Assembly: GCA_965222065.1 (NCBI GenBank)
Contig: OZ244933.1
Coordinates: forward strand, 1,912,538 to 1,976,537
DNA length: 64,000 bases
Origin: Pseudomonadales bacterium
GTDB lineage: Bacteria; Pseudomonadota; Gammaproteobacteria; Pseudomonadales; GM7GCV1
Direction of reading: 5' to 3'
This document shows positions 1 through 64,000 of the stretch, in pieces (the stretch's first letter is position 1; each line of letters starts with the position of its first letter). The notes under the pieces are model-generated. The model did no database searches, had not been told where the DNA came from, and worked only from the letters and a program-made list of their open reading frames with translations. The translations under genes were made by a program, and so were the position numbers.

Positions 1-25
1 GGCACTCTCAGTGCCGTTCGGGCGA

Positions 26-1390
26 CTATATCTTGCGGAATTGCAGCACAAAGCAGGTGCCGCCAGATTCATTGGATTCTGCTTTAACAGAGCCATTGTG
101 CAGCTTCATTATCTCTTGAACGATGGCCAGACCCAGGCCGGCACTGCCTGATGCACTTTCAGTGTTTTTGCCGCGCCAGAAGCGTTCGAACAGGTGCTCA
201 AGCTCTTCCTGTGGAATACCGGGGCCCTGATCACAAACGCTGATGCTGCCTTCCGATGAAACCCGGACATCAATCCGTTTACCGGGATCACTGTAGGCAA
301 TCGCGTTTTCAATCAGGTTGCGCAGTGCATCTTCCATTGCCGGCATGTTGCCCCGGACCAGGACGTTTTCTTCCGGCTCGGACAGCTCAATTTCCTTGCC
401 GGCCTTTATCGCCATTAACGCCATCATTTCCAGTACCTGGCGGGCTACCTGGCCCAGATCAACGGTGCTATCGATATCCAGATCCAGGTTATCCAGTCGG
501 GCGGTGTGTAAAAGCTGGGAGACCAGCCGATTCATGCGGGCCACATCCTGGCGCAGCTTTCTCACCTGATCGCTATCTTCCATGCTATCCAGTGCCCCGG
601 TCACAATGGTTAGCGGTGTGCGCAATTCGTGTGCCGCATTGGCAGTAAAGCGACGCTGGGTTTCAAAGCCTTCCTCAAGTCGATCGAGTGCGCTGTTCAC
701 GGCCTTGACCAGGGGAGATATTTCGCTGGGTAAATTCCTGGTTCCCAGTCGCACGGAAAGGGATTCAGGGTTGATGGCGGCCGCCTCTTTTGCCGTGATT
801 CGTAATGGCTTTAATCCGCTGCGAATAGCAAACACGCCAACCATCAGGGTCACCAGGATAAAGAGGGGTAAGATCCAGAGACCTTGCTCAATAACGTCTT
901 CCAGCAGGGCGTCCAGCAATTCCTGGTCTTGCCGTTCTGGCTCGGTAACAATCACTACGAGGCGGCCTATGTCCGTGCTTTCATGGGAGATCAGGCCGAA
1001 ATACTGCTGGCTCAATTCGCCGAATCCGTCGAGCTGAAAGGTCGTGTGCTCGTCATTTTTATGTATTTCCCGGGAAAGAATCTCCGACCGGAATAACGGG
1101 TCTGATTCGGCCAAAACCCTGTGTTCGGAATCCAGCACCAGATACTCGGTACCCACATTGAGCCAGCCTCTGTCGATGAGCTCATCAATATCATCCAGGT
1201 TGCCTTCGTCTTCCAGCTCTTCCGCCAGCTCCTCGGCGAGATCGTAGAAATCACGTCGATTGAGAGTGTCTACCAGGTTATAACTGAGATAGGCAAAAAA
1301 TCCCGACAGGATCATTGTGGCCAGAAGCAAGAGGGCACCAAGACGGGTTGCCAGGCGAACCTGGAGCGAGTTCAGGCGAAACCTGTTCAT
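26..1390 (-). CDS. Two-component sensor histidine kinase (TM-periplasmic-TM, HAMP, HisKA, HATPase_c)
   Basis: 454-aa ORF. H-box 'ANAAHELRTPLT', N-box 'NLIENAIAYS', G2 'GLGLAIVQEIM'. Hydrophobic N-terminal helix and a second helix before the HAMP region. Overlaps the upstream response-regulator gene by 4 nt. Confidence 0.9.
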   Translation of the reverse strand: MNRFRLNSLQVRLATRLGALLLLATMILSGFFAYLSYNLVDTLNRRDFYDLAEELAEELEDEGNLDDIDELIDRGWLNVGTEYLVLDSEHRVLAESDPLFRSEILSREIHKNDEHTTFQLDGFGELSQQYFGLISHESTDIGRLVVIVTEPERQDQELLDALLEDVIEQGLWILPLFILVTLMVGVFAIRSGLKPLRITAKEAAAINPESLSVRLGTRNLPSEISPLVKAVNSALDRLEEGFETQRRFTANAAHELRTPLTIVTGALDSMEDSDQVRKLRQDVARMNRLVSQLLHTARLDNLDLDIDSTVDLGQVARQVLEMMALMAIKAGKEIELSEPEENVLVRGNMPAMEDALRNLIENAIAYSDPGKRIDVRVSSEGSISVCDQGPGIPQEELEHLFERFWRGKNTESASGSAGLGLAIVQEIMKLHNGSVKAESNESGGTCFVLQFRKI

Positions 1391-2064
1391 GATTTTTCCT
1401 CGGCAAGGATATAGCCCACACCGCGGACTGTATGGATTTGTGTGGATGCGCCGGCTTTCTCCAGTTTGCGCCGCAGATGGTGAACATGCACTGCCACCGC
1501 ATTGGATTCCAGCTCTTCGCCCAATCCGTATAGTTTTTCTTCCAGCAATTCTTTTGATACCACCCGCCCAACTCGACGCATCAGGTTTTCCAGTAACGCG
1601 GTTTCCCGTCTAGACAGATCTACAGAACGGCTATCTACCTGGGTATCGCGTGCCAGGGTGTCCAGCGCTACATTGCCTGCCGTAAGGACGGAGCCCAGTG
1701 CGCCTCCGGGCCTGCGCAATAACGCCTTGATACGCGAAATAAGTTCAGAAGCGGCAAACGGCTTGACCAGATAGTCATCTGCGCCAAGATCCAGGCCCTT
1801 GACCCGATCTTCTATTGCATCGCGTGCTGTCAGTATCAGAACGGGGACCTGCATTCCCTGATTGCGTATCTGTTTGAGCAGTTCGATGCCATCAAAATCC
1901 GGCAAACCGAGATCTAGAATCACGGCGTCGTAGGGAATATTGCGCAGGGCATCCAGCCCATGGGAGCCTTTGGATACGGCATCCACAGTAAAACCGGCCT
2001 TGCGAAAATTATCGGTAAGAATTTCCACAATCCGGTTTTCATCTTCAACTATGAGTAATCGCAA
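1387..2064 (-). CDS. OmpR/PhoB-family response regulator (receiver + winged helix)
   Basis: 225-aa ORF 'MRLLIVEDE...DAVILDLGLPDFDG...LTARD...KPF'. C-terminal winged-helix motif 'VHVHHLRRKL...IHTVRGVGY'. Overlaps the kinase gene. Confidence 0.92.
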   Translation of the reverse strand: MRLLIVEDENRIVEILTDNFRKAGFTVDAVSKGSHGLDALRNIPYDAVILDLGLPDFDGIELLKQIRNQGMQVPVLILTARDAIEDRVKGLDLGADDYLVKPFAASELISRIKALLRRPGGALGSVLTAGNVALDTLARDTQVDSRSVDLSRRETALLENLMRRVGRVVSKELLEEKLYGLGEELESNAVAVHVHHLRRKLEKAGASTQIHTVRGVGYILAEEKS

Positions 2065-2223
2065 GTGCGGCTCCCTGGATCAGTTCGCTAAAAAATCTGG
2101 TCGCAGATTAAGTGGCAATCATTATGGTTGTTTTAACAGTCCGCGTTTTTAGCGAAATTGTTTTCATAATACTGTCTTAAAGAACCGCAGCAATACTCCG
2201 CCGAAATCTTCAGGGAGTATGAC

Positions 2224-4368
2224 ATGGCGCGTTTAACAATTTTTAATGCTGCCTTGCTGGCAGTATCACTACTTTGTCCGCTTGTTGCCCTGGCCCAGGG
2301 CCAGACCAGCAGCGCACCCGGCGTATTGGTCACTGACGGTGGCAACCGCGTGATATATACCGCTGAATATTTCAGTCAATACAGCGTGGTTACAGCCGAA
2401 GACCAGATTTACCGCATACCCGGTGTCCAGGATCTACTTGATGGGGGTAGCGATGATGAAGACCGCGGGTTTGGCAGTGGCGGAGCCCAGATTTTGATTA
2501 ATGGCAGCCGCATTTCCGGCAAATCCAATGATGTTGGCTCGGTGCTGGAGCGAATCCAGGCAAGACAGGTGTTGCAGATTGAGGTTATCCGCGGTTCGGT
2601 CCCCGGACTGGATGTCCGAAGCCAGGGACGAGTGTTAAACGTGGTTCTTGAGGAAAGAATTGATACGGGTTACGGATCATTCACAGCAGGACTGGAGCAC
2701 TATAGAGGAGGAGAGCTGGGTGGTGGCAGCAAGCTAAGCTATAGCAGCAACATTGGGGCAATGAGCTATCTATTGTCTCTTGAGGGCCAGTTGAGCCAGG
2801 ATCCGGAAACCGCCGATGATCTTTTTTTTACGGAAGCCGGGAGCCTCATTGAGCGGGAAACCGAGATCGCTGATGAAGAAACCAGGTCATATGTCCTGTC
2901 TGCCAATACCAGCTATGAATTCATTAATGGCAGCTCGCTAAATCTCAATGCCCAGTTTACCCACGAGGATGAGTCGGGTAGTGAACTGACCCGGGGGTAT
3001 CTGGTAACAGGGAATACTGAGACAGATGATGGCGGCCGACTGAGTGAAGAAAACAATCCCGAAGATAGCTGGGAAATAGGAGGTGACTATCGTTATAACC
3101 TGGCGAATGGTCATACCTGGACTACATTATTTATTTATTCCCATTCCTCCAGCAGTGAAGATGGTTCTTTCTATCGTATTCCTGTCGGTAGTCATGCCGA
3201 ACTGGATGAATTGCAGGTTGAAGAAGGCCAGAGTACTGAAAAAATAGTGCGTAGCGCATACGAGTGGAATATAGGCGAGAACCACTTGCTGGAATCCGGC
3301 ATGGAAATGGCCATCAATACTTCTGAGGAAGATGCCAGGTTGTTTGAGAGAGAGAATGGCAACCTGGTTGAAGTAACCCTGTTTAACCAGGCATCGGATA
3401 TCAGGGAAACCCGTTACGAAGCCTTTACCAGCTATTCCTGGCAAGCCACGGAACAATTTCTTATGGAAAGCTCTGTGGATCTGGAGTATTCAGAAATTGA
3501 ACAACAGGGAGGTGACGTTAACCGTGTTCGCGACTTTATTTATCCCAAGCCCCGACTGGTGTTGAGCTACGACCTGAATGATCAGGTACAGGTTCGTAGT
3601 CGTGTGGAGCGCACGGTGAGCCAGCTGGATTTTGGTGATTTTGTCGCCAGTTTTGTCAACGATGACAATCGTTCCGATGTCATTACTGCCGGCAACCCCG
3701 AGCTTGAGCCTGAAAAAGCCTGGGAATACGAACTGACCTATGAGCGTCAGTTGCCTGATGACCTGGGGATCTTTTCAATTACGGCGCTCTATGCCGATAT
3801 CTCTGATCATCTGGCGACGGTTCCCTTTCTTGTCGAAACCGACGAAGGGAGCGAAGTCCGCACCGCTCCTGGCAATCTCGGAGATGCCTATGATGCCGAA
3901 ATAGAATTCAATGGCAGCGTGCGACTGGATTGGCTCAATATCCCCGGGGGTGTGCTTGACCTGGGTCTGGAAATTGAGCGCAACCGGGTGACCGATCCCT
4001 TTACTGGAGAACGACGCCCGCTGGATGAAAGTGAAAAATACAACTGGACACTGGCCTATCGACAGGATCTGGACTGGAAAGGTTTGTCTTATGGCGTTGA
4101 GGCCAGCAACCAGGCAGCAATGCCCAAGTATGACCTGGACTATTGGCAGGAAGAAGACGAGGGCCTGGCACTGGATTTCTTCGCGGAATTACAACCGATG
4201 CCTAACCTGACCCTGCGATTTGAGGCAGAAAATCTTCTGGACGCGAGGGAACAGCGGATTCGTTATCAATATGTCGATAGCCGTGCTGACAGCCCACTGG
4301 AAAGACTCGAACAACGCAGTAGTTACACAGGGCGGGAATTTGAGCTGAGTGTCCAGTGGGCTTTTTAG
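2224..4368 (+). CDS. TonB-dependent outer-membrane receptor
   Basis: 714-aa ORF with a signal peptide ending 'ALAQG'. Plug-like N-terminus ('ILINGSRISGKSN', 'IEVIRGSVPGLDV'). Long beta-rich body and a terminal aromatic residue ('SVQWAF'). Divergent from the two-component pair. Confidence 0.85.
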   Translation: MARLTIFNAALLAVSLLCPLVALAQGQTSSAPGVLVTDGGNRVIYTAEYFSQYSVVTAEDQIYRIPGVQDLLDGGSDDEDRGFGSGGAQILINGSRISGKSNDVGSVLERIQARQVLQIEVIRGSVPGLDVRSQGRVLNVVLEERIDTGYGSFTAGLEHYRGGELGGGSKLSYSSNIGAMSYLLSLEGQLSQDPETADDLFFTEAGSLIERETEIADEETRSYVLSANTSYEFINGSSLNLNAQFTHEDESGSELTRGYLVTGNTETDDGGRLSEENNPEDSWEIGGDYRYNLANGHTWTTLFIYSHSSSSEDGSFYRIPVGSHAELDELQVEEGQSTEKIVRSAYEWNIGENHLLESGMEMAINTSEEDARLFERENGNLVEVTLFNQASDIRETRYEAFTSYSWQATEQFLMESSVDLEYSEIEQQGGDVNRVRDFIYPKPRLVLSYDLNDQVQVRSRVERTVSQLDFGDFVASFVNDDNRSDVITAGNPELEPEKAWEYELTYERQLPDDLGIFSITALYADISDHLATVPFLVETDEGSEVRTAPGNLGDAYDAEIEFNGSVRLDWLNIPGGVLDLGLEIERNRVTDPFTGERRPLDESEKYNWTLAYRQDLDWKGLSYGVEASNQAAMPKYDLDYWQEEDEGLALDFFAELQPMPNLTLRFEAENLLDAREQRIRYQYVDSRADSPLERLEQRSSYTGREFELSVQWAF

Positions 4369-4482
4369 GTTTATTGCTCAAACGGTTCCAATCCCAACAC
4401 TGGATGATATAAGTACGCTTGCAGCCCGGGTTATGGTAGAAAACCGGATACCGGATAAAGCTAGAAAAAAGGGTGGTAGTGA

Positions 4483-5979
4483 ATGGACAGCAGCGAGTGT
4501 GTACTGGTTATTGATCAGGGAACAACAAGTAGCCGCGCGATTGTCTTCGATCAAGGCCCTGCCATTGTTGCAATAGCCCAGGAAGAATTCCCCCAGATTT
4601 ATCCAGCGGATGGCCAGGTTGAGCACGACCCCGAAGATATCTGGAGCACAGTCCTTTCTGTGTCGCGGCAGGCCTTCAAAGAGGCTGAGCAGCAAGGGTT
4701 TCGGGTTGTTGCCATAGGTATTTCCAACCAGCGTGAGACCACGGTTGTCTGGGATAGGGCCACAGGTGAGGTCATCTATAACGCGATAGTCTGGCAGGAT
4801 CGCCGCACATCCCGCGTATGTAGTGAACTTAAAGCGCAAAACCTGGAGCCGGTTATACAGGCCAAAACCGGTTTACTGCTTGATCCCTATTTTTCTGCCA
4901 CCAAGGTGTCCTGGATACTGGATCATGTGGAAGGTGCCCGGCAAAAAGCAGAAAAACGGGAACTGGCATTCGGTACGATCGACAGTTTTTTGCTCTGGAG
5001 ACTGACCGGCGGGCAATATCACCGCACCGATGCGACCAATGCGTCGCGCACCAGCCTGTACAACATTCATTCGGGCACCTGGGATAAGGAGTTGCTGGAT
5101 ATTTTCCGCGTTCCGCAAACCCTGTTGCCAGAGGTGCTGGATTGCGATGCGCAATTTGGTGAGACAAGCCAGGAGTTATTTGGGCGCTGCATTCCCATTA
5201 CCGGTATTGCCGGAGATCAACAGGCTGCCGGTATTGGTCAGTGCTGTTTTGACAAAGGCGATATCAAAAGCACTTACGGGACAGGCTGTTTTGTCCTGAT
5301 GAACTCTGGCGATGCCGCGCTGCAATCGCAAAACCGAATGCTGACCACCGTCGCCTATCAGCTTGATGGGAAACCCACTTATGCGATGGAGGGCTCCATC
5401 TTCATGGCCGGGGCGGCGCTTCAGTGGTTGCGTGACGGGTTGGGCATTATTGAGCACGCTGCCGATACCGAGCGTATGTCGGCCAGCCTGGCTGGTAACG
5501 CCGGGGTTTACCTGGTTCCTGCATTTACCGGACTTGGGGTGCCTTATTGGGAGCCCGATGCCAGGGGAGCCATTTTTGGATTGACCAGGGCGACGGGTCC
5601 GGAAGAAATTGTTCGGGCAACACTGGAGTCTATTGGCTATCAAACGGCTGATTTGTTTGCTGCCTTGGCAAGGGACGGGATCTCACCAAAAACCTTGCGA
5701 GTTGATGGAGGCATGGTGGCCAACAACTGGTTTCTGCAATTTTTGGCCGATATTTTGGATACAAAAGTCTGTCGCCCGGCGATTCTGGAAACGACGGCGT
5801 TGGGGGCGGCTTATCTCGCTGGCCACCAAAACGGGTTGTATGGAAGTTTTGAAACGATCAAAAAACGCTGGTGTGCTGAAGCTGAATTCAATCCGGCGTT
5901 AAGTGAGCATGAACGAAAGAGGTTGCTATCCGGCTGGCATGATGCAGTACAGCGGGTTCTTGCTCCACGGGCCGGCTAG
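4483..5979 (+). CDS. glpK: Glycerol kinase
   Basis: 498 aa. N-terminus '[17 protein letters not shown]', '[13 protein letters not shown]', 'WQDRRT' and 'GDQQAA' are all typical FGGY/GlpK motifs. Followed by glpD. Confidence 0.95.
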
Positions 5980-6000
5980 ACTCCCGTTCAAGGTCCTGCC

Positions 6001-7608
6001 ATGAATCTGCGACAAACCAACATTGAAAAACTTAAGCAGGACACGTTTGATGTCCTGGTTTTGGGCGGCGGAATAAATGGTGCCGTGTCGGCTGCCGCGC
6101 TATCGGCAAAGGGTGCCAGGGTGGCCTTGATTGATCGGGGCGACTTTGCCGGAGACACCAGCTCCAACTCGTCAAACCTTGCCTGGGGCGGTATAAAGTA
6201 TCTAGAAAGGCATGAATATTTGCTGGTAAACCGGCTCTGCAAGAGTCGTAACCTTTTGATGCGCAGCTATCCCTCGTCGGTCAGGGAAATCCGCTTTTTG
6301 ACCAGTATTCAAAAAGAATTTCGGTTGTCGCCCTGGTTTGTCTATTTGGGCTGTTTGGCCTACTGGCTGTTGGGCTATCTGCATACAAGAGCACCGAAAT
6401 ACCTGTCGGCCAAAGATTTAAAAAACCGCGAACCCCTTATTGATGCAAGCAATGCAGCGGGTGGGGTCGAGTACTCCGATGCCTATTTCTACGACAATGA
6501 CGCCCGTTTCGTTTTTAATTTTATCCGGACCAGTCTGGACCTCGGCTGTGCGGCGGCCAACTATGTCGAGTCTGTTGAGACGGTCAGGGAAGATGGGCTC
6601 TGGAAGGCGTCGGTCAAAGACCATATTGGCCAGTCGACGTTCAACATAAGTGCCAAGGTGTTGATCAATGCCTGCGGCCCTCATGTAGACCGACAGAACC
6701 AGATGTCTGGTGAGAAAACCAGCCACCGTCACCTGTTTTCCAAAGGGGTGCACCTGATAGTCGATCGCCTTGTGGATCAGCAACGCGTCCTGGCGTTTTT
6801 TGCCAGTGATGGCCGGCTGTTCTTTGTTATACCCATGGGGCCAAAAACCTGTATTGGCACCACAGATAACCAGGTAAAAACACCCTCGGCCGAGGTCACT
6901 GATGAAGACCGCCAATTCATTCTGGACAATGTGAATCACTTTTTGGCCCTGGACGATCCCCTGACCAGGAAAGACATTATCTCTGAGCGTTGTGGGGTCC
7001 GGCCGCTGGCCACCCAGGGTGACAGGGACGTCGCGGACTGGGTCAAATTATCACGAAAGCATGTGATAGAAGTGAATAAGAAGCATCACCACCTGAGCAT
7101 CTTCGGGGGAAAGCTGACGGACTGTATTAATGTCGGCAATGAAATTGCCGAGCATGTCAGTTCACTGGGCCTGGAGCTCTCTCCCAAACGCAATCGCTGG
7201 TATGGCGAGCCGGATAAAAAAATAAAACAGGCATTTTTTCACAGGGCCAGATTGACGGGGCTGGATACCCGGGTGTTGCCCAACACCTCCGAGACCATTG
7301 CCGATCGACTGTGGCGTCGTTATGGGGACAGGGCGATAGACCTGCTTGAGGCGATAGACCGTGACCCGGAACAGGCTGAGCGACTGATTGAGCGCTCCGA
7401 TTTTCTGCGTTGCGAAATTGAGCATGTCGCCAGGCATGAAATGGTGACCAGACTCAATGATTTTTTAAGGCGCCGCTCAAGGATATCCCAGGTGGTGCGA
7501 CATCAGGAGTTGGTTAACTCGCCCGGGCTGCAGAAGGTATGTGAAATTTTGTTCGGGGACCAGGCTGAAGAAAAATTACAGGAATACCTGCATTCCAAGA
7601 ATAGCTAA
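6001..7608 (+). CDS. glpD: FAD-dependent glycerol-3-phosphate dehydrogenase
   Basis: 535 aa. FAD fold 'FDVLVLGGGINGAVSAAALSAKG' and 'GDTSSNSSNLAWGGIKYLE'. Adjacent to glpK. Confidence 0.9.
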   Translation: MNLRQTNIEKLKQDTFDVLVLGGGINGAVSAAALSAKGARVALIDRGDFAGDTSSNSSNLAWGGIKYLERHEYLLVNRLCKSRNLLMRSYPSSVREIRFLTSIQKEFRLSPWFVYLGCLAYWLLGYLHTRAPKYLSAKDLKNREPLIDASNAAGGVEYSDAYFYDNDARFVFNFIRTSLDLGCAAANYVESVETVREDGLWKASVKDHIGQSTFNISAKVLINACGPHVDRQNQMSGEKTSHRHLFSKGVHLIVDRLVDQQRVLAFFASDGRLFFVIPMGPKTCIGTTDNQVKTPSAEVTDEDRQFILDNVNHFLALDDPLTRKDIISERCGVRPLATQGDRDVADWVKLSRKHVIEVNKKHHHLSIFGGKLTDCINVGNEIAEHVSSLGLELSPKRNRWYGEPDKKIKQAFFHRARLTGLDTRVLPNTSETIADRLWRRYGDRAIDLLEAIDRDPEQAERLIERSDFLRCEIEHVARHEMVTRLNDFLRRRSRISQVVRHQELVNSPGLQKVCEILFGDQAEEKLQEYLHSKNS

Positions 7609-7805
7609 TTTTCAGGCCTGAAACTTGGTTTCCAATAGAGAGCCATAGCTACCCTAATATGTTGTGGTTTAGTCTGTTTTACGACCTGTACGCAAGAATA
7701 CTTATCATCGAAAAAAACGAATTTAATGAACGGAATATTCGAATTGATCGATGATTTTTATTGCGTAAAAATCCCGGTAAATGACTAACTAATGATGAGA
7801 GACGC

Positions 7806-8129
7806 ATGAACGCACCTTTATACTGTAAGAGTTCTGCTAAAGAGGATAGCTTTGTAAACGCATTGGATGTTCCCATAATGGATGGGCTATACAGCGCTGA
7901 TGATTCTCGTGAGCCGGTATTAAAGTTGTTAATTGATCTACAGAATTACCATCAGGTGCGCAACTTTAGCCACAGGGAACGGTTTGGTAAGCCAGATCCC
8001 TGGTCGGAAAAAATGCTGGCTAATCTAGCGGAGGCAATTACCAACGCCAAGCAAATTATTGAGGACGCACGCTATAGCGACAGGCCTATTTCAGTAGAGT
8101 CTTCAATCAGGATAAAAATGCCGCAGTGA
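7806..8129 (+). CDS. Hypothetical protein (no recognisable motif)
   Basis: 107-aa ORF in a lower-GC spacer between glpD and the mrp cluster. Supported only by ORF length. Confidence 0.3.
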   Translation: MNAPLYCKSSAKEDSFVNALDVPIMDGLYSADDSREPVLKLLIDLQNYHQVRNFSHRERFGKPDPWSEKMLANLAEAITNAKQIIEDARYSDRPISVESSIRIKMPQ

Positions 8130-8843
8130 TTGTTTTGGTGCAATAGAAATCAGCCAGGAAAAAGGAATCAGAAATTGTATTGCTGTTAAAGATATTCTAA
8201 CCCTGTCATAGGGCAACCAAAAAATAGCGTGAATATACTTCCGCTGAGCGTGCAATACGAACCCTTATGCCCATGATTGTATGCGGCCTACTCGCTATAC
8301 AGAACTTTACTTTGGCGATCCTGTGCTGCTCAAAGAATTAACTATTAATTTCGTCAACGGTCATGGTCAAAGCAGCGATCTAACATAAACATGTTGGCGC
8401 GACATGCTTTGTATGCGTTACCGAAGAAGCACTATCCTTGCGAACCTGAATCAATAACCTTGTTTTTTGACGCGGCACTTACAGCATGCTTTATAAGCGT
8501 GGTTGACCTGCTTGCACTCCCCAGGTTACTTGCTTGATATTGTCTCATCGTTAATAGAATCTAGTGAGATGATCAGTCCAAACGAAAAAATGACGTCTTG
8601 GCTTGAAAGTTTGGTTTTAAAAATCTACGCTCTGTTCGTTCCATCAAGGCTGGCCTATGCGTCGGAAAAAATAATGAATTATTTTCTTTGGTTCCGGAAT
8701 ACTGCCATTATCCATATCGGTGGTGCGCAGGTCTTCATTCTGCGGGTGGTCATATTTACAGTGGTCAATAGTGTCGAAAAATATAATTGGAATGCAGTTG
8801 ATAGCTTGCTTCGCTGCGACTCTTCTCGTGGAAAACTAAAGCA

Positions 8844-9338
8844 ATGGTAACCAAATACACTTCGACGCCAAGACAGTTATTCGGCGCTTTTATCGTTTTG
8901 ATGGTTAGCTGGCTCCTGTGGTCTGGGCTTTACAAGCCGTTGTTGATAGGTTTGGGTTTTTTCTCTTGTCTTTTGAGTCTCTGGTTAGCGAGGAGAACCG
9001 GCTTTTTCCGTCACGCCATGAAACTTTCTGCGCTGTTACGACTACCTGCTCTGTGGTGTTGGATACTGAAAGAGGTGGTAGCGTCCAGTATTGAGGTAGC
9101 ACGAATTGTGCTGTCACCATCGCTGCCAATCCAGCCCGAATTAGTTGAGCTCCCCAGCGCTGAAAAAGCTGATTCTGCCAAGGTGATTCTCGGTAATTCC
9201 ATCACGCTATCGCCAGGCACAGTCACTATTGATATTAATGAAGATCGTTTGCTGGTGCATTGTTTGTCCGCCAGCAGCGCTGCTTCACTTCGCAGTGGCG
9301 AAGTTGAGCGCCGTGTTGCCCGCCTGAAGATCAACTAA
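8844..9338 (+). CDS. mrpE: Mrp/Mnh-type cation:proton antiporter subunit E
   Basis: 164 aa with two N-terminal TM helices. 'LGNSITLSPGTVTIDINEDRLLVHCL' matches the MnhE signature. First gene of a tightly packed or overlapping cluster. Confidence 0.8.
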   Translation: MVTKYTSTPRQLFGAFIVLMVSWLLWSGLYKPLLIGLGFFSCLLSLWLARRTGFFRHAMKLSALLRLPALWCWILKEVVASSIEVARIVLSPSLPIQPELVELPSAEKADSAKVILGNSITLSPGTVTIDINEDRLLVHCLSASSAASLRSGEVERRVARLKIN

Positions 9339-9340
9339 TT

Positions 9341-9601
9341 ATGTATCTTGTAGTCTCCCTGGCAATCCTGATGACTATGGTGCTGGCATTGGCCCGTGCG
9401 CTGAGAGGTCCCACCATTTATGATAGGGTTTTGGCGGTCAATCTCTTTGGCACCAAAACCGCGTTACTGCTTTCAGTGCTTGCTTTCCTTAATAATCGCC
9501 CCGATTTTCTTGACCTGGCTTTGGCCTATGCCCTGATTAATCTGGTGGGTATTTTTGCAGTGCTGCAATTCATTCAGATGAAATTTCGAAAGCCTGACTA
9601 G
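9341..9601 (+). CDS. mrpF: Mrp/Mnh antiporter subunit F
   Basis: 86 aa, three hydrophobic helices. 'LRGPTIYDRVLAVNLFGTK' matches the MnhF motif. Confidence 0.8.
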   Translation: MYLVVSLAILMTMVLALARALRGPTIYDRVLAVNLFGTKTALLLSVLAFLNNRPDFLDLALAYALINLVGIFAVLQFIQMKFRKPD

Positions 9602-9611
9602 GCGTAGGTAT

Positions 9612-9962
9612 ATGGTTGATACGGTACTGGATATTCTCAGCTGGATTCTGCTTTGTACGGGCGGTGCTTTTGTGTTGATTGGTGGAATCGGCGCGTTACG
9701 CCTCCCTAATTTTTACACTCGCCTGCATGCCGCCAGCCTGACTGAGACCATGGCGAGCATCCTGATTTTTACCGGCATAGTCTTGCAGGCGGGCTTTACA
9801 CTTGCGGCTTTAAAACTGGGCGCTATCATGGTCTTCCTTCTCCTTACTGCGCCCACAGCCAGCTACGCGCTGGGTAATGCAGCGTTGCTGTCGGGCATGC
9901 GGCCCGATGCTCAGCTAAACGTGCAGCAAGGCTTGCAAAGACGGGAGGAAAGCGACTCATGA
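9612..9962 (+). CDS. mrpG: Mrp/Mnh antiporter subunit G
   Basis: 116 aa. 'GGIGALRLPNFYTRLHAASLTET' is the MnhG/PhaG signature. Confidence 0.85.
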   Translation: MVDTVLDILSWILLCTGGAFVLIGGIGALRLPNFYTRLHAASLTETMASILIFTGIVLQAGFTLAALKLGAIMVFLLLTAPTASYALGNAALLSGMRPDAQLNVQQGLQRREESDS

Positions 9963-10933
9963 TTATTGTTTTCGCTTTGTTCCTGCTGTCATTGCTGGTG
10001 GTTTCGGCACTGGCGATCGTACATACGGAGAACCTTTTTGTTGCAGTGATGCTAACCTCTATTTTTAGTCTGCTGATGGCCGCTAATTTTTTTATCCTCG
10101 ACGCAGCGGACGTTGCACTGACCGAGGCAGCTGTAGGGGCGGGTATAACGACAGTTATCTTCCTCTCAGCCCTGGCGCTGACCACTGAACGCGAGAAGGC
10201 GTATAAATCCAGTCAACGCTTGGCTATGGTTGTCGTAGCGGTACTAGGTAGTTTGATTATCTACGCTACCTTCGACAAACCTCGTTTGGGCGATCCTGAT
10301 GCGCCCGTTCATCAACATGTGGCGCCATGGTATCTGGAAAACACCCCAGTCTATATGGATTTCCCTAATGTGGTGACGGCCATACTAGGCAGTTTTCGAG
10401 GCTACGATACGTTGGGTGAAGTGTTCGTGGTGTTCGCCGCCTGTATTGGCGTGCTATTTATTCTCGGCGTCAAGCCGCCGCAAGGCAGTATGTATGATCC
10501 GGAGGCTTCGGGTTTACGGCATCACCTTATCCCGCAAATGGTGGGACGTCTTTTAATACCCTTTATCGTATTGTTTGGCCTGTACGTGCAGTTTCATGGT
10601 GAATATGGTCCGGGCGGCGGGTTTCAGGCAGGAGCGCTGATTGCCTCTGGAGTTATCCTCTATGCCTTACTGGAGGGCGAGGCCGCTGCACTTCGAGTAT
10701 TGCCCCAGCATGTACTCATGGGCCTGACGATAGGCGGTGCCACCTTGTACGGTGGGGTAGGCGTCGTATCTATGCTGCTAGGTGGAAATTTCCTCGAGTA
10801 TTCCGTGCTTCTTGCTGACCCGGTTAGTGGGCAGCAAATCGGTATCCTGTTGATAGAAGCTGGTGTTGGCATGGCCGTTTGCGGCGCCTTGCTTAGTATC
10901 TTTCATGCGTTTGCATCAAGGCCAGTGAAATAA
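9959..10933 (+). CDS. mrpB: Fused MrpA-C-terminal (DUF4040/MbhD-like) + MrpB (MnhB) membrane subunit
   Basis: 324 aa. N-terminal part 'FILDAADVALTEAAVGAGITTVIFL' is DUF4040-like. C-terminal part 'YVQFHGEYGPGGGFQAGALIASG' is MnhB-like. Start overlaps the mrpG stop. Confidence 0.75.
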   Translation: MIIVFALFLLSLLVVSALAIVHTENLFVAVMLTSIFSLLMAANFFILDAADVALTEAAVGAGITTVIFLSALALTTEREKAYKSSQRLAMVVVAVLGSLIIYATFDKPRLGDPDAPVHQHVAPWYLENTPVYMDFPNVVTAILGSFRGYDTLGEVFVVFAACIGVLFILGVKPPQGSMYDPEASGLRHHLIPQMVGRLLIPFIVLFGLYVQFHGEYGPGGGFQAGALIASGVILYALLEGEAAALRVLPQHVLMGLTIGGATLYGGVGVVSMLLGGNFLEYSVLLADPVSGQQIGILLIEAGVGMAVCGALLSIFHAFASRPVK

Positions 10934-11292
10934 TGAATTTGTTCGATTTGCTTGGTTTCTTTAACTACTGGGTGTTCGCGATTGTGCTCACAGTAGGGTT
11001 GTACACTGTGATTGCAAAAGCCAATCTGATAAAAAAGTTGATTGGATTGTCGATTTTTCAATCTGCTGTGTTTCTTATGTACATCACTATGGACAAGGTA
11101 GAAGGGGGGACCGCGCCGATCATTCAGAAAGGAGTAGAAAACCAGGTTTTTTCTAACCCACTACCTCAGGTGCTAATTCTTACTGCTATCGTAGTAGGCG
11201 TTTCCACGCTCGCTCTGGGGTTGGCAATAGTCGTTCGCATTTACGAAACTTACGGCACCATCGAAGACGACGAAATACTGGGCTTGGACTGA
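10933..11292 (+). CDS. mrpC: Mrp antiporter subunit C (NuoK-like)
   Basis: 119 aa, three TM helices. 'LIKKLIGLSIFQSAVFLMYI' and 'LPQVLILTAIVVGVSTLALGLAIV' are typical of MnhC/NuoK. Confidence 0.8.
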   Translation: MNLFDLLGFFNYWVFAIVLTVGLYTVIAKANLIKKLIGLSIFQSAVFLMYITMDKVEGGTAPIIQKGVENQVFSNPLPQVLILTAIVVGVSTLALGLAIVVRIYETYGTIEDDEILGLD

Positions 11293-11296
11293 TTGC

Positions 11297-12784
11297 ATGG
11301 ATTTGACTTCCCATTTGCCTGCACTTCAGGTCATAGTGCCGATGCTATGTTCTCCGTTAATTCTGCTGCTGAAACCGCGGGGCCTGGCTTGGGCTGGAGC
11401 TACTTTGGTAGCTCTTTGCAGCTTTGCTATTGCAGTAAATATGGCCTTTGCTGTTGTTGGCGGAAAGGAATTCAGCTACGACATGGGCGGTTGGGAAGCG
11501 CCCTACGGTATCGCCCTGTCGGTAGATGCATTTAGTGCACTGGTGCTACTGATAGTTAACGGTGCTGCAACTATGGCATTGCTTGCAGCCCGGCCTAGTA
11601 TTGATCAGCAGATTGAACAGGAACGCCAGCCACTATTTTATTCTGCGTTTTTACTGGCCCTTGCCGGTCTTACCGGTATTGTGGTTTCTGCAGATGCCTT
11701 CAATATTTTTGTCTTCATGGAGATATCCTCGCTGGCCAGCTATGTTCTAGTAGCTGGAGGCCCTGACCGACGCGCTTTATCTGCGGTGTTTAAATATCTG
11801 ATCATGGGAACGATTGGTGCCACCTTCTACCTGATTGGGGTGGGCATGATCTATATGATGACCGGCACGCTCAATCTGGCAGATATGGAAGCGCGAATTG
11901 GCGGAGTTACTGATATCAACCCGATCCTGGCAGCGGCGGGCTTTATCACCGTTGGCCTGGCTCTCAAGGCCGCCGTGTTTCCGTTACACGTTTGGTTACC
12001 CAATGCCTATTCCCAAGCACCGCACATCGTCACTGTATTCCTTGCCTCCTGTGCGACCAAGGTGGCGATTTATGTGCTTATACGTTTTGATTTCTTTGTG
12101 TTTCAGGCCAATCTCGATGCGCACGACCTGCAATTTTCAACCTTCTTGATGCCCCTGGCTATAGTCGGCATTCTTGTGCCCTCTGCCGTGGCGATTTTTG
12201 AAGGGCACATTAAGCGGCTGCTGGCCATGTCTTCTGTGGCTCAGATTGGCTACATTATTCTGGGGGCCAGTTTTGTTACGACAGTGGGACTGACCGCTTC
12301 GGCAACTCACATGTTTAACCATGCTCTCGCGAAGGGAGGGTTGTTTTTGGCTATTGCCGGGCTGGCTTGCCATTATCGCGACCTGCGTCTGGATCAGCTC
12401 GCCGGTGCTGCCCGCACAATGCCCTGGACGGCAGCGGCCGTAGTAATTTGCGGTCTTAGCCTGGTGGGTGTTCCGGGTACGGCCGGCTTTATCAGTAAGT
12501 GGCTGCTTATTGATGCAGCCGTGGAAAAGGGAGGCTTCTCCTGGTTACTGGTTGTCATTATCCTCGTTAGCTCGCTGATGGCACTGGCTTATGTTAGCCG
12601 CATCATCGGGACTTTATACTTCAAACCGGCGGTAGTTTCCCAAGCCCCCCGCGAAGCACCTATACAACTGCTTCTTGTCACTGGACTGGTGGCGCTGGCC
12701 AATATTGTCTTTGGGCTTTTCCCCTCATTTCCGCTGGCTTTGTCAAGTAATGCGGCTGAATTACTGTTGGGACACATTCTGTGA
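11297..12784 (+). CDS. mrpD: Mrp antiporter subunit D (NuoM/N-like proton-conducting subunit), copy 1
   Basis: 495-aa polytopic protein. 'FMEISSLASYVLV', 'HVWLPNAYSQAPHIVTVFLA' and 'KRLLAMSSVAQIGYI' are motifs of the Proton_antipo_M family. Confidence 0.85.
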   Translation: MDLTSHLPALQVIVPMLCSPLILLLKPRGLAWAGATLVALCSFAIAVNMAFAVVGGKEFSYDMGGWEAPYGIALSVDAFSALVLLIVNGAATMALLAARPSIDQQIEQERQPLFYSAFLLALAGLTGIVVSADAFNIFVFMEISSLASYVLVAGGPDRRALSAVFKYLIMGTIGATFYLIGVGMIYMMTGTLNLADMEARIGGVTDINPILAAAGFITVGLALKAAVFPLHVWLPNAYSQAPHIVTVFLASCATKVAIYVLIRFDFFVFQANLDAHDLQFSTFLMPLAIVGILVPSAVAIFEGHIKRLLAMSSVAQIGYIILGASFVTTVGLTASATHMFNHALAKGGLFLAIAGLACHYRDLRLDQLAGAARTMPWTAAAVVICGLSLVGVPGTAGFISKWLLIDAAVEKGGFSWLLVVIILVSSLMALAYVSRIIGTLYFKPAVVSQAPREAPIQLLLVTGLVALANIVFGLFPSFPLALSSNAAELLLGHIL

Positions 12785-14250
12785 ACGCTGATAACACCAT
12801 CATCCTGGCCATCCTGGTGCCACTGATTACAGCAGCGGGTATTCAACTGGCAGGTCGTGTGTCGGATAACTTGCGAGAAAGTGTGACACTGCTCGGTGCT
12901 GCCGCGCTGGCATGGGTTGTTTGGGGCATGCTGCCAGAGATATTCAGCGGCGAACAACCGGGCTGGACAGCCGGTGACTTGCTGCCGGGAATAGCACTGG
13001 CATTTAAAGTGGAACCACTTGGCATGTTGTTCGCTGCCCTGGCTTCTGGACTTTGGATCATCAATTCAATTTACAGTATTGGTTACATGCGCGGCAATAA
13101 TGAAAAAAATCAGACGCGCTTTTATACCTGTTTTGCACTGTCGCTTGCGGCGACCATGGGCATTGCTTTTGCCGGTAATCTGCTCACCTTGTTCCTGTTT
13201 TATGAAATGTTGACGCTTTCGACGTTCCCATTGGTATCTCACAAAGGGGATGAATCCACCGTTCGTTCAGCGCGGGTATATCTGGGAATTTTGCTCTTTA
13301 CGTCAATCGGGCTTTTACTTCCCGCCATTATCTGGACCTATCACATTGCCGGCACAGGTGATTTCACGACCGGAGGAATACTTGAGGGCAAGGCTTCCGG
13401 GCCTGTTATCGGCTTACTATTGGCACTGTATTTGTTTGGTGTTGGTAAAGCGGCGGTGATGCCGGTTCACCGCTGGCTGCCTGCGGCGATGGTAGCACCT
13501 ACCCCGGTAAGTGCATTGTTGCACGCGGTCGCGGTCGTTAAAGCTGGTGTGTTTGCCGTGACCAAAATAATTGTCTATATCTTTGGCGTCGATTTCCTGT
13601 TTAGCTCTGGCAGCGCAGGATGGTTGGTCTACGTCGCGGCATTTACGATTATTGCTGCCAGTGTGGTGGCAATGTACCAGACTAACTTAAAGCGACTGCT
13701 AGCCTATTCGACGGTTGCGCAGTTGTCTTATGTGGTGATGGCCGCTGCCGTGCTGAAACCGCTTGCGGAGATCGGTGCAGCAATTCACATGGTGGCGCAT
13801 GCCTTTGGTAAAATTACCTTGTTCTTTGCTGCTGGTGCAATTTATACCGCCTCCAAAAAAACTGAATTGTATCAGTTGCGGGGTATCGGTCGACGCATGC
13901 CCTGGACAATGGCTGCTTTCACAATTGGCGCGCTCAGCATGATTGGTGTGCCGCCCACGGGCGGGTTTGTGTCCAAGTGGTACATTCTGGCTGGCTCTTT
14001 TCAGGCAGACAACTTCCTGGCAATTTTTACCATCATCGCCAGTACGGTGCTAAACGCAGCATACTTTCTACCAATTATTTTTATGGCCTGGCTTGTCGAT
14101 GAACCTTCCGGGGGAAAGGAGCACGGTGAGGCGCCGCCGCTGGTCGTACTTGCGCTTTGCCTTACGGCCTTAATGACCCTGGGATTCTTTTTCTTCAACG
14201 GACCAGTGATCGAACTGGAACAACAGCTGGTTAAGGGGATGCTGCCATGA
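12781..14250 (+). CDS. Mrp antiporter subunit D-like (NuoM/N-like), copy 2
   Basis: 489 aa. 'FYEMLTLSTFPLV', 'HRWLPAAMVAPTPVSALLHAVAVVKAG' and 'KRLLAYSTVAQLSYV'. Overlaps the preceding gene by 4 nt. Confidence 0.85.
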   Translation: MNADNTIILAILVPLITAAGIQLAGRVSDNLRESVTLLGAAALAWVVWGMLPEIFSGEQPGWTAGDLLPGIALAFKVEPLGMLFAALASGLWIINSIYSIGYMRGNNEKNQTRFYTCFALSLAATMGIAFAGNLLTLFLFYEMLTLSTFPLVSHKGDESTVRSARVYLGILLFTSIGLLLPAIIWTYHIAGTGDFTTGGILEGKASGPVIGLLLALYLFGVGKAAVMPVHRWLPAAMVAPTPVSALLHAVAVVKAGVFAVTKIIVYIFGVDFLFSSGSAGWLVYVAAFTIIAASVVAMYQTNLKRLLAYSTVAQLSYVVMAAAVLKPLAEIGAAIHMVAHAFGKITLFFAAGAIYTASKKTELYQLRGIGRRMPWTMAAFTIGALSMIGVPPTGGFVSKWYILAGSFQADNFLAIFTIIASTVLNAAYFLPIIFMAWLVDEPSGGKEHGEAPPLVVLALCLTALMTLGFFFFNGPVIELEQQLVKGMLP

Positions 14251-14516
14251 AGGAGCATGAAAAGAAGCATTGGTTGTACCAGGCTGCGACAGTGAGAAAA
14301 CTTTGGTGGGTGTTTTCTACTGTATTGGCACTAACGGTTTTTGTGCAATTAGTGGTGCACATAAAAGGTTACTTCACGGTTGATGGTTGGTTTGGATTTG
14401 GTGCTGTGTACGGTTTTCTTAGCTGCTTGCTAATGGTGTTATTCGCTAAGGTGCTGGGTGTATTTCTGAAGCGCCCTAACAACTATTATTCTGCGGAGCG
14501 AGACGACGATGATTAA
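14247..14516 (+). CDS. Small two-TM membrane protein embedded in the mrp cluster
   Basis: 89 aa with two hydrophobic helices and an acidic tail 'ERDDDD'. Start overlaps the upstream stop (ATGA). Its end overlaps the next start by 8 nt, which implies co-translation with the cluster. Confidence 0.55.
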   Translation: MKEHEKKHWLYQAATVRKLWWVFSTVLALTVFVQLVVHIKGYFTVDGWFGFGAVYGFLSCLLMVLFAKVLGVFLKRPNNYYSAERDDDD

Positions 14517-16215
14517 TCTCATCTCACCCGCTCTGATTATGGTGGTGGCGGCCCTGGCCATTGGTTTGGCTCGGGGGCACTTGCGTACAGCCATTGTGCT
14601 GTTGGCCCCTGTGCTGACATTGTGGGCTGTTTGGCAAGTGCCTGATGGTGTGCAGGACACAGTGCGTTTTCTGTCCTACCAGATCGAACCTGTGGAGGGC
14701 AGTCCCCTAAGGCGTTTGTTTGCGACAATTTTTGTGCTGATGGCGTTTGTTGGGGGGCTTTTTGCATTCCGCCTGGCGAAATGGTACGAGTTAGCCGCTG
14801 CCTTTTTTTATGCCGCTGGTGCCATCGGAGTGAGCTTTGCTGGCGACCTGATTTCGTTGTTTGTTTATTGGGAACTGATGGCGTTATTTTCCACAGTAGT
14901 AGTTTGGTGTGGCGGTACGGCTGCTTCTCGTGCGGCTGGCATCCGTTACGCTATTCTGCATTTGCTAGGCGGTGTGGTGCTTAAGGTCGGTATCGAAGGT
15001 GTCGTGGTCAGTACCGGTTCCATACAAATCACCCCCATGCTGGCGGAAGATTTTAATAGTTGGATGATACTTTGCGGCATCCTTATCAACGCTGCGGCTC
15101 CCCCCCTGTCTGCCTGGCTGGCGGATGCTTATCCTGAATCGAGCCCGACCGGTTCGGTATTTCTTTCCGCTTTTACCACCAAGACTGCGGTATTGGCTTT
15201 GATTCTGCTGTTCCCGGGAGAGAAGGTATTGATTGGTATTGGGCTGTTTATGGTGATGTACGGAATTATCTATGCGCTCTTGGAAAACGATATTCGCCGT
15301 ATTCTGGCCTATTCGGTGGTCAATCAGGTTGGCTTTATGGTCTGCGCAGTCGGTATTGGTACGCAGCTGGCGATAAATGGTGCCACAGCCCACGCCTTTG
15401 CTCATATTGTTTACAAGGCGCTGCTGTTCATGAGCGCTGGTGTAGTGATTTACCGTACCGGTAAAAACCGCTGTACTGAGCTAGGTGGTCTGTTTCAATC
15501 CATGCCAATAACGACTATCTGCTGCATTATTGGCGCACTGTCCATTTCCAGCTTCCCCCTTACATCGGGTTTTACAACCAAGAGCCTAATTTCCCAAGCG
15601 GCAGCGAACAATGGACTTATGTGGGTATATATGCTCCTCACAGCAGCGTCCGCAGGTGTTTTCTTGCATGCGGGAATTAAATTTCCCTGGTTTGTATTTT
15701 TTCAGAAAGACTCAGGCCTGCGTCCGAAAGATGCACCCTGGAATATGGCGCTTGCCATGATTATCTTCTCAGTAATTTGTTTGCTGTTGGGTATGTTCCC
15801 TGAATGGCTTTACCGTTTCTTGCCCTATGAGATGGACTATCAGGCATACACCGCCGGCAAGGTTGTGTTCTATTTGCAGTTATTGCTTTTCTCCGGGCTA
15901 GCCTTTTTCTTGTTCTTGCCGTTAATGAAGCGCACTGAAACAATTAGTCTGGATGTTGATTGGTTATGGCGTGTAGCTGCGCCCGCGTTAGTACGACATT
16001 TGGCTAGGGCAATAGCACCTCTGAAAAAACTTGGATTGAGGCTGGATTCAGTTAGTCGAAATTTGCTAAACCACCTGACATCCCGTTATTTTGGACAGCC
16101 TCAAATCATGGACCGAAAGGAGCGTGCTCTATTTGCGCGTTCCTGGCCAATCGGCACCACCGCGCTCTGGATAGCTATCCTGCTATCGGTATACGTTTTG
16201 CTTTACTATATCTGA
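14509..16215 (+). CDS. mrpA: NuoL/MrpA-N-terminal-like antiporter subunit with C-terminal lateral-helix-plus-anchor extension
   Basis: 568 aa. 'YWELMALFS', 'LADAYPESSPTGSVFLSAFTTK' and 'RRILAYSVVNQVGFM'. The last ~95 aa are a long amphipathic stretch ('WLWRVAAPALVRHLARAIAPLKKLGLRLDSV...') ending in one TM helix ('TTALWIAILLSVYVLLYYI'), as in NuoL/MrpA. Confidence 0.75.
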   Translation: MINLISPALIMVVAALAIGLARGHLRTAIVLLAPVLTLWAVWQVPDGVQDTVRFLSYQIEPVEGSPLRRLFATIFVLMAFVGGLFAFRLAKWYELAAAFFYAAGAIGVSFAGDLISLFVYWELMALFSTVVVWCGGTAASRAAGIRYAILHLLGGVVLKVGIEGVVVSTGSIQITPMLAEDFNSWMILCGILINAAAPPLSAWLADAYPESSPTGSVFLSAFTTKTAVLALILLFPGEKVLIGIGLFMVMYGIIYALLENDIRRILAYSVVNQVGFMVCAVGIGTQLAINGATAHAFAHIVYKALLFMSAGVVIYRTGKNRCTELGGLFQSMPITTICCIIGALSISSFPLTSGFTTKSLISQAAANNGLMWVYMLLTAASAGVFLHAGIKFPWFVFFQKDSGLRPKDAPWNMALAMIIFSVICLLLGMFPEWLYRFLPYEMDYQAYTAGKVVFYLQLLLFSGLAFFLFLPLMKRTETISLDVDWLWRVAAPALVRHLARAIAPLKKLGLRLDSVSRNLLNHLTSRYFGQPQIMDRKERALFARSWPIGTTALWIAILLSVYVLLYYI

Positions 16216-16262
16216 TGCTCTTGATAGAACAGGTTTAGGTAACAAATTGAACTTGTGAAATT

Positions 16263-16281
16263 TGGTGCCCAGGAGAGGACT
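16263..16281. repeat. Distal att repeat (copy of the tRNA-Leu 3' end)
   Basis: 19/19 identity with 27159-27177. Sequences diverge immediately on both sides. Confidence 0.85.
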
Positions 16282-16413
16282 GGGCAAATGGCAACCCTTA
16301 AAAATGATTTTTCTAAGCACCTAAGGTGTTGATTCTAAATGAAATGGTAGCATTGGGCGGATGTGCTACCAATTCAATAAAACAAAGGCTTTCCGAAGCA
16401 TCTAGATACTAAA

Positions 16414-16433
16414 TAGTAGCAGTTTTAGTAGCA
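16414..16433 (+). repeat. Two TAGTAGCA repeats 12 bp apart (putative integrase arm-type sites, distal end)
   Basis: TAGTAGCA at 16414-16421 and 16426-16433. The same octamer recurs with the same 12-bp phasing at 27054-27061 and 27066-27073, plus TGTAGCA at 27043-27049, at the integrase end. Confidence 0.5.
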
Positions 16434-16583
16434 GAACTGTTGGCGGGTAGTTTTGCATCAAAGATTAAGTCAATAGATTAGATAAGAAATTATTTTAGAG
16501 AAAGAACAAATCAGCCGAAGAGTATTTATTAATTATTTAAGAAAGCATAAAAAATACTTTTCTATTTTGAATTTCAAAACGAA

Positions 16584-16596
16584 TTGCAAATTGCAA
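16584..16596 (+). promoter_or_regulatory. LuxO-type enhancer-binding-protein box TTGCA-AAT-TGCAA
   Basis: TTGCAAATTGCAA is a perfect match to the TTGCA-W3-TGCAA palindrome reported for Vibrio LuxO at qrr promoters. It lies ~63 bp upstream of a sigma-54-like element and ~116 bp upstream of the first island ORF. A LuxO-like activator is encoded in the same operon. Confidence 0.5.
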
Positions 16597-16658
16597 ATTT
16601 ATAGATTCTCCAGCCCACAAAAATTTATAACCCATTGAAATTTATGTGTTTTTCGTTT

Positions 16659-16674
16659 TGGCATGCTATTTGTA
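16659..16674 (+). promoter_or_regulatory. Candidate sigma-54 (-24/-12) promoter TGGCAT-N5-TTGTA
   Basis: TGGCATGCTATTTGTA compared with consensus TGGCAC-N5-TTGCW. The GG is correctly placed. The -12 element reads TTGT rather than TTGC. It lies 38 nt upstream of the ATG at 16712, with a GAGGG RBS in between. Confidence 0.4.
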
Positions 16675-16711
16675 TAAGTGACGTGCAAATTAGCCAATTG
16701 AGGGAAATACA

Positions 16712-17089
16712 ATGAATCTTTCTTTGCACCAAATTGAAAACACTTTTGATAAAAGGCTGCCGTCGGAAAATAACCCAAACAGCTTGTTGCTTGTAAATTT
16801 GTCAAAAATTAACAGAGGCGTTTCAAGTTCCTTTTGTAACTTGGTGGTTATTGATGCCAGTGAGCCGGATGCCGCCTCCCGCGCGCTTTCGGTAATCCTG
16901 CCAATCTATAAAATCGCTGGGCAAAAAAAGTTTTTGCTAGTGATCAATGGGGTTCGCAATACTCTTCAGGGCCCTTCAATTTTCAAGCAAATATTAGAGC
17001 TTGTATCTTACTTGCCGGATATATCTCTTAACTATCTAGGCGATACACCTTCCAGAAAATATCTTTCTGAATTACTTATAGAAAATTAA
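16712..17089 (+). CDS. Hypothetical protein, first gene of the island operon
   Basis: 125 aa with a good RBS (GAGGG 8 nt upstream). 'VVIDASEPD...LLVINGVRN...LNYLGDTP' faintly recalls the C-terminal half of MinD/ParA ATPases, but there is no Walker A motif. Confidence 0.5.
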   Translation: MNLSLHQIENTFDKRLPSENNPNSLLLVNLSKINRGVSSSFCNLVVIDASEPDAASRALSVILPIYKIAGQKKFLLVINGVRNTLQGPSIFKQILELVSYLPDISLNYLGDTPSRKYLSELLIEN

Positions 17090-17129
17090 AACGGCTTCTG
17101 GTTTTCATAAAAATAGGGCGAAAAAGAAG

Positions 17130-17813
17130 ATGAAAAATATCATTTTCTTGATGGGCTTGGCACTTTCATCTGGATGTTCCTACTATCCTTCCACCCTCGG
17201 GCCAGTTCATCCCACTCCCGCGGGGGAATTCATCAAGTGTATAAGCGAAGAGACGCATCACTTGCCAACCTGTTATTGCAATGAATACGCAGTTAAAGCT
17301 AACCCCGAAAGAGAAAAAGTTTGTTTTGCTGCAGAGCGGTCAGATTTAAAAATTCTGGCTAGTGAAACTATTTCAAAAGAAGACTGGTTATTTGATTTCC
17401 GCGTAGAAACCGCCAAGCTAGAAAAATACGAGCCTGATGTAAATGAGTTCTGGTCCAATAATACCTTGGATTATTTGCAAGGTAACGAATTCACCGATGA
17501 TTGTGATGGGCTTGACAGCATACTGGATGTCCTTTTCTTGTTAGGTGAGTTTAGGCTGGAACAGTTGGCGAAAATACTTATGCAAGTTACAGATAATAAT
17601 CCAGAAACACCTAGATATCATTATGTCGCAGCTGTGTGGGTTGCCGGTGATTGGCTAATTTTGGATCAATCCTCTGCGGCACCATTATATCTGTCTAAGA
17701 TCACTGCCTATGGCTCAGCCCCACTCACTGTTTTAGCGCACCGTCGTCTTAATGACAGGAAATGGCGAGAGGGCTTGCCGCCTAATGTGCGTACGTTAGC
17801 TGGATACTGGTAA
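17130..17813 (+). CDS. Lipoprotein, putative transglutaminase-like cysteine peptidase (BTLCP/LapG-like)
   Basis: 227 aa with lipobox 'LALSSGC'. 'DDCDGLDSILDVLFLLG' followed by 'HYVAAVWVAGDWLILDQ' fits the BTLCP Cys...His-x15-Asp arrangement (family pattern GDCEDYA ... HaVL...lvLDN). Confidence 0.45.
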   Translation: MKNIIFLMGLALSSGCSYYPSTLGPVHPTPAGEFIKCISEETHHLPTCYCNEYAVKANPEREKVCFAAERSDLKILASETISKEDWLFDFRVETAKLEKYEPDVNEFWSNNTLDYLQGNEFTDDCDGLDSILDVLFLLGEFRLEQLAKILMQVTDNNPETPRYHYVAAVWVAGDWLILDQSSAAPLYLSKITAYGSAPLTVLAHRRLNDRKWREGLPPNVRTLAGYW

Positions 17814-17820
17814 AGCTGCT

Positions 17821-19221
17821 ATGCAAAAGGCCATTAAAGATTATGTCCCATCAGTCTTGGTTGTCGAAGATAGTATTTCGGCGGCTCGGCTTTATGAAAT
17901 TCATCTTCAGGCGATGGGCCTGGAAGTAGAAGTGGCCAATACTTCAAGAGAGGCAATTTTTCTTTGCCAGACAAAGAGCTTTGACTTGGTCTTTTTAGAC
18001 GTTGAGTTACCGGATGGCTCGGGCCTTGATATTGCAGATCAGCTTAGTGGGATAAATACCAGAGTAATTGTTATTACTGCGCTTGATACCGCGCAAATAG
18101 CGATTGAGGCTATGAAAAAAGGTGTTTTTGAGTTTTTGGTTAAACCGGTTGATGAGACTCGAATCAAGGCAGTTGTTAAACAAGCGTTGGGTGATATCAA
18201 AACAACTGCCAGCGTTAAGAGTCAAAAAGTAATAGGTGCGTCTGACGCTATTCAGGTCGTGTATCGAATGATTGATGCGGCTGCGAAAAGTGATGTATCG
18301 ATATTTATTACAGGAGAAAGTGGAACTGGAAAAGAGCTGGCAGCCATCGCAATACACGAACAAAGCGCAAAAGCAAATGAAACGTTCCATGCAATAAATT
18401 GCGCGGCAATTCCTGATGAATTAATGGAAAGTGAAATTTTTGGCCATAAAAAGGGAGCTTTTTCAGGTGCACATTTCGATAGAAACGGCGCGGCAAGTAT
18501 AGCGGATAAAGGCACGCTCTTTCTTGATGAAATTTGTGAGATGAGTCTTGATGTTCAGAAAAAGATGCTGCGCTTTCTGCAAACTGGCGAATATCAAAAA
18601 GTAGGGAGCGATTCCAAAGAACAAGCAGATGTGCGAATAATCTGCGCTACAAATAAAAATCCATTGGATGAGGTTCAGGCCGGAAGGTTTCGGCTGGATC
18701 TCTACTACCGGCTTCATGTCATTCCAATTCACTTACCTCCTTTGAGGGAGCGTAAAGGTGATATCAAATTAATCGCGGATTATTTCTTATACAAATATTC
18801 AAGGCAGGAAAATAAAAATTTCAAAGCTTTTTCGGAGGAAGCCTATGAGCAGTTATTTACATACTCCTGGCCTGGAAATATTCGTGAGTTACAGAATGTC
18901 ATACAGAACATTGTTGTTTTAAATAATGGAACAGAGGTGCAGGCAAATATGCTTCCTGTTTTATTCAAGGATGTCGGCGCAATCGGTTCAGGACAATCCC
19001 CAGTCGATACCGCAGTAACAAGGTCAGAGATAAATTTGGCCAACTTGGAACCCAATAGTGAAATGTTTGGGGATGGAAAAATTTTGCCCTTACGTGCTGC
19101 TGAAAAAATTCTTATTAATCAGGCAGTAGATTTATGTGAAGGGAATATTCCCTTGGCTGCTGCCAAACTCGGGCTTGCCCCGTCGACCTTGTACAGAAAG
19201 CTAGCATCAGAGAAACAATAA
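17821..19221 (+). CDS. Sigma-54-dependent response regulator (receiver + AAA+ + Fis-type HTH), LuxO/NtrC-like
   Basis: 466 aa. Receiver 'VLVVEDS...DLVFLDVELPDGSG'. Walker A 'GESGTGKE'. Sigma-54 contact loop 'GAFSGA'. 'RIICATN', 'FRLDLYYRL' and 'WPGNIRELQN'. C-terminal HTH 'AAAKLGLAPSTLYRKL'. Confidence 0.92.
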   Translation: MQKAIKDYVPSVLVVEDSISAARLYEIHLQAMGLEVEVANTSREAIFLCQTKSFDLVFLDVELPDGSGLDIADQLSGINTRVIVITALDTAQIAIEAMKKGVFEFLVKPVDETRIKAVVKQALGDIKTTASVKSQKVIGASDAIQVVYRMIDAAAKSDVSIFITGESGTGKELAAIAIHEQSAKANETFHAINCAAIPDELMESEIFGHKKGAFSGAHFDRNGAASIADKGTLFLDEICEMSLDVQKKMLRFLQTGEYQKVGSDSKEQADVRIICATNKNPLDEVQAGRFRLDLYYRLHVIPIHLPPLRERKGDIKLIADYFLYKYSRQENKNFKAFSEEAYEQLFTYSWPGNIRELQNVIQNIVVLNNGTEVQANMLPVLFKDVGAIGSGQSPVDTAVTRSEINLANLEPNSEMFGDGKILPLRAAEKILINQAVDLCEGNIPLAAAKLGLAPSTLYRKLASEKQ

Positions 19222-19796
19222 TGTATGGCCTAGTAAATAAAGCGATAAAGGACATGATACTTGAGAGATATGGAGAGACTATTTGGGATCAGACACTGGA
19301 AGAATCAGGTTTAGATATAGATTGTTTTATAAGCATGAATCAATACAACGATTCATATACATACGCACTTGTAGCCGCAGCATCAAAAACTTTGAAAATG
19401 CCGGGGAACGACTTTTTAGAAGATTTAGGCCACTATTGGTCTACGGTTACTGGCCCTAAAAGTTATAAAACATTGATGGACCTAACTGGTAAAGATCTTA
19501 TTAGTTTTTTAAGTAACTTAAATACACTTCATGAGCGAATTACCTCTACCTTTGTTGGTTACACGCCGCCCTACTTTAAAGTATTTCCTGATGAGGATGG
19601 TTTTATTGTCAGATACCAAAGCAAGCGTGAAGGACTACTGCATTTTGTTATTGGACTAATACAAGGTCTTGCTGACTCTTTCGCACAAAAAATAAAAATA
19701 GCTGAAGTTAACCAATGTGCTTCTAAGTCAGGTGAGACATGGCTAATAAAAGTTTTAATAGCCAATAATAATCAACAATCTTTCAGGCCATCATAA
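19221..19796 (+). CDS. hnoX: H-NOX (heme nitric oxide/oxygen-binding) sensor protein
   Basis: 191 aa starting 'MYGLVNKAIKDMI'. Proximal His104 ('NTLHERI'). Pro116/117 ('TPPYF'). Y-x-S-x-R heme-propionate motif 'YQSKR' (Y132/S134/R136). Start overlaps the stop of the upstream gene. Confidence 0.9.
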   Translation: MYGLVNKAIKDMILERYGETIWDQTLEESGLDIDCFISMNQYNDSYTYALVAAASKTLKMPGNDFLEDLGHYWSTVTGPKSYKTLMDLTGKDLISFLSNLNTLHERITSTFVGYTPPYFKVFPDEDGFIVRYQSKREGLLHFVIGLIQGLADSFAQKIKIAEVNQCASKSGETWLIKVLIANNNQQSFRPS

Positions 19797-19798
19797 AA

Positions 19799-21376
19799 AT
19801 GGACCTGGATGTCATAAACCAGATCTCGACGGTAAGTTTTTCGCTGGATAGCCACCTGAGAGTGTCAAGGACAAGTAAATTGTTACAAAAAGCCTGCCCA
19901 AATCTGGAAGGTGGGAGACTGCTTGATTTTTTTGAGGTAAGAAGGCCCGAGATTAATCATTATCAGGATTTTGTTAGAAATGCGAATGAGTTGATACTTG
20001 CCGTTTCAAAGGAGGGGGATTTCGCTTTTCGCGGCCAATTTATTTTATCTTCCGATCTGGATGGTGAACTTAAATTTGTGGGCACCCCATGGCTTTCATG
20101 GATGGCATCAAACAGCGATTTTTCTTTGAGCATAAATGATTTTCCACCTTTTGATGCTCAGCTGGACTATTTAGTCTACTTAACTACGGAAAAGCAGCGT
20201 CGTAAAGAATTGGATAGTTTGAATTGCGAGCTAAAAAAAGCAAAAGAAGCATTAGAGAGCACTTTACAGTCGCAATCAGAGTTGTTTTCAATGATGAGCC
20301 ATGAAATGGGAACACAAATAGCCTCTATTGATGCGGCTATTAATCTGATTCAGGAGAAAGAGTTAAATGAATCCGATACAAGCTTTGTCCAAATTTCAAG
20401 AAACGCGATAAAGAATCTTAGGATCATTTTTGATCAGGCACTAAATTATTCAAAATTAAAGCACAAGGGCCTTAAAAATGAACCAATAGTTTTTGAACCT
20501 GAGGAGCTATTAGCGTCAATATTGGAACCCTTCTCATCAATGATAGACGAGTCTCGCGTCAGGCTGAATTATAACTATACCGGTCCCAAAGCAATTTTTG
20601 CCGATGCCATGAAAATAAAGCACGTTTTATCAAACTTAGTTGATAACGCGCTCAAACATACTGAAAAAGGCAGCATCAATATTTTGTTTGATTTTCAGGT
20701 AGAAAGACAAAAAATTCGTTTTCGGGTTGCTGACTCGGGTAAGGGGATTCCGGTTGATCAACAACAATATATATTTTCCGAGTACTGGACATCTAAAAGT
20801 TACATAAGTAGTGACATAGGTACAGGCTTGGGTTTGGCCATTTGTAAAAAAATGCTTGACTGCATGGGTGGTAGCATTTGTTTTGAAAGCATAGAAAACA
20901 AAGGAAGTTGCTTTTATGTTGAATTGCCAGCCATGTTGGCAGACGGTTTAGATAATAATCATAGCTATCAAACAGAAGAAGTTCCTAAAGAACCGTCTTT
21001 AGGGTATGAGCAACCTAAAGGCAAATTGCTACTGGTGGATGACAACATGACAAATTGTTATCTAACTCAACTTCATTTAAATGCCCAGGGTTTTGAGGTT
21101 GAGATTGCAACAGATGGCAGACAGGCAATAGAAAAAGTCCAGCAAGATAAATTCGATCTGATTCTGATGGACATCTCTATGCCCGATATGGATGGCATAG
21201 AAGCGGCGAAACGAATCCGGGAGTTAGAACAAGGAGTGCATTTGCCAATTATAGCTTTTTCAGCTTTTGACGATGTAGAAAAGCAGTTTAATTTGAAAGA
21301 AATAGGTATATCTAACATTTTGCACAAGCCCGCAGAGATTTCAGAAATAAAAAACATAATTCAACAATATGTTTAA
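19799..21376 (+). CDS. Hybrid histidine kinase with N-terminal HNOBA/PAS-like domain (HNOBA-coiled coil-HisKA-HATPase-REC)
   Basis: 525 aa. The N-terminus aligns with the sGC HNOBA region ('FFEVRRPEINHYQDFV...LAVSKEGDFAFRGQ...KFVGTPW...INDFPPFDAQLDYLVYL'). H-box 'MMSHEMGTQ', N-box 'LVDNALKHT', 'DSGKGI' and 'GTGLGLAICK'. Receiver 'LLLVDDN...DLILMDISMPDMDG'. Confidence 0.88.
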   Translation: MDLDVINQISTVSFSLDSHLRVSRTSKLLQKACPNLEGGRLLDFFEVRRPEINHYQDFVRNANELILAVSKEGDFAFRGQFILSSDLDGELKFVGTPWLSWMASNSDFSLSINDFPPFDAQLDYLVYLTTEKQRRKELDSLNCELKKAKEALESTLQSQSELFSMMSHEMGTQIASIDAAINLIQEKELNESDTSFVQISRNAIKNLRIIFDQALNYSKLKHKGLKNEPIVFEPEELLASILEPFSSMIDESRVRLNYNYTGPKAIFADAMKIKHVLSNLVDNALKHTEKGSINILFDFQVERQKIRFRVADSGKGIPVDQQQYIFSEYWTSKSYISSDIGTGLGLAICKKMLDCMGGSICFESIENKGSCFYVELPAMLADGLDNNHSYQTEEVPKEPSLGYEQPKGKLLLVDDNMTNCYLTQLHLNAQGFEVEIATDGRQAIEKVQQDKFDLILMDISMPDMDGIEAAKRIRELEQGVHLPIIAFSAFDDVEKQFNLKEIGISNILHKPAEISEIKNIIQQYV

Positions 21377-21390
21377 GGTATGAATTTTCT

Positions 21391-21750
21391 ATGTACGATG
21401 AACCAGAACTTTTTTCAGAAAGTATTTCCAGGAAGTTCATCAATGATTTTGGTTTTGTGAAATATCTTTCTTTGATTGAGTTATTTTTACTTGAATTGGA
21501 AGAAAAAACTGAAAGCATAGAAAAAGCAATGGATGATGAAAATATGGACGGTGTTAGAAAAATTGCTCATTCATTAATCGCTTCATCTAAAGCTGTTGGA
21601 ATGATTCAGCTTTCAAAAAAATTTCAAGATATACAAGAAGTCGCAGGGATTGGTAATGCAAGTCAAACTTATAACGAAATACGCGAAATGCTATTTTTAA
21701 AAGATGAGTCTTTAAATGAGTTGCATAATTTCTTGGCGACTCAAAAGTGA
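21391..21750 (+). CDS. Histidine phosphotransfer (Hpt) protein
   Basis: 119 aa, helical. 'VRKIAHSLIASSKAVGMIQL' matches the Hpt 'HxLKGSSxxxG' motif. Lies 14 nt downstream of the hybrid kinase. Confidence 0.75.
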   Translation: MYDEPELFSESISRKFINDFGFVKYLSLIELFLLELEEKTESIEKAMDDENMDGVRKIAHSLIASSKAVGMIQLSKKFQDIQEVAGIGNASQTYNEIREMLFLKDESLNELHNFLATQK

Positions 21751-21767
21751 TAGGGGTTTGCCCCTAT
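21750..21767 (+). terminator. Hairpin directly after the Hpt stop codon (possible operon terminator)
   Basis: ATAGGGG-TTTG-CCCCTAT, a 7-bp perfect stem. No downstream T-run, so intrinsic-terminator status is uncertain. Confidence 0.3.
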
Positions 21768-22017
21768 CCAGTAGCGATGTTTGTTAATTCAAGCGTTTCA
21801 ACAAAATCAATACTAGAAGTTGGAAATATCTATCTGCATGGTTTTTTGCAGCATGTTTAAAATTTTGCTGTTTTATATCTATCCTTGAACATCGTCTATG
21901 TATTTCGTTTCTAATTTTCTATAGGCATATTTCAAATAGCTTTTTTATTTTTTACCTTTTTGGCAAAGACGAAAGGCTAAAAGCTTTGAAGAGGGTTATT
22001 AATATTAGTTTCTTTTG

Positions 22018-22131
22018 GTATCAATAAATCACCGATTTATGATGCATCTAAATGCTATCCTAATTGGTATCAAAAATTTATCTAATTGACTATTTGATAC
22101 TATCATAATATGATACCCCGATAAATGATAC
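22018..22131. repeat. Array of five TGATAC/GTATCA half-sites upstream of the serine recombinase gene
   Basis: GTATCA at 22018-22023 and 22067-22072. TGATAC at 22095-22100, 22111-22116 and 22126-22131. Extended contexts TTGGTATCAA(T/A)AAAT and A(T)TTGATAC(T/C). The array ends 19 bp before the ATG at 22150. Confidence 0.6.
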
Positions 22132-22149
22132 TATCTATCGGGAGCCCTT

Positions 22150-22734
22150 ATGTCACGTACATTTGCATACTGTCGTGTATCTACGACAGAACAGAATACA
22201 GATAACCAAATTCAAGCTATTTCAGCAGCAGGATATGATATTGATCCTAATAGGATTGTCTCTGAATCTATTTCAGGTTCTGTACAAGCTTTAAAGCGTC
22301 CAAAATTCAAAACTCTTGTAGAGCACCAGCTAGAGCCCAGTGATTGCTTAGTGGTGCTCAAGCTAGATCGTTTAGGGCGAGATAATATCGATGTCCAACA
22401 AACAGTTCAGATGTTGGCAGACAGGTCGGTTAAACTCGTTTGCTTAGATTTACCTGTATCGGATCTATCAAGTTCTGAAGGAAAGCTCATGTTGCAAATG
22501 TTTTCGGCTTTCGCAGAATTTGAGCGAAATAGAATTAGAGAACGCACTCTAGAGGGGCTGAGAAGGGCTGAGAGCGAAGGTAAGAAACTAGGAAGGCCAA
22601 AGGCTGTAAAAACAACAAAAGCGGTGCAGAGAGCAAAAGAAGAAGGTCTAAGCCAATCAAGAGTAGCAGCTAAGCTTGGTCTTGGAATAGCAACTGTAAA
22701 AAGACATTGGAATGTCAAGGAAGAAGCATTGTGA
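22150..22734 (+). CDS. Serine recombinase (resolvase/invertase family)
   Basis: 194 aa. 'FAYCRVSTTEQNTDNQ' holds the catalytic Ser. 'LVVLKLDRLGRD' and 'SAFAEFERNRIRERT'. C-terminal HTH 'SQSRVAAKLGLGIATVKR'. Confidence 0.92.
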   Translation: MSRTFAYCRVSTTEQNTDNQIQAISAAGYDIDPNRIVSESISGSVQALKRPKFKTLVEHQLEPSDCLVVLKLDRLGRDNIDVQQTVQMLADRSVKLVCLDLPVSDLSSSEGKLMLQMFSAFAEFERNRIRERTLEGLRRAESEGKKLGRPKAVKTTKAVQRAKEEGLSQSRVAAKLGLGIATVKRHWNVKEEAL

Positions 22735-23972
22735 AGAATGATGAACGCAGGGCACCCTTTACAAAGTTCAATTACGCCCTTGAAGTTAAATCCCCTGTTT
22801 TTGATAAATATGTTGATGATTTATTTGCACGGTTAAATATCACTCACCAAAAGCAAGCAAGGGCGAGAGCGCTCCGAGCAATCCTTTTAAACCTGATATT
22901 TAGTTTTTATGATTCGGTAGGTGTTTACAGGACAACATCATATACGCCCTGTAAAAGAGAAAATCCTTTTTCCATTGGGCAAAGAGCACTTTGCTCAGTA
23001 CTGGATCTTTTAGAGAGTAATAAATATATCCATCAGGCAATCGGTGACAAAACAAAGGATACGATAACAACGATTAAATTTTGTGACTCTCTTAGAGAGG
23101 AGCTAAGAGAAAATAATATTCTCGCTTATTGGGAAATGCCTGGTGGCTTGATACTTACATCAAAAGGAGACCCAGTCGTTCTTAAAACTAAAAAAGACAA
23201 AGATAATAATGAGAATGGCCGAACGATTGATTATGAAGACAGTGCCTATACAAGGAGAGTAAGAAAAGGTCTAAAGGAGTATCAGAGCTTCATGCAGGAA
23301 TATGAAATCTGGCTTGAGTATGAAAATGGGGAGATGAGTGAGCTACCAGAGTTTTCAGTTAAAAGGACTTTTAACAACTCATGCTTTAGTCAAGGCGGGA
23401 GAATCTCAGGTTATTGGGTATCAATACCAAAAGGAGAGAGGAAGTTCTTAAGAATTGAAGATGAAAAATGTAAGGAATATGACCTAGAGGCTAGTGGACT
23501 TAATTTTTTATATCGAAGAGTTACTGGTAAGCCATGTCCAAATAAAGAGCCCTATGCTGCTGAGTTTAAGGGAAAACAGATTCCTAGAAAATTTAGTAAG
23601 CTTTATCTGAATGTTGCTCAGAATACAAAGAAAAATGGAATGCATAATGCTTACATGGAAGAATTAGAAAAAAGAGCTCAAAAAAAAGAATTTAATTCAC
23701 TGGAGCTGAGCTGGAGCGATTTTTGTAGTGCCATCGAATCCAAGCATAAACCTATCCTAGATTATCTGTACCAACCAAAAATAGGAATGGAGACTCAATG
23801 GTGTGAGTCTGAGTTTGTTTTTATTTGTTTGGGTAAACTGATAAATGAAGGGATTCCAGTATTGCCCGTATATGATTCTTTTATAGTCAGGGAATTAGAC
23901 TTTGATAAAACGAAAAAACTAGTTAGTGATACGTTAGAACAGAATATGGAGGATTACCTTATAGCAGTCTAA
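22707..23972 (+). CDS. Uncharacterised island protein (possible replication/initiator-type protein)
   Basis: 421-aa ORF whose track start is TTG. An in-frame GTG at 22731 overlaps the recombinase stop (GTGA) and is an equally likely start. Motifs 'FSQGGRISGYWVSIPKGERKFLRIEDEKCKEYDLEASGLNFLY' and 'IPVLPVYDSFIV' are noted. No firm family assignment. Confidence 0.5.
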   Translation: MECQGRSIVKNDERRAPFTKFNYALEVKSPVFDKYVDDLFARLNITHQKQARARALRAILLNLIFSFYDSVGVYRTTSYTPCKRENPFSIGQRALCSVLDLLESNKYIHQAIGDKTKDTITTIKFCDSLREELRENNILAYWEMPGGLILTSKGDPVVLKTKKDKDNNENGRTIDYEDSAYTRRVRKGLKEYQSFMQEYEIWLEYENGEMSELPEFSVKRTFNNSCFSQGGRISGYWVSIPKGERKFLRIEDEKCKEYDLEASGLNFLYRRVTGKPCPNKEPYAAEFKGKQIPRKFSKLYLNVAQNTKKNGMHNAYMEELEKRAQKKEFNSLELSWSDFCSAIESKHKPILDYLYQPKIGMETQWCESEFVFICLGKLINEGIPVLPVYDSFIVRELDFDKTKKLVSDTLEQNMEDYLIAV

Positions 23973-24190
23973 AGATACCCCTACTACGTAGGAGGAATAT
24001 AGTAGTTAGAAGGGGGGGGGTAGGTTATTGTTATTGAAGAAATGTATGAAAGGGAAACAGTATTAGGAGAGGGTTTCACCCCTCCAATTAGAGAGACGTT
24101 TCTCAAAAATATCTGTTTATGTGTTCAACCAACCTAGTTGATACAAGCCTGAGTATCTCAGAATTCTAAAATATCGTCTTTAGTTTAAGA

Positions 24191-25354
24191 CTATGCTGAT
24201 AATTCCAGAGAATTTGTCCAATTTTCAAATTCTTTATCAATCGACCCTGCTTTAACTATTAGATATTTATCATGTGTTTTATCACTTATGTTTTCGGCTA
24301 CTTTTTCTAAATCAACAGGCCTATTGTGAAAACTATTTTTTAATTCCTCCAATATATAGCAGATCATATAGTCTTCTAAGTAGAGGTCTAGAGGTCGTTT
24401 TTTTCTTGCTTCAATAAAAAGTTCAGCTATTGCTCTACTACCTGCTTTAGTATCGCTGTAGGTGCTGATGCTTTCATCTACTCTTCTTACCAATAGATCC
24501 CGGTACTGTAGAAGTTTTCCCTGAAGCTTGTCGATTTTTGCGTACTTTTTATTGAGTGTATCCGTCGCCTCTTTTAGAGCTTTGATTGAATTAGGAAATT
24601 TCATAGGCTGTGAAGTATCGTCGACCTCAATAACAGCATCGATAAGACTGAGGATTGTAAAAGCTTTGTTTTTGACTAAATTTAGTATGGAGTCATTAAA
24701 ACAAGTCATCCTATGCGGACGGTGTAATCCTATTGAGCCAATCCCGCTTCCTTTAGGAGAGATATCAAGGTCTTCATACAAAGCGGGAATATTTCCCATG
24801 TATGGAAACCAGCTAGAGCAGATGTACTTGTCTATAAAATTAGCTGCTCTTTGTGACAGCTCTGTAGATGTTTCTATTAATTTCAGAAAATCATTACTCA
24901 GTGTGTAGTCGCCAAAGGTTGAATTGGGATACAACCAAAGATAGAACTTTGAATAGTTGAGTTCGATTGTATTTTCGAGGTTTAAGAGGCGTAACTGGCT
25001 GTCTAGTGTTTTAGAGAAGTATTCCATCCTCCTGTAGTGCTTGTCTAAAACATAGCTTTTATGCATCTGCTCAGAACGTCGTGTAGTAAGTTCTAATGTC
25101 CATAGAGCCAAAAGTCCGCCAAGCATCCAAAAAGGGAATTTGTATTTATTTAAAAAGTTATCAAAACACTCAGAACGAAAGCATGGTTTGGAAAAATCGC
25201 TGGCAGTAATTGCAATAAAAGATGAAAGGCATATGACTAGTGATGCATAAAATAAAAACTTGATTAACTGTTTTCCGGGCATCAGTAATTTACCTAACCA
25301 GACTAGAGTTGCGAGAACTCCTATAAGTAAAACAATTAAAGCTATCCAAAGCAT
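24191..25354 (-). CDS. Uncharacterised membrane-anchored island protein
   Basis: 387 aa. About three N-terminal hydrophobic helices ('LWIALIVLLIGVLATLVWL', 'FLFYASLVICLSSFIAITA', 'FWMLGGLLALWTL') followed by a ~290-aa soluble helical region with no motif I recognise. Confidence 0.55.
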   Translation of the reverse strand: MLWIALIVLLIGVLATLVWLGKLLMPGKQLIKFLFYASLVICLSSFIAITASDFSKPCFRSECFDNFLNKYKFPFWMLGGLLALWTLELTTRRSEQMHKSYVLDKHYRRMEYFSKTLDSQLRLLNLENTIELNYSKFYLWLYPNSTFGDYTLSNDFLKLIETSTELSQRAANFIDKYICSSWFPYMGNIPALYEDLDISPKGSGIGSIGLHRPHRMTCFNDSILNLVKNKAFTILSLIDAVIEVDDTSQPMKFPNSIKALKEATDTLNKKYAKIDKLQGKLLQYRDLLVRRVDESISTYSDTKAGSRAIAELFIEARKKRPLDLYLEDYMICYILEELKNSFHNRPVDLEKVAENISDKTHDKYLIVKAGSIDKEFENWTNSLELSA

Positions 25355-25370
25355 TGTAATTCCCTTGTTT

Positions 25371-27074
25371 TTAAGAATTCACTAAAGTCATTCCTTTCCA
25401 GCCATCCTTAAGATGTGAAATGTCTAGCCCTTTAAAAATCAGCTTTTCCTGTTCCTTGTAATAGCTAGGCATTAACTTTTCTAGGTGGTGATCTTCATGA
25501 CGGTGAATATAGCCTGACATATCGATGTCTGAACTTACCTTATGACCTACCATTACTTCGACAATTTTTTGATTTAGTGAACAGTATTCGAGAGCTTGAG
25601 TTATATAGGTTGGGCGAAAGCTATAAAGAGTCTTTTTCTGCTCTATAAAATCTTCAGGCAAATAACCACTTCTGTATCTTTGGTTCCACCACTTACTAGC
25701 TTGATCGCTAGCTTTTCTTATTCCTCCAGTGATGCCTCCAAGCATTCTTTTATGCCCCAAGCGAAACATTTCGGAAACATATTCATCAAATCCAAGTTCA
25801 AGAATGGCTGGATGTAAAGGTATTGCTCGTCTAGCTGACTCAGTTTTGATTTCAAGCCCATCTTCTGGATCATCGGTTATTAGTAAACACTTAACTCCAG
25901 CATATTCTTTGACATCAGAAATTCTTGCTTGTACCAATTCACCTGGTCTGGCTCCAGTATAAAGGCACATGATTGGTAGCCACCAATGAGAAGCAGTTGT
26001 TGTTTTTCTTTGGTGATAAGTGCTGTCGCTAACGTAAAGGTCACTGCCAAAGATCGTATTTAGATCTTCAATTGTGAAGTCTTTAGTAGGCTGACTATTA
26101 GTTTGAATAGTTACCGTATGAAAAGGATTTTGTGATACTAACTCCTTGGCACATAACCATTTATAAACAGTCCTAGCAAATCCAAGTTTTTCACTGATTG
26201 ACCTATTGCTTAAACATTCGGAAGCAGGCAAATCCATATCAATTAACTGCTTAGCATCTAGACCTGGATATTTATGTGATCTATGGGTAGGAATTTTCTT
26301 TAGGCTATCTCGGAAGTTACAAGCGTCATCATATTTAACTTTATCAACTGGAATATCGCCTAAGATAAAAACTAAATCTCTAAAAGTAGTTCTATATTCA
26401 TTTTTTGTAGTTTCTCTAATTGGCCTACCAGCTTCCTTATTGATAAGAAAATCTTCTATTACTTCCGAAAGCTTAGGTTTGTCTTTATTAGGAGAATTAG
26501 AAGATATTACTTTTTGGGGTGAAATCGATAATTGAGAAGATTCATTTTCCATCTCTTGAATTGAGCTTTTTGCATGTAAACTAATCAGCTCATCAAGTGC
26601 TTTGCCCTTTCCTGGAAGTTTGTATCCTATCTCGCCTAAATCAATTTCTAGGCTATTCAAACTGTTTTCAAAAGCTTCTCTAGCCTCTGCAGTATCTGGT
26701 TCAACTTGATATTCAATAGCCTCCCGTAATCCTCGATATGATTTGAGCCAGGCATCTAAATGTCTTTTGTAGGCATCTATATGCGTAAGGCTAGAAAAGC
26801 GGCCTTTTATTGGATCAGGAGGCTGGCTGGAGTAAAGCTGTTTAAGCTCAGCCATAACTTCTTGGTAATTATCGTCTGTTACTGCTTTCACTTTTTGAAT
26901 CCATCCTTCGTAGGCTTCTAATTTTCTGACAGCTTCATAGAGATTGTCAGTTTTGAGAGATCTTAGTATCTCCCTTTGGCCTAGTTTCTTTCTTAGCTTT
27001 GTTGGAATCTGCCAGCGAAAGTAATAGATATTGCCGCGTTTTTGTAGCAGTTTTAGTAGCAAAATTAGTAGCAA
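25371..27074 (-). CDS. int: Tyrosine recombinase/integrase
   Basis: 567 aa. N-terminal 'GNIYYFRWQIPTKLRKKLGQREILRSLKT' is the arm-binding type common in island integrases. Catalytic region 'TGARPGEL', 'ESARRAIPLHP', 'LYSFRPTYIT', 'MVGHK' and 'YIH'. No ATG at the 5' end; TTG starts at 27074 or 27062. Adjacent to tRNA-Leu. Confidence 0.88.
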   Translation of the reverse strand: MLLILLLKLLQKRGNIYYFRWQIPTKLRKKLGQREILRSLKTDNLYEAVRKLEAYEGWIQKVKAVTDDNYQEVMAELKQLYSSQPPDPIKGRFSSLTHIDAYKRHLDAWLKSYRGLREAIEYQVEPDTAEAREAFENSLNSLEIDLGEIGYKLPGKGKALDELISLHAKSSIQEMENESSQLSISPQKVISSNSPNKDKPKLSEVIEDFLINKEAGRPIRETTKNEYRTTFRDLVFILGDIPVDKVKYDDACNFRDSLKKIPTHRSHKYPGLDAKQLIDMDLPASECLSNRSISEKLGFARTVYKWLCAKELVSQNPFHTVTIQTNSQPTKDFTIEDLNTIFGSDLYVSDSTYHQRKTTTASHWWLPIMCLYTGARPGELVQARISDVKEYAGVKCLLITDDPEDGLEIKTESARRAIPLHPAILELGFDEYVSEMFRLGHKRMLGGITGGIRKASDQASKWWNQRYRSGYLPEDFIEQKKTLYSFRPTYITQALEYCSLNQKIVEVMVGHKVSSDIDMSGYIHRHEDHHLEKLMPSYYKEQEKLIFKGLDISHLKDGWKGMTLVNS

Positions 27075-27158
27075 ACCTCATATCGATAATGATGAGTTTG
27101 CTCAGAAAATCAATAAGGTACTGACTTATAAGAGGATTCTTTGTCAGTGGAATTGCTA

Positions 27159-27245
27159 TGGTGCCCAGGAGAGGACTTGAACCTCCACGACCTTGCGGTC
27201 ACCAGCACCTGAAGCTGGCGCGTCTACCAATTCCGCCACCTGGGC
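27159..27245 (-). tRNA. tRNA-Leu (anticodon CAG), type II with long variable arm, CCA encoded
   Basis: Reverse complement reads GCCCAGGTGGCGGAATTGGTAGACGCGCCAGCTTCAGGTGCTGGTGACCGCAAGGTCGTGGAGGTTCAAGTCCTCTCCTGGGCACCA. Acceptor stem GCCCAGG/CCTGGGC. Anticodon stem CCAGC/GCTGG with loop TTCAGGT. T-loop GGTTCAAGTCC. Confidence 0.93.
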
Positions 27246-27292
27246 AAGGTGTCTCGAAGGCCTGACAACAAGCCCTCGGAAAAGGGACGCGC

Positions 27293-27321
27293 ACTTTACT
27301 CAGAGCCTGTTTTTTTGTCAA
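27293..27321 (-). promoter_or_regulatory. Candidate sigma-70 promoter for tRNA-Leu (TTGACA-N17-TAAAGT)
   Basis: On the minus strand TTGACA (27321-27316) and TAAAGT (27298-27293) are separated by 17 nt. The pair lies ~45 nt upstream of the tRNA 5' end. Confidence 0.4.
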
Positions 27322-27389
27322 TCGCGGGATAGAAAAAACCCGCGGGAAACGCAAGTAAGCTCAGGTTGTCCACCAGCGAGTGGCAAGGC

Positions 27390-27866
27390 TTAACTTTTTC
27401 CGGACTCCAGCCTGGCACGAGATTCCTGATAGGCCTGGTAGTCGGGTACCTTGGTGATCAGGCTTCGGTTAAACATGGGGCTGCTCACCAGCAAATCAGC
27501 GGTGGCTTCGTTACATGCTACGGGGATGTTCCACACAGCCGCCAGCCGCAGAAGGGCCTTGACGTCCGGATCGTGGGGCAGGGGTTCAAAGGGGTCCCAG
27601 AAAAAAATCAGGACGTCAATCTTGCCTTCGGCAATGGCCGCCCCAATCTGCTGGTCACCGCCCATGGGGCCGGATAAGAATTTGCCAATATCCGTACCCA
27701 ACTCAGCTTCCATGAGACTGCCTGTTGTCCCCGTGGCAGAAAGCTTGTGCCGGGTGAGAACTTCCTTGTTCGCCAGTGCCCACGTGAGCAAGTCTTGCTT
27801 GCGGTTGTCGTGGGCAATCAGGGCGATGTTTTTTTCAATAGCTATTTCGCGATCTTTGTACTTCAT
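27390..27866 (-). CDS. mgsA: Methylglyoxal synthase
   Basis: 158 aa. 'IALIAHDNRKQDL', 'LSATGTTG', 'GPMGGDQQIGA', 'IDVLIFFWDP' and 'PHDPDVKALLRLAAVWNIPVA' are near-identical to E. coli MgsA motifs. Confidence 0.95.
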   Translation of the reverse strand: MKYKDREIAIEKNIALIAHDNRKQDLLTWALANKEVLTRHKLSATGTTGSLMEAELGTDIGKFLSGPMGGDQQIGAAIAEGKIDVLIFFWDPFEPLPHDPDVKALLRLAAVWNIPVACNEATADLLVSSPMFNRSLITKVPDYQAYQESRARLESGKS

Positions 27867-27906
27867 GATTTATTAATCACATCAATCGCAAACAGACTGC
27901 AGGTGA

Positions 27907-28908
27907 CTAGATTTGACTGGCCAGTACTCCTGCCGTATCGAGCATGCGATTGGAGAAACCCCATTCGTTGTCATACCAGCCCAGTACTTTAACCTGTTTG
28001 CCGATCACTTTGGTCTGTTTTAAGTCGGCAATAGAGGAGGCAGGGTTATGGTTGAAGTCGATGCTGACCAGGGGAAGTTCGTTAATTTCCAGCACGCCCT
28101 TGTATTTCTCGGCACCGGCTTTCAGTGCAGCGTTAATTTCTTCAACGCTGGTCTCTTTTTTGGCTTCAAAGGTCAGGTCGAGCAGGGAGACATTGATCAC
28201 CGGAACGCGAATGGCCAGGCCATCCAACTTGCCGGCAAGTTCCGGAAGCACCAGGCCAACCGCAGCGGCAGCACCGGTCTTGGTAGGAATCAATGACTGG
28301 GTAGCCGAACGTGCCCGGTAAACATCACTGTGGTAAACGTCAGAGAGGTTCTGGTCGTTGGTGTAGGCATGGACGGTGTTGGCCAGGCCGCACTCAATGC
28401 CGACGGCATCATTGAGGGTCGCTGCAATAGGTGCCAGACAGTTCGTGGTACATGACGCATTGGACACCACGGTGTGCTCGGGTTTAAGCACATCATGATT
28501 GACGCCGTAAACGATGGTGGCATCCACGTTTTTGCCCGGCGCGGAGATCAGTACTTTTTTGGCGCCCGCTTCAATGTGTGCTGAGGCTGTTTCCTTGCTG
28601 GTAAAAATGCCGGTACATTCCATGACCAGGTCAACGCCTTCTGATGCCCAGGGAAGATTGGCAGGAGAGCGTTCGCTAAAGCACTTAATCTTGTGATTGC
28701 CGACCTGGATGGTTTGGCCATCGGTCGAGACATCAAGGCCCAGTGTTCCGTGAACCGAGTCGTATTTCAGCAGATGGGCATTCAGAGTGGGATCACCCAG
28801 ATCGTTAATGGCGACAATTTCGAAATTGGTTTCGTTTTGGCGCTCAAGCCAAGCCCTCAGGACATTTCTTCCGATGCGGCCAAAGCCATTAATGGCTACC
28901 TTGGTCAT
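27907..28908 (-). CDS. gap: Glyceraldehyde-3-phosphate dehydrogenase
   Basis: 333 aa. '[16 protein letters not shown]', active site '[12 protein letters not shown]' and '[11 protein letters not shown]'. Confidence 0.95.
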
Positions 28909-29049
28909 GTATTACCCTCTAACAGTCTAAAAGCGCAACTATGCTACATTTTCTTTGCGTAATTGCAATATAGTTACATAAATGTATGAGATATTCCGCG
29001 CATAAAATCGCCATTGCGCCGAATGCCTTACTCACCTAAACTCCCCCCC

Positions 29050-29270
29050 AACCTGCTTGAGGTGCCTGAACCGGATACTGCCTTGTATTCGTTGGTCAGG
29101 TTAAACGGGAACTGTGGTGATTCTGTGTCAGAAGTTAAGGTAGACACAGCCCAATCCACGGCTGCCCCCGCAACGGTGATGGACGTTTTCAACTTTTATA
29201 GATAGCGCCCTAAGCCCGATACCGGCCTGCAAAGTAGCGAGCTTGAACTCCCTGTCCTGATAGGGAGTTC
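29050..29270 (+). promoter_or_regulatory. Cobalamin (B12) riboswitch leader of btuB
   Basis: Conserved core 'TTAAACGGGAACTGTGGTGA' and 'GCTGCCCCCGCAACGGTGA'. B12-box-like 'AAGCCCGATACCGGCCTGC' at 29212-29230. Followed by a 9-bp hairpin GAACTCCCT/AGGGAGTTC (29245-29270). Located upstream of a TonB-dependent receptor and cob genes. Confidence 0.8.
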
Positions 29271-29413
29271 TCCAAGACGAAGCGGAGGGCTTTGTCGTGG
29301 GCCGTCACTGTTTTGATATCCCCGCATTTTCCTCCCTCAGTCGCGAACGTCTGGGCCGCATCCTCATGGGTTTGCTCCGGACAATTGTTGTTTTACGCAA
29401 TTGAGGAATACTT

Positions 29414-31276
29414 ATGAATAACAATAAATTTAAAGTGGCGTTGACCACTGCCATCTTCTCTTTACCTGTCGCTGCACAGGAATCAACTGCAACTCAACCC
29501 GAAGGACTGGAAGAGGTGGTCATCACTTCCAGCCGGGTCGAACAACCGCTTCGTGAAGTGGCAACCTCAGTCTCCGTGATCACCCGCGAGGACTTGGAGC
29601 TTAAGGGTTATACCTCGCTGGCCGATGTGCTCAGAACCCAGACCAGCATTGGCGTAAGTAACCAGGGGGGCACCGGGGCGGTGACCAGTCTGCGTATCCG
29701 CGGTGAAGAAGGCTACCGAACCCTGGTCATGATTGATGGGGTGGATATGTCTGACCCTACTGGAACCCAGGTTGGTCCGCTGGTCCAGAATCTGGCCAAT
29801 ACCCAGGACATTGAACGTATTGAAATCCTGCGCGGGGCACAAGGCTTCCTTTATGGTGCGGATGCTGGTGGAGTCATCAATGTGATTACCCGAAGTGGCA
29901 CGGAAGGTCTTTCCGGAAATGCGTCCGTAGAGACCGGTGCGGACGGAACCATGAATCTTGGCGGTAATGTACGCGGGGGCACGGATAACCTGGATTTTTC
30001 CCTGGCGGTGACCGATACATCCACAGATGGGTTTAATTCGCGATCGGACGACACGGTTCTGCAAGATGATGACGGTGCAGAAAATACCAGTATTCATTTT
30101 AAGGGTGGCATGAAAATCAGCCCGGACCTGTCGGCGACACTGGTTTACCGGGATATCGACGCGGTCAGTGAATATGACAGCTGCTATACCGCCACGTCGA
30201 CACTCTCCAATGACTGCCTGGGCGAAACCAGGCATGAAACTGCCAGGCTCAGCCTGGACTATGTGACCGGCGTGGTTGGCCACACATTTGCCTATGCTGT
30301 CACGGACGTCCAGCGCGATTATTTCACTGAAAATACATTAAGTTACGGCACTGAGGGTAAGACCTCCCAGGCGGAGTATGTTGGCAACCTGCAAATTTCG
30401 GATAGCCAGCAGTTGGTGTTTGGGTCGGATTACCAGAAGGATGAAATCTCGGCGACCGGCAGCGAGTCCGACCAGGACCAACTGGGCGTTTTTGCTGAGT
30501 ATCAAAGCGGGTTTAACGAGGTTGTATTTGTTACCGCGGGTCTGCGCTACGACGATAATTCGGATTTTGGCAAGCACATCAGTTACCGGGCTTCTGCTGC
30601 CTTCGTACAGGATTTGGCCTCTGGCGACAGTATTAAATACCGAGCCACCTACGGCACCGGCTTTCGGGCGCCCAGTCTCAGTGAAGTTGCCTACAACGCA
30701 GGCCCCTTTGGCAATGGTGTTTCCCTGAAAGAAGAAACTAGCAGGGGATATGACCTGGGTGTGGATTACCTGATGCAAAATGGAGCGGAAATTCAGGTGA
30801 CTTACTTCGATCAGGAAATTGATAACGAAATCTATTTTGATCTGGTGACCTTTGGCGGCTATCTGCAAACCGGGGACCGGTCGACTTCCCGGGGTGTGGA
30901 AACCGCTGTTGAGTACCCGGTCAGCTCGCAAGTAAGCCTGATTGCCAATCACACCTATAACAAGACAGAAGACAGCACAGGAGACATTCGGGTGCGTCGC
31001 CCCAGGCATTTGGCCAACCTGGGAGTAGAGTTTGCGCTGCTGGACGCGCGCCTGAATATCCTTGCCAATGTGCGTGTGGCGCGCGATGCCGTGGATAATG
31101 GATCCGTGCCGCTGGATGACTACGAAGTGATTGATCTCAGTGCCAATTATCGATTGGCCAATGGTCTGGAGGCCTTTGGCCGCATTGAAAACCTGGCCGA
31201 TGAAGACTACGAGGAGGTGACGGGTTATAACACCCGCGATCGTTCGTTTTATGCGGGTATGCGCTACCGCTTCTAG
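29414..31276 (+). CDS. btuB: TonB-dependent vitamin B12 receptor
   Basis: 620 aa with signal peptide 'FSLPVAAQE' and TonB-box/plug 'EEVVITSSRVEQPL'. 'IEILRGAQGFLYGADAGGVINVIT'. C-terminal 'AGMRYRF'. Riboswitch upstream. Confidence 0.88.
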   Translation: MNNNKFKVALTTAIFSLPVAAQESTATQPEGLEEVVITSSRVEQPLREVATSVSVITREDLELKGYTSLADVLRTQTSIGVSNQGGTGAVTSLRIRGEEGYRTLVMIDGVDMSDPTGTQVGPLVQNLANTQDIERIEILRGAQGFLYGADAGGVINVITRSGTEGLSGNASVETGADGTMNLGGNVRGGTDNLDFSLAVTDTSTDGFNSRSDDTVLQDDDGAENTSIHFKGGMKISPDLSATLVYRDIDAVSEYDSCYTATSTLSNDCLGETRHETARLSLDYVTGVVGHTFAYAVTDVQRDYFTENTLSYGTEGKTSQAEYVGNLQISDSQQLVFGSDYQKDEISATGSESDQDQLGVFAEYQSGFNEVVFVTAGLRYDDNSDFGKHISYRASAAFVQDLASGDSIKYRATYGTGFRAPSLSEVAYNAGPFGNGVSLKEETSRGYDLGVDYLMQNGAEIQVTYFDQEIDNEIYFDLVTFGGYLQTGDRSTSRGVETAVEYPVSSQVSLIANHTYNKTEDSTGDIRVRRPRHLANLGVEFALLDARLNILANVRVARDAVDNGSVPLDDYEVIDLSANYRLANGLEAFGRIENLADEDYEEVTGYNTRDRSFYAGMRYRF

Positions 31277-31430
31277 GACCAGCTAGCTAATTCGCTATGG
31301 CGTCGTTAAATTTGACCTCAGAATGCTCATTTATTTTTTATAAAATCCGCTTCTTTGATCAAATTTGCCTGGCCATCCCTTCAACGCTAACGCTGGTCTA
31401 TTCATATAGATTCTTCGGATACTGAACAGA

Positions 31431-32030
31431 ATGGATAAAAACCAAAAACACAAACAGGCCATGCAAAAACAGAAGGCCCGGGTCGATGCCCATATTGAAG
31501 CGGCGGATGTGGACCGGGGCGTTCTGGTATTGCTCACAGGAAATGGCAAGGGCAAGAGCAGTTCGGCGTTCGGGATGGTCATGCGCGCACTGGGCTATGG
31601 ACACAAGGTTGGTGTGGTGCAATTTATCAAGGGCCAGCAGCTTTCGGGTGAGGAGATCTATCTCAAGGAGCATTGCCCGCAGGTAAGTTTTTACCAGATG
31701 GGAACAGGGTTCACCTGGAACACCCAGGACCGAACGTCAGATATTGAGGCGGCCGAACGCACCTGGGCGCAGGCCGCGCCGATGCTTGGCGACCCGTCCT
31801 ATGACCTGGTGGTGCTCGACGAGATTACCTACATGATTGCCTACAAGTACCTGGACGAAAACATGATCCTGGACGCGCTTAAAAACCGTCCGGAACACCA
31901 GAGCGTGGTGGTCACCGGGCGCGGCGGTGGTTCGGCACTTCAGGAATTGGCCGATACGGTGTCGGAAGTCAGGGAAACAAAGCATGCCTTTAAGTCGGGC
32001 ATCATGGCCAGGAAGGGAGTGGATTATTAG
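31431..32030 (+). CDS. cobO: Cob(I)yrinic acid a,c-diamide adenosyltransferase
   Basis: 199 aa. P-loop '[12 protein letters not shown]', 'VVQFIKG' and 'LVVLDEITY' are typical of BtuR/CobO. Confidence 0.9.
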
Positions 32031-32040
32031 CCGCGCGCTG

Positions 32041-33540
32041 ATGGTTCAGGGCACCACATCCGATGCTGGCAAGACCACATTGGTGGCGGCGCTTTGCCGC
32101 GTTTTTGCACGCCAGGGGGTAAGGGTTGCGCCTTTTAAACCCCAGAATATGGCGCTAAACAGTGCGGTGACCCCGGAAGGTGGTGAAATCGGTCGCTCCC
32201 AGGCCTTGCAGGCCCTGGCGGCGAACATCGAGGCGCACACGGATATGAACCCGATTTTGCTCAAGCCCAACTCGGATACCGGGGCGCAGATTATTGTTCA
32301 TGGAAAGGCACTAACGACCATGGAGGCCCGCGAGTACCAGGCCTTCAAGGGCAAAGGGCTGGAATACGCGCTGGACTCCTATCGTCGACTGTCCGCCAGT
32401 TACGAACTGGTATTGGTCGAAGGCGCCGGAAGCCCCGCAGAGATCAACTTGCGGGACAGGGATATTGCCAATATGGGTTTTGCCGAAGCCGTGGATTGTC
32501 CGGTGATTCTGGTGGCAGACATTGATCGTGGCGGCGTCTTCGCCCACTTGATAGGAACCCTGTCTTTGCTGTCTGAGTCTGAACAGCGTCGTGTTGTGGG
32601 TTTTGTGATCAATCGATTTCGCGGTGATTTGTCCATTCTGGAGCCCGGGCTGACCTGGCTGGAAGAAAAAACCGGCAAGCCCGTACTTGGCGTACTTCCC
32701 TATTTGTCTAATTTGCGGCTCGACCAGGAAGATGCGATTGATAGCAGTCAGGATCTAGCTGCAACAAATGAAGATCCTTCGTCTCTAGGCAGGCTGAAAG
32801 TAAAAGTCCCGGTCTTCCCGCGAATCAGCAACCACACGGATTTTGATGGATTGCGAATGCACCCACAGGTGGACCTGGAGTTTATCGGGGAAGGCGGGGA
32901 GCTCTCTGGCGCCGACTTGATCATCCTGCCCGGTTCCAAGAGTGTTCGCGCCGATCTCCAGTGGCTCAAGAGCCAGGGATTTGTTGAGCAGATTGCGCGG
33001 CATCTGCGCTACGGCGGAAAATTGTTGGGTATCTGTGGCGGCTTCCAGATGCTTGGCAACACGCTCCTGGATCCCCAGGGGATTGAAGGCTCGCCAGGAG
33101 AATCAGAAGGAATGGGATTACTGGATATCTCGACAGAGCTGGGGCCGGAAAAAATACTTAAACGGGTTTCCGGTGCGCTTGCCTTTGGAGAGGAGGCCCA
33201 GCTGGAGGGCTATGAAATCCACTGTGGTCAAACAACGGGCGCTGCACTGAAGAAGCCATTTGCCCTGGTCGATGGTGAGCAGGATGGTGTGGTCAGCGAG
33301 GACGGTAATATCCTGGGCACCTACATTCATGGGTTGTTTGATCAACCGGATGCATTGGGTGCGCTTTTGCAGTGGGCGGGGTTACAGGACATCGTGAGGC
33401 TTCATCGAGCGGCCTTGCGTGAGTCTGAACTAAACCGGCTGGCGGATATGCTGGAAAGCCATATGGACTGGACAAAATTTACCCAGGCAACCGGGCTGGA
33501 TGCCCCGGGGGCTGATCTTTGCTCGGTCTCGGGAGTCTGA
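32041..33540 (+). CDS. cobQ: Cobyric acid synthase
   Basis: Start chosen at '[20 protein letters not shown]'; the track ORF begins at 31927 inside cobO. '[14 protein letters not shown]' and the glutamine amidotransferase motif '[10 protein letters not shown]'. Confidence 0.9.
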
Positions 33541-34570
33541 ATTGCGTTTGCTTGAGGGCAACAAATTCTGCTGGCTACTGCTAGCCAGCATACTGCCTGT
33601 TATGTTGCTGGCCATTGCTGTCGGGCCGGTCGATTTTTCCATGGCGGACCTGTTCAGCGGACAAAACACCCAGTCGGCGTTGATCCTTTGGGAAATTCGA
33701 ATCCCGCGCGCATTGCTCTCGGCGCTGGTCGGCGCGGTACTGGCCGTCTCGGGTGCAGTGATGCAAGGGCTGTTTCGCAACCCATTGGCCGACCCCAGCC
33801 TGATTGGGGTCAGTGCCGGAGCCTCCGTGGGCGCCAGCCTGGCCATTCTGACGGGGGGGTATCTGGCAACGTTTCTGGGCGGATGGCTTTCGGTATCGAC
33901 CCTCAGTGGCCTTTCATTGATCTCTATTGGCGCGTTTATTGGCGGGGCAGGGGCTGTGATCCTGGTTTACCGCTTGTCGACGTCGCCCTACCAGGGAACA
34001 TCCGTTGCCACCATGTTATTGGTCGGCATCGCCATCAGCGCCCTGGCGGCGGCCCTGAATAACCTGATGAGTTTTATGGCAAACAATGAAATGTTGCGTC
34101 GCATGAGCCTGTGGCAAATGGGCAACCTGGATTTGGCTAACTGGAACCGGGTCTGGCTTTGCGCAGCGATGCTGGGGCTCTTCCTGCTTTTATTGCGTGG
34201 CCAGGCAAACAACCTGAATGCCTTGCTGTTGGGCGAATCTGAAGCGCGTCACCTGGGGGTGAATGTGCAGGTAATGAAACGCCGGATTATTCTGCTGTCC
34301 GCACTGGGAGTGGGTGTTTCCACGGCACTGGCGGGGACAATCGCCTTTGTCGGATTGATCGTGCCCCACATGGTTCGTCTGATTTCCGGTCCGGACCATC
34401 GCAGCCTGTTGCTGGCCTCCGGGTTGCTCGGTGCCATATTGCTGGTATTGGCTGACCTGCTGGCGCGCCTGGTTATCGCTCCCGCTGAGTTGCCAGTGGG
34501 GGTCATTACCGCATTTTTGGGCGTGCCCTTTTTTATCTACCTGTTGAGGCAAACAAAAAATGCCCGGTAA
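33500..34570 (+). CDS. btuC: ABC transporter permease, FecCD/BtuC family
   Basis: 356-aa polytopic protein. '[43 protein letters not shown]' and '[16 protein letters not shown]'. The 5' end overlaps cobQ by 41 nt, so the true start may be later. Confidence 0.85.
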
Positions 34571-35363
34571 AACGCACCCATTGTTGCAGATCGATGCAGC
34601 GACGGTGGATATCGGTGATGTTCGCTTGCTGGATCGGGTCAGCCTGTCGCTGGAGCCGGGTGAGGTCATGGCCCTGGTCGGTCCCAACGGGGCCGGCAAG
34701 AGTACCCTGATTCGCGCCATCTCCGGTGAGCAGCCGCTGTCTTCCGGGCAAATCATCTTTCATGGTCAGGCGATGCAGGACTGGCCATTATCCTCGCTGG
34801 CCGTCCATGCCGCCTTTATGCCACAACAGTCAGTCCTGGCATTCCCTTTTACGGCCAGGGAGGTGGTGGCGCTGGGGCGAATCCCGCATTCGTCGGGATA
34901 CCTGGTCGATACGCAAGTGGTCGATGAGGTGCTGGATCGCCTTGATGTCCGGCATCTGGCTGACCGTATTTATCCCCGTTTATCCGGCGGCGAACGCCAG
35001 AGAGTACAGCTGGCTCGGGTACTGGCACAGATATGGAATCCGGCGAAAAAAACGCGCTTGCTAGTGCTTGATGAACCGACATCCAATTTTGATTTGGCAC
35101 ACCAGCAACTGGTGATCAATCTGTTGCGTGATGTCGCCAGCCAGGGCATATCGGTGCTGGTGGTTATGCACGATCTTAACCTGGCGTTAAGCTGTGCCGA
35201 TCGTATCGCCTTGCTTTGTTGTGGTCAGTTGCAAGCAGTAGGACAGCCGGAGTCTGTCCTTACGGAAGCCAATATCCGACAGGGTTTCGGTGTGAACGCC
35301 CGCTTTGTTGAGGATGGTTCAACTGGCCAAAAACATCTGGTATTTACCGGAGTGACACATTGA
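34560..35363 (+). CDS. btuD: ABC transporter ATP-binding protein (BtuD/HmuV-like)
   Basis: 267 aa. Walker A 'GPNGAGKST', signature 'LSGGERQRVQLARV' and Walker B 'LLVLDEPTS'. Confidence 0.88.
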   Translation: MPGKTHPLLQIDAATVDIGDVRLLDRVSLSLEPGEVMALVGPNGAGKSTLIRAISGEQPLSSGQIIFHGQAMQDWPLSSLAVHAAFMPQQSVLAFPFTAREVVALGRIPHSSGYLVDTQVVDEVLDRLDVRHLADRIYPRLSGGERQRVQLARVLAQIWNPAKKTRLLVLDEPTSNFDLAHQQLVINLLRDVASQGISVLVVMHDLNLALSCADRIALLCCGQLQAVGQPESVLTEANIRQGFGVNARFVEDGSTGQKHLVFTGVTH

Positions 35364-36208
35364 AGAGCGCTGTACGCCACATTATTTTGTTAGCCATGCT
35401 GCTTTTTTCGGCCTTGGCGAGCAGCCAGGAACGCATCATCAGCCTTGCGCCACATATCACTGAATTACTGTTTTCGGTGGGGGCGGGAGATGACATTGTC
35501 GGTGTCATGAGTCATAGCAATTATCCCGAGGCGGCCAGGGCTATCCCGGTGATCGGCACCAATGAAAAACTCAACTATGAGCAGATTATTTCGCTTCGAC
35601 CCACCCTGGTCGTCGGCTGGGAAGGGGGGAACAGTTCCGATGCCATGGCCCGTTTAAGATCGCTGGGCATTCGGGTGGAAAGTCACAACCCGCATACGCT
35701 GGAAGACGTGGGTGAAAGCTTGCGCTGGATCGGTGAAATCAGTGGGCACCAGTCAGAGGGACAGGCTGAGAGTGAAAAGTATTTTGCCCGCTTGGCCGAG
35801 CTTAGGAGAGCTTATGCCGACAAACAGGAATTATCTGTTTATTACCAGATCTGGCATGAACCCCAGATGACCGTAAATGGCGATCATCTGATTTCGGATG
35901 TCATTCGCCTTTGTCGTGGTCGCAATGTCTTTTCAGGCGCCATCCCGCTGGTGCCAAGAATCAGTATGGAGTCGGTTATTCAACGTAACCCGGATGTCAT
36001 TCTGATGGCCGGTGAGCCCGGAGCACAGCCTGACCGGCTGGCAGGTTGGCAGCGCTGGACGTCATTGCCGGCAGTAGCTAATGACCACCTGTATGAAGTT
36101 CACCCCGACCTTTTACATCGGCACAGTGCCCGTATTCTGGACGGAACGGAAAAGGCCTGTCAGGCACTGGATAGTGCCCGCTCCGAAATACAAAGAGAGA
36201 GCAAGTAG
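35360..36208 (+). CDS. btuF: Periplasmic cobalamin-binding protein
   Basis: 282 aa with a signal peptide. 'ERIISLAPHITELLFSVGAGDDIVGV' and 'RPTLVVGW' fit the BtuF/class 8 substrate-binding fold. Last gene of the B12 locus. Confidence 0.8.
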   Translation: MKSAVRHIILLAMLLFSALASSQERIISLAPHITELLFSVGAGDDIVGVMSHSNYPEAARAIPVIGTNEKLNYEQIISLRPTLVVGWEGGNSSDAMARLRSLGIRVESHNPHTLEDVGESLRWIGEISGHQSEGQAESEKYFARLAELRRAYADKQELSVYYQIWHEPQMTVNGDHLISDVIRLCRGRNVFSGAIPLVPRISMESVIQRNPDVILMAGEPGAQPDRLAGWQRWTSLPAVANDHLYEVHPDLLHRHSARILDGTEKACQALDSARSEIQRESK

Positions 36209-36228
36209 AAGGTCCGTAGCCCGCTGAT

Positions 36229-36627
36229 TTAGTGCGGAGCGCTTTGGTCTTCTGCGCTTAGCGTTTCAATAATGCGTTTGTAGTTGCGGATGGCATCCTG
36301 CTCGGTTGCCGGGTCGGCGTTTTCAAAGAAACGCTTGATTTCGGCAACGGCCTCCATGGCTTTACCTTGACTCCAAAGGGCGTTGTACAGGCCGGTCGAC
36401 GCTTTGCTGTCGCCCGGGAACATCAGCACCAGCTGTTCAAAAACAACCGCTGCCTCCGGGTATTTTTCCTCGCAAAAATACGAGCCTCCCAGCATATAAA
36501 GGGCTGCACTGTTATGTGGCTCTGCACGTAACAATTCCAGCAGGATCCCCTGGGCTCGGGCTTCATTTTTTTCGTCGGAAGCCGCCTTGGCCTCCAGCAG
36601 CATGGCATCGGAATCAGAATCAGTCAT
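36229..36627 (-). CDS. TPR-repeat protein
   Basis: 132 aa, all-helical, with Ala/Tyr/Gly spacing typical of TPR ('ALYMLGGSYFCEEKYPEAAVVFEQL', 'GLYNALWSQGKAMEA'). Confidence 0.6.
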   Translation of the reverse strand: MTDSDSDAMLLEAKAASDEKNEARAQGILLELLRAEPHNSAALYMLGGSYFCEEKYPEAAVVFEQLVLMFPGDSKASTGLYNALWSQGKAMEAVAEIKRFFENADPATEQDAIRNYKRIIETLSAEDQSAPH

Positions 36628-36641
36628 GTCTCGGTGTGGAT

Positions 36642-37280
36642 TTAAATGTCTATGGGTTCGATAAGCCGTTTGCTGTTGTTCAGCACGTTGGCAACATCTC
36701 TTGACACAGGATAGTGCATGATTGGTGGTGATGTCAGGTCGAGTAGCATGGATTGCGTGTCACGGGTGTCGATATCCAGCCAGAGTCGGGCAGACTCCGG
36801 AGTCAGCAGAACCGGCATGCGGGGATGAATGTTGGCGATATCGTCGTCGGCAGGGCGGGTGATCATGGTGCAGGAGTAAAGCCCCTCCGGTCCCCACTTG
36901 TCGTAAATACCGGCGACGACCAGTCCCTGGCGATCCCTGGCCTGGAAGAAATAGGGTTGTCTGTCGCCTTTTGGACCGGTCCATTCGTAATAGCCCAGCA
37001 TGGGAATCAGGCAGCGCTGTTTGTTCTCCCAGGCGTCACGAAAGGCGGGCTTTTCATGGATCGATTCAACCTGGGCCTTAAACGTGGCGTATTCCGAGAC
37101 AAATTCACTGGACCAGTGGGGGATCAGACCCCAGCGCATGGCTTTTCCCGCAGGAGAGCGGAACGCCGCAATGGTCTGGCCGGGTGAGACATTGTAGCCG
37201 TAATCGATATCTGGCCAGATTTTGAGAAAGTCAGACCACCCGGATAAGGGTGGCGTCTTGTTGGCAAATCGCCCGGGCAT
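36642..37280 (-). CDS. SRAP (SOS-response-associated peptidase/YedK) family protein lacking the catalytic Cys2
   Basis: 212 aa. Aligns along its length with YedK ('YNVSPGQ', 'GYYEW', 'NIHPRMPVLL', 'YPVSRDVANVLNN'). It begins MPGRF (ATG CCC GGG) instead of the invariant MCGRF. The 'NARVE' motif reads 'KAQVE'. Confidence 0.8.
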   Translation of the reverse strand: MPGRFANKTPPLSGWSDFLKIWPDIDYGYNVSPGQTIAAFRSPAGKAMRWGLIPHWSSEFVSEYATFKAQVESIHEKPAFRDAWENKQRCLIPMLGYYEWTGPKGDRQPYFFQARDRQGLVVAGIYDKWGPEGLYSCTMITRPADDDIANIHPRMPVLLTPESARLWLDIDTRDTQSMLLDLTSPPIMHYPVSRDVANVLNNSKRLIEPIDI

Positions 37281-37288
37281 AAAGGAAT

Positions 37289-38356
37289 TTAGTGAGTAAA
37301 GCGCTCGAGATGCTCAGGGCCCCTGGCCTGTAGCTTGATTAGATGCTGGTGCGCCAGTCGCAGTGCAGAGGTCGGGCTCGCAGGAGGATTGTCTTTTGGG
37401 AACTGCACGATGGCGATGCTGACAGTCATCGGGTTGCCTTCAAGGCCCTTGATGTTAAGGGCTTTAAAGCCGGTCTGGATTTTGGTGGAAACATATTTCA
37501 GCTTTTCATCGTCCACATGATCGAAAATCACCATAAAACCGACACCGTGGGTTCGACCGATGGAAAAGTGCTGGTTGGGGGGCAGCAGGGAAGAAATGGT
37601 ATTGGCTGCCTGAATCAGAAGTGCATCGCCTGCTTCTTCTCCGTTGGCATCGTTGTATTCCACAAAGCCATCAATCCCGACAGATATTATGCCCGGCAGC
37701 TCCTTGTCGAGCTCCTGGGCTTTTTTGGTTTTCTCCCAAAACAGATTGCGCAAAAAATAACGATTCGGCAGGCCGGTTAGCTCATCCAGGCTGGATTTTC
37801 CCCTGAATATCGATATCAGCTTTTCCTGATGTCTGCTGAGATAAATGACCCCGGTGGCAACAATAATGGCGTTGAGAATCAGTGTTGCCGCATTCAGTAA
37901 ATCCATCGTGCTGGCGTCCCTTATCTGGAGGCCAGGTGCAAGAATGGTGATGGCCGCAATTGCCATGGCAATAATGATACTGTGGACAATGGCTGCATTG
38001 GCGGACATCGTCAGGGCGCAAAGGGCCGGAAGCAGGGCAATAAAGTGGGAGGCCGGGGTGTTGATGCCGTCCTGGGTGTAGCAGGTTGCGATCAGCATGA
38101 CCAGTAACCCACCCAACAACATATGTGGTGCCAGCCAATAATACTGATGCCAGCGGGAGATAACATAGGACAGAATAAGGTAAGACAGGAACAGCGCCTG
38201 TACATGAATAGGGAATAACGGCTCTCGCCCGGAAATAACCTGTGGAAGTGTAAAGGCCACCACCAGGAGGCCCCCGATAACGACCCAGACGAATCGCAAC
38301 ATCTTCCTGCGATGCGAATGAAGGTCTAATGCGATAAAGCTTTGACCAACAGACAT
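37289..38356 (-). CDS. Membrane protein with C-terminal degenerate GGDEF domain
   Basis: 355 aa with ~6 N-terminal TM helices. GGDEF-domain start 'DELTGLPNRYFL' and 'ISVGIDGFVEYNDANGEEAGDALL'. The signature position reads 'GRTHGVGFMVIF' (HGVGF instead of GGDEF/GGEEF). Confidence 0.8.
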   Translation of the reverse strand: MSVGQSFIALDLHSHRRKMLRFVWVVIGGLLVVAFTLPQVISGREPLFPIHVQALFLSYLILSYVISRWHQYYWLAPHMLLGGLLVMLIATCYTQDGINTPASHFIALLPALCALTMSANAAIVHSIIIAMAIAAITILAPGLQIRDASTMDLLNAATLILNAIIVATGVIYLSRHQEKLISIFRGKSSLDELTGLPNRYFLRNLFWEKTKKAQELDKELPGIISVGIDGFVEYNDANGEEAGDALLIQAANTISSLLPPNQHFSIGRTHGVGFMVIFDHVDDEKLKYVSTKIQTGFKALNIKGLEGNPMTVSIAIVQFPKDNPPASPTSALRLAHQHLIKLQARGPEHLERFTH

Positions 38357-38466
38357 TGTATGTTTCCTTTACTTGACTTGCTAAATTAGCACATTGTGTC
38401 CAATTTACTAATCGTATTTAGTCAAAAGTCTTCCAGCAGCCTGTTCCTTGTATAAGAATAACCAAT

Positions 38467-39237
38467 ATGCCAACTCTGGTTATTCAGTCTCACAAGGAAC
38501 CTCTGCCCTATGAATGGTTGGCAGTATGCCTGCAATCCGTTCGTAATTGGAGTGCCGAAAACAACTTCGAGTACCGCTTTCTGGATGATGCATTATTCGA
38601 TTGGGTGCCAGAAAATATCCGGACGCGGTTTAACCAGCGAAATGTGGTGCTCTCTGATCTGGCCAGGCTTAAAGTCATTCAGGCATGCCTTGCGGAAGGT
38701 TATGAGCGGGTCGTTTGGCTCGATGCAGATACGCTGGTCTTTCGACCGGAGCAGTTTGTATTGCCGGTGTCTGGACAGTTGCCCGAGGGATACATGCTCG
38801 GAAGGGAGGTCTGGGTTCAGTCCCGGCCGGATAACCCCAACAAGCTGCAAGTCCATAAAAAAGTACAGAATGCATTTTTATTATTTGATCGCCGGAACCA
38901 CTTTCTTGATTTTTATGCGGATCAGGCCGAACGGATGCTATCTACCGCAGCGCTGAGCGTGCCCCCGCAATTTATTGGACCCAAACTGTTGACCGCATTG
39001 CACAATATTATCCGCTGCCCGGTGATGGAAACCGTGGGCATGTTGAGCCCGGAAGTGATTAGGGATCTGTTGTCAGAAGGCCGGCGGACATGCGCACTGA
39101 ACCTGTTTACCAAGCGATCAGATGCCCGTTTGGTGGCAGCTAATCTCTGCGGGTCTTCCATCGAATCAGGCGCTATATCCAATCAACAGATGGAGCAGGT
39201 TTGCGAGATTCTTGTGCAGCCATCTGTTTGTCTGTAG
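38467..39237 (+). CDS. Hypothetical protein, possible DXD-motif glycosyltransferase
   Basis: 256 aa. 'SDLARLKVIQACLAEGYERVVWLDADTLVF' resembles the GT32-type 'sDxxRyxxL...GGxYxDxD' region. Otherwise unassigned. Confidence 0.35.
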   Translation: MPTLVIQSHKEPLPYEWLAVCLQSVRNWSAENNFEYRFLDDALFDWVPENIRTRFNQRNVVLSDLARLKVIQACLAEGYERVVWLDADTLVFRPEQFVLPVSGQLPEGYMLGREVWVQSRPDNPNKLQVHKKVQNAFLLFDRRNHFLDFYADQAERMLSTAALSVPPQFIGPKLLTALHNIIRCPVMETVGMLSPEVIRDLLSEGRRTCALNLFTKRSDARLVAANLCGSSIESGAISNQQMEQVCEILVQPSVCL

Positions 39238-41495
39238 AAATCCCTATACAATGTGCGGAAATTTCACATCCCCGACTGAACTTGTCAAAAACACAATCAT
39301 CTGAATCTGCTCGACTCATTGGCCCGGTAAGGGCGCTCAATGATGGATACGGATTTGTCGACATTGAGAATCATGATCGAATTTCCCTGGGCAAGCAGGA
39401 TATGCGCCGGGTGTTCCCCAACGATATCGTGGAAGTCCGCGTCGGTTCGACCGACCGGAAAGGTCGCTTGCAGGGCCGAATTGTCGATATCCTCGAGCGC
39501 AATACCCGTGAGCTGGTTGGGCGCTTCAATGATGAGCATGGCCTCTGCTATGTGAAACCCAACAATAGCCGTATTAGTCACGATATCCAGATCCCCAAAA
39601 AACATACTGCCGGGGCGAAATCCGGCCAGATAGTGGTGGCGGAAATTACTGAACAGCCCGGAGAATTTGCGCCGGCAATCGGACGGATTAAGGAAATCCT
39701 CGGTGAGGAGCTCTCGGCAGGCATGGAAATCCAGGTCGCGTTACGCGAGTTCGGCATTCCCCATGAGTGGCCAGAGTCTGTGGAGGATGAAGCCGATGCC
39801 CTGGGGGCAACCGTAAAACCGGCACACAAAAAACATCGGGTCGACCTGCGTAAACTGCCTTTTGTCACCATTGATGGTGAGGATGCCAGGGATTTTGACG
39901 ACGCGGTTTTTGTCGAGCGGGATGGCCTGGGCTGGAAGCTCTGGGTAGCGATTGCCGATGTTTCCCATTATGTAAAACCCGGGTCGGCACTGGACCAGGA
40001 AGCCCAGCAGAGGGCTACGTCGGTATATTTCCCGGATTATGTGGTGCCCATGCTGCCCGAGGTGCTGTCCAATGGCCTTTGCTCATTGAACCCGAACGTG
40101 GATCGCCTGGCGCTGGTTAGTGAAATCAAGATTGATAGCAAGGGCAACCTGGTCGATTTTCGATACTCGGAAGCAGTCATCCGTTCGCATGAGCGCTTGA
40201 CCTATACACGGGTAGCCAATGCACTGGAAGAAAGAAGCCAGGCGCAAACCCCGGAACGTGACAGCCTGGGCCCGTTGTGCCAGCAGATTGATGAATTGCA
40301 CGCTCTCTACAAGGTGCTTTTTCGGGCGAGACAGAAACGCGGTGCCATGGAGTTTGAAAGTGTCGAGGTGCGTTTCGAATTTAATGCGGATCGGAAAATT
40401 GAAAAAATTGTACCGATGGTGCGCAACGATGCACATAAACTCATTGAGGAGTGCATGCTCTGTGCCAATATCTGTGCTGCACAATTCCTGATCCGCAACA
40501 AGATTCCCGGCCTGTTCCGGGTACACCTGCCTCCGGCGAATGAGAAATTGGAAGCCTTGCGCAATTATTTGTCAGAGGCGGGCCTGTGGCTGGGAGGTGG
40601 CGAACAGCCGACGACCAGCGACTTCTACAAGCTTTCCGAAGCCATGGGCGACCGGGCGGACAAGCACCTGATCCAGATGCAGATACTGCGTAGCCAGCAG
40701 CAAGCGGTATACCAACCGGAAAACAAGGGACACTTTGGCCTGGCGTATGAAGCGTACGCGCACTCTACCTCGCCTATTCGGCGCTATCCGGATTTGCTGG
40801 TTCACCGGGCTATTCGGTCGGTGATTCGTTCAGGAAAGAAAGCATTCCATGTCCGCCGGGTCGAGGGAGCACCAGCCCTGCCTGCCAAAAAGAGCTACCC
40901 CTATGATCTGGAGTCGCTGGAAGCGTTGGGGCAAACCTGCTCCGCTTATGAACGACGCGCCGAAGATGCCACCCGTGATGTCGCCCAATGGCTCAAGTGT
41001 GAGTATCTTCAGAAGCACGTGGGTGATCGCTTTATGGGGGTCATTTCCACGGTGACCCAATTCGGTATCTTTGTCGAGCTGGCTGATCTTTACATTGAAG
41101 GGCTGGTGCACATTACCAACCTGCCCAATGACTATTACGAGTATGATTCCGCCAACCAGATATTGATTGGTGAAAGTACTAGGCGTACATTTAAAATTGG
41201 CGACAAGGCAATGGTCCAGGTTGCCAGGGTTGATCTTGATGAACGCAAGATAGATTTTGAGTTGACCAATTCCTCGGGAAACTCGGATCCAAAGGGAAAT
41301 AATGTTCAGGAATCGGGGAGCGGGTATTCCGGTCGCAAGAGCCGAGCGCTTTCCAATCGAACTCTTGAGAGCTCTTTGTCAGATGGAGCAAAGTCCAACA
41401 AAAAGCGTGGCCCCCGAAAAGATAAAAAAACACGCAAAGCCAGTATGAAAAAATCGGGAGCACGTCAAAGTAGAAAGAGTCGCAGGGGAAAATGA
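39201..41495 (+). CDS. rnr: Ribonuclease R (RNB family 3'-5' exoribonuclease with S1 domain and Lys-rich tail)
   Basis: Cold-shock-like 'NDGYGFVDIEN'. RNB motifs 'FVTIDGEDARDFDDAV', 'VAIADVSHYV', 'SVYFPDYVVPMLPE' and 'HFGLAYEAYAHSTSPIRRYPDLLVHR'. S1 domain 'GVISTVTQFGIFVEL' and a basic tail. No ATG at the 5' end (TTG at 39201 or 39282). Followed by rlmB. Confidence 0.9.
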   Translation: MRDSCAAICLSVEIPIQCAEISHPRLNLSKTQSSESARLIGPVRALNDGYGFVDIENHDRISLGKQDMRRVFPNDIVEVRVGSTDRKGRLQGRIVDILERNTRELVGRFNDEHGLCYVKPNNSRISHDIQIPKKHTAGAKSGQIVVAEITEQPGEFAPAIGRIKEILGEELSAGMEIQVALREFGIPHEWPESVEDEADALGATVKPAHKKHRVDLRKLPFVTIDGEDARDFDDAVFVERDGLGWKLWVAIADVSHYVKPGSALDQEAQQRATSVYFPDYVVPMLPEVLSNGLCSLNPNVDRLALVSEIKIDSKGNLVDFRYSEAVIRSHERLTYTRVANALEERSQAQTPERDSLGPLCQQIDELHALYKVLFRARQKRGAMEFESVEVRFEFNADRKIEKIVPMVRNDAHKLIEECMLCANICAAQFLIRNKIPGLFRVHLPPANEKLEALRNYLSEAGLWLGGGEQPTTSDFYKLSEAMGDRADKHLIQMQILRSQQQAVYQPENKGHFGLAYEAYAHSTSPIRRYPDLLVHRAIRSVIRSGKKAFHVRRVEGAPALPAKKSYPYDLESLEALGQTCSAYERRAEDATRDVAQWLKCEYLQKHVGDRFMGVISTVTQFGIFVELADLYIEGLVHITNLPNDYYEYDSANQILIGESTRRTFKIGDKAMVQVARVDLDERKIDFELTNSSGNSDPKGNNVQESGSGYSGRKSRALSNRTLESSLSDGAKSNKKRGPRKDKKTRKASMKKSGARQSRKSRRGK

Positions 41496-42256
41496 CATTA
41501 GACGTAGCAACCGATTTGATTATTGGTTTTCATGCTGTCCAGGCCTTGTTAAAAACCAGGCCGGAACGAGCGCACGAGCTGATGGTTGCCGAGGGGCGTA
41601 ACGATCAGCGTCTGTTAAAAACCATCAGTCTTGCCCAGCGCAACAATGTTCCCATTGTTCGCCTGCCTTCCAGTGAACTGGATGCCTACGCCCATCATGA
41701 ACGTCACCAGGGCTGCATCCTGAAAGCAGACAAGGGCAAAATGTACGACGAGAAGTGGGTGGTCGATTTTCTCACAAGTCTTGATTACGCCCCTTTGGTG
41801 CTGGTGCTGGATGGCATTACCGATCCGCATAATCTGGGCGCCTGCCTTCGTAGTGCCGACGCCGCTGGTGTCGATGCAGTGATCGCGCCGCGCGATAAAT
41901 CAGCCGGGCTGACACCCATTGCCCGTAAAGTCGCCTGCGGTGCAGCTGAAACTGTGCCATTTGTTTTAGTTACCAATCTCAGTCGCATACTTAAAAAGCT
42001 GCAGAAAAATGGCTTTTGGATTTGCGGTGCGGCCGGTGAAGCTGAACAGACGATGTGTGATATTGACCTGACGGCACCGATTGCCCTGGTCATGGGCAGC
42101 GAAGACCGGGGACTGCGCCGGTTAACTCGCGAATCCTGTGACCACCTGATCCGGATTCCAATGCAGGGCACGGTAGAAAGCCTGAATGTCTCTGTGGCCA
42201 CCGGCATCATGCTCTTCGAAGCGTTGCGTCAGCGAAGCGGTAGTCCCTGCCTCTGA
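41492..42256 (+). CDS. rlmB: 23S rRNA (guanosine-2'-O)-methyltransferase, SpoU/TrmH family
   Basis: 254 aa. 'LVLDGITDPHNLGACLRSADAAGV' and 'IPMQGTVESLNVSVATGIMLFE'. ATGA overlap with rnr, the conserved rnr-rlmB synteny. Confidence 0.88.
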   Translation: MTLDVATDLIIGFHAVQALLKTRPERAHELMVAEGRNDQRLLKTISLAQRNNVPIVRLPSSELDAYAHHERHQGCILKADKGKMYDEKWVVDFLTSLDYAPLVLVLDGITDPHNLGACLRSADAAGVDAVIAPRDKSAGLTPIARKVACGAAETVPFVLVTNLSRILKKLQKNGFWICGAAGEAEQTMCDIDLTAPIALVMGSEDRGLRRLTRESCDHLIRIPMQGTVESLNVSVATGIMLFEALRQRSGSPCL

Positions 42257-42408
42257 CGTTCGCCACGCTTATTTAAGTCTTGCAAAAGGCGCGCCGAACG
42301 CCTAGAATCGCGCGCCCCTGAGATCGGGACTCAACCCCCGATCCCAGCTCCTTGCCTCACCGCGCCCAAAGGGTTGATGGGAGGCTGTTTAATCCACGAG
42401 GAGAAACA

Positions 42409-42900
42409 ATGAGACATTACGAAATCGTGTTCATGGTCCACCCGGACCAGAGCGAGCAAGTGCCGGCTATGATCGAGCGCTACAGCAAGGCCATCACCGA
42501 CGACAAGGGTACTGTACACCGTGTCGAAGACTGGGGTCGCCGCCAGCTTGCTTACCCAATCCAGAAAATTCACAAGGCGCACTACGTCATGCTGAACGTA
42601 GAGTGCACCAAGGGTGCTCTGGAAGAATTAACCACCAACTTCCGATACAACGACGCGGTTTTGCGCAATCTGGTTATTGCCCGTGAAAAGGCCGAGCTTG
42701 AGGAATCCCTCATCATGAAAGCCGAGCGCGAAGAAAAAGAGCGTGATTCAGCCCGGGCCGCCGCTGCCGAAGCACGAGCTGCTTCTGATCAGGCCGCCGC
42801 AGCAACGGAAGACAACAGTGATAATGACGAGGCTGATGAAGCCGAGGAAGCAAACGAAGAGCAGGCTTCCGAAGAAACTGCAGATGAGGAGGACAAGTAA
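42409..42900 (+). CDS. rpsF: 30S ribosomal protein S6 with long acidic C-terminal tail
   Basis: Start set at '[18 protein letters not shown]' (ATG 42409, with RBS GAGGAG upstream). The track ORF start at 42352 is upstream of the conserved N-terminus. Confidence 0.93.
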
Positions 42901-43127
42901 TGGCCAGATTTTCACGTCGCCGCAAATTCTGCCGCTTCACAGCTGAAGGCGTAGAAAGTATTGATTACAAAGATCTCGATACGTTGAAGCAATACATTGG
43001 TGAGAACGGCAAGATCGTTCCCAGCCGCATCACCGGTACCAAGGCACGTTACCAGCGTCAGTTGGCCACAGCGATTAAACGCGCGCGCTACCTGGCACTG
43101 CTGCCTTACACCGACAACCACAAATAA
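42900..43127 (+). CDS. rpsR: 30S ribosomal protein S18
   Basis: 75 aa. '[28 protein letters not shown]...[11 protein letters not shown]'. TAATG overlap with rpsF. Confidence 0.95.
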
Positions 43128-43140
43128 TTGGAGTTGTAGG

Positions 43141-43590
43141 ATGCAAGTAATTCTTTTGGAAAAAATTGGTCGCCTGGGCAATATCGGCGACCAGGTCGAT
43201 GTTAAATCCGGTTATGGCCGCAACTTCCTAGTGCCCCAGGGAAAAGCAGTTCCTGCTACACCTGAGAACATTGCCATGTTTGAAGAGCGCCGAGCCGAGC
43301 TGGAAGCAGCATCTGCTGAAAAACTGACCGCTGCTGAAGGCCGTGCAAAGCTTATTGAGCAAATTGGTGAGATCAGTATCGTTGCCAATGCCAGTGAAGA
43401 GGGCAAGCTTTTTGGTTCTGTCGGTACGCGTGAAATCGCCGATGCAGTGACCGCCGCAGGCCAGGAAATAGAAAAGGCCGAAGTGCTCCTTCCTGAAGGG
43501 GTAATTCGCGAGGTCGGCGAGTACCAGATTGATCTCCAATTGCACTCTGATGTGACCACGACGATCAAGTTGGTGGTAACTGCCGAGTAA
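43141..43590 (+). CDS. rplI: 50S ribosomal protein L9
   Basis: Start at '[37 protein letters not shown]' (ATG 43141). The track start at 42997 is spurious. Confidence 0.95.
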
Positions 43591-43627
43591 ATTTATGGCG
43601 ATCAGCAGGTTTTACCTGCTTGATAGA

Positions 43628-43666
43628 AACCGGAATGGCCTTCGTGGTGATTCCGGTTTTTTTTTA
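43628..43666 (+). terminator. Rho-independent terminator after rplI
   Basis: AACCGGAAT-(13 nt loop)-ATTCCGGTT followed by a run of T residues. Confidence 0.8.
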
Positions 43667-43742
43667 TTGGTACGAAAGGCTAGAATAGTCTCGCTATGGC
43701 TTGGGGGAATTCCCGGGCCCAGGTCAAAGGCGGAATGTTTGC

Positions 43743-44444
43743 ATGACTTCTGAAGTTCGCGTCCGGACGCGTGTAAGACCCAAAAACGGGCGCAAGTTTA
43801 TTCTGGTGGCCAACTCCAAGGGCGGAAGTGGTAAAAGTACCCTGGCGACCAATCTGGCAGCAGCCTATGCAAGGCTGGGATTTGATACCTCGCTGGTTGA
43901 CTGTGACCAGCAGCGTTCATCAATGGCCTGGATGGAAATGCGACCGCCCATTGCCCCGCCGATTACCGCCGTTAGCGGTTGTGCCGAGGTCGGGGTCCCC
44001 CAGCTGGACTGGGCGTTGCGGGTTTCACCTGATACCAGTCGTGTTATTGTTGACAGTCCCGGAGCAATGCGTGATCAGCGCCTGTACGATACCCTGCAAA
44101 AGGTCGATTATATTCTGGTGCCTGTATTACCCTCAGCAGTCGATATCCGGGCGACTACCGAGTTTTTGAAGGAAGTTTATATTTCGCCGGGCTTCCGGAC
44201 ATCAAACAAGCGACTTTTTGTGATTGGCAATCGAGTGGACAAGCGCAACAAATATTTTCATCAGCTGAGCCGGTTTCTTAAGCGTATGGGTTCCCACGAA
44301 GTGATGACCTTGCCAGACTCCTATGTGTTTTTGCGATGTGCCGACGAAGGTATTGGTGTTGCCGATCTGCATGATTCGCCCCGTTACGAAGAACCACGTA
44401 CAGCCATGCTTAAGATTATTAACGCGATCGAAACCAGGATATGA
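43743..44444 (+). CDS. ParA/MinD-family P-loop ATPase (orphan, no parB/parS seen)
   Basis: Deviant Walker A 'ANSKGGSGKSTLATNLA', 'VIVDSPG' and 'VIGNRVDKRN'. ATG at 43743 preferred over the TTG at 43701. Stop overlaps the dnaB start (ATGA). Confidence 0.8.
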   Translation: MTSEVRVRTRVRPKNGRKFILVANSKGGSGKSTLATNLAAAYARLGFDTSLVDCDQQRSSMAWMEMRPPIAPPITAVSGCAEVGVPQLDWALRVSPDTSRVIVDSPGAMRDQRLYDTLQKVDYILVPVLPSAVDIRATTEFLKEVYISPGFRTSNKRLFVIGNRVDKRNKYFHQLSRFLKRMGSHEVMTLPDSYVFLRCADEGIGVADLHDSPRYEEPRTAMLKIINAIETRI

Positions 44445-45844
44445 CTGAAAACGTCGTCAATATCTCGGACTCCGAGCCATCTCCCCGTCGTGGCTCAGGC
44501 CCCCTGCCGCATTCGATAGAAGCCGAGGCCGCCGTGATTGGTGGACTTATGCTGGCCGGTGACAAAGCCTACGACACCATTGCCAGTCTGGTGCAAAAAG
44601 AAGATTTCTATGATGCCCGGCACCAGCAAATTTTTGATTCGCTTGGCCGCCTGGCTGAAGAGCAGCAACCCTTCGATCCCATTACCATCTGCGATGAGCT
44701 CAACAGCCGTAAACAGCTAAATAAGGCCGGGGGAGCCAATTACGTCTCTGAACTGGCAGCGAACACCCCAAGCGCGGCAAATATCGAGGCCTATGCGCGT
44801 ATTGTTAGTGAACAGGCCACGCTTAGAAAACTGATAGGCGCGGCCAGTGACATTATCAGCCTTAGCCGAAATCCCGACGGGGCTTCGGCAGATTCCCTGT
44901 TATCTTCAGCGGAACAGAGCTTTCTGGAGATTTCGGAAGGCCGGCCGCGTGATAATGGATTTATCAATGTCGACAGTCTGCTCAAGGGAGCGATTGATCG
45001 AATTGAGGAGCTTTACGAGTCGGGCAATACCATCACCGGCATTACCACTGGCTTTACCGACCTTGATGAAAAAACTTCGGGCTGGCAGCGAGCCGACCTG
45101 GTTGTGATCGCTGCCCGTCCCTCCATGGGTAAAACCGCCCTGGCACTGAACATGGTGGAGTCAGCGTTGTTTTCATCCGACAAGCCGGTACTGGTTTTTA
45201 GCCTGGAAATGCCTGCAGATGCCCTGGTGATGCGCTTGCTCGCGTCCATCGGCAAGATACAGCTCAAGCATATCCGCGACGGCAACCTCACCGGAGATGA
45301 TTGGGACAAGCTCGCCAAGGCTGCGGCCAAGCTCAAGGGCAGGAAACTGTTTATCGATGATACGCCCGGGTTAACGCCTACAGACGTGCGTGCTCGTGTG
45401 CGCCGGCTGACTAGAGAGCAGGGCACTAATCCCGCCATGGTGATGCTCGATTATCTCCAGTTAATGACCACGGCGAGCCCAACAGAAGGCCGGGTCCAGG
45501 AAATCTCGGAAATTTCCCGCTCCATGAAACAGGTGGCCCGGGAATTTGACTGCCCGCTGTTGGCGCTATCACAGCTCAACCGGGGAGTGGAGCAACGTCC
45601 CAACAAGCGGCCAATGAATTCTGACCTTCGGGAATCCGGGGCCATCGAGCAGGACGCCGACGTCATCGTATTTATCTATCGCGATGAATACTACAACGAA
45701 GACAGTCAGGACAAAGGCATCGCTGAAATCATTATTGGTAAACAGCGTAACGGTGAAATAGGCACCGTGCGTTTGCAGTTCCAGGGTGAATACACCCGCT
45801 TTAATAATCTGGCGCCGGAATTCCGGGCACCGGAACACGACTAA
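44441..45844 (+). CDS. dnaB: Replicative DNA helicase
   Basis: 467 aa. 'PHSIEAEAAVIGGLM', Walker A 'ARPSMGKTALALN', 'LSQLNRGVEQRPNKRPMNSDLRESGAIEQDAD' and 'IIIGKQRNG'. Confidence 0.95.
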   Translation: MTENVVNISDSEPSPRRGSGPLPHSIEAEAAVIGGLMLAGDKAYDTIASLVQKEDFYDARHQQIFDSLGRLAEEQQPFDPITICDELNSRKQLNKAGGANYVSELAANTPSAANIEAYARIVSEQATLRKLIGAASDIISLSRNPDGASADSLLSSAEQSFLEISEGRPRDNGFINVDSLLKGAIDRIEELYESGNTITGITTGFTDLDEKTSGWQRADLVVIAARPSMGKTALALNMVESALFSSDKPVLVFSLEMPADALVMRLLASIGKIQLKHIRDGNLTGDDWDKLAKAAAKLKGRKLFIDDTPGLTPTDVRARVRRLTREQGTNPAMVMLDYLQLMTTASPTEGRVQEISEISRSMKQVAREFDCPLLALSQLNRGVEQRPNKRPMNSDLRESGAIEQDADVIVFIYRDEYYNEDSQDKGIAEIIIGKQRNGEIGTVRLQFQGEYTRFNNLAPEFRAPEHD

Positions 45845-45863
45845 CCCGCTAAATACTCCCGCT

Positions 45864-46724
45864 ATGGCCCTTCAGGTAATCCGAGGCATCAGCCAGCTTC
45901 GCTCTGTACTAAATAAACATCGTTTTCAGGGGGAAAGCGTTGCCCTGGTTCCGACGATGGGCAACCTGCATGAAGGTCACATGGCCCTGATTCGCGAGGC
46001 GCACAATCACGGCGAGGTGGTGGTTGCCAGCATATTTGTCAACCCGCTCCAGTTTGGATTGAATGAAGACTGGGATCAGTATCCCCGTACCTTTGAGTCC
46101 GATGTGGCCAAGCTGAACGAGGAGCGCTGTCACTACCTGTTTTTTCCCACAGACGAGGAAATGTACCCCAACGGCATGGAGAGCCAGACCCGCGTATTCT
46201 GTCCCACCATGACCGATGTCCTGTGCGGAGCCACACGCCCCGGCCATTTCGAGGGAGTCACCACCGTCGTAACCAAACTGTTCCATATCGTCGATCCTGA
46301 CGTCGCCATCTTTGGAGAAAAAGACTGGCAGCAGCTCGCCGTCATCCGCCGGATGGTGGCAGACCTCTGTATGCGGGTCAAAATCATTGGCGCACCCATC
46401 GCCCGCGATCATGACGGCCTGGCCCTGAGCTCAAGAAATGCATTTATTACGCCGCAAGAACGACCCAAAGCCAACCAGTTAAACAAGTCGCTGGAGTGGG
46501 CCAAATCCAAAATCCTCGACGGAGAGCGGGATTACGGACAGCTGGAAGCGCAGGCCAAACAACAGATCCTTGACGCCGGTTTCCGACCCGATTATTTTTC
46601 TGTGTGCAATGCACAAAATTTAACGCCAGCGCTGGACGAGGACACTGATTTGGCTATACTGGGCGCCCTTTTTACCGAGGGCGCGCGTCTTATCGACAAC
46701 GTCCGTTTGAAAATATCAAGGTAA
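45864..46724 (+). CDS. panC: Pantoate--beta-alanine ligase
   Basis: Start at 'MALQVIRGI' (ATG 45864). '[16 protein letters not shown]', '[11 protein letters not shown]' and 'GEKDWQQL'. Confidence 0.93.
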
Positions 46725-46737
46725 GTACTTACTGACC

Positions 46738-47118
46738 ATGTTAACCAATATGCTCAAGGCAAAACTTCATCTCGCAGCGGTTACCCAGGCCGAACTGCAC
46801 TACGATGGTTCCTGCGCCATCGATGAAGATCTCATCGAAGCCGCCGGACTGCGCGAGTTCGAAGCCATTGATATTTACAATGTAAATAATGGTGAGCGAT
46901 TTACCACCTACATTATTAAAGGCCAACGTGGCTCCAGAATGATCTCCATGAACGGTGCCGCTGCGCGCAAAGTGCAAGTAGGTGATCGAGTCATCATCGC
47001 CGCCTATGGCCAATACAGTGAAGAAGAGCTGAAAAGCTTTAAGCCAAAGCTGGTTTATCTGGACGAAGGTAACAATATTGTCCGGACCAATAAGTCCATC
47101 CCCGTCCAGGCCGTTTAA
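46738..47118 (+). CDS. panD: Aspartate 1-decarboxylase
   Basis: 126 aa. '[28 protein letters not shown]' contains the self-processing Gly-Ser site. 'NGERFTTY' and 'NGAAAR'. Confidence 0.95.
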
Positions 47119-47164
47119 AGCAACTGCGCTCGGCTGGGCTGCGTTAAAAGACTCACTCAAACTC

Positions 47165-47302
47165 CTCATTTACGTCTTGTAAACTCCGGGTTTTCTTTCG
47201 GCTTTTGCCTTGCCCAGCCTTTGCTCGTGATGCTTTAAATATGTTGATCTTAAATCGGGTTCTCGAACACCAATTTGCCTTGTACTGCCTTCACTCATTA
47301 CG
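47165..47302 (+). repeat. Noncoding ~137-bp repeat, copy 1
   Basis: Aligns with 47343-47481 at a 178-bp offset. The first ~95 nt differ at 3 positions; the last ~40 nt are more diverged. No ORF on either strand. Confidence 0.85.
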
Positions 47303-47342
47303 TTCTAGAAATGTAAATTAACTGAGTGTTGTTTTTAAGCTC

Positions 47343-47481
47343 CATATTTACGTCTTGTAAACTCCGGGTTTTCTTTCGGCTTTTGCCTTGCCCGGCCTTT
47401 GCTCTTGATGCCTTAAATATGTTGATCTTAAATCGGATTCGCGCTCGCCAATTTTTCCTCGTCTTGCCTGCACTCATAACG
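47343..47481 (+). repeat. Noncoding ~137-bp repeat, copy 2
   Basis: Same as copy 1. Both contain CGGCTTTTGCCTTGCC, with GG and GC spaced as in sigma-54 promoters. Confidence 0.85.
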
Positions 47482-47602
47482 CGTCAAACTTGGTGAGAGA
47501 GTAAGACTTATCCGAACGCCAAATTTGCGTTTTCAGGGTTGCACGCTGATTAAGCTGCGGGCTTAATGTGTATACAACTTTCCCTTACAAATCCAACGAT
47601 AA

Positions 47603-48487
47603 ATGAGCCTGATCGACAGTTTTATTGCCAAACACCATTTGCCCGAGAGTTTCCGTGAGGTTGCAGAACGCTTTTATTTGCCCCTTTGCCATCAGGTAAA
47701 AGAATGGCGGACGGATCAGCAAAGCCAGACGGATGATGGGCCGCTGGTGCTGGGAATTAACGGTGCCCAGGGCACGGGAAAATCGACCCTGGCGGATTTT
47801 ATTGCCGACGTTCTTACACAAGAGGACGGGGCCGAAGTGGCGGTATTGTCGATAGATGATTTTTACCTGACGAAAGAAGACCGTAATCGACTGGCGAAAG
47901 ATATACACCCTCTGCTGGCAACACGCGGGGTTCCCGGAACCCATGATTTACCCCTGGCGTTTAACACCATGAATGCCCTGAAGGCAGGTGAGTCAGGGGT
48001 ATCGCTCCCGCGATTTGCCAAGTCGGTAGATGACCGCGCCCCTGAGGATATCTGGCCAATGACAGAGGGCCCGGTCGACCTGATTATTCTGGAGGGCTGG
48101 TGTGTAGGCTCCATCCCGGAAGCCGAGGAGTCCCTGGAAGAGCCAATCAATGAACTGGAATCAGAAGAGGACCAGGCAGCCTACTGGCGTACTTATGTGA
48201 ACGATTGTCTCAAGGGCGAATACCAGGTGCTCTACGGAATGCTCGATAGGCTGATTATGCTCAAGGCGCCCAATTTTGAATCAGTGTTTAACTGGCGGCT
48301 GGAGCAGGAGCAAAAGCTTCGGGCCAAAGTGGGTCACGATGCTGAAGGCATTATGAACGAAGAGCAGATAGCCCGCTTTATCCAGCATTATGAACGGCTG
48401 ACTCGACATAACCTGGAAGTCTTGCCTGACGTGGCAGACAAGGTATTGCATCTAAAGCCTGATCACAGCATTAGAGATGATAATTAG
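47603..48487 (+). CDS. P-loop kinase (glycerate 3-kinase/uridine-kinase-like family)
   Basis: 294 aa. Walker A 'GINGAQGTGKSTLADFI', 'LSIDDFYLT', 'RGVPGTHD' and 'LIILEGWCVG' resemble the GLYK/TDA10-type kinases. Substrate not determinable. Confidence 0.55.
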   Translation: MSLIDSFIAKHHLPESFREVAERFYLPLCHQVKEWRTDQQSQTDDGPLVLGINGAQGTGKSTLADFIADVLTQEDGAEVAVLSIDDFYLTKEDRNRLAKDIHPLLATRGVPGTHDLPLAFNTMNALKAGESGVSLPRFAKSVDDRAPEDIWPMTEGPVDLIILEGWCVGSIPEAEESLEEPINELESEEDQAAYWRTYVNDCLKGEYQVLYGMLDRLIMLKAPNFESVFNWRLEQEQKLRAKVGHDAEGIMNEEQIARFIQHYERLTRHNLEVLPDVADKVLHLKPDHSIRDDN

Positions 48488-48589
48488 CTGTTTTTTTCTG
48501 CAAACAGGGCTTTTTTGACAATAAGTTACGAGCGGGCGTAATCTCGCCCGTCAGATTTTCTATCAATCGGGGATGAGAAGAAAAAAGAC

Positions 48590-49465
48590 ATGAAAATTTC
48601 AACAAAAACACTATCTGCTGTCGTTTCCGTGGCATGGTTTTTCGCTGTTCCTGCCAGTGCGCAGGGAATTGATGACCGTATTCTGCATAACGACCCGGCC
48701 AATTATCGCCTGGCCGAAGCCCCGCACGCCGGGGCGGGCCCGCTGGATTACACAGCTATTATTGATCGTGGCGAACTGGCAACGGACTTCCTCTATCTGC
48801 ACGCGGGGCGTCTTCTGCCTAAAGGTGGAATCGGGCATCATTTTCACCACAGCAAAGAGGAAATGTACGTCATTCTCAATGGGGAAGCAGAATTTACCGT
48901 GGATGGTCGTACGTCCCTAATCCAGGCCCCCGTAGTGGTTCCCAACAAGTTGGGCAGTTCTCACGCGGTCGTCAATACAACAGATGAATCACTGCGCTGG
49001 TTAAATTTTGCGGTGGCCAAGGAGAATGCCAAGGGAGGATCCTTTGATCTGGGGGATGATCGCGTTGGCGTGCCCCTCGATCCGGTGCCCGTTTTTGTGT
49101 ATTCACGTCTGGATCAGGAGTCTCACCAGCGAGAGGTGTTTACACAATCCGATGAGCGTGTGCATTACACCCGGATACTGGGTCCCGATATTTTTACTAC
49201 CAACTGGAATCATGTCGACCAAATCATTCTCCCCGCCGGTAGTTCGTCTGACTCACGCCAACTGGTGGGTATGGAAGAGGTCTACTATGTGATGGAGGGT
49301 TCCGGCGCGGTTTCCATTGATGGGGCGACGGCCTCAATCGAAATGGACGACGCTTTTTCAATTACGATGGGCGAGACGGTTTCGGTTTCCAATAACGGCT
49401 CGGAAGATCTCAAGGTTCTGGTTATAGGCATTGCCGAGGATAAGGACTCGATACCAGCAGAATGA
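48590..49465 (+). CDS. Secreted cupin-domain (bicupin-like) protein
   Basis: 291 aa with signal peptide 'AVVSVAWFFAVPASAQG'. Cupin motif 'GGIGHHFHHSKEEMYVILNGEAEF' and a second beta-barrel-like half ('EEVYYVMEGSGAVSIDG'). Confidence 0.6.
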   Translation: MKISTKTLSAVVSVAWFFAVPASAQGIDDRILHNDPANYRLAEAPHAGAGPLDYTAIIDRGELATDFLYLHAGRLLPKGGIGHHFHHSKEEMYVILNGEAEFTVDGRTSLIQAPVVVPNKLGSSHAVVNTTDESLRWLNFAVAKENAKGGSFDLGDDRVGVPLDPVPVFVYSRLDQESHQREVFTQSDERVHYTRILGPDIFTTNWNHVDQIILPAGSSSDSRQLVGMEEVYYVMEGSGAVSIDGATASIEMDDAFSITMGETVSVSNNGSEDLKVLVIGIAEDKDSIPAE

Positions 49466-49506
49466 TTCCAGGGCGATTTCCTAAGCCCAATAAATCGAAA
49501 GTCCAA

Positions 49507-49537
49507 TAAAAAGGCCCGCATTTACGCGGGCCTTTTT
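49507..49537. terminator. Bidirectional rho-independent terminator between convergent genes
   Basis: AAAAA-GGCCCGC-ATTTAC-GCGGGCC-TTTTT. A-run and T-run flank a 7-bp GC stem. Confidence 0.8.
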
Positions 49538-50366
49538 AGTCAGATAATGCCGTTTCTCTTGCCAACATGGCATGTTTCCGGGTCTGGCCCCAGCGATAAC
49601 CTCCCAGCTCGCCATCACCCCGAAGAACCCGATGACAGGGGATGATCATTCCAATCGGATTGGCACCTATGGCGGTACCTACCGCGCGAGATGCGGCCGG
49701 TTTGCCAATCGCCCTGGCAATCTGGCCGTAAGAGGCAACCCTGCCGGATTGAATATTAAGCAGTGCACGCCAGACGCTAACCTGGAAATTGGTACCGCGA
49801 ACCCAGAGTGAAATTGGTGTCCGAGCGTTTTTACTTGTACTAAATAACCGGTTAGCCGTGACAGCAGCCCATTCGAAATTTTCATTAATACTTGCATGTG
49901 GCCATTGCCGGCACAGCACTTTAAGAGGGTCATGCATTGCCTTCTGGTCAATAAAATCCAGCTGGCAGATTCCCCGGGTTGTTTGGGCCAGAAATATTTG
50001 ACCAAATACGGTCTGGTGATAACCGTAATCAATGGATAGCCCTTGTCCCATATGGCGGTACTCTGAGGGGGTAACCGCTTCGATATGAACAAAATGGTCG
50101 TACAAACGGGAACTGCTGCTAAGGCCCACTTCATAGCTTGTACGCAGGGATGAGCTATCCTGTGATTTTAGAAGTTGTTTTGCCCGTTCCAGGGTGAGTG
50201 TTTGCAGGTATCGTTTCGGCGTGACCCCGGCCCAGCGGCTAAACAGGCGCTGAAAGTGGTATTCGCTAAGGTGGACCGACGCGGCAATGTCAGCCAGTGA
50301 TGGTTGTTTGTCGACATTTGCGCGAATGTAGTCAATGGCCCTGGCAATTTTGTCGTAGTCAGACAT
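49536..50366 (-). CDS. AraC-type HTH fused to methylated-DNA--protein-cysteine methyltransferase (Ada/Ogt-like)
   Basis: 276 aa. N-terminal AraC HTH 'LADIAASVHLSEYHFQRLFSRWAGVTPKRYLQ'. C-terminal MGMT active site 'IIPCHRVL'. Confidence 0.85.
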   Translation of the reverse strand: MSDYDKIARAIDYIRANVDKQPSLADIAASVHLSEYHFQRLFSRWAGVTPKRYLQTLTLERAKQLLKSQDSSSLRTSYEVGLSSSSRLYDHFVHIEAVTPSEYRHMGQGLSIDYGYHQTVFGQIFLAQTTRGICQLDFIDQKAMHDPLKVLCRQWPHASINENFEWAAVTANRLFSTSKNARTPISLWVRGTNFQVSVWRALLNIQSGRVASYGQIARAIGKPAASRAVGTAIGANPIGMIIPCHRVLRGDGELGGYRWGQTRKHAMLARETALSD

Positions 50367-50437
50367 ATTGGATTAACCTGCTGGGGTTTGGCCTATTATT
50401 TGCCGGAGAGCAGGCATAATCCATCCGGATCTTGCTA

Positions 50438-50881
50438 TCAGTTTCTGGCCAGGATTTGATCCAGCCGATTGGCAAAGGCTTGTCGGTCCGTATGGTTAAA
50501 CGGTGGTGATCCGCCGGTTTCCACGCCGGAAGAACGGAGTTGATCCATAAAGTCCCGCATGTTCAGGCGCGCGCCGATATTGTTCTTCGTGTACAGCTCC
50601 CCGCGGGGGCTGAGCGCCTGGGCACCCTTGGCAATAACGTCGGAAGCCAGGGGAATATCGGCAGTAATCACAAGATCGCCTGCCTCAACCCTCTGGACAA
50701 TTTCGTTATCGGCGACGTCAAATCCCCTGGGAACCTGGATAGATTGTATGAATCTGGACTTCGGAACGCCTATGTACTGGTTGGCCACCAGGATGACCTG
50801 TATTTCCCTGCGTTGGGCCGCGCGAAAGAGAATCTCCTTCACAGGTACCGGGCAGGCATCGGCATCGACATAAATCTTCAG
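50438..50881 (-). CDS. yaiI: YaiI/YqxD family protein (UPF0178/DUF188), probable CTG start
   Basis: The track ORF starts at M 50842. The in-frame upstream codons CTG-AAG-ATT-TAT-GTC-GAT-GCC-GAT-GCC-TGC-CCG encode '[11 protein letters not shown]', the conserved family N-terminus (E. coli YaiI begins MTIWVDADACP). The CTG overlaps the TGA of the upstream gene. Confidence 0.75.
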
Positions 50882-51414
50882 TGCTTTATCGCTCCGATGA
50901 CTTCAAGCAATCTGCTTTTGTACTCACCTGTCAGCTTGCCCGTGTCCTCGTCATAGTGGTCGTTAAAGTTGGGGATAGACAGGTGGGCCTTGATCTCAGT
51001 GCCAAAACGCGGAAAGGCGTTCAGGGCAATATCCATCACAGTGGCGCCGCCCCGGCCGCCGGGTGATGTAGACAGCAGGATCATGGGGGTGTCCTGGAAG
51101 ACTTGCTTTTCGATCCGGGTACACCAGTCAAACAGGTTTTTCCAGGCAGCGGGGAAGTTGCCATTGTGCTCCGCGGTGGAGACAACCAGTAAATCGGCAC
51201 CGGCAATTTTGGCAAGAAACTGTTTGGCCAGTTCAGCCTGTCCAATCTCGGCTTCGCGATCGACGCTAAAAAGCGGGATTTCATAATCGTTCAGGTCGAG
51301 GATTTCTATCTGGGTACTATCTTTGGCTTCGTCAATAAGGCTGGCTGCATAGGTGGCCAGTTTTTTGTTGATGGAATTCCGGCTGCTACTGGTAGAAAAG
51401 GCGATAACTTTCAA
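50878..51414 (-). CDS. NAD(P)H-dependent FMN reductase family flavoprotein
   Basis: 178 aa. Flavodoxin-like '[20 protein letters not shown]', '[19 protein letters not shown]' and 'STSPGGRGG'. Confidence 0.7.
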
Positions 51415-51475
51415 GAAAATTCCCCGGTATGTCTAATGAATGAATGGATATGTACGAGATTAACGGTCAAAGGGA

Positions 51476-51796
51476 TTAGTACTGACTTTTTGGCATATGA
51501 ACCACCAGTCCCTCGAGTTCTTCCGTCACTTCAATCTGGCATGAAAGCCGGCTGTTCTCCTGCATCTCGGAAGACATTTCCAGCATCAGCTGTTCTTCTT
51601 CGGAGGCTGTACCGGTCTTGTCTATCCAGGTGTCTTCGACAATGCAGTGGCAGGTTGCGCAGGCACAGGCGCCACCGCATTCGCCGATAATACCGTCAAT
51701 CATATTGTCCACGGCCCCCTGCATGACACTGTCGCCAACCGGAACGTCCGCTTCAAAGGCGTTGCCCTTGTGATCAATGTAAGTAATAAGTGGCAT
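51476..51796 (-). CDS. [2Fe-2S] ferredoxin, adrenodoxin/putidaredoxin type
   Basis: 106 aa. 'GECGGACACATCHC' plus the distal Cys in 'SRLSCQI'. Confidence 0.9.
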   Translation of the reverse strand: MPLITYIDHKGNAFEADVPVGDSVMQGAVDNMIDGIIGECGGACACATCHCIVEDTWIDKTGTASEEEQLMLEMSSEMQENSRLSCQIEVTEELEGLVVHMPKSQY

Positions 51797-51828
51797 GATG
51801 AGATTTCTCCTGATAAATCGTCGGTATT

Positions 51829-53103
51829 CTATTTAATGAGCTCAAGCATCTGTTTTGCTTCCAGAGTCTCGTCAGCAAGCTGTTCGGCACTTAATGCCCG
51901 GTCGTTTTTCAGCATCAGCTGTGCCAAACGAAATTCCATGGGGCGATTAATACAATCGGCAGCCACCAGTTTGCCGTCTAAAAAGTACCATGCAACAAAA
52001 CTGCGTGAATTTTCACTATCGCCGCGGATAATCACTCTGTCGTAATCATCATTTAATCCTGCCATTTGCAGTTTCAGGTCGTATTGGTCCGACCAGAACC
52101 AGGGCACGGAACAATAGGGTTTGATTTTGTCGCACATGGTTGCAGCCGCTGTTATGGCCTGCTCGGTTGCATTGGGTACGGATTCCAGTCGCAGGAGACG
52201 GTTGTAAATGGTATTGGGGTGCCGTGTGCAATCGCCCGCCGCAACGATGTTGCGATCGACTTCTGTGGCGGCATATTCGTCGACTATGATCCCGTCATCT
52301 ACCGGAATCCCGGCAGCCTCTGCCAGTTCGGTATTCGGGGTAATACCAATGCCGATGATTACCAGATCTGCCAGAAAGCGCTTGCCACTTTTGCAGATCA
52401 CGCTTTCTACCCTGTCGCTTCCTTCAAAGGAGTCCGGTTTCTCGCGGGTATGTATTTGCACACCTTCTTCCCGGTGAATTCGCGTGTAGAAGTCCGATAC
52501 GACCGGTGCGGTTACCCGGCGCAATACCCGGCTGGAATGTACCAGCACATCCACTGCCATACCCATCTTGCGTAGCAAGGCGGCCGCCTCGAGTCCAATA
52601 TAACCACCGCCTATGATAACGGCTCGCCCGCCGTGTTTGATGTCCTGCCTGATGGCGTCGGCATCACCCAGATCACGGAGGTAATGAATGCCAGGAAGGT
52701 GGCTTCCCGGGATAGCCAGTTTACGGACGCGTGCCCCCGTGCAGAGTGCCAGTTTGTCGTAGCTCAGTTTGTTGCCGTTACTCAGCGTAACGCTATTGGT
52801 TTCCCGGTCAATGTGTTCGGCACTTGTGTTGAGCAACCACTCGACCCCCAGCTTCTCGTAGGCTGCCGGTTTTCGAATCATCAGGTTATCCAGCGATTTT
52901 TCGCCACGAAGATAGGTCTTGGAAAGAGGCGGACGATGATAGGGGAGATGAGGAGCTTCCGAGACGGCGATGATACGTCCTTCCCAGCCTTCCTGGCGCA
53001 GGCCGGGAATGAGCTGCGCAGAGGCATGGCTGCCGCCGATAATCACGGCAGTTGAATCAGGGTTCATTTCCGGGTTCGTTACATGTGGTTTATTACAGGG
53101 CAA
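51829..53103 (-). CDS. FAD/NAD(P)H-dependent ferredoxin reductase
   Basis: 424 aa. FAD fold 'AVIIGGSHASAQL' and NAD fold 'AVIIGGGYIGLEAAA'. 'AAGDC' and 'WFWSDQYD' are typical of putidaredoxin/rubredoxin reductases. An internal Met ('MNPDST') is an alternative start. Confidence 0.85.
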   Translation of the reverse strand: MPCNKPHVTNPEMNPDSTAVIIGGSHASAQLIPGLRQEGWEGRIIAVSEAPHLPYHRPPLSKTYLRGEKSLDNLMIRKPAAYEKLGVEWLLNTSAEHIDRETNSVTLSNGNKLSYDKLALCTGARVRKLAIPGSHLPGIHYLRDLGDADAIRQDIKHGGRAVIIGGGYIGLEAAALLRKMGMAVDVLVHSSRVLRRVTAPVVSDFYTRIHREEGVQIHTREKPDSFEGSDRVESVICKSGKRFLADLVIIGIGITPNTELAEAAGIPVDDGIIVDEYAATEVDRNIVAAGDCTRHPNTIYNRLLRLESVPNATEQAITAAATMCDKIKPYCSVPWFWSDQYDLKLQMAGLNDDYDRVIIRGDSENSRSFVAWYFLDGKLVAADCINRPMEFRLAQLMLKNDRALSAEQLADETLEAKQMLELIK

Positions 53104-53248
53104 AGAGTAACCCAGTAGACAAGTGTCGACGAGGTCTATTGAGTAAAAAAGTTAAAGTTGGCAACTGTCACTGATGCACAGTGATTGCCCCTCTCGCTAA
53201 CATATGATTTCCTAGACTGCATAATTATTTGATTTAGGGAGGCAGGAG

Positions 53249-55186
53249 ATGTCCGAGCAAAAGTTTTATCAGGTTCCCGCGGCATTGGCAGATAGCGCTT
53301 ATATCAACCCGGTGCAGTATGAACGCCTTTACCGGGAATCTGTCGAACAGCCCGAGCGTTTCTGGTCACGTCATGCACAGGAATTTCTGTCCTGGAGCAA
53401 GCCATTTGAACAGGTTTTTGAGGGCGGCTTTGAAGATGCGCGTGTTCGCTGGTTCTCGGGTGGTCAGCTCAATGTCTGTGTGAACTGCGTGGATCGCCAC
53501 CTGGAAGAACGCGCTGATCAGGTTGCCATTATTTGGGAGGGAGATGACCCCAAAGACAGCAGGGAAATCACCTTTGCCGAACTGCACAGAGAGGTCAGCC
53601 GTCTGGGTAATGTGCTCAGGGCCAATGGCGTTAAAAAAGGGGATCGGGTGTGTATCTATATGCCCATGATTCCCGAGGCTGCTTACGCCATGCTTGCCTG
53701 TGCACGGATTGGGGCTGTCCACTCGGTGGTGTTTGGCGGGTTTTCCCCCAGCTCCCTGGCAGACCGTATTCACGATTCGGATTGCCAGGTAGTCATTACT
53801 GCCGATGAGGGCATTCGTGGCGGGAAGATCATTCCGTTAAAAGCAAATACCGACAAGGCGCTGGAGAGCTGTGCCAATGTACGGGCCTGCCTGGTGGTCA
53901 AGCGCACCGGAGGTGACATTCACTGGGAGGAAGGGCGTGACCTCTGGTACCACGAGCAGATGGAATCCGTCAGCGACGATTGCGAGCCGGAAGTCATGGA
54001 TGCCGAAGATCCCCTGTTTATCCTCTATACATCGGGTTCTACCGGAAAACCCAAAGGGGTTCTGCACACCAGTGCCGGTTATCTTCTGCAATCGGCCATG
54101 ACCTTTAAATACGTCTTTGACTACAAAGACGGTGAGACCTACTGGTGTACGGCTGATGTCGGCTGGATTACCGGGCACACTTATATTGTGTATGGGCCCT
54201 TGGCCGTCGCCGCAAAAACGCTGATGTTTGAAGGGGTTCCTACCTATCCCGATGCCAGCCGATGCTGGCAGGTTTGTGACAAGCACCGGGTTGCCCAGTT
54301 TTATACAGCCCCGACGGCATTGCGGGCATTGATGGGACAGGGAAATGAGTACGTCACCAAAACTTCACGCGATTCCCTGCGCATTCTTGGTACGGTGGGT
54401 GAACCTATTAATCCGGAGGCCTGGCAGTGGTATTACCATGTGGTCGGTGAGGACCGATGTCCGATTATGGATACCTGGTGGCAAACCGAAACCGGGGCTC
54501 ACATGCTGACTCCGCTACCAGGAGCGACGGGTCTAAAACCAGGCTCGGCAACCAAACCCTTCTTTGGTGTGCAGCCAGCCCTTCTGGATGAAAATGGCAA
54601 GGAAGTTGAAGGCGAAGGTGCTGGTGCCCTGTGCATTAAGCATAGCTGGCCCAGCCAGATGCGAACGGTATATGGCGACCATCAGCGCATGATTGACACC
54701 TATTTTTCCACCTATAAGGGCTATTACTTCACAGGCGACGGTGCGCGCCGCGATGCGGACGGGTATTACTGGATTACCGGCCGAATGGATGATGTGCTCA
54801 ACGTTAGTGGGCATCGCATGGGGACAGCCGAGGTGGAGAGTGCATTGGTCTTGCACGACAAGGTTGCCGAAGCGGCTGTGGTCGGGTTCCCTCACGATAT
54901 CAAGGGGCAGGGCATCTACGCCTATGTGACCCTGATGACCGGGGAAAAGCCGGGTGAGGATCTGAAAAAAGAGTTGATCGATCTTTGCGTCCAGGAGATT
55001 GGCCCAATTGCCAAGCCCGACGCGATTCAATGGGCGCCCGGGCTGCCCAAGACCCGTTCGGGAAAAATCATGCGTCGTATTCTGCGCAAGATTGCCAGCA
55101 ATGAGCTGGATAACCTGGGCGATACCTCAACCCTGGCGGACCCGGCCGTCGTGGATCAATTAATCGAAAATCGGGTATCGAGTTAA
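53249..55186 (+). CDS. acs: Acetyl-CoA synthetase
   Basis: 645 aa. '[15 protein letters not shown]', '[14 protein letters not shown]', 'DTWWQTETG', '[20 protein letters not shown]' and '[11 protein letters not shown]'. Confidence 0.96.
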
Positions 55187-55192
55187 CCTAAA

Positions 55193-55224
55193 TGGGGTCA
55201 GGGTAAATTGTTGCCCTGACCCCA
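55193..55224. repeat. REP-like 32-nt palindromic element (TGGGGTCAGGG-N10-CCCTGACCCCA), copy 1
   Basis: 11-bp perfect stem located 7 nt after the acs stop. An identical stem recurs at 59082-59113 with a different loop. Confidence 0.85.
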
Positions 55225-55233
55225 ATTCTTCCA

Positions 55234-55806
55234 TTGATGGAAAATTTATTAACGGAAATAAGGGCTTGCAGACTCTGCGAGCCTGACCTTCCGCTCGGGG
55301 CCCGTCCGGTTATCCAGGCCAGTTCGTCGGCTAAAATCCTCATCGTTGGCCAGGCACCCGGACGACTGGTGCACCAGACGGGTTTGCCATTTAATGATCC
55401 CAGTGGAGACAGGCTAAGGGACTGGTTAGGGGTGGATCGCAAGGTGTTCTATGATGAAACCCGGATTGCCCTGGTCCCAATGGCGTTTTGTTTCCCCGGT
55501 ACCGGAAAATCCGGTGATTTACCTCCGCCGCCTCAATGCGCCCGAACCTGGAGATCGCAACTGATGGCCTCCTTGTCCCAGGTTGAGCTAACGATTGTTC
55601 TGGGCAAGTATGCGATTGGCTGGCATTTGCCTGAAGCCAGAAAACAGACGCTGACAGAAGTGGTTGCTGATTGGCGAACACATTGGCCGGAGCAACTGGC
55701 GTTACCGCATCCAAGCCCGCGCAATAATCTTTGGCTTAGACGAAATTCCTGGGTTGAGTCAGAGATCATACCCCTGCTCAGAAAGAGGGTTGCTAAGATA
55801 CTTTGA
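55234..55806 (+). CDS. Uracil-DNA glycosylase superfamily protein
   Basis: 190 aa. 'CRLC', 'ILIVGQAPG', 'GLPFNDPSGDRL' and 'LPHPSPRN' fit the UDG family 4/5-like layout. Confidence 0.75.
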   Translation: MMENLLTEIRACRLCEPDLPLGARPVIQASSSAKILIVGQAPGRLVHQTGLPFNDPSGDRLRDWLGVDRKVFYDETRIALVPMAFCFPGTGKSGDLPPPPQCARTWRSQLMASLSQVELTIVLGKYAIGWHLPEARKQTLTEVVADWRTHWPEQLALPHPSPRNNLWLRRNSWVESEIIPLLRKRVAKIL

Positions 55807-55823
55807 TGCAGTGCCGGATCGGC

Positions 55824-56459
55824 TTACAGGTCCAGCTGTTTGCGAATTTCCGCCAGCTTGCCCAGTCCTTCCTCTCTGGATACTTTGTTATCCGACTTGT
55901 CCGACCGTTCCCGGTCATCTTCCAGTTGTGGCACCTTGACTGTTTCGCCACGACTGATTTCCCCAAGCACGGTCTGGTAATTTCCGCGAAAGACGGGCAG
56001 GGCAAACTGCTCGGGGGTCGTGGATAAAAAATACCAGTCGGAGCGTCGCCCCGCCTCATAGACAGCGGGGTGGGACCATTCATGTTGTGCCTTGGGGCTC
56101 GGGGCGTTGCACGCTTCGACATAAGCCTGGTGAACGTCCGGAGCCCGGCAATCCTGTTCGGCACATCGAGCCAGCATCTGGTGCAGGGTAGGCAAATATT
56201 CCTGTTCTTCAATAATACGGCGAGTCGCCTGGAGCACCGTGTTTGCGCTATAACTCTTGAGGCTTTCAAACCAGAGTTTTTTCGCCTGGTTGAGCAATTC
56301 GCGATCATCCGAATAGGCTTTATAAAACTGGTTATGAAAATTGATTCGAAACAGGGTAAAGACCTGATTGATGGTTTCGATCAGGTCTGCCTGGTTATGG
56401 CTGTTCACTGGCCGGGAAGACTCAGGTTGCCCAGCTTCGGTCAGAGAGGTCTTCGACAA
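55824..56459 (-). CDS. Replication-protein-P-like (phage lambda P family) protein
   Basis: 211 aa. 'FTLFRINFHNQFYKAYSD...AKKLWFESLKSYSANTVLQATRRIIEEQEYLPTLHQMLARC' resembles my recollection of the lambda P family core. Overlaps the upstream DnaT-like gene by 38 nt. Confidence 0.4.
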   Translation of the reverse strand: MSKTSLTEAGQPESSRPVNSHNQADLIETINQVFTLFRINFHNQFYKAYSDDRELLNQAKKLWFESLKSYSANTVLQATRRIIEEQEYLPTLHQMLARCAEQDCRAPDVHQAYVEACNAPSPKAQHEWSHPAVYEAGRRSDWYFLSTTPEQFALPVFRGNYQTVLGEISRGETVKVPQLEDDRERSDKSDNKVSREEGLGKLAEIRKQLDL

Positions 56460-57543
56460 TGCTACGGTCTCTTAAGGAGTTTTCAGAGAGGTTTCGTTGC
56501 TGCCATTGCTTCTTGGCAAATTGCAGAAACAGCGTATTCCAGGATGGGCGCATTTCGTTGCGATCACGCCAGTACATAACAAATTCAGGCACCAGCTCCT
56601 GGGCAAATTTTGTGTCTATACGGGCTATGCGAAGCACGTCGTAGACGTCATCGCTGGGTTGCCAGTCAGCGGTCATCACCGTTGGGCGACTCTCGTTTTT
56701 TAATGTGTGCTGGTATTCCGCCCACTGCCGTTTCACATGATTAATAAAACGGGCATTCCAGGTGTTGCACTGGTCTCCTTTCTCTGACCAGTAAAGAATA
56801 AATTCGGGAATGGCATCTTCAATAAAGTTTCGATGAATACCCGCCTGGATTTCCAGAATCTCCAGGGCATCAGTCGAGGGCCGCCACTCGCGGGACATGG
56901 GTTTGGGTTCATTTTCCCGGGGTTGGTCCCAGCTTGAGGTATCCATTTTCCTGCTCTGGCTTTGGCGGGCCTCGAAATCACGCCATTTACGCAGTACATG
57001 GCTGACAAAGCGATTGCCCCAGGAATGCCTGGCTTCGCCCCGTTCACTCCAGTAATGGACAAATTCGGCTATCTGGTCATGGGCAAAGTGATTGGGCACT
57101 CCTTGCTGGGCCAGTAACCGCAAGGCATGCTCATCCGGACGCCAGTTGGGTGCCATGGCACCGGCCTGGGGTTTGGCAGGGTTGTGAGGCTCCGGTGAGT
57201 TGCTTACGGCAGGACGAGCGGGCTGGCTGTCTTCGTTAAAGGCATAACGGATCTCGCCGGACTCCCCCAGAGGTGCCGAGCTAATTAGAATGACACCCTG
57301 TTGGCGGAGGTTTTCGGCAATTCGCTGAATGTCAGTGGCTTTCCAAAAAGGTAACAGGGCCAGTAAATCCTGTGCTTTCAGGCTGTGCCATTGATATCGA
57401 CCACTGGCCCTGGCACTGCCCAGTGCACTCTCCATCGCGCCCTGATCGCTTAGGCACTGCAACAGAATGGCTTCTTCCAGACCCAGGGTGCTGGCCAGTT
57501 CGATAGAAAAAGCAATTTGGCGACTTGGGATCAGAAAGGACAT
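56422..57543 (-). CDS. Protein with three tandem DnaT-like DNA-binding repeats
   Basis: 373 aa with three ~54-aa repeats. 'WRPDEHALRLLAQQGVPNHFAHDQIAEFVHYWSERGEARHSWGNRFVSHVLRKW' (56983-57144). 'WRPSTDALEILEIQAGIHRNFIEDAIPEFILYWSEKGDQCNTWNARFINHVKRQW' (56722-56886). 'WQPSDDVYDVLRIARIDTKFAQELVPEFVMYWRDRNEMRPSWNTLFLQFAKKQW' (56503-56664). Confidence 0.6.
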   Translation of the reverse strand: MSFLIPSRQIAFSIELASTLGLEEAILLQCLSDQGAMESALGSARASGRYQWHSLKAQDLLALLPFWKATDIQRIAENLRQQGVILISSAPLGESGEIRYAFNEDSQPARPAVSNSPEPHNPAKPQAGAMAPNWRPDEHALRLLAQQGVPNHFAHDQIAEFVHYWSERGEARHSWGNRFVSHVLRKWRDFEARQSQSRKMDTSSWDQPRENEPKPMSREWRPSTDALEILEIQAGIHRNFIEDAIPEFILYWSEKGDQCNTWNARFINHVKRQWAEYQHTLKNESRPTVMTADWQPSDDVYDVLRIARIDTKFAQELVPEFVMYWRDRNEMRPSWNTLFLQFAKKQWQQRNLSENSLRDRSIVEDLSDRSWAT

Positions 57544-57697
57544 AGGGTTAGAAAATTGATCGATTCAAAACTGAATTCAAGAGTCTGCATGCTACACTCT
57601 GGTCGAAGTCTTGGCACTATCTGTGTGACGGCCTGGAACGCTGTGTAACATCTGAGAGCCAGATTAACGGCCAAATCCCATATTCAAATCAATAAAA

Positions 57698-59062
57698 ATG
57701 GCGAAATCCAAAACTGCTTTTGTTTGTACAGACTGTGGCGCTGACTACAGTAAATGGGCTGGTCAGTGTACGGCCTGTCAGGCCTGGAACACAATTTCAG
57801 AAGTTCGCCTGGGAAGCAGCAAACGAACCGCTGGATCCGGACGGGCCGGTTATGCCGGTGCCGTAAACAGCCTGGCCCAGCTTCTCTCCGAGGTTGAGTT
57901 TTCCGAGCTGGAGCGGCGCAATACCGGCTTTAATGAGCTGGACCGGGTCCTGGGTGGCGGCCTGGTGCCTGGCTCCAGCATCCTGATTGGTGGTGATCCA
58001 GGCGCGGGTAAAAGCACCTTGTTGCTCCAGGTGATGTGTGCATTGTCGGAGCAGGCAGAAACCCTGTATGTCACCGGGGAAGAATCGCCACAACAAGTGG
58101 CAATGCGTGCCCGACGCCTGGGCCTGAAGACAGACAAACTCAAAATACTTGCTGAGACGTCCCTGGAAAACCTGATGGCCCAGGTGGAAAACGATCGCCC
58201 GTCGATCATGGTGGTGGACTCCATACAGGTGATGTACAGGGAAGATATTACCTCGGCTCCGGGCAGTGTGAGCCAGGTACGTGAATGCGCTGCAGATCTC
58301 GTACGCTTTGCCAAACAAACCGAAACGGTGCTGTTCCTGGTGGGGCATGTGACGAAAGAGGGCAACCTGGCTGGTCCCCGTGTGCTGGAGCATATGATCG
58401 ACTGTTCCCTGATGCTGGATAGTTCCAGTGATTCCCGCTATCGCATGTTGCGCAGCCAGAAAAATCGCTTTGGCGCGGTTAATGAACTGGGGGTGTTTGC
58501 CATGGCGGACACTGGCCTGAAAGAAGTCAGCAATCCCTCTGCGATCTTCCTGACCCGGGCCGAGGAAGATTCTCCCGGCAGCCTGGTGACCGTCATCTGG
58601 GAGGGAACCCGTCCGCTGTTGGTTGAATTGCAGGCATTGGTAGACGATACACATTACAACAGTCCCCGGCGCGTGGTTGTCGGCCTGGACCAAAACCGAC
58701 TGGCCATGTTGCTTGCCGCTTTGCATCGACATGCCGGCATCGCCCTGTCAGACCAGGATGTCTTTGCCAATGTTGTCGGCGGCGTCAAGGTGACCGATAC
58801 CAGTGCCGATGTTCCCTTGCTGGTCGCCGCCTTGTCCAGCTTGCGCAGTCGGCCTTTGCCAAAGGATCTTGTGGCGTTTGGTGAAGTGGGGTTAACCGGC
58901 GAAATACGTCCCGTTGCCAATGGCCAGGAGCGCATTCGGGCTGCTGCCATGCACGGATTTAAACGTGCCATTGTCCCTTATGCCAATAAGCCCAAAAAGC
59001 CTGTTGATGGCATAGAGGTCATTGGTGTGAAAAATCTGTCCGAGGTTCTGGACGCGATATAA
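57698..59062 (+). CDS. radA: DNA repair protein RadA/Sms
   Basis: 454 aa. Zinc finger 'FVCTDCGADYSKWAGQCTACQAWNT', Walker A 'GGDPGAGKSTLLLQ', 'KNRFG' and a Lon-like C-terminus. Confidence 0.96.
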   Translation: MAKSKTAFVCTDCGADYSKWAGQCTACQAWNTISEVRLGSSKRTAGSGRAGYAGAVNSLAQLLSEVEFSELERRNTGFNELDRVLGGGLVPGSSILIGGDPGAGKSTLLLQVMCALSEQAETLYVTGEESPQQVAMRARRLGLKTDKLKILAETSLENLMAQVENDRPSIMVVDSIQVMYREDITSAPGSVSQVRECAADLVRFAKQTETVLFLVGHVTKEGNLAGPRVLEHMIDCSLMLDSSSDSRYRMLRSQKNRFGAVNELGVFAMADTGLKEVSNPSAIFLTRAEEDSPGSLVTVIWEGTRPLLVELQALVDDTHYNSPRRVVVGLDQNRLAMLLAALHRHAGIALSDQDVFANVVGGVKVTDTSADVPLLVAALSSLRSRPLPKDLVAFGEVGLTGEIRPVANGQERIRAAAMHGFKRAIVPYANKPKKPVDGIEVIGVKNLSEVLDAI

Positions 59063-59081
59063 ATCTCCAGAACAAAAATAT

Positions 59082-59113
59082 TGGGGTCAGGGTAAATATT
59101 CACCCTGACCCCA
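59082..59113. repeat. REP-like 32-nt palindromic element, copy 2 (between convergent radA and amtB)
   Basis: TGGGGTCAGGG-TAAATATTCA-CCCTGACCCCA. Same stem as 55193-55224. Confidence 0.85.
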
Positions 59114-59119
59114 TATTTA

Positions 59120-60430
59120 TCAGAGGTTTTCGATGTTATAGCCCCGTTCGTTGTGCTGGCATAGATCCAGCCCCTGGGTTTCTTCCTCTTCATTGACGCG
59201 CAGAGGGGTCAGTACACCGACCACCTTGAGGATGACAAAGGTGACGATGGCGGTATACACCAGCGTGGAGACAACACCAATGGCTTGTACGCCAAGCTGG
59301 CTGCCCATGGCCATTCCCTCGTTATAGCCCTGGCCGCTGAAAATGCCCAGTTGGTCGGAAGCAAATATTCCCGCCAGAAGGGTGCCAAGAATACCGCCGA
59401 CCCCATGCACAGGGAAAACGTCCAGCGAATCATCGATACGCAGCTTGAGCTTCATGGCCTGGGTGGCAAAGAAGCAGATGGTGCCTGCCATCAGACCGAT
59501 CAGCAGGGCACCGGCAGGTCCAACAAAGCCGGAGGCGGGGGTGATGGTTCCCAAGCCTGCTACCATGCCGGTAACGATACCTAAAACGGAAGCCTTGCCG
59601 AACTTGATCCACTCAACGGCCATCCAGGCAAGCGACCCGGCAGCCGCGGAAATATGGGTAACAAGAATGGCCATGCCGGCATCGCCATTGGCGGCCAGCG
59701 CCGACCCTCCGTTAAAACCAAACCAGCCGACCCAGAGCATGCCGGCTCCTGCCACGGTGATGGGCAAACTGTGGGGTACCAGGTGTGCGCTGGGAAATCC
59801 GCTTCGATTACCAATCACCAATGCGGCCACCAGGGCGCCAACCCCGGCGGTGATGTGCACGACTGTGCCGCCGGCAAAATCCAGCAGACCCATGTCGCCG
59901 AGCCAGCCTCCGCCCCATACCCAGTGACAAATGGGCGCATAGACCAGTACCAGCCAAAGGATGCTAAACAGACACATGGCAGAGAACCGCATGCGCTCGG
60001 CAAATCCGCCGACGATCAGTGCGGGTGTGATGATGGCAAACGTCATCTGGAACATGGCGAACACGGACTCGGGAATGTCCCCGGACATGGTGCTCTCCCC
60101 GATGCCGGAAAACAGGAAGTTGGATAACCCTCCTATGAAGGCGTTGGCTCCACCCCCGTCGCCAAAAGCCAGGCTGTAACCAATAAACAGCCAAACCAGG
60201 GAGGCGATGCAGGTGATGGCAAAACATTGCATCAGTACGGAGAGCACGTTCTTGCTTCGCACCAGGCCGCTATAAAAAAGCGAAAGTCCCGGAACCGTCA
60301 TAAACAACACCAGTGCCGTCGACGTCATAATCCAGGCGGTATTGGAGCTATCCAGGTCTTGTGCGATCAACAGCGAAGGAAACAGCAAGATAAGTGACCC
60401 TGTGGCAGTCACCAGATGTTTTAGATTCAT
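59120..60430 (-). CDS. amtB: Ammonium transporter
   Basis: 436 aa with a signal peptide. 'AWIMTSTALVLFMTVPGLSLFYSG', 'DFAGGTVVHITAG' and 'LDVFPVHGVGGILGTL'. Confidence 0.95.
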   Translation of the reverse strand: MNLKHLVTATGSLILLFPSLLIAQDLDSSNTAWIMTSTALVLFMTVPGLSLFYSGLVRSKNVLSVLMQCFAITCIASLVWLFIGYSLAFGDGGGANAFIGGLSNFLFSGIGESTMSGDIPESVFAMFQMTFAIITPALIVGGFAERMRFSAMCLFSILWLVLVYAPICHWVWGGGWLGDMGLLDFAGGTVVHITAGVGALVAALVIGNRSGFPSAHLVPHSLPITVAGAGMLWVGWFGFNGGSALAANGDAGMAILVTHISAAAGSLAWMAVEWIKFGKASVLGIVTGMVAGLGTITPASGFVGPAGALLIGLMAGTICFFATQAMKLKLRIDDSLDVFPVHGVGGILGTLLAGIFASDQLGIFSGQGYNEGMAMGSQLGVQAIGVVSTLVYTAIVTFVILKVVGVLTPLRVNEEEETQGLDLCQHNERGYNIENL

Positions 60431-60724
60431 TTTCCCCTCCTCAGGGCGGGAATAACGACCGTCCGCTGGCCGGTTCCCTTTGTTTTAATTTTTTACCTGT
60501 TGCAGCGGTATTCACTATTGTTGTGCTTGCGCACCGCCAGCGTGCAGAAAAATGAATCAAAACAGGGCATTAGTCAAACCCGTTGTGATAAACGGTCAGA
60601 GTGGCTGTTTGCTATAGCCGGGTATCAGCTCACATTTTTGGCAGGAAGAGGCAACTATTTATTAACAATTGTTGTAATTTTTCCTGTCGTCTTCCTAATG
60701 CAAACCTTGCTTTAGTATGCTTGC

Positions 60725-61381
60725 ATGACTGTGAGGAAAGGTTTTTCCATGAAGACTGCAATTATTCTGCTTTTGTCCGTCCTGCTGGTAAGTGGTTGTG
60801 CTTCCCGGGGTTCCGTGACGCCTGCCGATTCGGGGCCGCGGGCGGAAGAAGACTCAGGATATGCACAGTCGCTGCCCGCCTCAGATATGGGGGCATCCCG
60901 GAATTCCGGTCAGGGGCCATCGGGAGAACAGGAATCTGTGGATGACGCCCGCACCGGGGAAGCTGGAAATGAACGCCCCTATACCCGGGAGCTGACCCTG
61001 GAAGAAGAGATAGTTCGCTCCAGCCCGTCTGACGCCCCTACAGTCGAGGAAACAGAAGCCGATGGGACAGAAAATGAGCGCCCGGCAATTGACCTCAACA
61101 ACACCTTCACCCTGCAACTGGTCGCCATGGAGTCAATGGAGGGGGCAGTTAATTACGCGCAGCAATACCGTATTGACCCCCGGGAAGCGGGTGTGGCCCG
61201 AATACTCAGCCAGGGAAAAATTTATTTTGTCCTGGCCTATGGGGTATACGCGACTCACACGCAAGCCGAGCAAGCCAGCCTTGAATTGCAGCAGCAGGGC
61301 GTTCCGGAACCATGGATCAGGCGTTTGGGAACCCTGGAAAGGCTTTCCAGGGAAGCCAATGATGCCCAGCCAACACCCTAA
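60725..61381 (+). CDS. SPOR-domain lipoprotein
   Basis: 218 aa with lipobox 'LLVSGCAS'. Low-complexity acidic linker. C-terminal SPOR-like 'FTLQLVAMESMEGAVNYAQQY...IYFVLAYGVYATHTQAEQA'. Confidence 0.7.
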   Translation: MTVRKGFSMKTAIILLLSVLLVSGCASRGSVTPADSGPRAEEDSGYAQSLPASDMGASRNSGQGPSGEQESVDDARTGEAGNERPYTRELTLEEEIVRSSPSDAPTVEETEADGTENERPAIDLNNTFTLQLVAMESMEGAVNYAQQYRIDPREAGVARILSQGKIYFVLAYGVYATHTQAEQASLELQQQGVPEPWIRRLGTLERLSREANDAQPTP

Positions 61382-61385
61382 ATCT

Positions 61386-61799
61386 ATGAGCCATATAACT
61401 AGAAAATTAACACTGGCCGCCATATGCCTTTTATGCGTTTCAGCCGTTTTTGCGCAGTCTGAACCGGACCCGGGTGAATTTCTGGATAATCTGGGCCTTA
61501 CCGCTTCCCAGCGCGCGGAAATTAATGAGGTGCTTATCGGTGGCATGCAGTCTCTCGATGCCGTCAATCAGGAGTTGGACAAGCTGGGCAGTCTGCCTGA
61601 TGCCGGTGAACACAACCCCCAGGTTGAAGAAATGCGCATGGCACTGATTCAACAGAGATTTCGTCTGGCGCAGTCAATGGCGACCGATATTCTCAATGTG
61701 CTCAGCACGGAACAGTTAAGGAAATTTGATTTTGGTCACCTGTTTGATGCGCTGCCCGAACATATGGCTAAGAACAACACCTGGGAACAGGAACTCTAA
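61386..61799 (+). CDS. cpxP: Periplasmic LTXXQ-motif protein (CpxP/Spy family)
   Basis: Start at 'MSHITRKLTLAAICLLCVSAVFAQ' (ATG 61386); the longer track ORF overlaps the SPOR gene. Two LTXXQ-type motifs, 'LGLTASQRAEI' and 'VLSTEQLRKF'. Upstream of the cpxRA-like pair. Confidence 0.65.
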   Translation: MSHITRKLTLAAICLLCVSAVFAQSEPDPGEFLDNLGLTASQRAEINEVLIGGMQSLDAVNQELDKLGSLPDAGEHNPQVEEMRMALIQQRFRLAQSMATDILNVLSTEQLRKFDFGHLFDALPEHMAKNNTWEQEL

Positions 61800-61810
61800 A
61801 TAGCATAACA

Positions 61811-62161
61811 ATGGATAAAAAAATGGGGATTTGGGCGAAAACACTTGCCGTACTCGTCGTTACACTGGTGTGTGCATGTGCATCCAGTCGCTACTCGGAA
61901 CTTTACGAATTTTATCCAGTTGAAACAAAAACTGACAGTAAACTGTTTCGCTATGAGTTTATCCTTCGTCCTGAGCAAGGAACCAATAACTCGCGTGCGG
62001 TACCCCCTCCGGGATTTGCCGTGAGTTTTGATGATATGCGGGAAGAGCTGGAAAGGTACATGCAGGCAAACCCTTACTGTACGCAGGGTTACTTCATTTA
62101 CGACGAAAGTTTTGACGGAAATAAATACAGCCTGAGCGGAGAGTGCCAGGAATCAAAATAG
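61811..62161 (+). CDS. Small putative lipoprotein
   Basis: 116 aa. Signal/lipobox-like 'LAVLVVTLVCACASS'. No other motif. The stop abuts the cpxR-like start. Confidence 0.5.
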   Translation: MDKKMGIWAKTLAVLVVTLVCACASSRYSELYEFYPVETKTDSKLFRYEFILRPEQGTNNSRAVPPPGFAVSFDDMREELERYMQANPYCTQGYFIYDESFDGNKYSLSGECQESK

Positions 62162-62866
62162 ATGGCAGAAAAAAATTCTCACGTCCTGTTGGTCGATGAC
62201 GACACCGGCCTGACGTCGCTTCTCAACGAATACCTGTCGCAACAGGATTTTTATGTGAGCACGGCGGCCAACGCGCAGGAAGCAATTCAGTCCCTGGAGT
62301 CGGGCAGTCAGGTCGACCTGATTGTCCTCGATATTATGATGCCGGGCATGAGCGGCCTGGAATTGCTTTCAGTGATTCGGGCACGCTGGCAGATACCGGT
62401 CATCATGCTTACGGGGCGAGGTGAAGATATTGATCGTATTCTCGGCCTGGAAATGGGCGCCGATGACTATCTGGGCAAACCCTGTAACCCGCGTGAGCTG
62501 GCTGCCCGAATTCGGGCTGTATTGCGGCGTACTTCGCTGGAGACATCCGCACCATCGAACAGCGCGGATATTGAAATAGGGGATATTGTCCTTCGGCAAG
62601 GCTCGCGCTCTGTGACAGTCAAAGGCGAGAGGGTTGCTTTTACCACGGCTGAATTCGATGTGCTGTCGGAACTTATGAAAGAAGCCGGTTCGGTGGTCAG
62701 CCGCGAACACCTAACCAAGGTGGTGCTTCACCGCGAGCTGTCTCCCTATGATCGCAGTATTGATGTCCACGTCAGTCGCGTGCGCAATGCGTTGCGTCAA
62801 TGCCTGCCGGATAAAGAGCTGATTGTGACTATCCGGGGCGTTGGCTACCAGTTTGTTCGCAACTAG
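62162..62866 (+). CDS. cpxR: OmpR-family response regulator, CpxR-like
   Basis: 234 aa. 'VLLVDDDTGLTSLLNEYL', 'DLIVLDIMMPGMSG', 'PVIMLTGRGEDIDRILGLEMGADDYLGKPCNPRELAARIRAVLRR' closely parallels E. coli CpxR. C-terminal 'IVTIRGVGYQF'. Confidence 0.85.
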   Translation: MAEKNSHVLLVDDDTGLTSLLNEYLSQQDFYVSTAANAQEAIQSLESGSQVDLIVLDIMMPGMSGLELLSVIRARWQIPVIMLTGRGEDIDRILGLEMGADDYLGKPCNPRELAARIRAVLRRTSLETSAPSNSADIEIGDIVLRQGSRSVTVKGERVAFTTAEFDVLSELMKEAGSVVSREHLTKVVLHRELSPYDRSIDVHVSRVRNALRQCLPDKELIVTIRGVGYQFVRN

Positions 62867-62898
62867 CCAGCTATCCTTGCCTGGATGAAGCTCGTCCC

Positions 62899-64000
62899 AT
62901 GAAATTTCCCTCAATAAAGCACGTGCGCTCGCTGTTCTGGAAAGTTTTCCTGATTATCTGGATCACCAATATGCTGCTTATCGTGGCTGGCGCGCTGATG
63001 ATCCGGATGGAGTATATGGAGCGGTATCAGCGGCTGGTTGATGATGCCCGTATGCATGGTTTGACGGAATATATCGTGTCGCGCTATGAAGCCGGGATGG
63101 ATACTCGCGACTTTCGTCGTCCTGAGCAGCGCCGGGGCCGTTTTCCCCGCATTGTTATTCGCGACATGGATACGTCATTTATAGTTTTTAGCTCGCGCCA
63201 TGATCCGGAGAGTGTCTCAACCAATATTTACTGGGACTATGTCTCTCCCTCCAATGGGCACTATCGGGTCTATATTGAGGACAATCCTTTCTTTGATTAT
63301 GAAGAGCCTGAATTTCCCTTGTCCCTGGCAGCACTGGCATCTGTCATCACGGCGATCTTCAGTTTGTTGCTGACCTACCTGATTACGCGCCCGATCCTGA
63401 AACTGCGTGAGCATGTTGAAGGGCTCGGAGCAAATCTGTCAATTCCGCTCGAAAAACGTCTGCTGGAACGTCAGGATGAATTTGGCGAGCTCGCTCGCTC
63501 TATCGATGAAATGTCCGAACGGATTCGTGATCTGATTGATTCCAAGCAGCGCCTGTTTTTTGATATCTCCCATGAGCTCAGAGCTCCGCTGGCACGGATG
63601 CAGGTGGCGGCAGAAATCGTGCGTGACAGGGCTGAGCGCAATGGCGAAGACCTGGCAATCAATGACCGTGTAGATCGTGAAATCCGGGCACTGGATCAGC
63701 TCATTACCGAACTGATGAGCTATATCAAGGAAGATTTTGACCAGTTGCCAGTGGAAGATGTGGATCTCTGCACATTGGTGGAGACACTAATCGAGGATCA
63801 GGATTTTGCCATTTCCAGCCATAAACTGAGCTTCAATTGTGAGGTGGATAAGCCAAAGTTGCGTGCCCGGCCTGTACTCATTGAGCGGGCTGTCCGTAAT
63901 TTGCTGGAAAACGCCATTAAATATTCTCCTGAGAATTCCGAAGTGGCGGTGCATGTCAATCCGGCGGAGAAAGGTTACTCCATCTGTGTACAGGACTCAG
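62899..64000 (+). CDS. cpxA: Sensor histidine kinase, CpxA-like (3' end truncated by window)
   Basis: Hand-translated open frame from ATG 62899: 'MKFPSIKHVRSLFWKVFLIIWITNMLLIVAG...'. Second TM 'LAALASVITAIFSLLLTYLI'. HAMP region. H-box 'FFDISHELRAPLARMQ'. Not in the ORF track because no stop is reached. Confidence 0.85.
   Translation, partial: MKFPSIKHVRSLFWKVFLIIWITNMLLIVAGALMIRMEYMERYQRLVDDARMHGLTEYIVSRYEAGMDTRDFRRPEQRRGRFPRIVIRDMDTSFIVFSSRHDPESVSTNIYWDYVSPSNGHYRVYIEDNPFFDYEEPEFPLSLAALASVITAIFSLLLTYLITRPILKLREHVEGLGANLSIPLEKRLLERQDEFGELARSIDEMSERIRDLIDSKQRLFFDISHELRAPLARMQVAAEIVRDRAERNGEDLAINDRVDREIRALDQLITELMSYIKEDFDQLPVEDVDLCTLVETLIEDQDFAISSHKLSFNCEVDKPKLRARPVLIERAVRNLLENAIKYSPENSEVAVHVNPAEKGYSICVQDS

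Follow-up and report, generated by a model that had tools for sequence, protein, structure and literature searches.

The region considered here lies between panD and a kinase gene in a 64-kb window, a term that we use for the whole stretch of DNA that was analysed. The panD gene (46738-47118, plus strand) encodes aspartate 1-decarboxylase (PF02261, E=4e-50) and lies upstream of a 484-bp spacer, which is followed on the same strand by a gene for a P-loop kinase of the D-glycerate 3-kinase type (47603-48487), this being the name given by JGI to homologues of the downstream kinase. The order dnaB-panC-panD-spacer-kinase is common to the window and its relatives, the exception being a locus without panD (L028). 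The kinases of the nearest species representatives are only ~51% identical to the window kinase, which indicates that the window comes from an uncultured gammaproteobacterial lineage. Before the kinase gene, and outside the repeat that occupies much of the spacer, the plus strand carries the block TTGCAC-17 nt-CTTAAT (47539-47567), which is kept in L009, L011 and L015 (95% identity over 21-23 nt as compared to L011 and L015, 80% over 41 nt as compared to L009). Its hexamers appear promoter-like to us; the consensus scan made no call there.

The preliminary description had reported two direct copies of a noncoding module with a 178-bp period that are nearly identical over their first part and diverge afterwards, and both observations are confirmed. 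A repeat finder places the copies at 47159-47276 and 47337-47454 (91% identity over 118 nt), and a gapped alignment stretches them to 47159-47302 and 47337-47481 (87.6% over 145 columns). Positions 47159-47262 match 47337-47440 at 97 of 104 sites, and the segment 47168-47258 differs from the second copy by 3 mismatches only, whereas identity falls to ~63% (25/40) over the last 40 nt. An exact 46-nt block and a near-exact 41-nt block are confined to the two copies within the 64-kb window, where the chance expectation is 0. Pyrimidines make up 62% of the module on its plus strand, a value that corresponds to the 99.9th percentile of the window. Each 178-bp unit also contains an internal sub-repeat of ~70 nt that had been overlooked, and a motif of ~41 nt is thus present in four copies that start at positions 47204 (a1), 47274 (b1), 47382 (a2) and 47453 (b2). 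The a1 motif (TTTGCCTTGCCC...GCTC.TGATGC, 47204-47244) was assigned by the repeat finder to a family of four, whose other members are 71% (b1, 47274-47314), 93% (a2, 47382-47422) and 61% (b2, 47453-47493) identical to it. A search with nhmmer recovered the four window copies of the motif and one copy each in L009 and L015, with no other in the window.

The repeat unit starts at 47159, which is within the 5' arm of a longer hairpin. Copy 1 (47159-47302) comprises the apical hairpin, the 3' arm a1 and the diverged 3'-arm-like motif b1; because the unit begins inside the 5' arm, copy 2 (47337-47481) holds only the apical hairpin (TTTAC at 47347-47351 with GTAAA at 47357-47361) and 3'-arm sequence (a2, then b2), and does not include a 5' arm. 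The 5' arm of the hairpin (47132-47158) falls outside the coordinates originally given for the module. A short direct repeat is common to the unit start (CTCATTTACG) and the unit end (CTCATTACG / CTCATAACG), where it takes the form CTCAT(T/A)ACG, and slippage or unequal exchange between these short repeats could plausibly have produced the 178-bp tandem and its inner 70-nt sub-duplication. Such duplications would have added apical hairpins and pyrimidine-rich 3'-arm copies, and they bear no sign of a separate function. The ‘linker’ GTTGTTYTTAAGCTC that parts the two window units is also present in L015, which indicates that the multi-unit layout is old and not a fresh duplication.

The structure to which the module belongs came to light through comparative alignment only. 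The RNAalifold consensus of the window sequence and its homologues in L029, L009 and L015 is a long imperfect hairpin of ~90 nt (47132-47219, hereafter E1) that begins 14 nt past the panD stop codon. Four helices are stacked within it: an outer helix formed by GGCTGGGC (47132-47139) and GCCCAGCC (47212-47219), a second helix formed by AAAAG (47146-47150) and CTTTT (47202-47206), a third formed by AAACTC (47159-47164) and GGGTTT (47188-47193), and an apical stem in which TTTAC (47169-47173) pairs with GTAAA (47179-47183) around the loop GTCTT. The minimum free energy fold of each homologue alone (window, L029, L009 and L015) has the same long-hairpin architecture, and a consensus fold made without the 5' arm retains a small hairpin only. 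As a single sequence E1 folds with z=-2.7 on the plus strand and -3.7 on the minus strand, and the fold of the whole spacer is not significant (z=-1.5 and -1.3 on the two strands). In the alignment of four, 92.9% of cells are paired. Eight of the 21 pairs have changed on both sides, as compared to 4.1+-1.2 in column shuffles (1/500), a count to be read in light of the small sample (four orthologous lineages, and one paralogue considered below) and of the fact that the structure was derived from the sequences on which it was tested. Slid controls, in which pairing partners were moved by 1-3 columns, gave 0-2 double-changed pairs. Covariation extends to the outer helix, which reads GACAGCGC/GCGCTATC in L029 and GGCAA/TTGCC in L009 and L015. 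A covariance model scores copy 1 at 131 bits and gives a partial match of 52.6 bits to copy 2, the lower score being accounted for by the missing 5' arm. The best explanation of the repeat module is that it represents the distal two-thirds of E1, a conserved intergenic element of ~90 nt that forms a hairpin and has been partly duplicated, and that it is neither an independent gene nor a promoter.

Conservation of the element was assessed in loci of relatives fetched via their kinase homologues (62-84% kinase identity). The panD-kinase spacer, 484 bp long in the window, measures 319 bp in L015, 209 bp in L009, 182-186 bp in L011 and L012, 138 bp in L026, 135 bp in L029 and 50-95 bp in L030-L032. 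Four lineages of an uncultured marine gammaproteobacterial clade have E1 at an unchanged position, and it shows compensatory base changes among them. L029 contains one a-type element (75% identical to window positions 47125-47239 over 115 nt), a single b-type motif (82-90% identity to b2) is present in the corresponding spacer of L009 and of L015, and L011 and L012 retain the 5' part of the element only; it is absent from the more distant L028 and L030-L033, which have spacers of 50-95 bp or no panD. In the relatives that carry the element its distance to the panD stop codon is fixed, whereas its distance to the kinase start varies, and in L029 it abuts the kinase start codon. Clear plus-strand terminators are located 3' of the element and 5' of the kinase promoter-like block in L015 and L012. 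Four-fold degenerate sites are 34-41% identical in panC (window versus L029, L009 and L015), 31-32% identical in the kinase gene (window versus L009 and L015 only) and 59-70% identical in panD. The element is 75-90% identical to that of relatives, as compared to 31-41% at the four-fold sites of panC and the kinase gene, which shows that it is under purifying selection. Among the sub-repeats, b2 (47446-47492) is the window copy closest to the single motif of the relatives (90% in L015 and 82.5% in L009, over 40 nt). Kinase-anchored locus searches of genome and metagenome collections returned, apart from one locus, distant relatives (<=51% identity). A degenerate pattern back-translated from the C-terminus of a short spacer peptide, which covers the exact DNA, gave 0 matches in genome and metagenome contigs, indicating that the element in that form is absent from the GTDB representatives and the JGI metagenomes.

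A second member of the family is present elsewhere in the window. R1, a covariance model for which the four panD-linked elements were the only input, matches positions 31297-31376 on the plus strand with 42 bits (E ~1e-7), both with default filters and with the filters off. This match lies within a strong long hairpin, E2 (31277-31400), that begins directly after the stop codon of a gene for a TonB-dependent receptor (29414-31276, plus strand), with no base in between, and ends 31 nt before cobO/btuR (31431-32030, plus strand), which is followed by cobQ; a cobalamin riboswitch (29045-29244) heads this btuB-cobO-cobQ cluster, a B12 operon. A second model with E2 in its seed alignment (R2) scores 81.7 bits at 31290-31384, and the fold of E2 has z-scores of -5.3 (plus strand) and -6.3 (minus strand). 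The E1 and E2 loci are ~60% alike and have in common the motifs CGTTAAA, CTCATTTA and TTTGCCTGGCC (TTTGCCT.GCC). When E2 is added to the alignment, 13 of 26 pairs are double-changed, as compared to 5.9+-1.8 in shuffles (0/500). Orientation and position relative to the stop codon are the same for both elements, each of which is situated between co-directional plus-strand genes. A scan with R2 found no further convincing member in the 64-kb window or in ~100 kb of the relatives' loci. E1 and E2 are best explained as members of a small element family that occupies at least two loci in the 64-kb window and folds in a rod-like manner with four helices. Three candidates had initially been proposed for the module, namely paralogous sRNA genes, duplicated regulatory leaders and a local repeat family; the last comes closest, as the module derives from a hairpin element with a second, diverged member at 31290-31384, whereas the first is without support and the second is unlikely.

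Our main reading, which we hold tentatively and at a probability of roughly 40%, is that E1 and E2 are stop-codon-proximal intergenic hairpins that act in cis on the sense mRNA through 3'-end protection and/or leaky termination. The element would be transcribed as the 3' end, or as an intercistronic part, of the mRNA of the upstream gene, and the hairpin could then form a barrier to 3' exonucleases and/or a leaky terminator. As a result, expression of the upstream gene (panCD or the receptor gene) would be uncoupled from that of the downstream gene (the kinase gene or cobO). The sense strand is favoured by the setting of both elements, which immediately follow a stop codon and have plus-strand genes on either side, by the constant distance of E1 to the panD stop and not to the kinase start, and by the plus-strand terminators that intervene, in L015 and L012, between the element and the promoter-like block of the kinase gene. 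E1 and E2 resemble intercistronic and 3'-UTR stabiliser hairpins and leaky terminators in that they directly follow the upstream stop codon, at two loci that are both likely operons. They differ from these structures in that the stem-loop is far longer and more interrupted and has no clear U-tract, and in that related sequence is common to unrelated operons. Specifically, TTTGCT comes after the base helix GGCTGGGC/GCCCAGCC, and not the U-tract of an intrinsic terminator. A terminator scan found weak sites only (47186-47201 and 47364-47379, with 5 pairs including 2 G-T), its loop limit of 8 nt being smaller than the long hairpin would need. The plus strand is rich in pyrimidines, yet C (24%) is only modestly more frequent than G (18%), and a Rho utilisation site is a possibility. 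The b2 motif is 90% identical to the motif of L015 yet lies outside the hairpin of the window, and its conservation is left unexplained by a stabiliser model.

Among known systems, the element appears by analogy to most resemble the REP/REPIN and ERIC-type intergenic palindromes. ERIC (or IRU) sequences are imperfect palindromes of ~100-130 bp that are found in transcribed intergenic regions of enterobacteria and vibrios, with a specific orientation near gene ends. E1 and E2 are likewise imperfect palindromes of similar size that occupy a presumably transcribed intergenic position and are oriented near a gene end, but they have no evident similarity to the ERIC consensus and their host belongs to an uncultured marine gammaproteobacterial lineage. 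At malE-malF and in related cases in E. coli, a REP sequence protects the upstream mRNA and partially terminates transcription. Roles of REPs in the protection of upstream mRNA and in partial termination have been reviewed (PMC3184786), and REPs are organised in BIME elements or, as REPINs, in REP doublets that form long hairpins (PMC3116915, PMC3337134). Like these sequences, E1 and E2 are extragenic and occur shortly after a stop codon or between genes of the same direction, and they consist of an imperfect hairpin of ~90-120 nt that is made from two inverted arms and has related copies in one genome. Unlike REP/REPIN sequences, which occur as many near-identical copies with GC-rich stems, they are found at two loci in the 64-kb window that are ~60% alike, and their stems are AT-rich and contain large internal loops. 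The orthologous copies of E1 have, moreover, co-evolved in place with compensatory changes, which is a further departure from the REP/REPIN pattern.

This likeness raises the alternative that E1 and E2 are remnants of a non-autonomous mobile palindrome (REPIN- or MITE-like) that spread at the DNA level, was later immobilised and has no host function, with the tandem copies being debris of replication slippage. We consider this origin unlikely, but several features of the loci are consistent with it. The architecture is that of a long imperfect palindrome, the positions are extragenic, two diverged loci occur within 64 kb, and folding is about equal on both strands, as would be the case for a DNA palindrome. 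The panD-kinase region is also unstable, as the relatives contain 1, 2 or 4 motif copies and partial deletions in spacers of 135-484 bp, and a contig of an independent short-read assembly (L002) ends inside the repeat. However, E1 has been retained at the orthologous site in four lineages with near-saturated synonymous sites, and its compensatory changes and 75-90% identity argue for selection and against neutral decay. In addition, the two loci, at ~60% likeness, are unlike an active REPIN population, and no further copy was found in the window or in ~100 kb of the relatives' loci. Plasmids and phages (searched by BLAST) and viral contigs (scanned for the exact pattern) yielded no match to the element, and neither E1 nor E2 has the flanking direct duplication that is a MITE hallmark.

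The thermodynamic data lean towards the opposite strand and are a poor fit to an element that acts in the sense mRNA. In 4 of 5 elements the better z-score is that of the minus strand, and the consensus energy is -17.0 kcal/mol on the minus strand versus -10.5 kcal/mol on the plus strand. These values, together with double changes in 17 of 27 pairs of the minus-strand consensus, are compatible with a hairpin that is the functional core of a minus-strand antisense sRNA, or that acts as single-stranded DNA of that strand, in which case each of the two modules would be one such unit, antisense to the 3' region of panD. We nonetheless judge this improbable, as no promoter-like or terminator-like site is present on the minus strand, both loci lie between plus-strand genes, copy 2 is without one hairpin arm and no Rfam family is matched; counts of G-U versus A-C pairs do not discriminate between the strands. 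The original proposal of paralogous sRNA genes is similarly unsupported. A consensus scan found no sigma-70-like promoter on either strand of the spacer, the only terminator-like site is weak, and copy 2 lacks the 5' arm. Rfam gave no match to the spacer at E<=10 and none at either element (E2 region and whole window, at the gathering score).

It is also conceivable, although distinctly improbable in our estimate, that the elements belong to an undescribed family of sequence-specific cis-regulatory RNAs (or protein-recognised palindromes) of a streamlined, uncultured clade of marine gammaproteobacteria, which would reside behind stop codons and determine how strongly neighbouring cistrons are expressed relative to one another. 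At panD, a single 5' arm for which a1, b1, a2 and b2 compete could give rise to alternative structures, by which read-through into the D-glycerate-kinase gene might be switched. The strong conservation of the b motif, which is unpaired, would then be due to its binding by a trans-acting factor.

Several known elements were considered and set aside. An integron attC site was rejected because, on inspection, GTTAAAA is in the 5' arm and not at the 3' end, and because the locus is a conserved core dnaB-panCD neighbourhood. By eye, GGA motifs are not enriched as would be expected of a CsrA sponge, the half-sites of a TyrR box are in the wrong order, and FNR, MetJ and DnaA boxes were likewise rejected.

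The preliminary description drew attention to a motif in each module, CGGCTTTTGCCTTGCC (47199-47214, with the second copy at 47377-47392; plus strand), in which GG and GC are spaced as in the sigma-54 (-24/-12) promoter consensus TGGCACG-N4-TTGCW. The GG-N10-GC spacing is indeed found in both copies, but the promoter reading does not follow from it; we judge the motif, which lies inside the 3' arm of the hairpin, to be a chance match. It agrees with the consensus at 7 of 12 positions, and 284 GG/GC sites in the 64-kb window score 7/12 or better (approximately one per 450 bp with both strands counted), the best of them reaching 10/12. The opposite strand at the CGGCTTTTGCCTTGCC locus also scores 7/12. 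Furthermore, no GG occurs in the L009 and L015 homologues of the motif or in b1 and b2, and the GG..GC arrangement is kept in L029. That each module is a sigma-54 promoter or another regulatory leader of the downstream kinase gene is therefore very improbable, even though the L029 element directly adjoins the start of the kinase gene. The kinase gene has a separate, conserved promoter-like block, terminators part the element from the gene in L015 and L012, and more distant relatives with spacers of 50-95 bp do without the element. The idea of a duplicated leader is further weakened by the fixed distance of the element to the panD stop and not to the kinase start.

The spacer is not, as had been stated, free of open reading frames. 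The minus strand contains frames of 42 codons (47170-47298), 41 codons (47348-47473) and 59 codons (47298-47477), and the plus strand contains frames of 38 and 56 codons; in our judgement none looks like a real gene and none is conserved. The 62% pyrimidine content of the plus strand makes stop codons rarer on either strand, which accounts for the open frames. Searches of Pfam and NCBIfam gave no match for any short spacer ORF, and the 42-aa peptide has no homologue among 5.8 billion predicted proteins. It is scarcely credible that the modules encode paralogous small basic minus-strand proteins (42 aa, MSEGSTRQ...KPGVYKT, and a GTG-started 41-aa paralogue), as the near-identity of the C-terminal 28 residues of the two ORFs and the ATG and MSEGK-like codons found also in L009 and L015 are outweighed by the absence of a Shine-Dalgarno sequence, a 1-nt indel that shifts the copy 2 ATG out of frame with the shared C-terminal part, an in-frame stop in the L029 element, homologous frames in L009 and L015 that end after 20-23 codons with unrelated tails, and a and b sub-repeats that are read in different frames on both strands. 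A plus-strand coding signal (‘FARDAL’ codons with synonymous-looking changes between the window and L029, estimated p ~0.05) was also rejected: the frame is missing in the b units, L009 and L015, and has neither a start codon nor a Shine-Dalgarno sequence.

With these assignments, a speculative sigma-54 or sRNA reading of the spacer gives way to a concrete object, namely a conserved and covarying long hairpin that is not represented in Rfam, is clearly subject to purifying selection and has one or more paralogues within the genome. Should the family prove numerous, it would constitute a system of the REP/ERIC type in an uncultured marine lineage whose genome measures ~2.5 Mb, a size at which intergenic DNA is scarce and hence likely to be functional. 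The tandem partial duplications are a warning for assemblers, because a short-read contig ends inside them. Gene callers face a related difficulty, as the start codon of the kinase gene has been called inside or upstream of the element in two of the relatives.

The element that follows the panD stop codon is one of at least two members of a family in the window, as a second hairpin (31277-31400) is homologous to it. This second member is flanked by a gene for a TonB-dependent receptor on one side and by cobO/btuR on the other, and it forms a strong, long hairpin with a z-score of about -5 to -6. The receptor gene (29414-31276) is preceded by a cobalamin riboswitch on the forward strand (29045-29244; RF00174, 50.5 bits) and is followed by cobO/btuR and cobQ, and the cluster formed by the riboswitch and these genes is probably a B12 uptake/salvage operon.

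At the panD locus, a separate short-read assembly of the same organism (Logan contig SRR26803925) begins at window position 47364, within copy 2 of the tandem repeat, as would be expected if the repeat breaks short-read assembly. The contig is independent confirmation of copy 2 and of the sequence that joins it to the kinase gene, but not of the two-copy arrangement. Copy 2 contains the b-type motif CAATTTTTCCTCGTCTTGCC..CTCATAAC.CGTCAAA (b2, 47446-47492), which shares 90% identity with its counterpart in the related locus L015. Because b2 is located outside of the hairpin in the window, the hairpin does not account for its conservation.

Just upstream of the kinase gene, a conserved promoter-like block with the sequence TTGCRY-17 nt-CTTAAT (47539-47567) is also present in the relatives' loci L009, L011 and L015. 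In these three loci the -35 region of the block is housed within GGCTTGC-N6-GCAAGCC, a palindrome that is perfect or nearly so and resembles an operator, whereas in the window the palindrome is lost. In two other relatives, L012 (3001-3108) and L029 (2001-2051), the publicly called kinase starts are probably too far upstream, as the conserved protein begins at MSLID/MDFVS and the N-terminal extensions of the called products (330 and 311 amino acids, respectively) cross either the element in the spacer or the region of the promoter.

Within panD (46738-47118), 4-fold degenerate sites are 59-70% identical to those of relatives, as compared to 31-41% in panC and the kinase gene. This difference suggests that synonymous sites in panD are under unusual constraint, for which codon bias could be responsible, as could RNA structure or a signal that overlaps the gene. 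A 142-residue antisense reading frame (46741-47169) is open throughout panD and is probably an artefact. In one relative (L028, 1941-2000), whose kinase is 63% identical, the kinase gene directly follows panC and panD is absent from the locus. Elsewhere in the window, a tRNA gene is located on the reverse strand at 27162-27245 (RF00005, 54.5 bits).

Follow-up and report, generated by a model that had tools for sequence, protein, structure and literature searches.

Two overlapping genes in the window, the whole 64-kb stretch of DNA analysed here, are the orthologs of dopC and dopE, a chromosomal pair of phage origin described by Brezellec et al. (2017, Genome Biol Evol 9:1561; PMC5509034). The best explanation, to which we assign a probability of about 0.75, is that a lambdoid-phage replication cassette, made up of an initiator and a loader, was fixed in the chromosome of Cellvibrionales-type Gammaproteobacteria, with DopC and DopE loading the replicative helicase DnaB. 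The pair is thus an already known system, and nothing in it is new as a system. In 2017 dopC and dopE were proposed to be the helicase loaders of bacteria devoid of the usual loader, and dopE was the single gene tracking the loss of dciA in the phyletic analysis; the hosts were Cellvibrionales and dciA-less Oceanospirillales, and the reference DopE was that of Cellvibrio japonicus (PMC5509034). The window pair agrees with that description in gene order, orientation, clade, non-prophage context and lack of iterons. It shows no essential difference; it is the orthologous pair of an uncultured lineage whose genome measures 2.5 Mb. The initial annotation had suggested a domesticated phage-derived helicase-loading or restart module, and this idea is borne out by the orthology, the upstream position of dopC, the resident context and the purifying selection described below. 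That the system had already been named and published was not recognised there. In the searchable literature, biochemical or genetic work was found for neither DopE nor DopC, and later papers mention DopE only in passing. The identity of the pair rests on the observations made here; that it loads DnaB and binds ssDNA we infer, as the literature does.

The coordinates of all features are collected in Table 1. The two open reading frames and their overlap, as first read from the letters, are real. Most of the orthologous loci have an overlap of this kind, and translational coupling of the two genes is likely. The divergent region between dopC and radA gave no match in a scan for the sigma-70 consensus and contains neither a LexA-type box nor a DnaA box.

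Table 1. Features of the dopC-dopE locus and of related replication genes in the window
Feature	Position	Strand	Extent	Description or basis
rpsF-rpsR junction	42352..43124	+		without priB between; tblastn with E. coli RpsF and RpsR
dnaB	44441..45844	+		replicative helicase, predicted DopE client; about 10 kb from dopCE
UDG	55234-55806			flank on the dopE side
dopE	55824..56459	-	211 aa	lambda-P-like putative DnaB helicase loader; ORF listing
DopE C-terminal helix	55836..55877	-	residues 195-208	AF2; follows disordered stretch 178-192
dopC 3' end / dopE 5' end overlap	56422..56459	-	38 nt	coordinates and sequence
dopC	56422..57543	-	373 aa	winged-helix N-terminal domain, three DnaT-type domains, conserved C-terminal tail; ORF listing
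DopC C-terminal tail	56425..56478	-	residues 356-373	motif TRDxSLxExLxDRSWA; candidate docking peptide
DopE N-terminal motif	56427..56456	-	residues 2-11	SKTSLTEAGQ; predicted disordered segment
DnaT-type repeat 3	56479..56676	-	residues 290-355 of DopC
DnaT-type repeat 2	56698..56898	-	residues 216-282 of DopC	best-scoring Pfam stretch, residues 215-280
DnaT-type repeat 1	56959..57156	-	residues 130-195 of DopC
DopC winged-helix domain	57238..57504	-	residues 14-102	replication-initiator type; AF2
dopC-radA intergenic region	57544..57697	.		divergent; presumed promoters
radA	57698-59062			flank on the dopC side

Several replication genes lie close by. The product of the window's dnaB matches the Pfam families DnaB (3.3e-33) and DnaB_C (1.9e-105) and is 56% identical to the C-terminal domain of E. 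coli DnaB (tblastn). The absence of priB from its usual site, noticed from the sequence alone, holds: the called S6 and S18 genes abut and leave no room for priB, and a tblastn search of the window with PriB found no match. Among the called genes covering most of the 64-kb window, no Pfam match of the DUF721 or IstB/DnaC type was found.

Relatives of DopE were found at 556 genome loci, and the best 80 of them are all Cellvibrionales-type. When conservation and synteny were checked, dopC was directly upstream on the same strand in 77 of these best 80 loci, and the other three end at contig ends. The neighbour radA, named in the initial annotation, adjoins the pair in 22 of the best 80 loci and does not in Cellvibrio, Marinimicrobium and Gilvimarinus; this adjacency is a lineage-specific context and no property of the family. 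Purifying selection on dopC and dopE is strong, with dN/dS ratios of 0.06-0.17 (0.14-0.17 for DopE). The genes around the pair, namely acs, UDG, radA, amt, panCD and a two-component system, are cellular. Indeed, only cellular genes were seen among the Pfam matches (which covered about 1-21 kb and 19.4-64 kb in the window and some 3.5 kb past its 64-kb end), in agreement with the first reading of UDG and radA flanks free of prophage genes.

These data bear on two other explanations. First, since both proteins belong to phage families, with PHROG matches and phage relatives, one could take the pair for what is left of a cryptic prophage in decay, without a role in the cell. This reading is strongly disfavoured and hardly credible: gene order and overlap are kept across many genera in those 77 loci, the reading frames are intact, the dN/dS is low, the GC content of the locus is typical of the genome, and within about 10 kb of the locus, towards UDG/acs as well as towards radA, the Pfam-annotated stretches hold no phage structural, lysis or integrase genes. 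By its cellular neighbours, genome-like GC and low dN/dS, dopE is a resident chromosomal gene. Second, the 2017 authors raised as a possible selective advantage that a high-affinity loader could withhold DnaB from infecting phages (PMC5509034). That dopCE is kept mainly as such an anti-phage device is very improbable, given that the whole clade has the family, by vertical inheritance, and that the Pfam-annotated surroundings of dopCE show no defence-island context.

The 211-aa protein was first described as resembling phage replication protein P, and this resemblance is upheld by several comparisons. Against the Pfam profile PF06992 (Phage_lambda_P) DopE itself scores below the cutoff (E 0.0015, 18.7 bits, cutoff 26), but the match spans profile positions 3-159 of 162, and the profile is matched by 12 of the 15 DopE family members, at best with 2.1e-12. 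DopE matches the 'P-like helicase loader' family PHROG_109 at 4.8e-12 and the P protein of phage TC7 with 97.1% probability and E 6e-11 (hhalign). In the whole PDB, the best Foldseek matches of the DopE model are the chains of lambda P in its complex with DnaB, 9OA1 (E 1.4e-4, about 210 columns); when the PDB was searched by sequence with the DopE alignment profile, no lambda P chain, and no chain at all, was retrieved. DopE is 45% identical over 100% coverage (E 6.7e-52) to the Cellvibrio japonicus 'replication protein P', and its family keeps 42 invariant columns across 15 diverse members.

In the predicted model the layout of DopE parallels the four-domain architecture of lambda P. Both have an all-helical two-domain core (PF06992; 9OA1 and 9OA2, PMC12661323), preceded by a disordered N-terminus and followed by a linker and a C-terminal helix. 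The two proteins are colinear over about 175-210 positions, with an identity of only about 18-22%. The colinearity includes the C-terminal helix, and hhalign places DopE residues 195-208 on the C-termini of both lambda P and TC7 P. At the other end, residues 1-19 of DopE have pLDDT below 50, and the motif SKTSxTAAGQ in this segment is kept across 15 diverse family members. Domain I of lambda P (residues 1-29) binds DnaB as a disordered lasso (PMC12661323), and the DopE motif can be regarded as its positional analogue. The conserved motif also supports the 211-aa TTG start, which is favoured over the 194 aa of the public gene call; the start of DopE is mis-called in this way in some public gene calls. 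Unlike lambda P, DopE is chromosomal and vertically inherited, and its partner is not of the lambda O type.

The AF2 model of this partner, DopC, has a mean pLDDT of 82.8, and the winged-helix-like N-terminus suspected at first is a confidently predicted domain (pLDDT 81-95, topology H-H-E-E-H-H-E-E). The best PDB matches of this domain in Foldseek are the N-terminal domains of plasmid RepA (4PT7, 4PQL and 5KBJ, probability 0.98-1.0), followed by RepE and DnaD-N. The protein matches the PHROG 'replication initiation protein' families 1032, 1408 and 11233, and has 1020 homologs, the named ones coming from Porticoccaceae/Cellvibrionales. A winged helix at the N-terminus combined with an ssDNA-binding C-terminal region that helps to recruit the helicase-loader complex is also found in Bacillus subtilis DnaD and staphylococcal plasmid RepA_N, so that DopC may share their logic by analogy. 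However, the fold of the DnaD C-terminal domain is unrelated to the DnaT-type bundles of DopC, and the structural E-values are weak (0.14-1.1).

[quoted passage not shown] A literal derivation from lambda O is not endorsed by our comparisons. DopC has no Pfam match to PF04492 (Phage_rep_O), and HTH_36 was not detected in it. In hhalign, where single-sequence templates limit the sensitivity, the DopC profile gave 0.3% probability against lambda O and no similarity to the HTH_36 O-like protein of Pseudomonas phage TC7. By sequence, DopC appears to resemble phage initiators that already carry a DnaT domain rather than lambda O itself. The initiator gp50 of Xanthomonas phage HXX_Dennis matches DopC with 98.8% probability (E 4.9e-17, hhalign), the winged helix and a DnaT domain both being covered. 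Such initiators with an HTH and a single DnaT domain (PHROG 1032/1408), among them the 'DnaD-like primosome initiator' of Stenotrophomonas phage Suso, are homologous to DopC in both domains. Unlike DopC, they have one DnaT domain and no DRSWA tail, and in the example examined no P-like loader follows. A virus in which an HTH+DnaT initiator is directly followed by a P-like loader, the presumed ancestor, was not found in the INPHARED phage records, nor was this gene order seen in two non-exhaustive pattern scans of IMG/VR.

The winged helix of the initiator type and the homology to phage 'replication initiation proteins' could mean that DopC is still the active initiator of a secondary phage-type origin in or near its own gene, as lambda O is at ori-lambda. 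We consider this extremely unlikely. No iteron array was found in or near dopC, the sole DNA repeat of three copies being the coding trace of the EFxxYW motif. DnaA boxes are missing from the window, and the GC skew stays positive without a switch. The 2017 result agrees, with no iterons or origin at dopC in 13 genomes (PMC5509034).

The C-terminal part of DopC consists of three DnaT-type domains. The assignment to the DnaT type, suggested by the motifs in the first reading, is confirmed by the profile: three PF17948 domains are matched with E 7.5e-68 and 224.6 bits, against a cutoff of 25. Three repeats of about 54 aa had been reported. Their number and their motifs stand (W-[RQ]-P starting at residues 134, 220 and 294, together with EF[VI]xYW and [KR][KQ]W), whereas about 54 aa is only the span of the motifs (W134 to W187); a whole domain takes up about 66 aa, and the repeat period is 74-86 aa. 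DopC also matches the E. coli DnaT structures 4OU6, 4OU7, 2RU8 and 9ZBT at E of about 1e-3. With the full-length model, Foldseek returned matches of the N-domain only and none to DnaT, for which the small size of the bundles within a multi-domain model is the probable reason. It is on sequence that the assignment to DnaT rests.

The three repeats are 29-39% identical to one another. Each repeat position is 59-71% conserved across species, compared with 31-36% between repeats, and repeat 2 is the most conserved (71% mean identity across species). Three DnaT repeats are present in 73 of 78 DopC orthologs, and the triplication is the ancient norm of the family.

Each repeat shares with E. coli DnaT the PF17948 three-helix bundle and the signature WxP, F-x-x-Y-W and W-x-x-K. 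In E. coli DnaT, Y127, W128 and K143 were shown to be critical for ssDNA binding, as were K133, F135 and R146, and the filament of C-terminal domains wraps lagging-strand ssDNA with 2 nt per interface (preprimosome 9ZBT/9ZBU; PMC4132743, PMC13377028). Across 72 DopC orthologs, the W128 equivalent is invariant in all repeats and the Y127 equivalent is Y or F. The W140 equivalent is invariant in repeats 1 and 3 and kept in 71/72 in repeat 2, and the K143 equivalent is K or R in 69-71/72 per repeat. In repeat 3 the K143 equivalent is K in 68/72 orthologs but L338 in the protein of the window, the aromatic pair of this repeat being kept. The R146 equivalent is kept, as K, in repeat 1 only, and the K133 and F135 equivalents are not conserved. 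Because of these differences at K133, F135 and R146, the mode of ssDNA binding may differ from that of E. coli DnaT.

The possibility that DopC is simply the DnaT ortholog of the organism is rejected, because DopC fails the DnaT equivalog NF002770 (15.1 bits against a cutoff of 201, profile positions 90-146 only) and has a different N-terminal domain. It carries a winged helix in place of the DnaT N-terminal domain and the PriB-docking linker. Moreover, E. coli DnaT has one C-terminal domain per chain and forms its filament by oligomerisation, whereas DopC has three such domains in one chain.

Behind the third repeat, the C-terminal tail of DopC has low pLDDT in the AF2 model, yet R358, D368, S370 and W371 are invariant. 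The D[RK]SW motif is present in 72 of 75 DopC orthologs. It is also found in short proteins with two DnaT domains and the same kind of tail (2xDnaT+tail), encoded in the early regions of Mu-like transposable phages. Replication of Mu-like phages starts from a fork via the PriA pathway, as is known for Mu in E. coli. We count these phage proteins as pointing to a fork-type role.

Another reading is that dopCE is instead a dedicated replication-restart module, an analogue of DnaT/DnaC acting with PriA at abandoned forks and not an oriC loader, initiation being left to some other factor or to DnaA alone. In its favour, the restart protein DnaT has DnaT-type domains as its hallmark, no priB lies at rpsF-rpsR, relatives occur in the Mu-like phages, and the recombination-repair gene radA is the divergent neighbour in the 22 loci mentioned above. 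Nevertheless, an exclusive role in restart seems unlikely to us. That dopE is the single gene tracking the loss of dciA (PMC5509034) argues for its being the general loader. Loaders of the lambda P type act on whatever ssDNA is presented to them, radA is not adjacent in the three genera named, and the promoter region has no LexA-type box.

Under the preferred reading, a general loader of phage origin, DopE would act as lambda P does. With the C-terminal helix, and perhaps with the conserved N-terminal peptide as well, it would bind between the subunits of DnaB, open the ring and deliver the helicase onto single-stranded DNA. In this way it could stand in for a presumably missing DciA or DnaC, whose families (DUF721, IstB/DnaC) gave no Pfam match among the called genes covering most of the window. 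DopC, for its part, would no longer be an origin-binding initiator, since there are no iterons and no skew switch, and may instead be an adaptor marking ssDNA. Its three covalently linked bundles could be likened to a short, pre-assembled filament of DnaT C-terminal domains, with about 2 nt per interface. This 'mini-filament' is suggested with caution, because the relative placing of the bundles is not predicted by AF2 (pTM 0.33). DNA, or partners such as DnaA, PriA, DopE or DnaB, may be contacted through the winged helix and the conserved tail. Together, DopC and DopE could couple helicase loading to unwound oriC DNA, to abandoned forks, or to both, without a priB beside rpsF.

A more specific reading joins these elements, and we offer it only tentatively, as a possibility with the odds against it. 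DopC would be a single-chain, pre-assembled DnaT filament, whose three non-interchangeable bundles grip about 4-6 nt of ssDNA without oligomerisation or a hand-off from PriB, and whose DRSWA tail docks the DopE-DnaB complex. In this clade the same adaptor would be used for initiation at oriC and for the restart of forks, and the Mu-like phages, with their shortened 2xDnaT+tail copy, would connect their own forks to the host loader. This reading is found neither in the 2017 text nor in the later papers searched.

Several observations made here are likewise absent from the 2017 text: the triplicated DnaT domain as the norm, the conserved tail of DopC, the mis-called start of DopE, the 2xDnaT+tail proteins of Mu-like phages, and the HTH+DnaT initiators as the detectable phage relatives of DopC. 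They give concrete points for testing, from the fixed triple DnaT architecture and the tail of DopC to the corrected start of DopE and the phage relatives, and could guide biochemical work. The window is a compact example of the system, with dnaB, dopCE, radA and the priB-less rpsF-rpsR within 16 kb. Besides DciA and DnaC/DnaI, DopCE has been proposed as a third type of loader for the replicative helicase of bacteria. Were it validated, this would support the view that no bacterium can do without a dedicated loader.

The gene pair is dopCE, a module that has already been published. Brezellec et al. (2017, PMC5509034) sought the replacement of dciA in the Cellvibrionales and a subset of the Oceanospirillales, and gave the name dopE to the resident lambda-P-like gene that this search yielded. 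In their description dopE is always preceded by dopC, which encodes an O-like HTH protein with a DnaT C-terminal-type domain in its C-terminal part; iterons were not found, and the replication origin is located elsewhere. The pair in the window agrees with this description at every point that was testable within our analysis. Its DopE is 45% identical over the full length to the 'replication protein P' of Cellvibrio japonicus, and the named DopC homologs belong to Porticoccaceae and Cellvibrionales. When one genome per species was scanned, 556 relatives were confirmed; the best 80 are without exception from Cellvibrio, Pseudomaricurvus, Marinimicrobium, Gilvimarinus, Porticoccaceae, Halioglobus and similar taxa. 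A dopC homolog lies directly upstream in 77 of these 80 loci (the other three stop at a contig edge), usually with a stop/start overlap like that in the window, where the two ORFs, confirmed at the initially annotated position, share 38 nt. The position next to radA, noted in the initial annotation, is a lineage-specific context, because no more than 22 of the best 80 loci have radA as the divergent neighbour; this is consistent with the four classes of context distinguished in the 2017 paper. The reading of the pair as a domesticated, phage-derived helicase-loading or restart module is thus supported, and this module is dopCE. Since the literature yielded no experimental test of DopE, which later papers mention only in passing, it stays a putative loader.

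Positions of the features discussed (in the window unless a locus is named)
Feature	Position	Strand	Source	Remark
dopE	55824-56459	-		ORF, 211 aa
dopC	56422-57543	-		ORF, 373 aa
DopC C-terminal tail, residues 356-373	56425-56478			motif TRDxSLxExLxDRSWA
DopC L338	56530-56532			K143 equivalent, repeat 3
UDG-family ORF	55234-55806			190 aa; Pfam UDG at residues 32-182
rpsF	42352-42900			abuts rpsR
rpsR	42900-43124			followed by rplI
ParA/MipZ-like P-loop ATPase ORF	43701-44444			between rplI and dnaB
dnaB	44441-45844			replicative helicase gene
Low-GC island	~16000-28000			GC 37-40%
Resolvase	22150-22734			island ORF
ORF	22707-23972			island; no Pfam match
ORF	24191-25354			island; no Pfam match
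DUF6538 protein	25371-27074			island ORF
tRNA-Leu(CAG)	27159-27245			end of island
Cobalamin riboswitch	29045-29244			upstream of receptor gene
TonB-dependent receptor	29414-31276
Two-DnaT-plus-tail protein, phage locus L089	3995-4495		IMG/VR UViG_2199352012_000202	adjoins GemA and Mor
Two-DnaT-plus-tail protein, phage locus L093	6001-6489		Logan SRR30360288_59220	after rve transposase, AAA_22 ATPase and DUF3164

The assignment of DopE to the P family needed more than one profile. PF06992 (Phage_lambda_P) matches nearly over its full length, but below the curated cutoff (E 0.0015, 18.7 versus 26 bits). Nevertheless, the link is solid, because DopE matches PHROG_109 'P-like helicase loader' (4.8e-12), 12 of 15 members of its family match PF06992, and hhalign aligns it with the P protein of Pseudomonas phage TC7 (97.1% probability, E 6e-11), itself a PF06992 protein at 5e-31. 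Moreover, a fold search against the PDB ranks three lambda P chains first, all from the complex with DnaB in 9OA1 (E 1.4e-4 to 2.8e-3, alignments of about 200-210 columns). In several public gene calls DopE begins at an internal GTG, is 194 aa long and does not overlap dopC. The longer form from the TTG start, overlapping the DopC ORF as initially annotated, is correct, since the motif SKTSxTAAGQ in its first 11 residues is conserved across the DopE family.

The three tandem DnaT-type repeats reported for DopC are recovered by Pfam as three PF17948 domains (E 7.5e-68, 224.6 bits; cutoff 25), and in a custom repeat HMM search they span residues 130-195, 216-282 and 290-355. All three copies carry the described motifs W-[RQ]-P, EF[VI]xYW and [KR][KQ]W, and are 29-39% identical in pairs; at the DNA level the locus has a single three-copy repeat, which reflects the codons for EFxxYW. 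An AlphaFold2 model (23 homologs in the input, mean pLDDT 82.8) shows the expected winged helix (residues 14-102), which a disordered linker joins to three bundles of three helices each; the C-terminal tail is modelled with low confidence. The best Foldseek matches of the N-domain in the PDB are winged helices of replication initiators, led by the N-terminal domain of staphylococcal plasmid RepA (4PT7, 4PQL and 5KBJ, probability 0.98-1.0), then RepE and DnaD-N.

The triple repeat is the rule of the DopC family and no peculiarity of this genome: 73 of 78 orthologs have three DnaT domains, three have four and two have two. Among the 150 best cluster representatives of an exhaustive search, the N-domain with three repeats is the commonest architecture (74). 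The four-domain proteins (436-455 aa; loci L010, L059 and L076) are from three Cellvibrionaceae/Biformimicrobium genomes and the two-domain ones from MAG loci (L029, L037); the number of repeats is thus not strictly constant. Repeats at the same position are 59-71% identical across species, and those at different positions only 31-36%. By this comparison of sequences, the triplication is evidently old and every copy is maintained individually.

Mutagenesis of E. coli DnaT identified six residues critical for ssDNA binding. The equivalent of W128 is invariant in all three DopC repeats, and the Y127 position has either Y or F. W140 shows no variation in repeats 1 and 3, and 71/72 orthologs retain it in repeat 2; K143 corresponds to K/R in 69-71 of 72 orthologs per repeat. 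R146 is retained, as K, in repeat 1 only; K133 and F135 are not conserved. At the K143 position of repeat 3, 68/72 orthologs have K, but the window protein (L338) and its closest relatives have leucine. The tail motif is found in 72/75 orthologs, with R358, D368, S370 and W371 invariant; predicted to be disordered, the tail is a candidate docking peptide.

Phage relatives provide some clues regarding the origin of this architecture. Profile comparison shows clear homology (98.8% probability, E 4.9e-17) of DopC with an initiator of Xanthomonas phage HXX_Dennis, annotated as 'replication initiation protein', and of related Stenotrophomonas phages. These initiators consist of a DopC-type N-domain and one DnaT domain, whereas neither lambda O nor an HTH_36 O-like protein shows detectable similarity to DopC by profile comparison. 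Therefore, the DnaT domain of DopC probably came from a phage ancestor and was not grafted after domestication. In addition, the early regions of Mu-like transposable phages encode short proteins (about 160-177 aa) with two DnaT domains and a DopC-type tail, and no HTH; those of L089 and L093 have 162-166 aa and the same tail motif. Mu replication in E. coli uses the PriA-DnaT pathway. The distribution suggests a portable unit of DnaT repeats and tail that would act as an adaptor in fork-type helicase loading.

The surroundings of dopCE were read from the precomputed Pfam annotation of the 2.53-Mb metagenome source contig and Pfam scans of the window ORFs. As initially noted, no prophage genes flank the pair, and all Pfam-annotated neighbors are cellular: acs, a UDG-family gene, ferredoxin reductase and panCD on one side, radA, amt, a SPOR protein and a two-component system on the other. 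The UDG-family ORF is intact in the window; near-identical public contigs have it called as an 80-aa C-terminal piece only. The GC content of dopCE is genome-typical and dN/dS is 0.06-0.13 for dopC and 0.14-0.17 for dopE, reflecting low non-synonymous against saturated synonymous change. Conservation, selection, composition and context thus all contradict the view of dopCE as a decaying prophage remnant. The idea of an active secondary origin at the dopC locus is likewise contradicted, as iterons are absent, the window contains no DnaA boxes, and GC skew is positive throughout it without a change. The dopC-radA spacer has no LexA-type box. An anti-phage role receives no support from the genomic context.

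The usual site of priB is empty, as claimed: rpsF, rpsR and rplI follow one another with no PriB match. The dnaB gene is only about 10 kb away from dopCE. Its start codon is overlapped by the stop of the ParA/MipZ-like ORF (247 aa as ORF, 233 aa as called), apparently an orphan gene of the ParA type whose translation is coupled to that of dnaB. The remainder of the window is equally ordinary, except for the low-GC stretch beside tRNA-Leu (51-56% GC elsewhere), probably an integrated genomic island unrelated to dopCE. The cobalamin riboswitch lies upstream of both the receptor gene and a set of cobalamin salvage and transport genes (CobA/BtuR, CobQ-like, FecCD, ABC ATPase, periplasmic binding protein).

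In the DnaB-lambda P structures (9OA1/9OA2, PMC12661323), lambda P has two helical domains between N- and C-terminal 'lasso' elements, which become ordered only on binding to DnaB; its C-terminal helix inserts between neighbouring DnaB subunits, at their DH-LH interface, and so opens the ring. DopE has a similar layout: a disordered conserved N-terminus, helical domains at ~19-169, a disordered segment at 178-192 and a helix at 195-208 that aligns with the C-terminal helix of lambda P and of TC7 P. By analogy, DopE would open and deliver the DnaB of the cell as lambda P does. In the 2026 preprimosome structures, lagging-strand ssDNA is bound by a helical filament of DnaT C-terminal domains, with two nucleotides per domain interface; by forming this filament DnaT takes over the DNA from PriB. 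With three of these domains in a single chain, DopC would make a short filament without oligomerisation, a step that we infer, since the domain arrangement is not predicted (pTM 0.33). Such a filament would suit an organism without priB at the usual site, and the winged helix and tail would provide contacts to DNA or partners.

DopC may serve oriC, abandoned forks or both: the distribution complementary to dciA favours a general role, and the DnaT domains and Mu-like phage relatives favour a fork-type role. A role of dopCE in restart only is the serious alternative, to which we give a rather low probability. Beyond the 2017 text, the present data add the triple-repeat norm, the old triplication, the residue pattern, the tail, the phage kin and the short proteins of Mu-like phages. 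The value of the window pair lies in these architectural details and in the compactness of the locus, which suits it to experiments.
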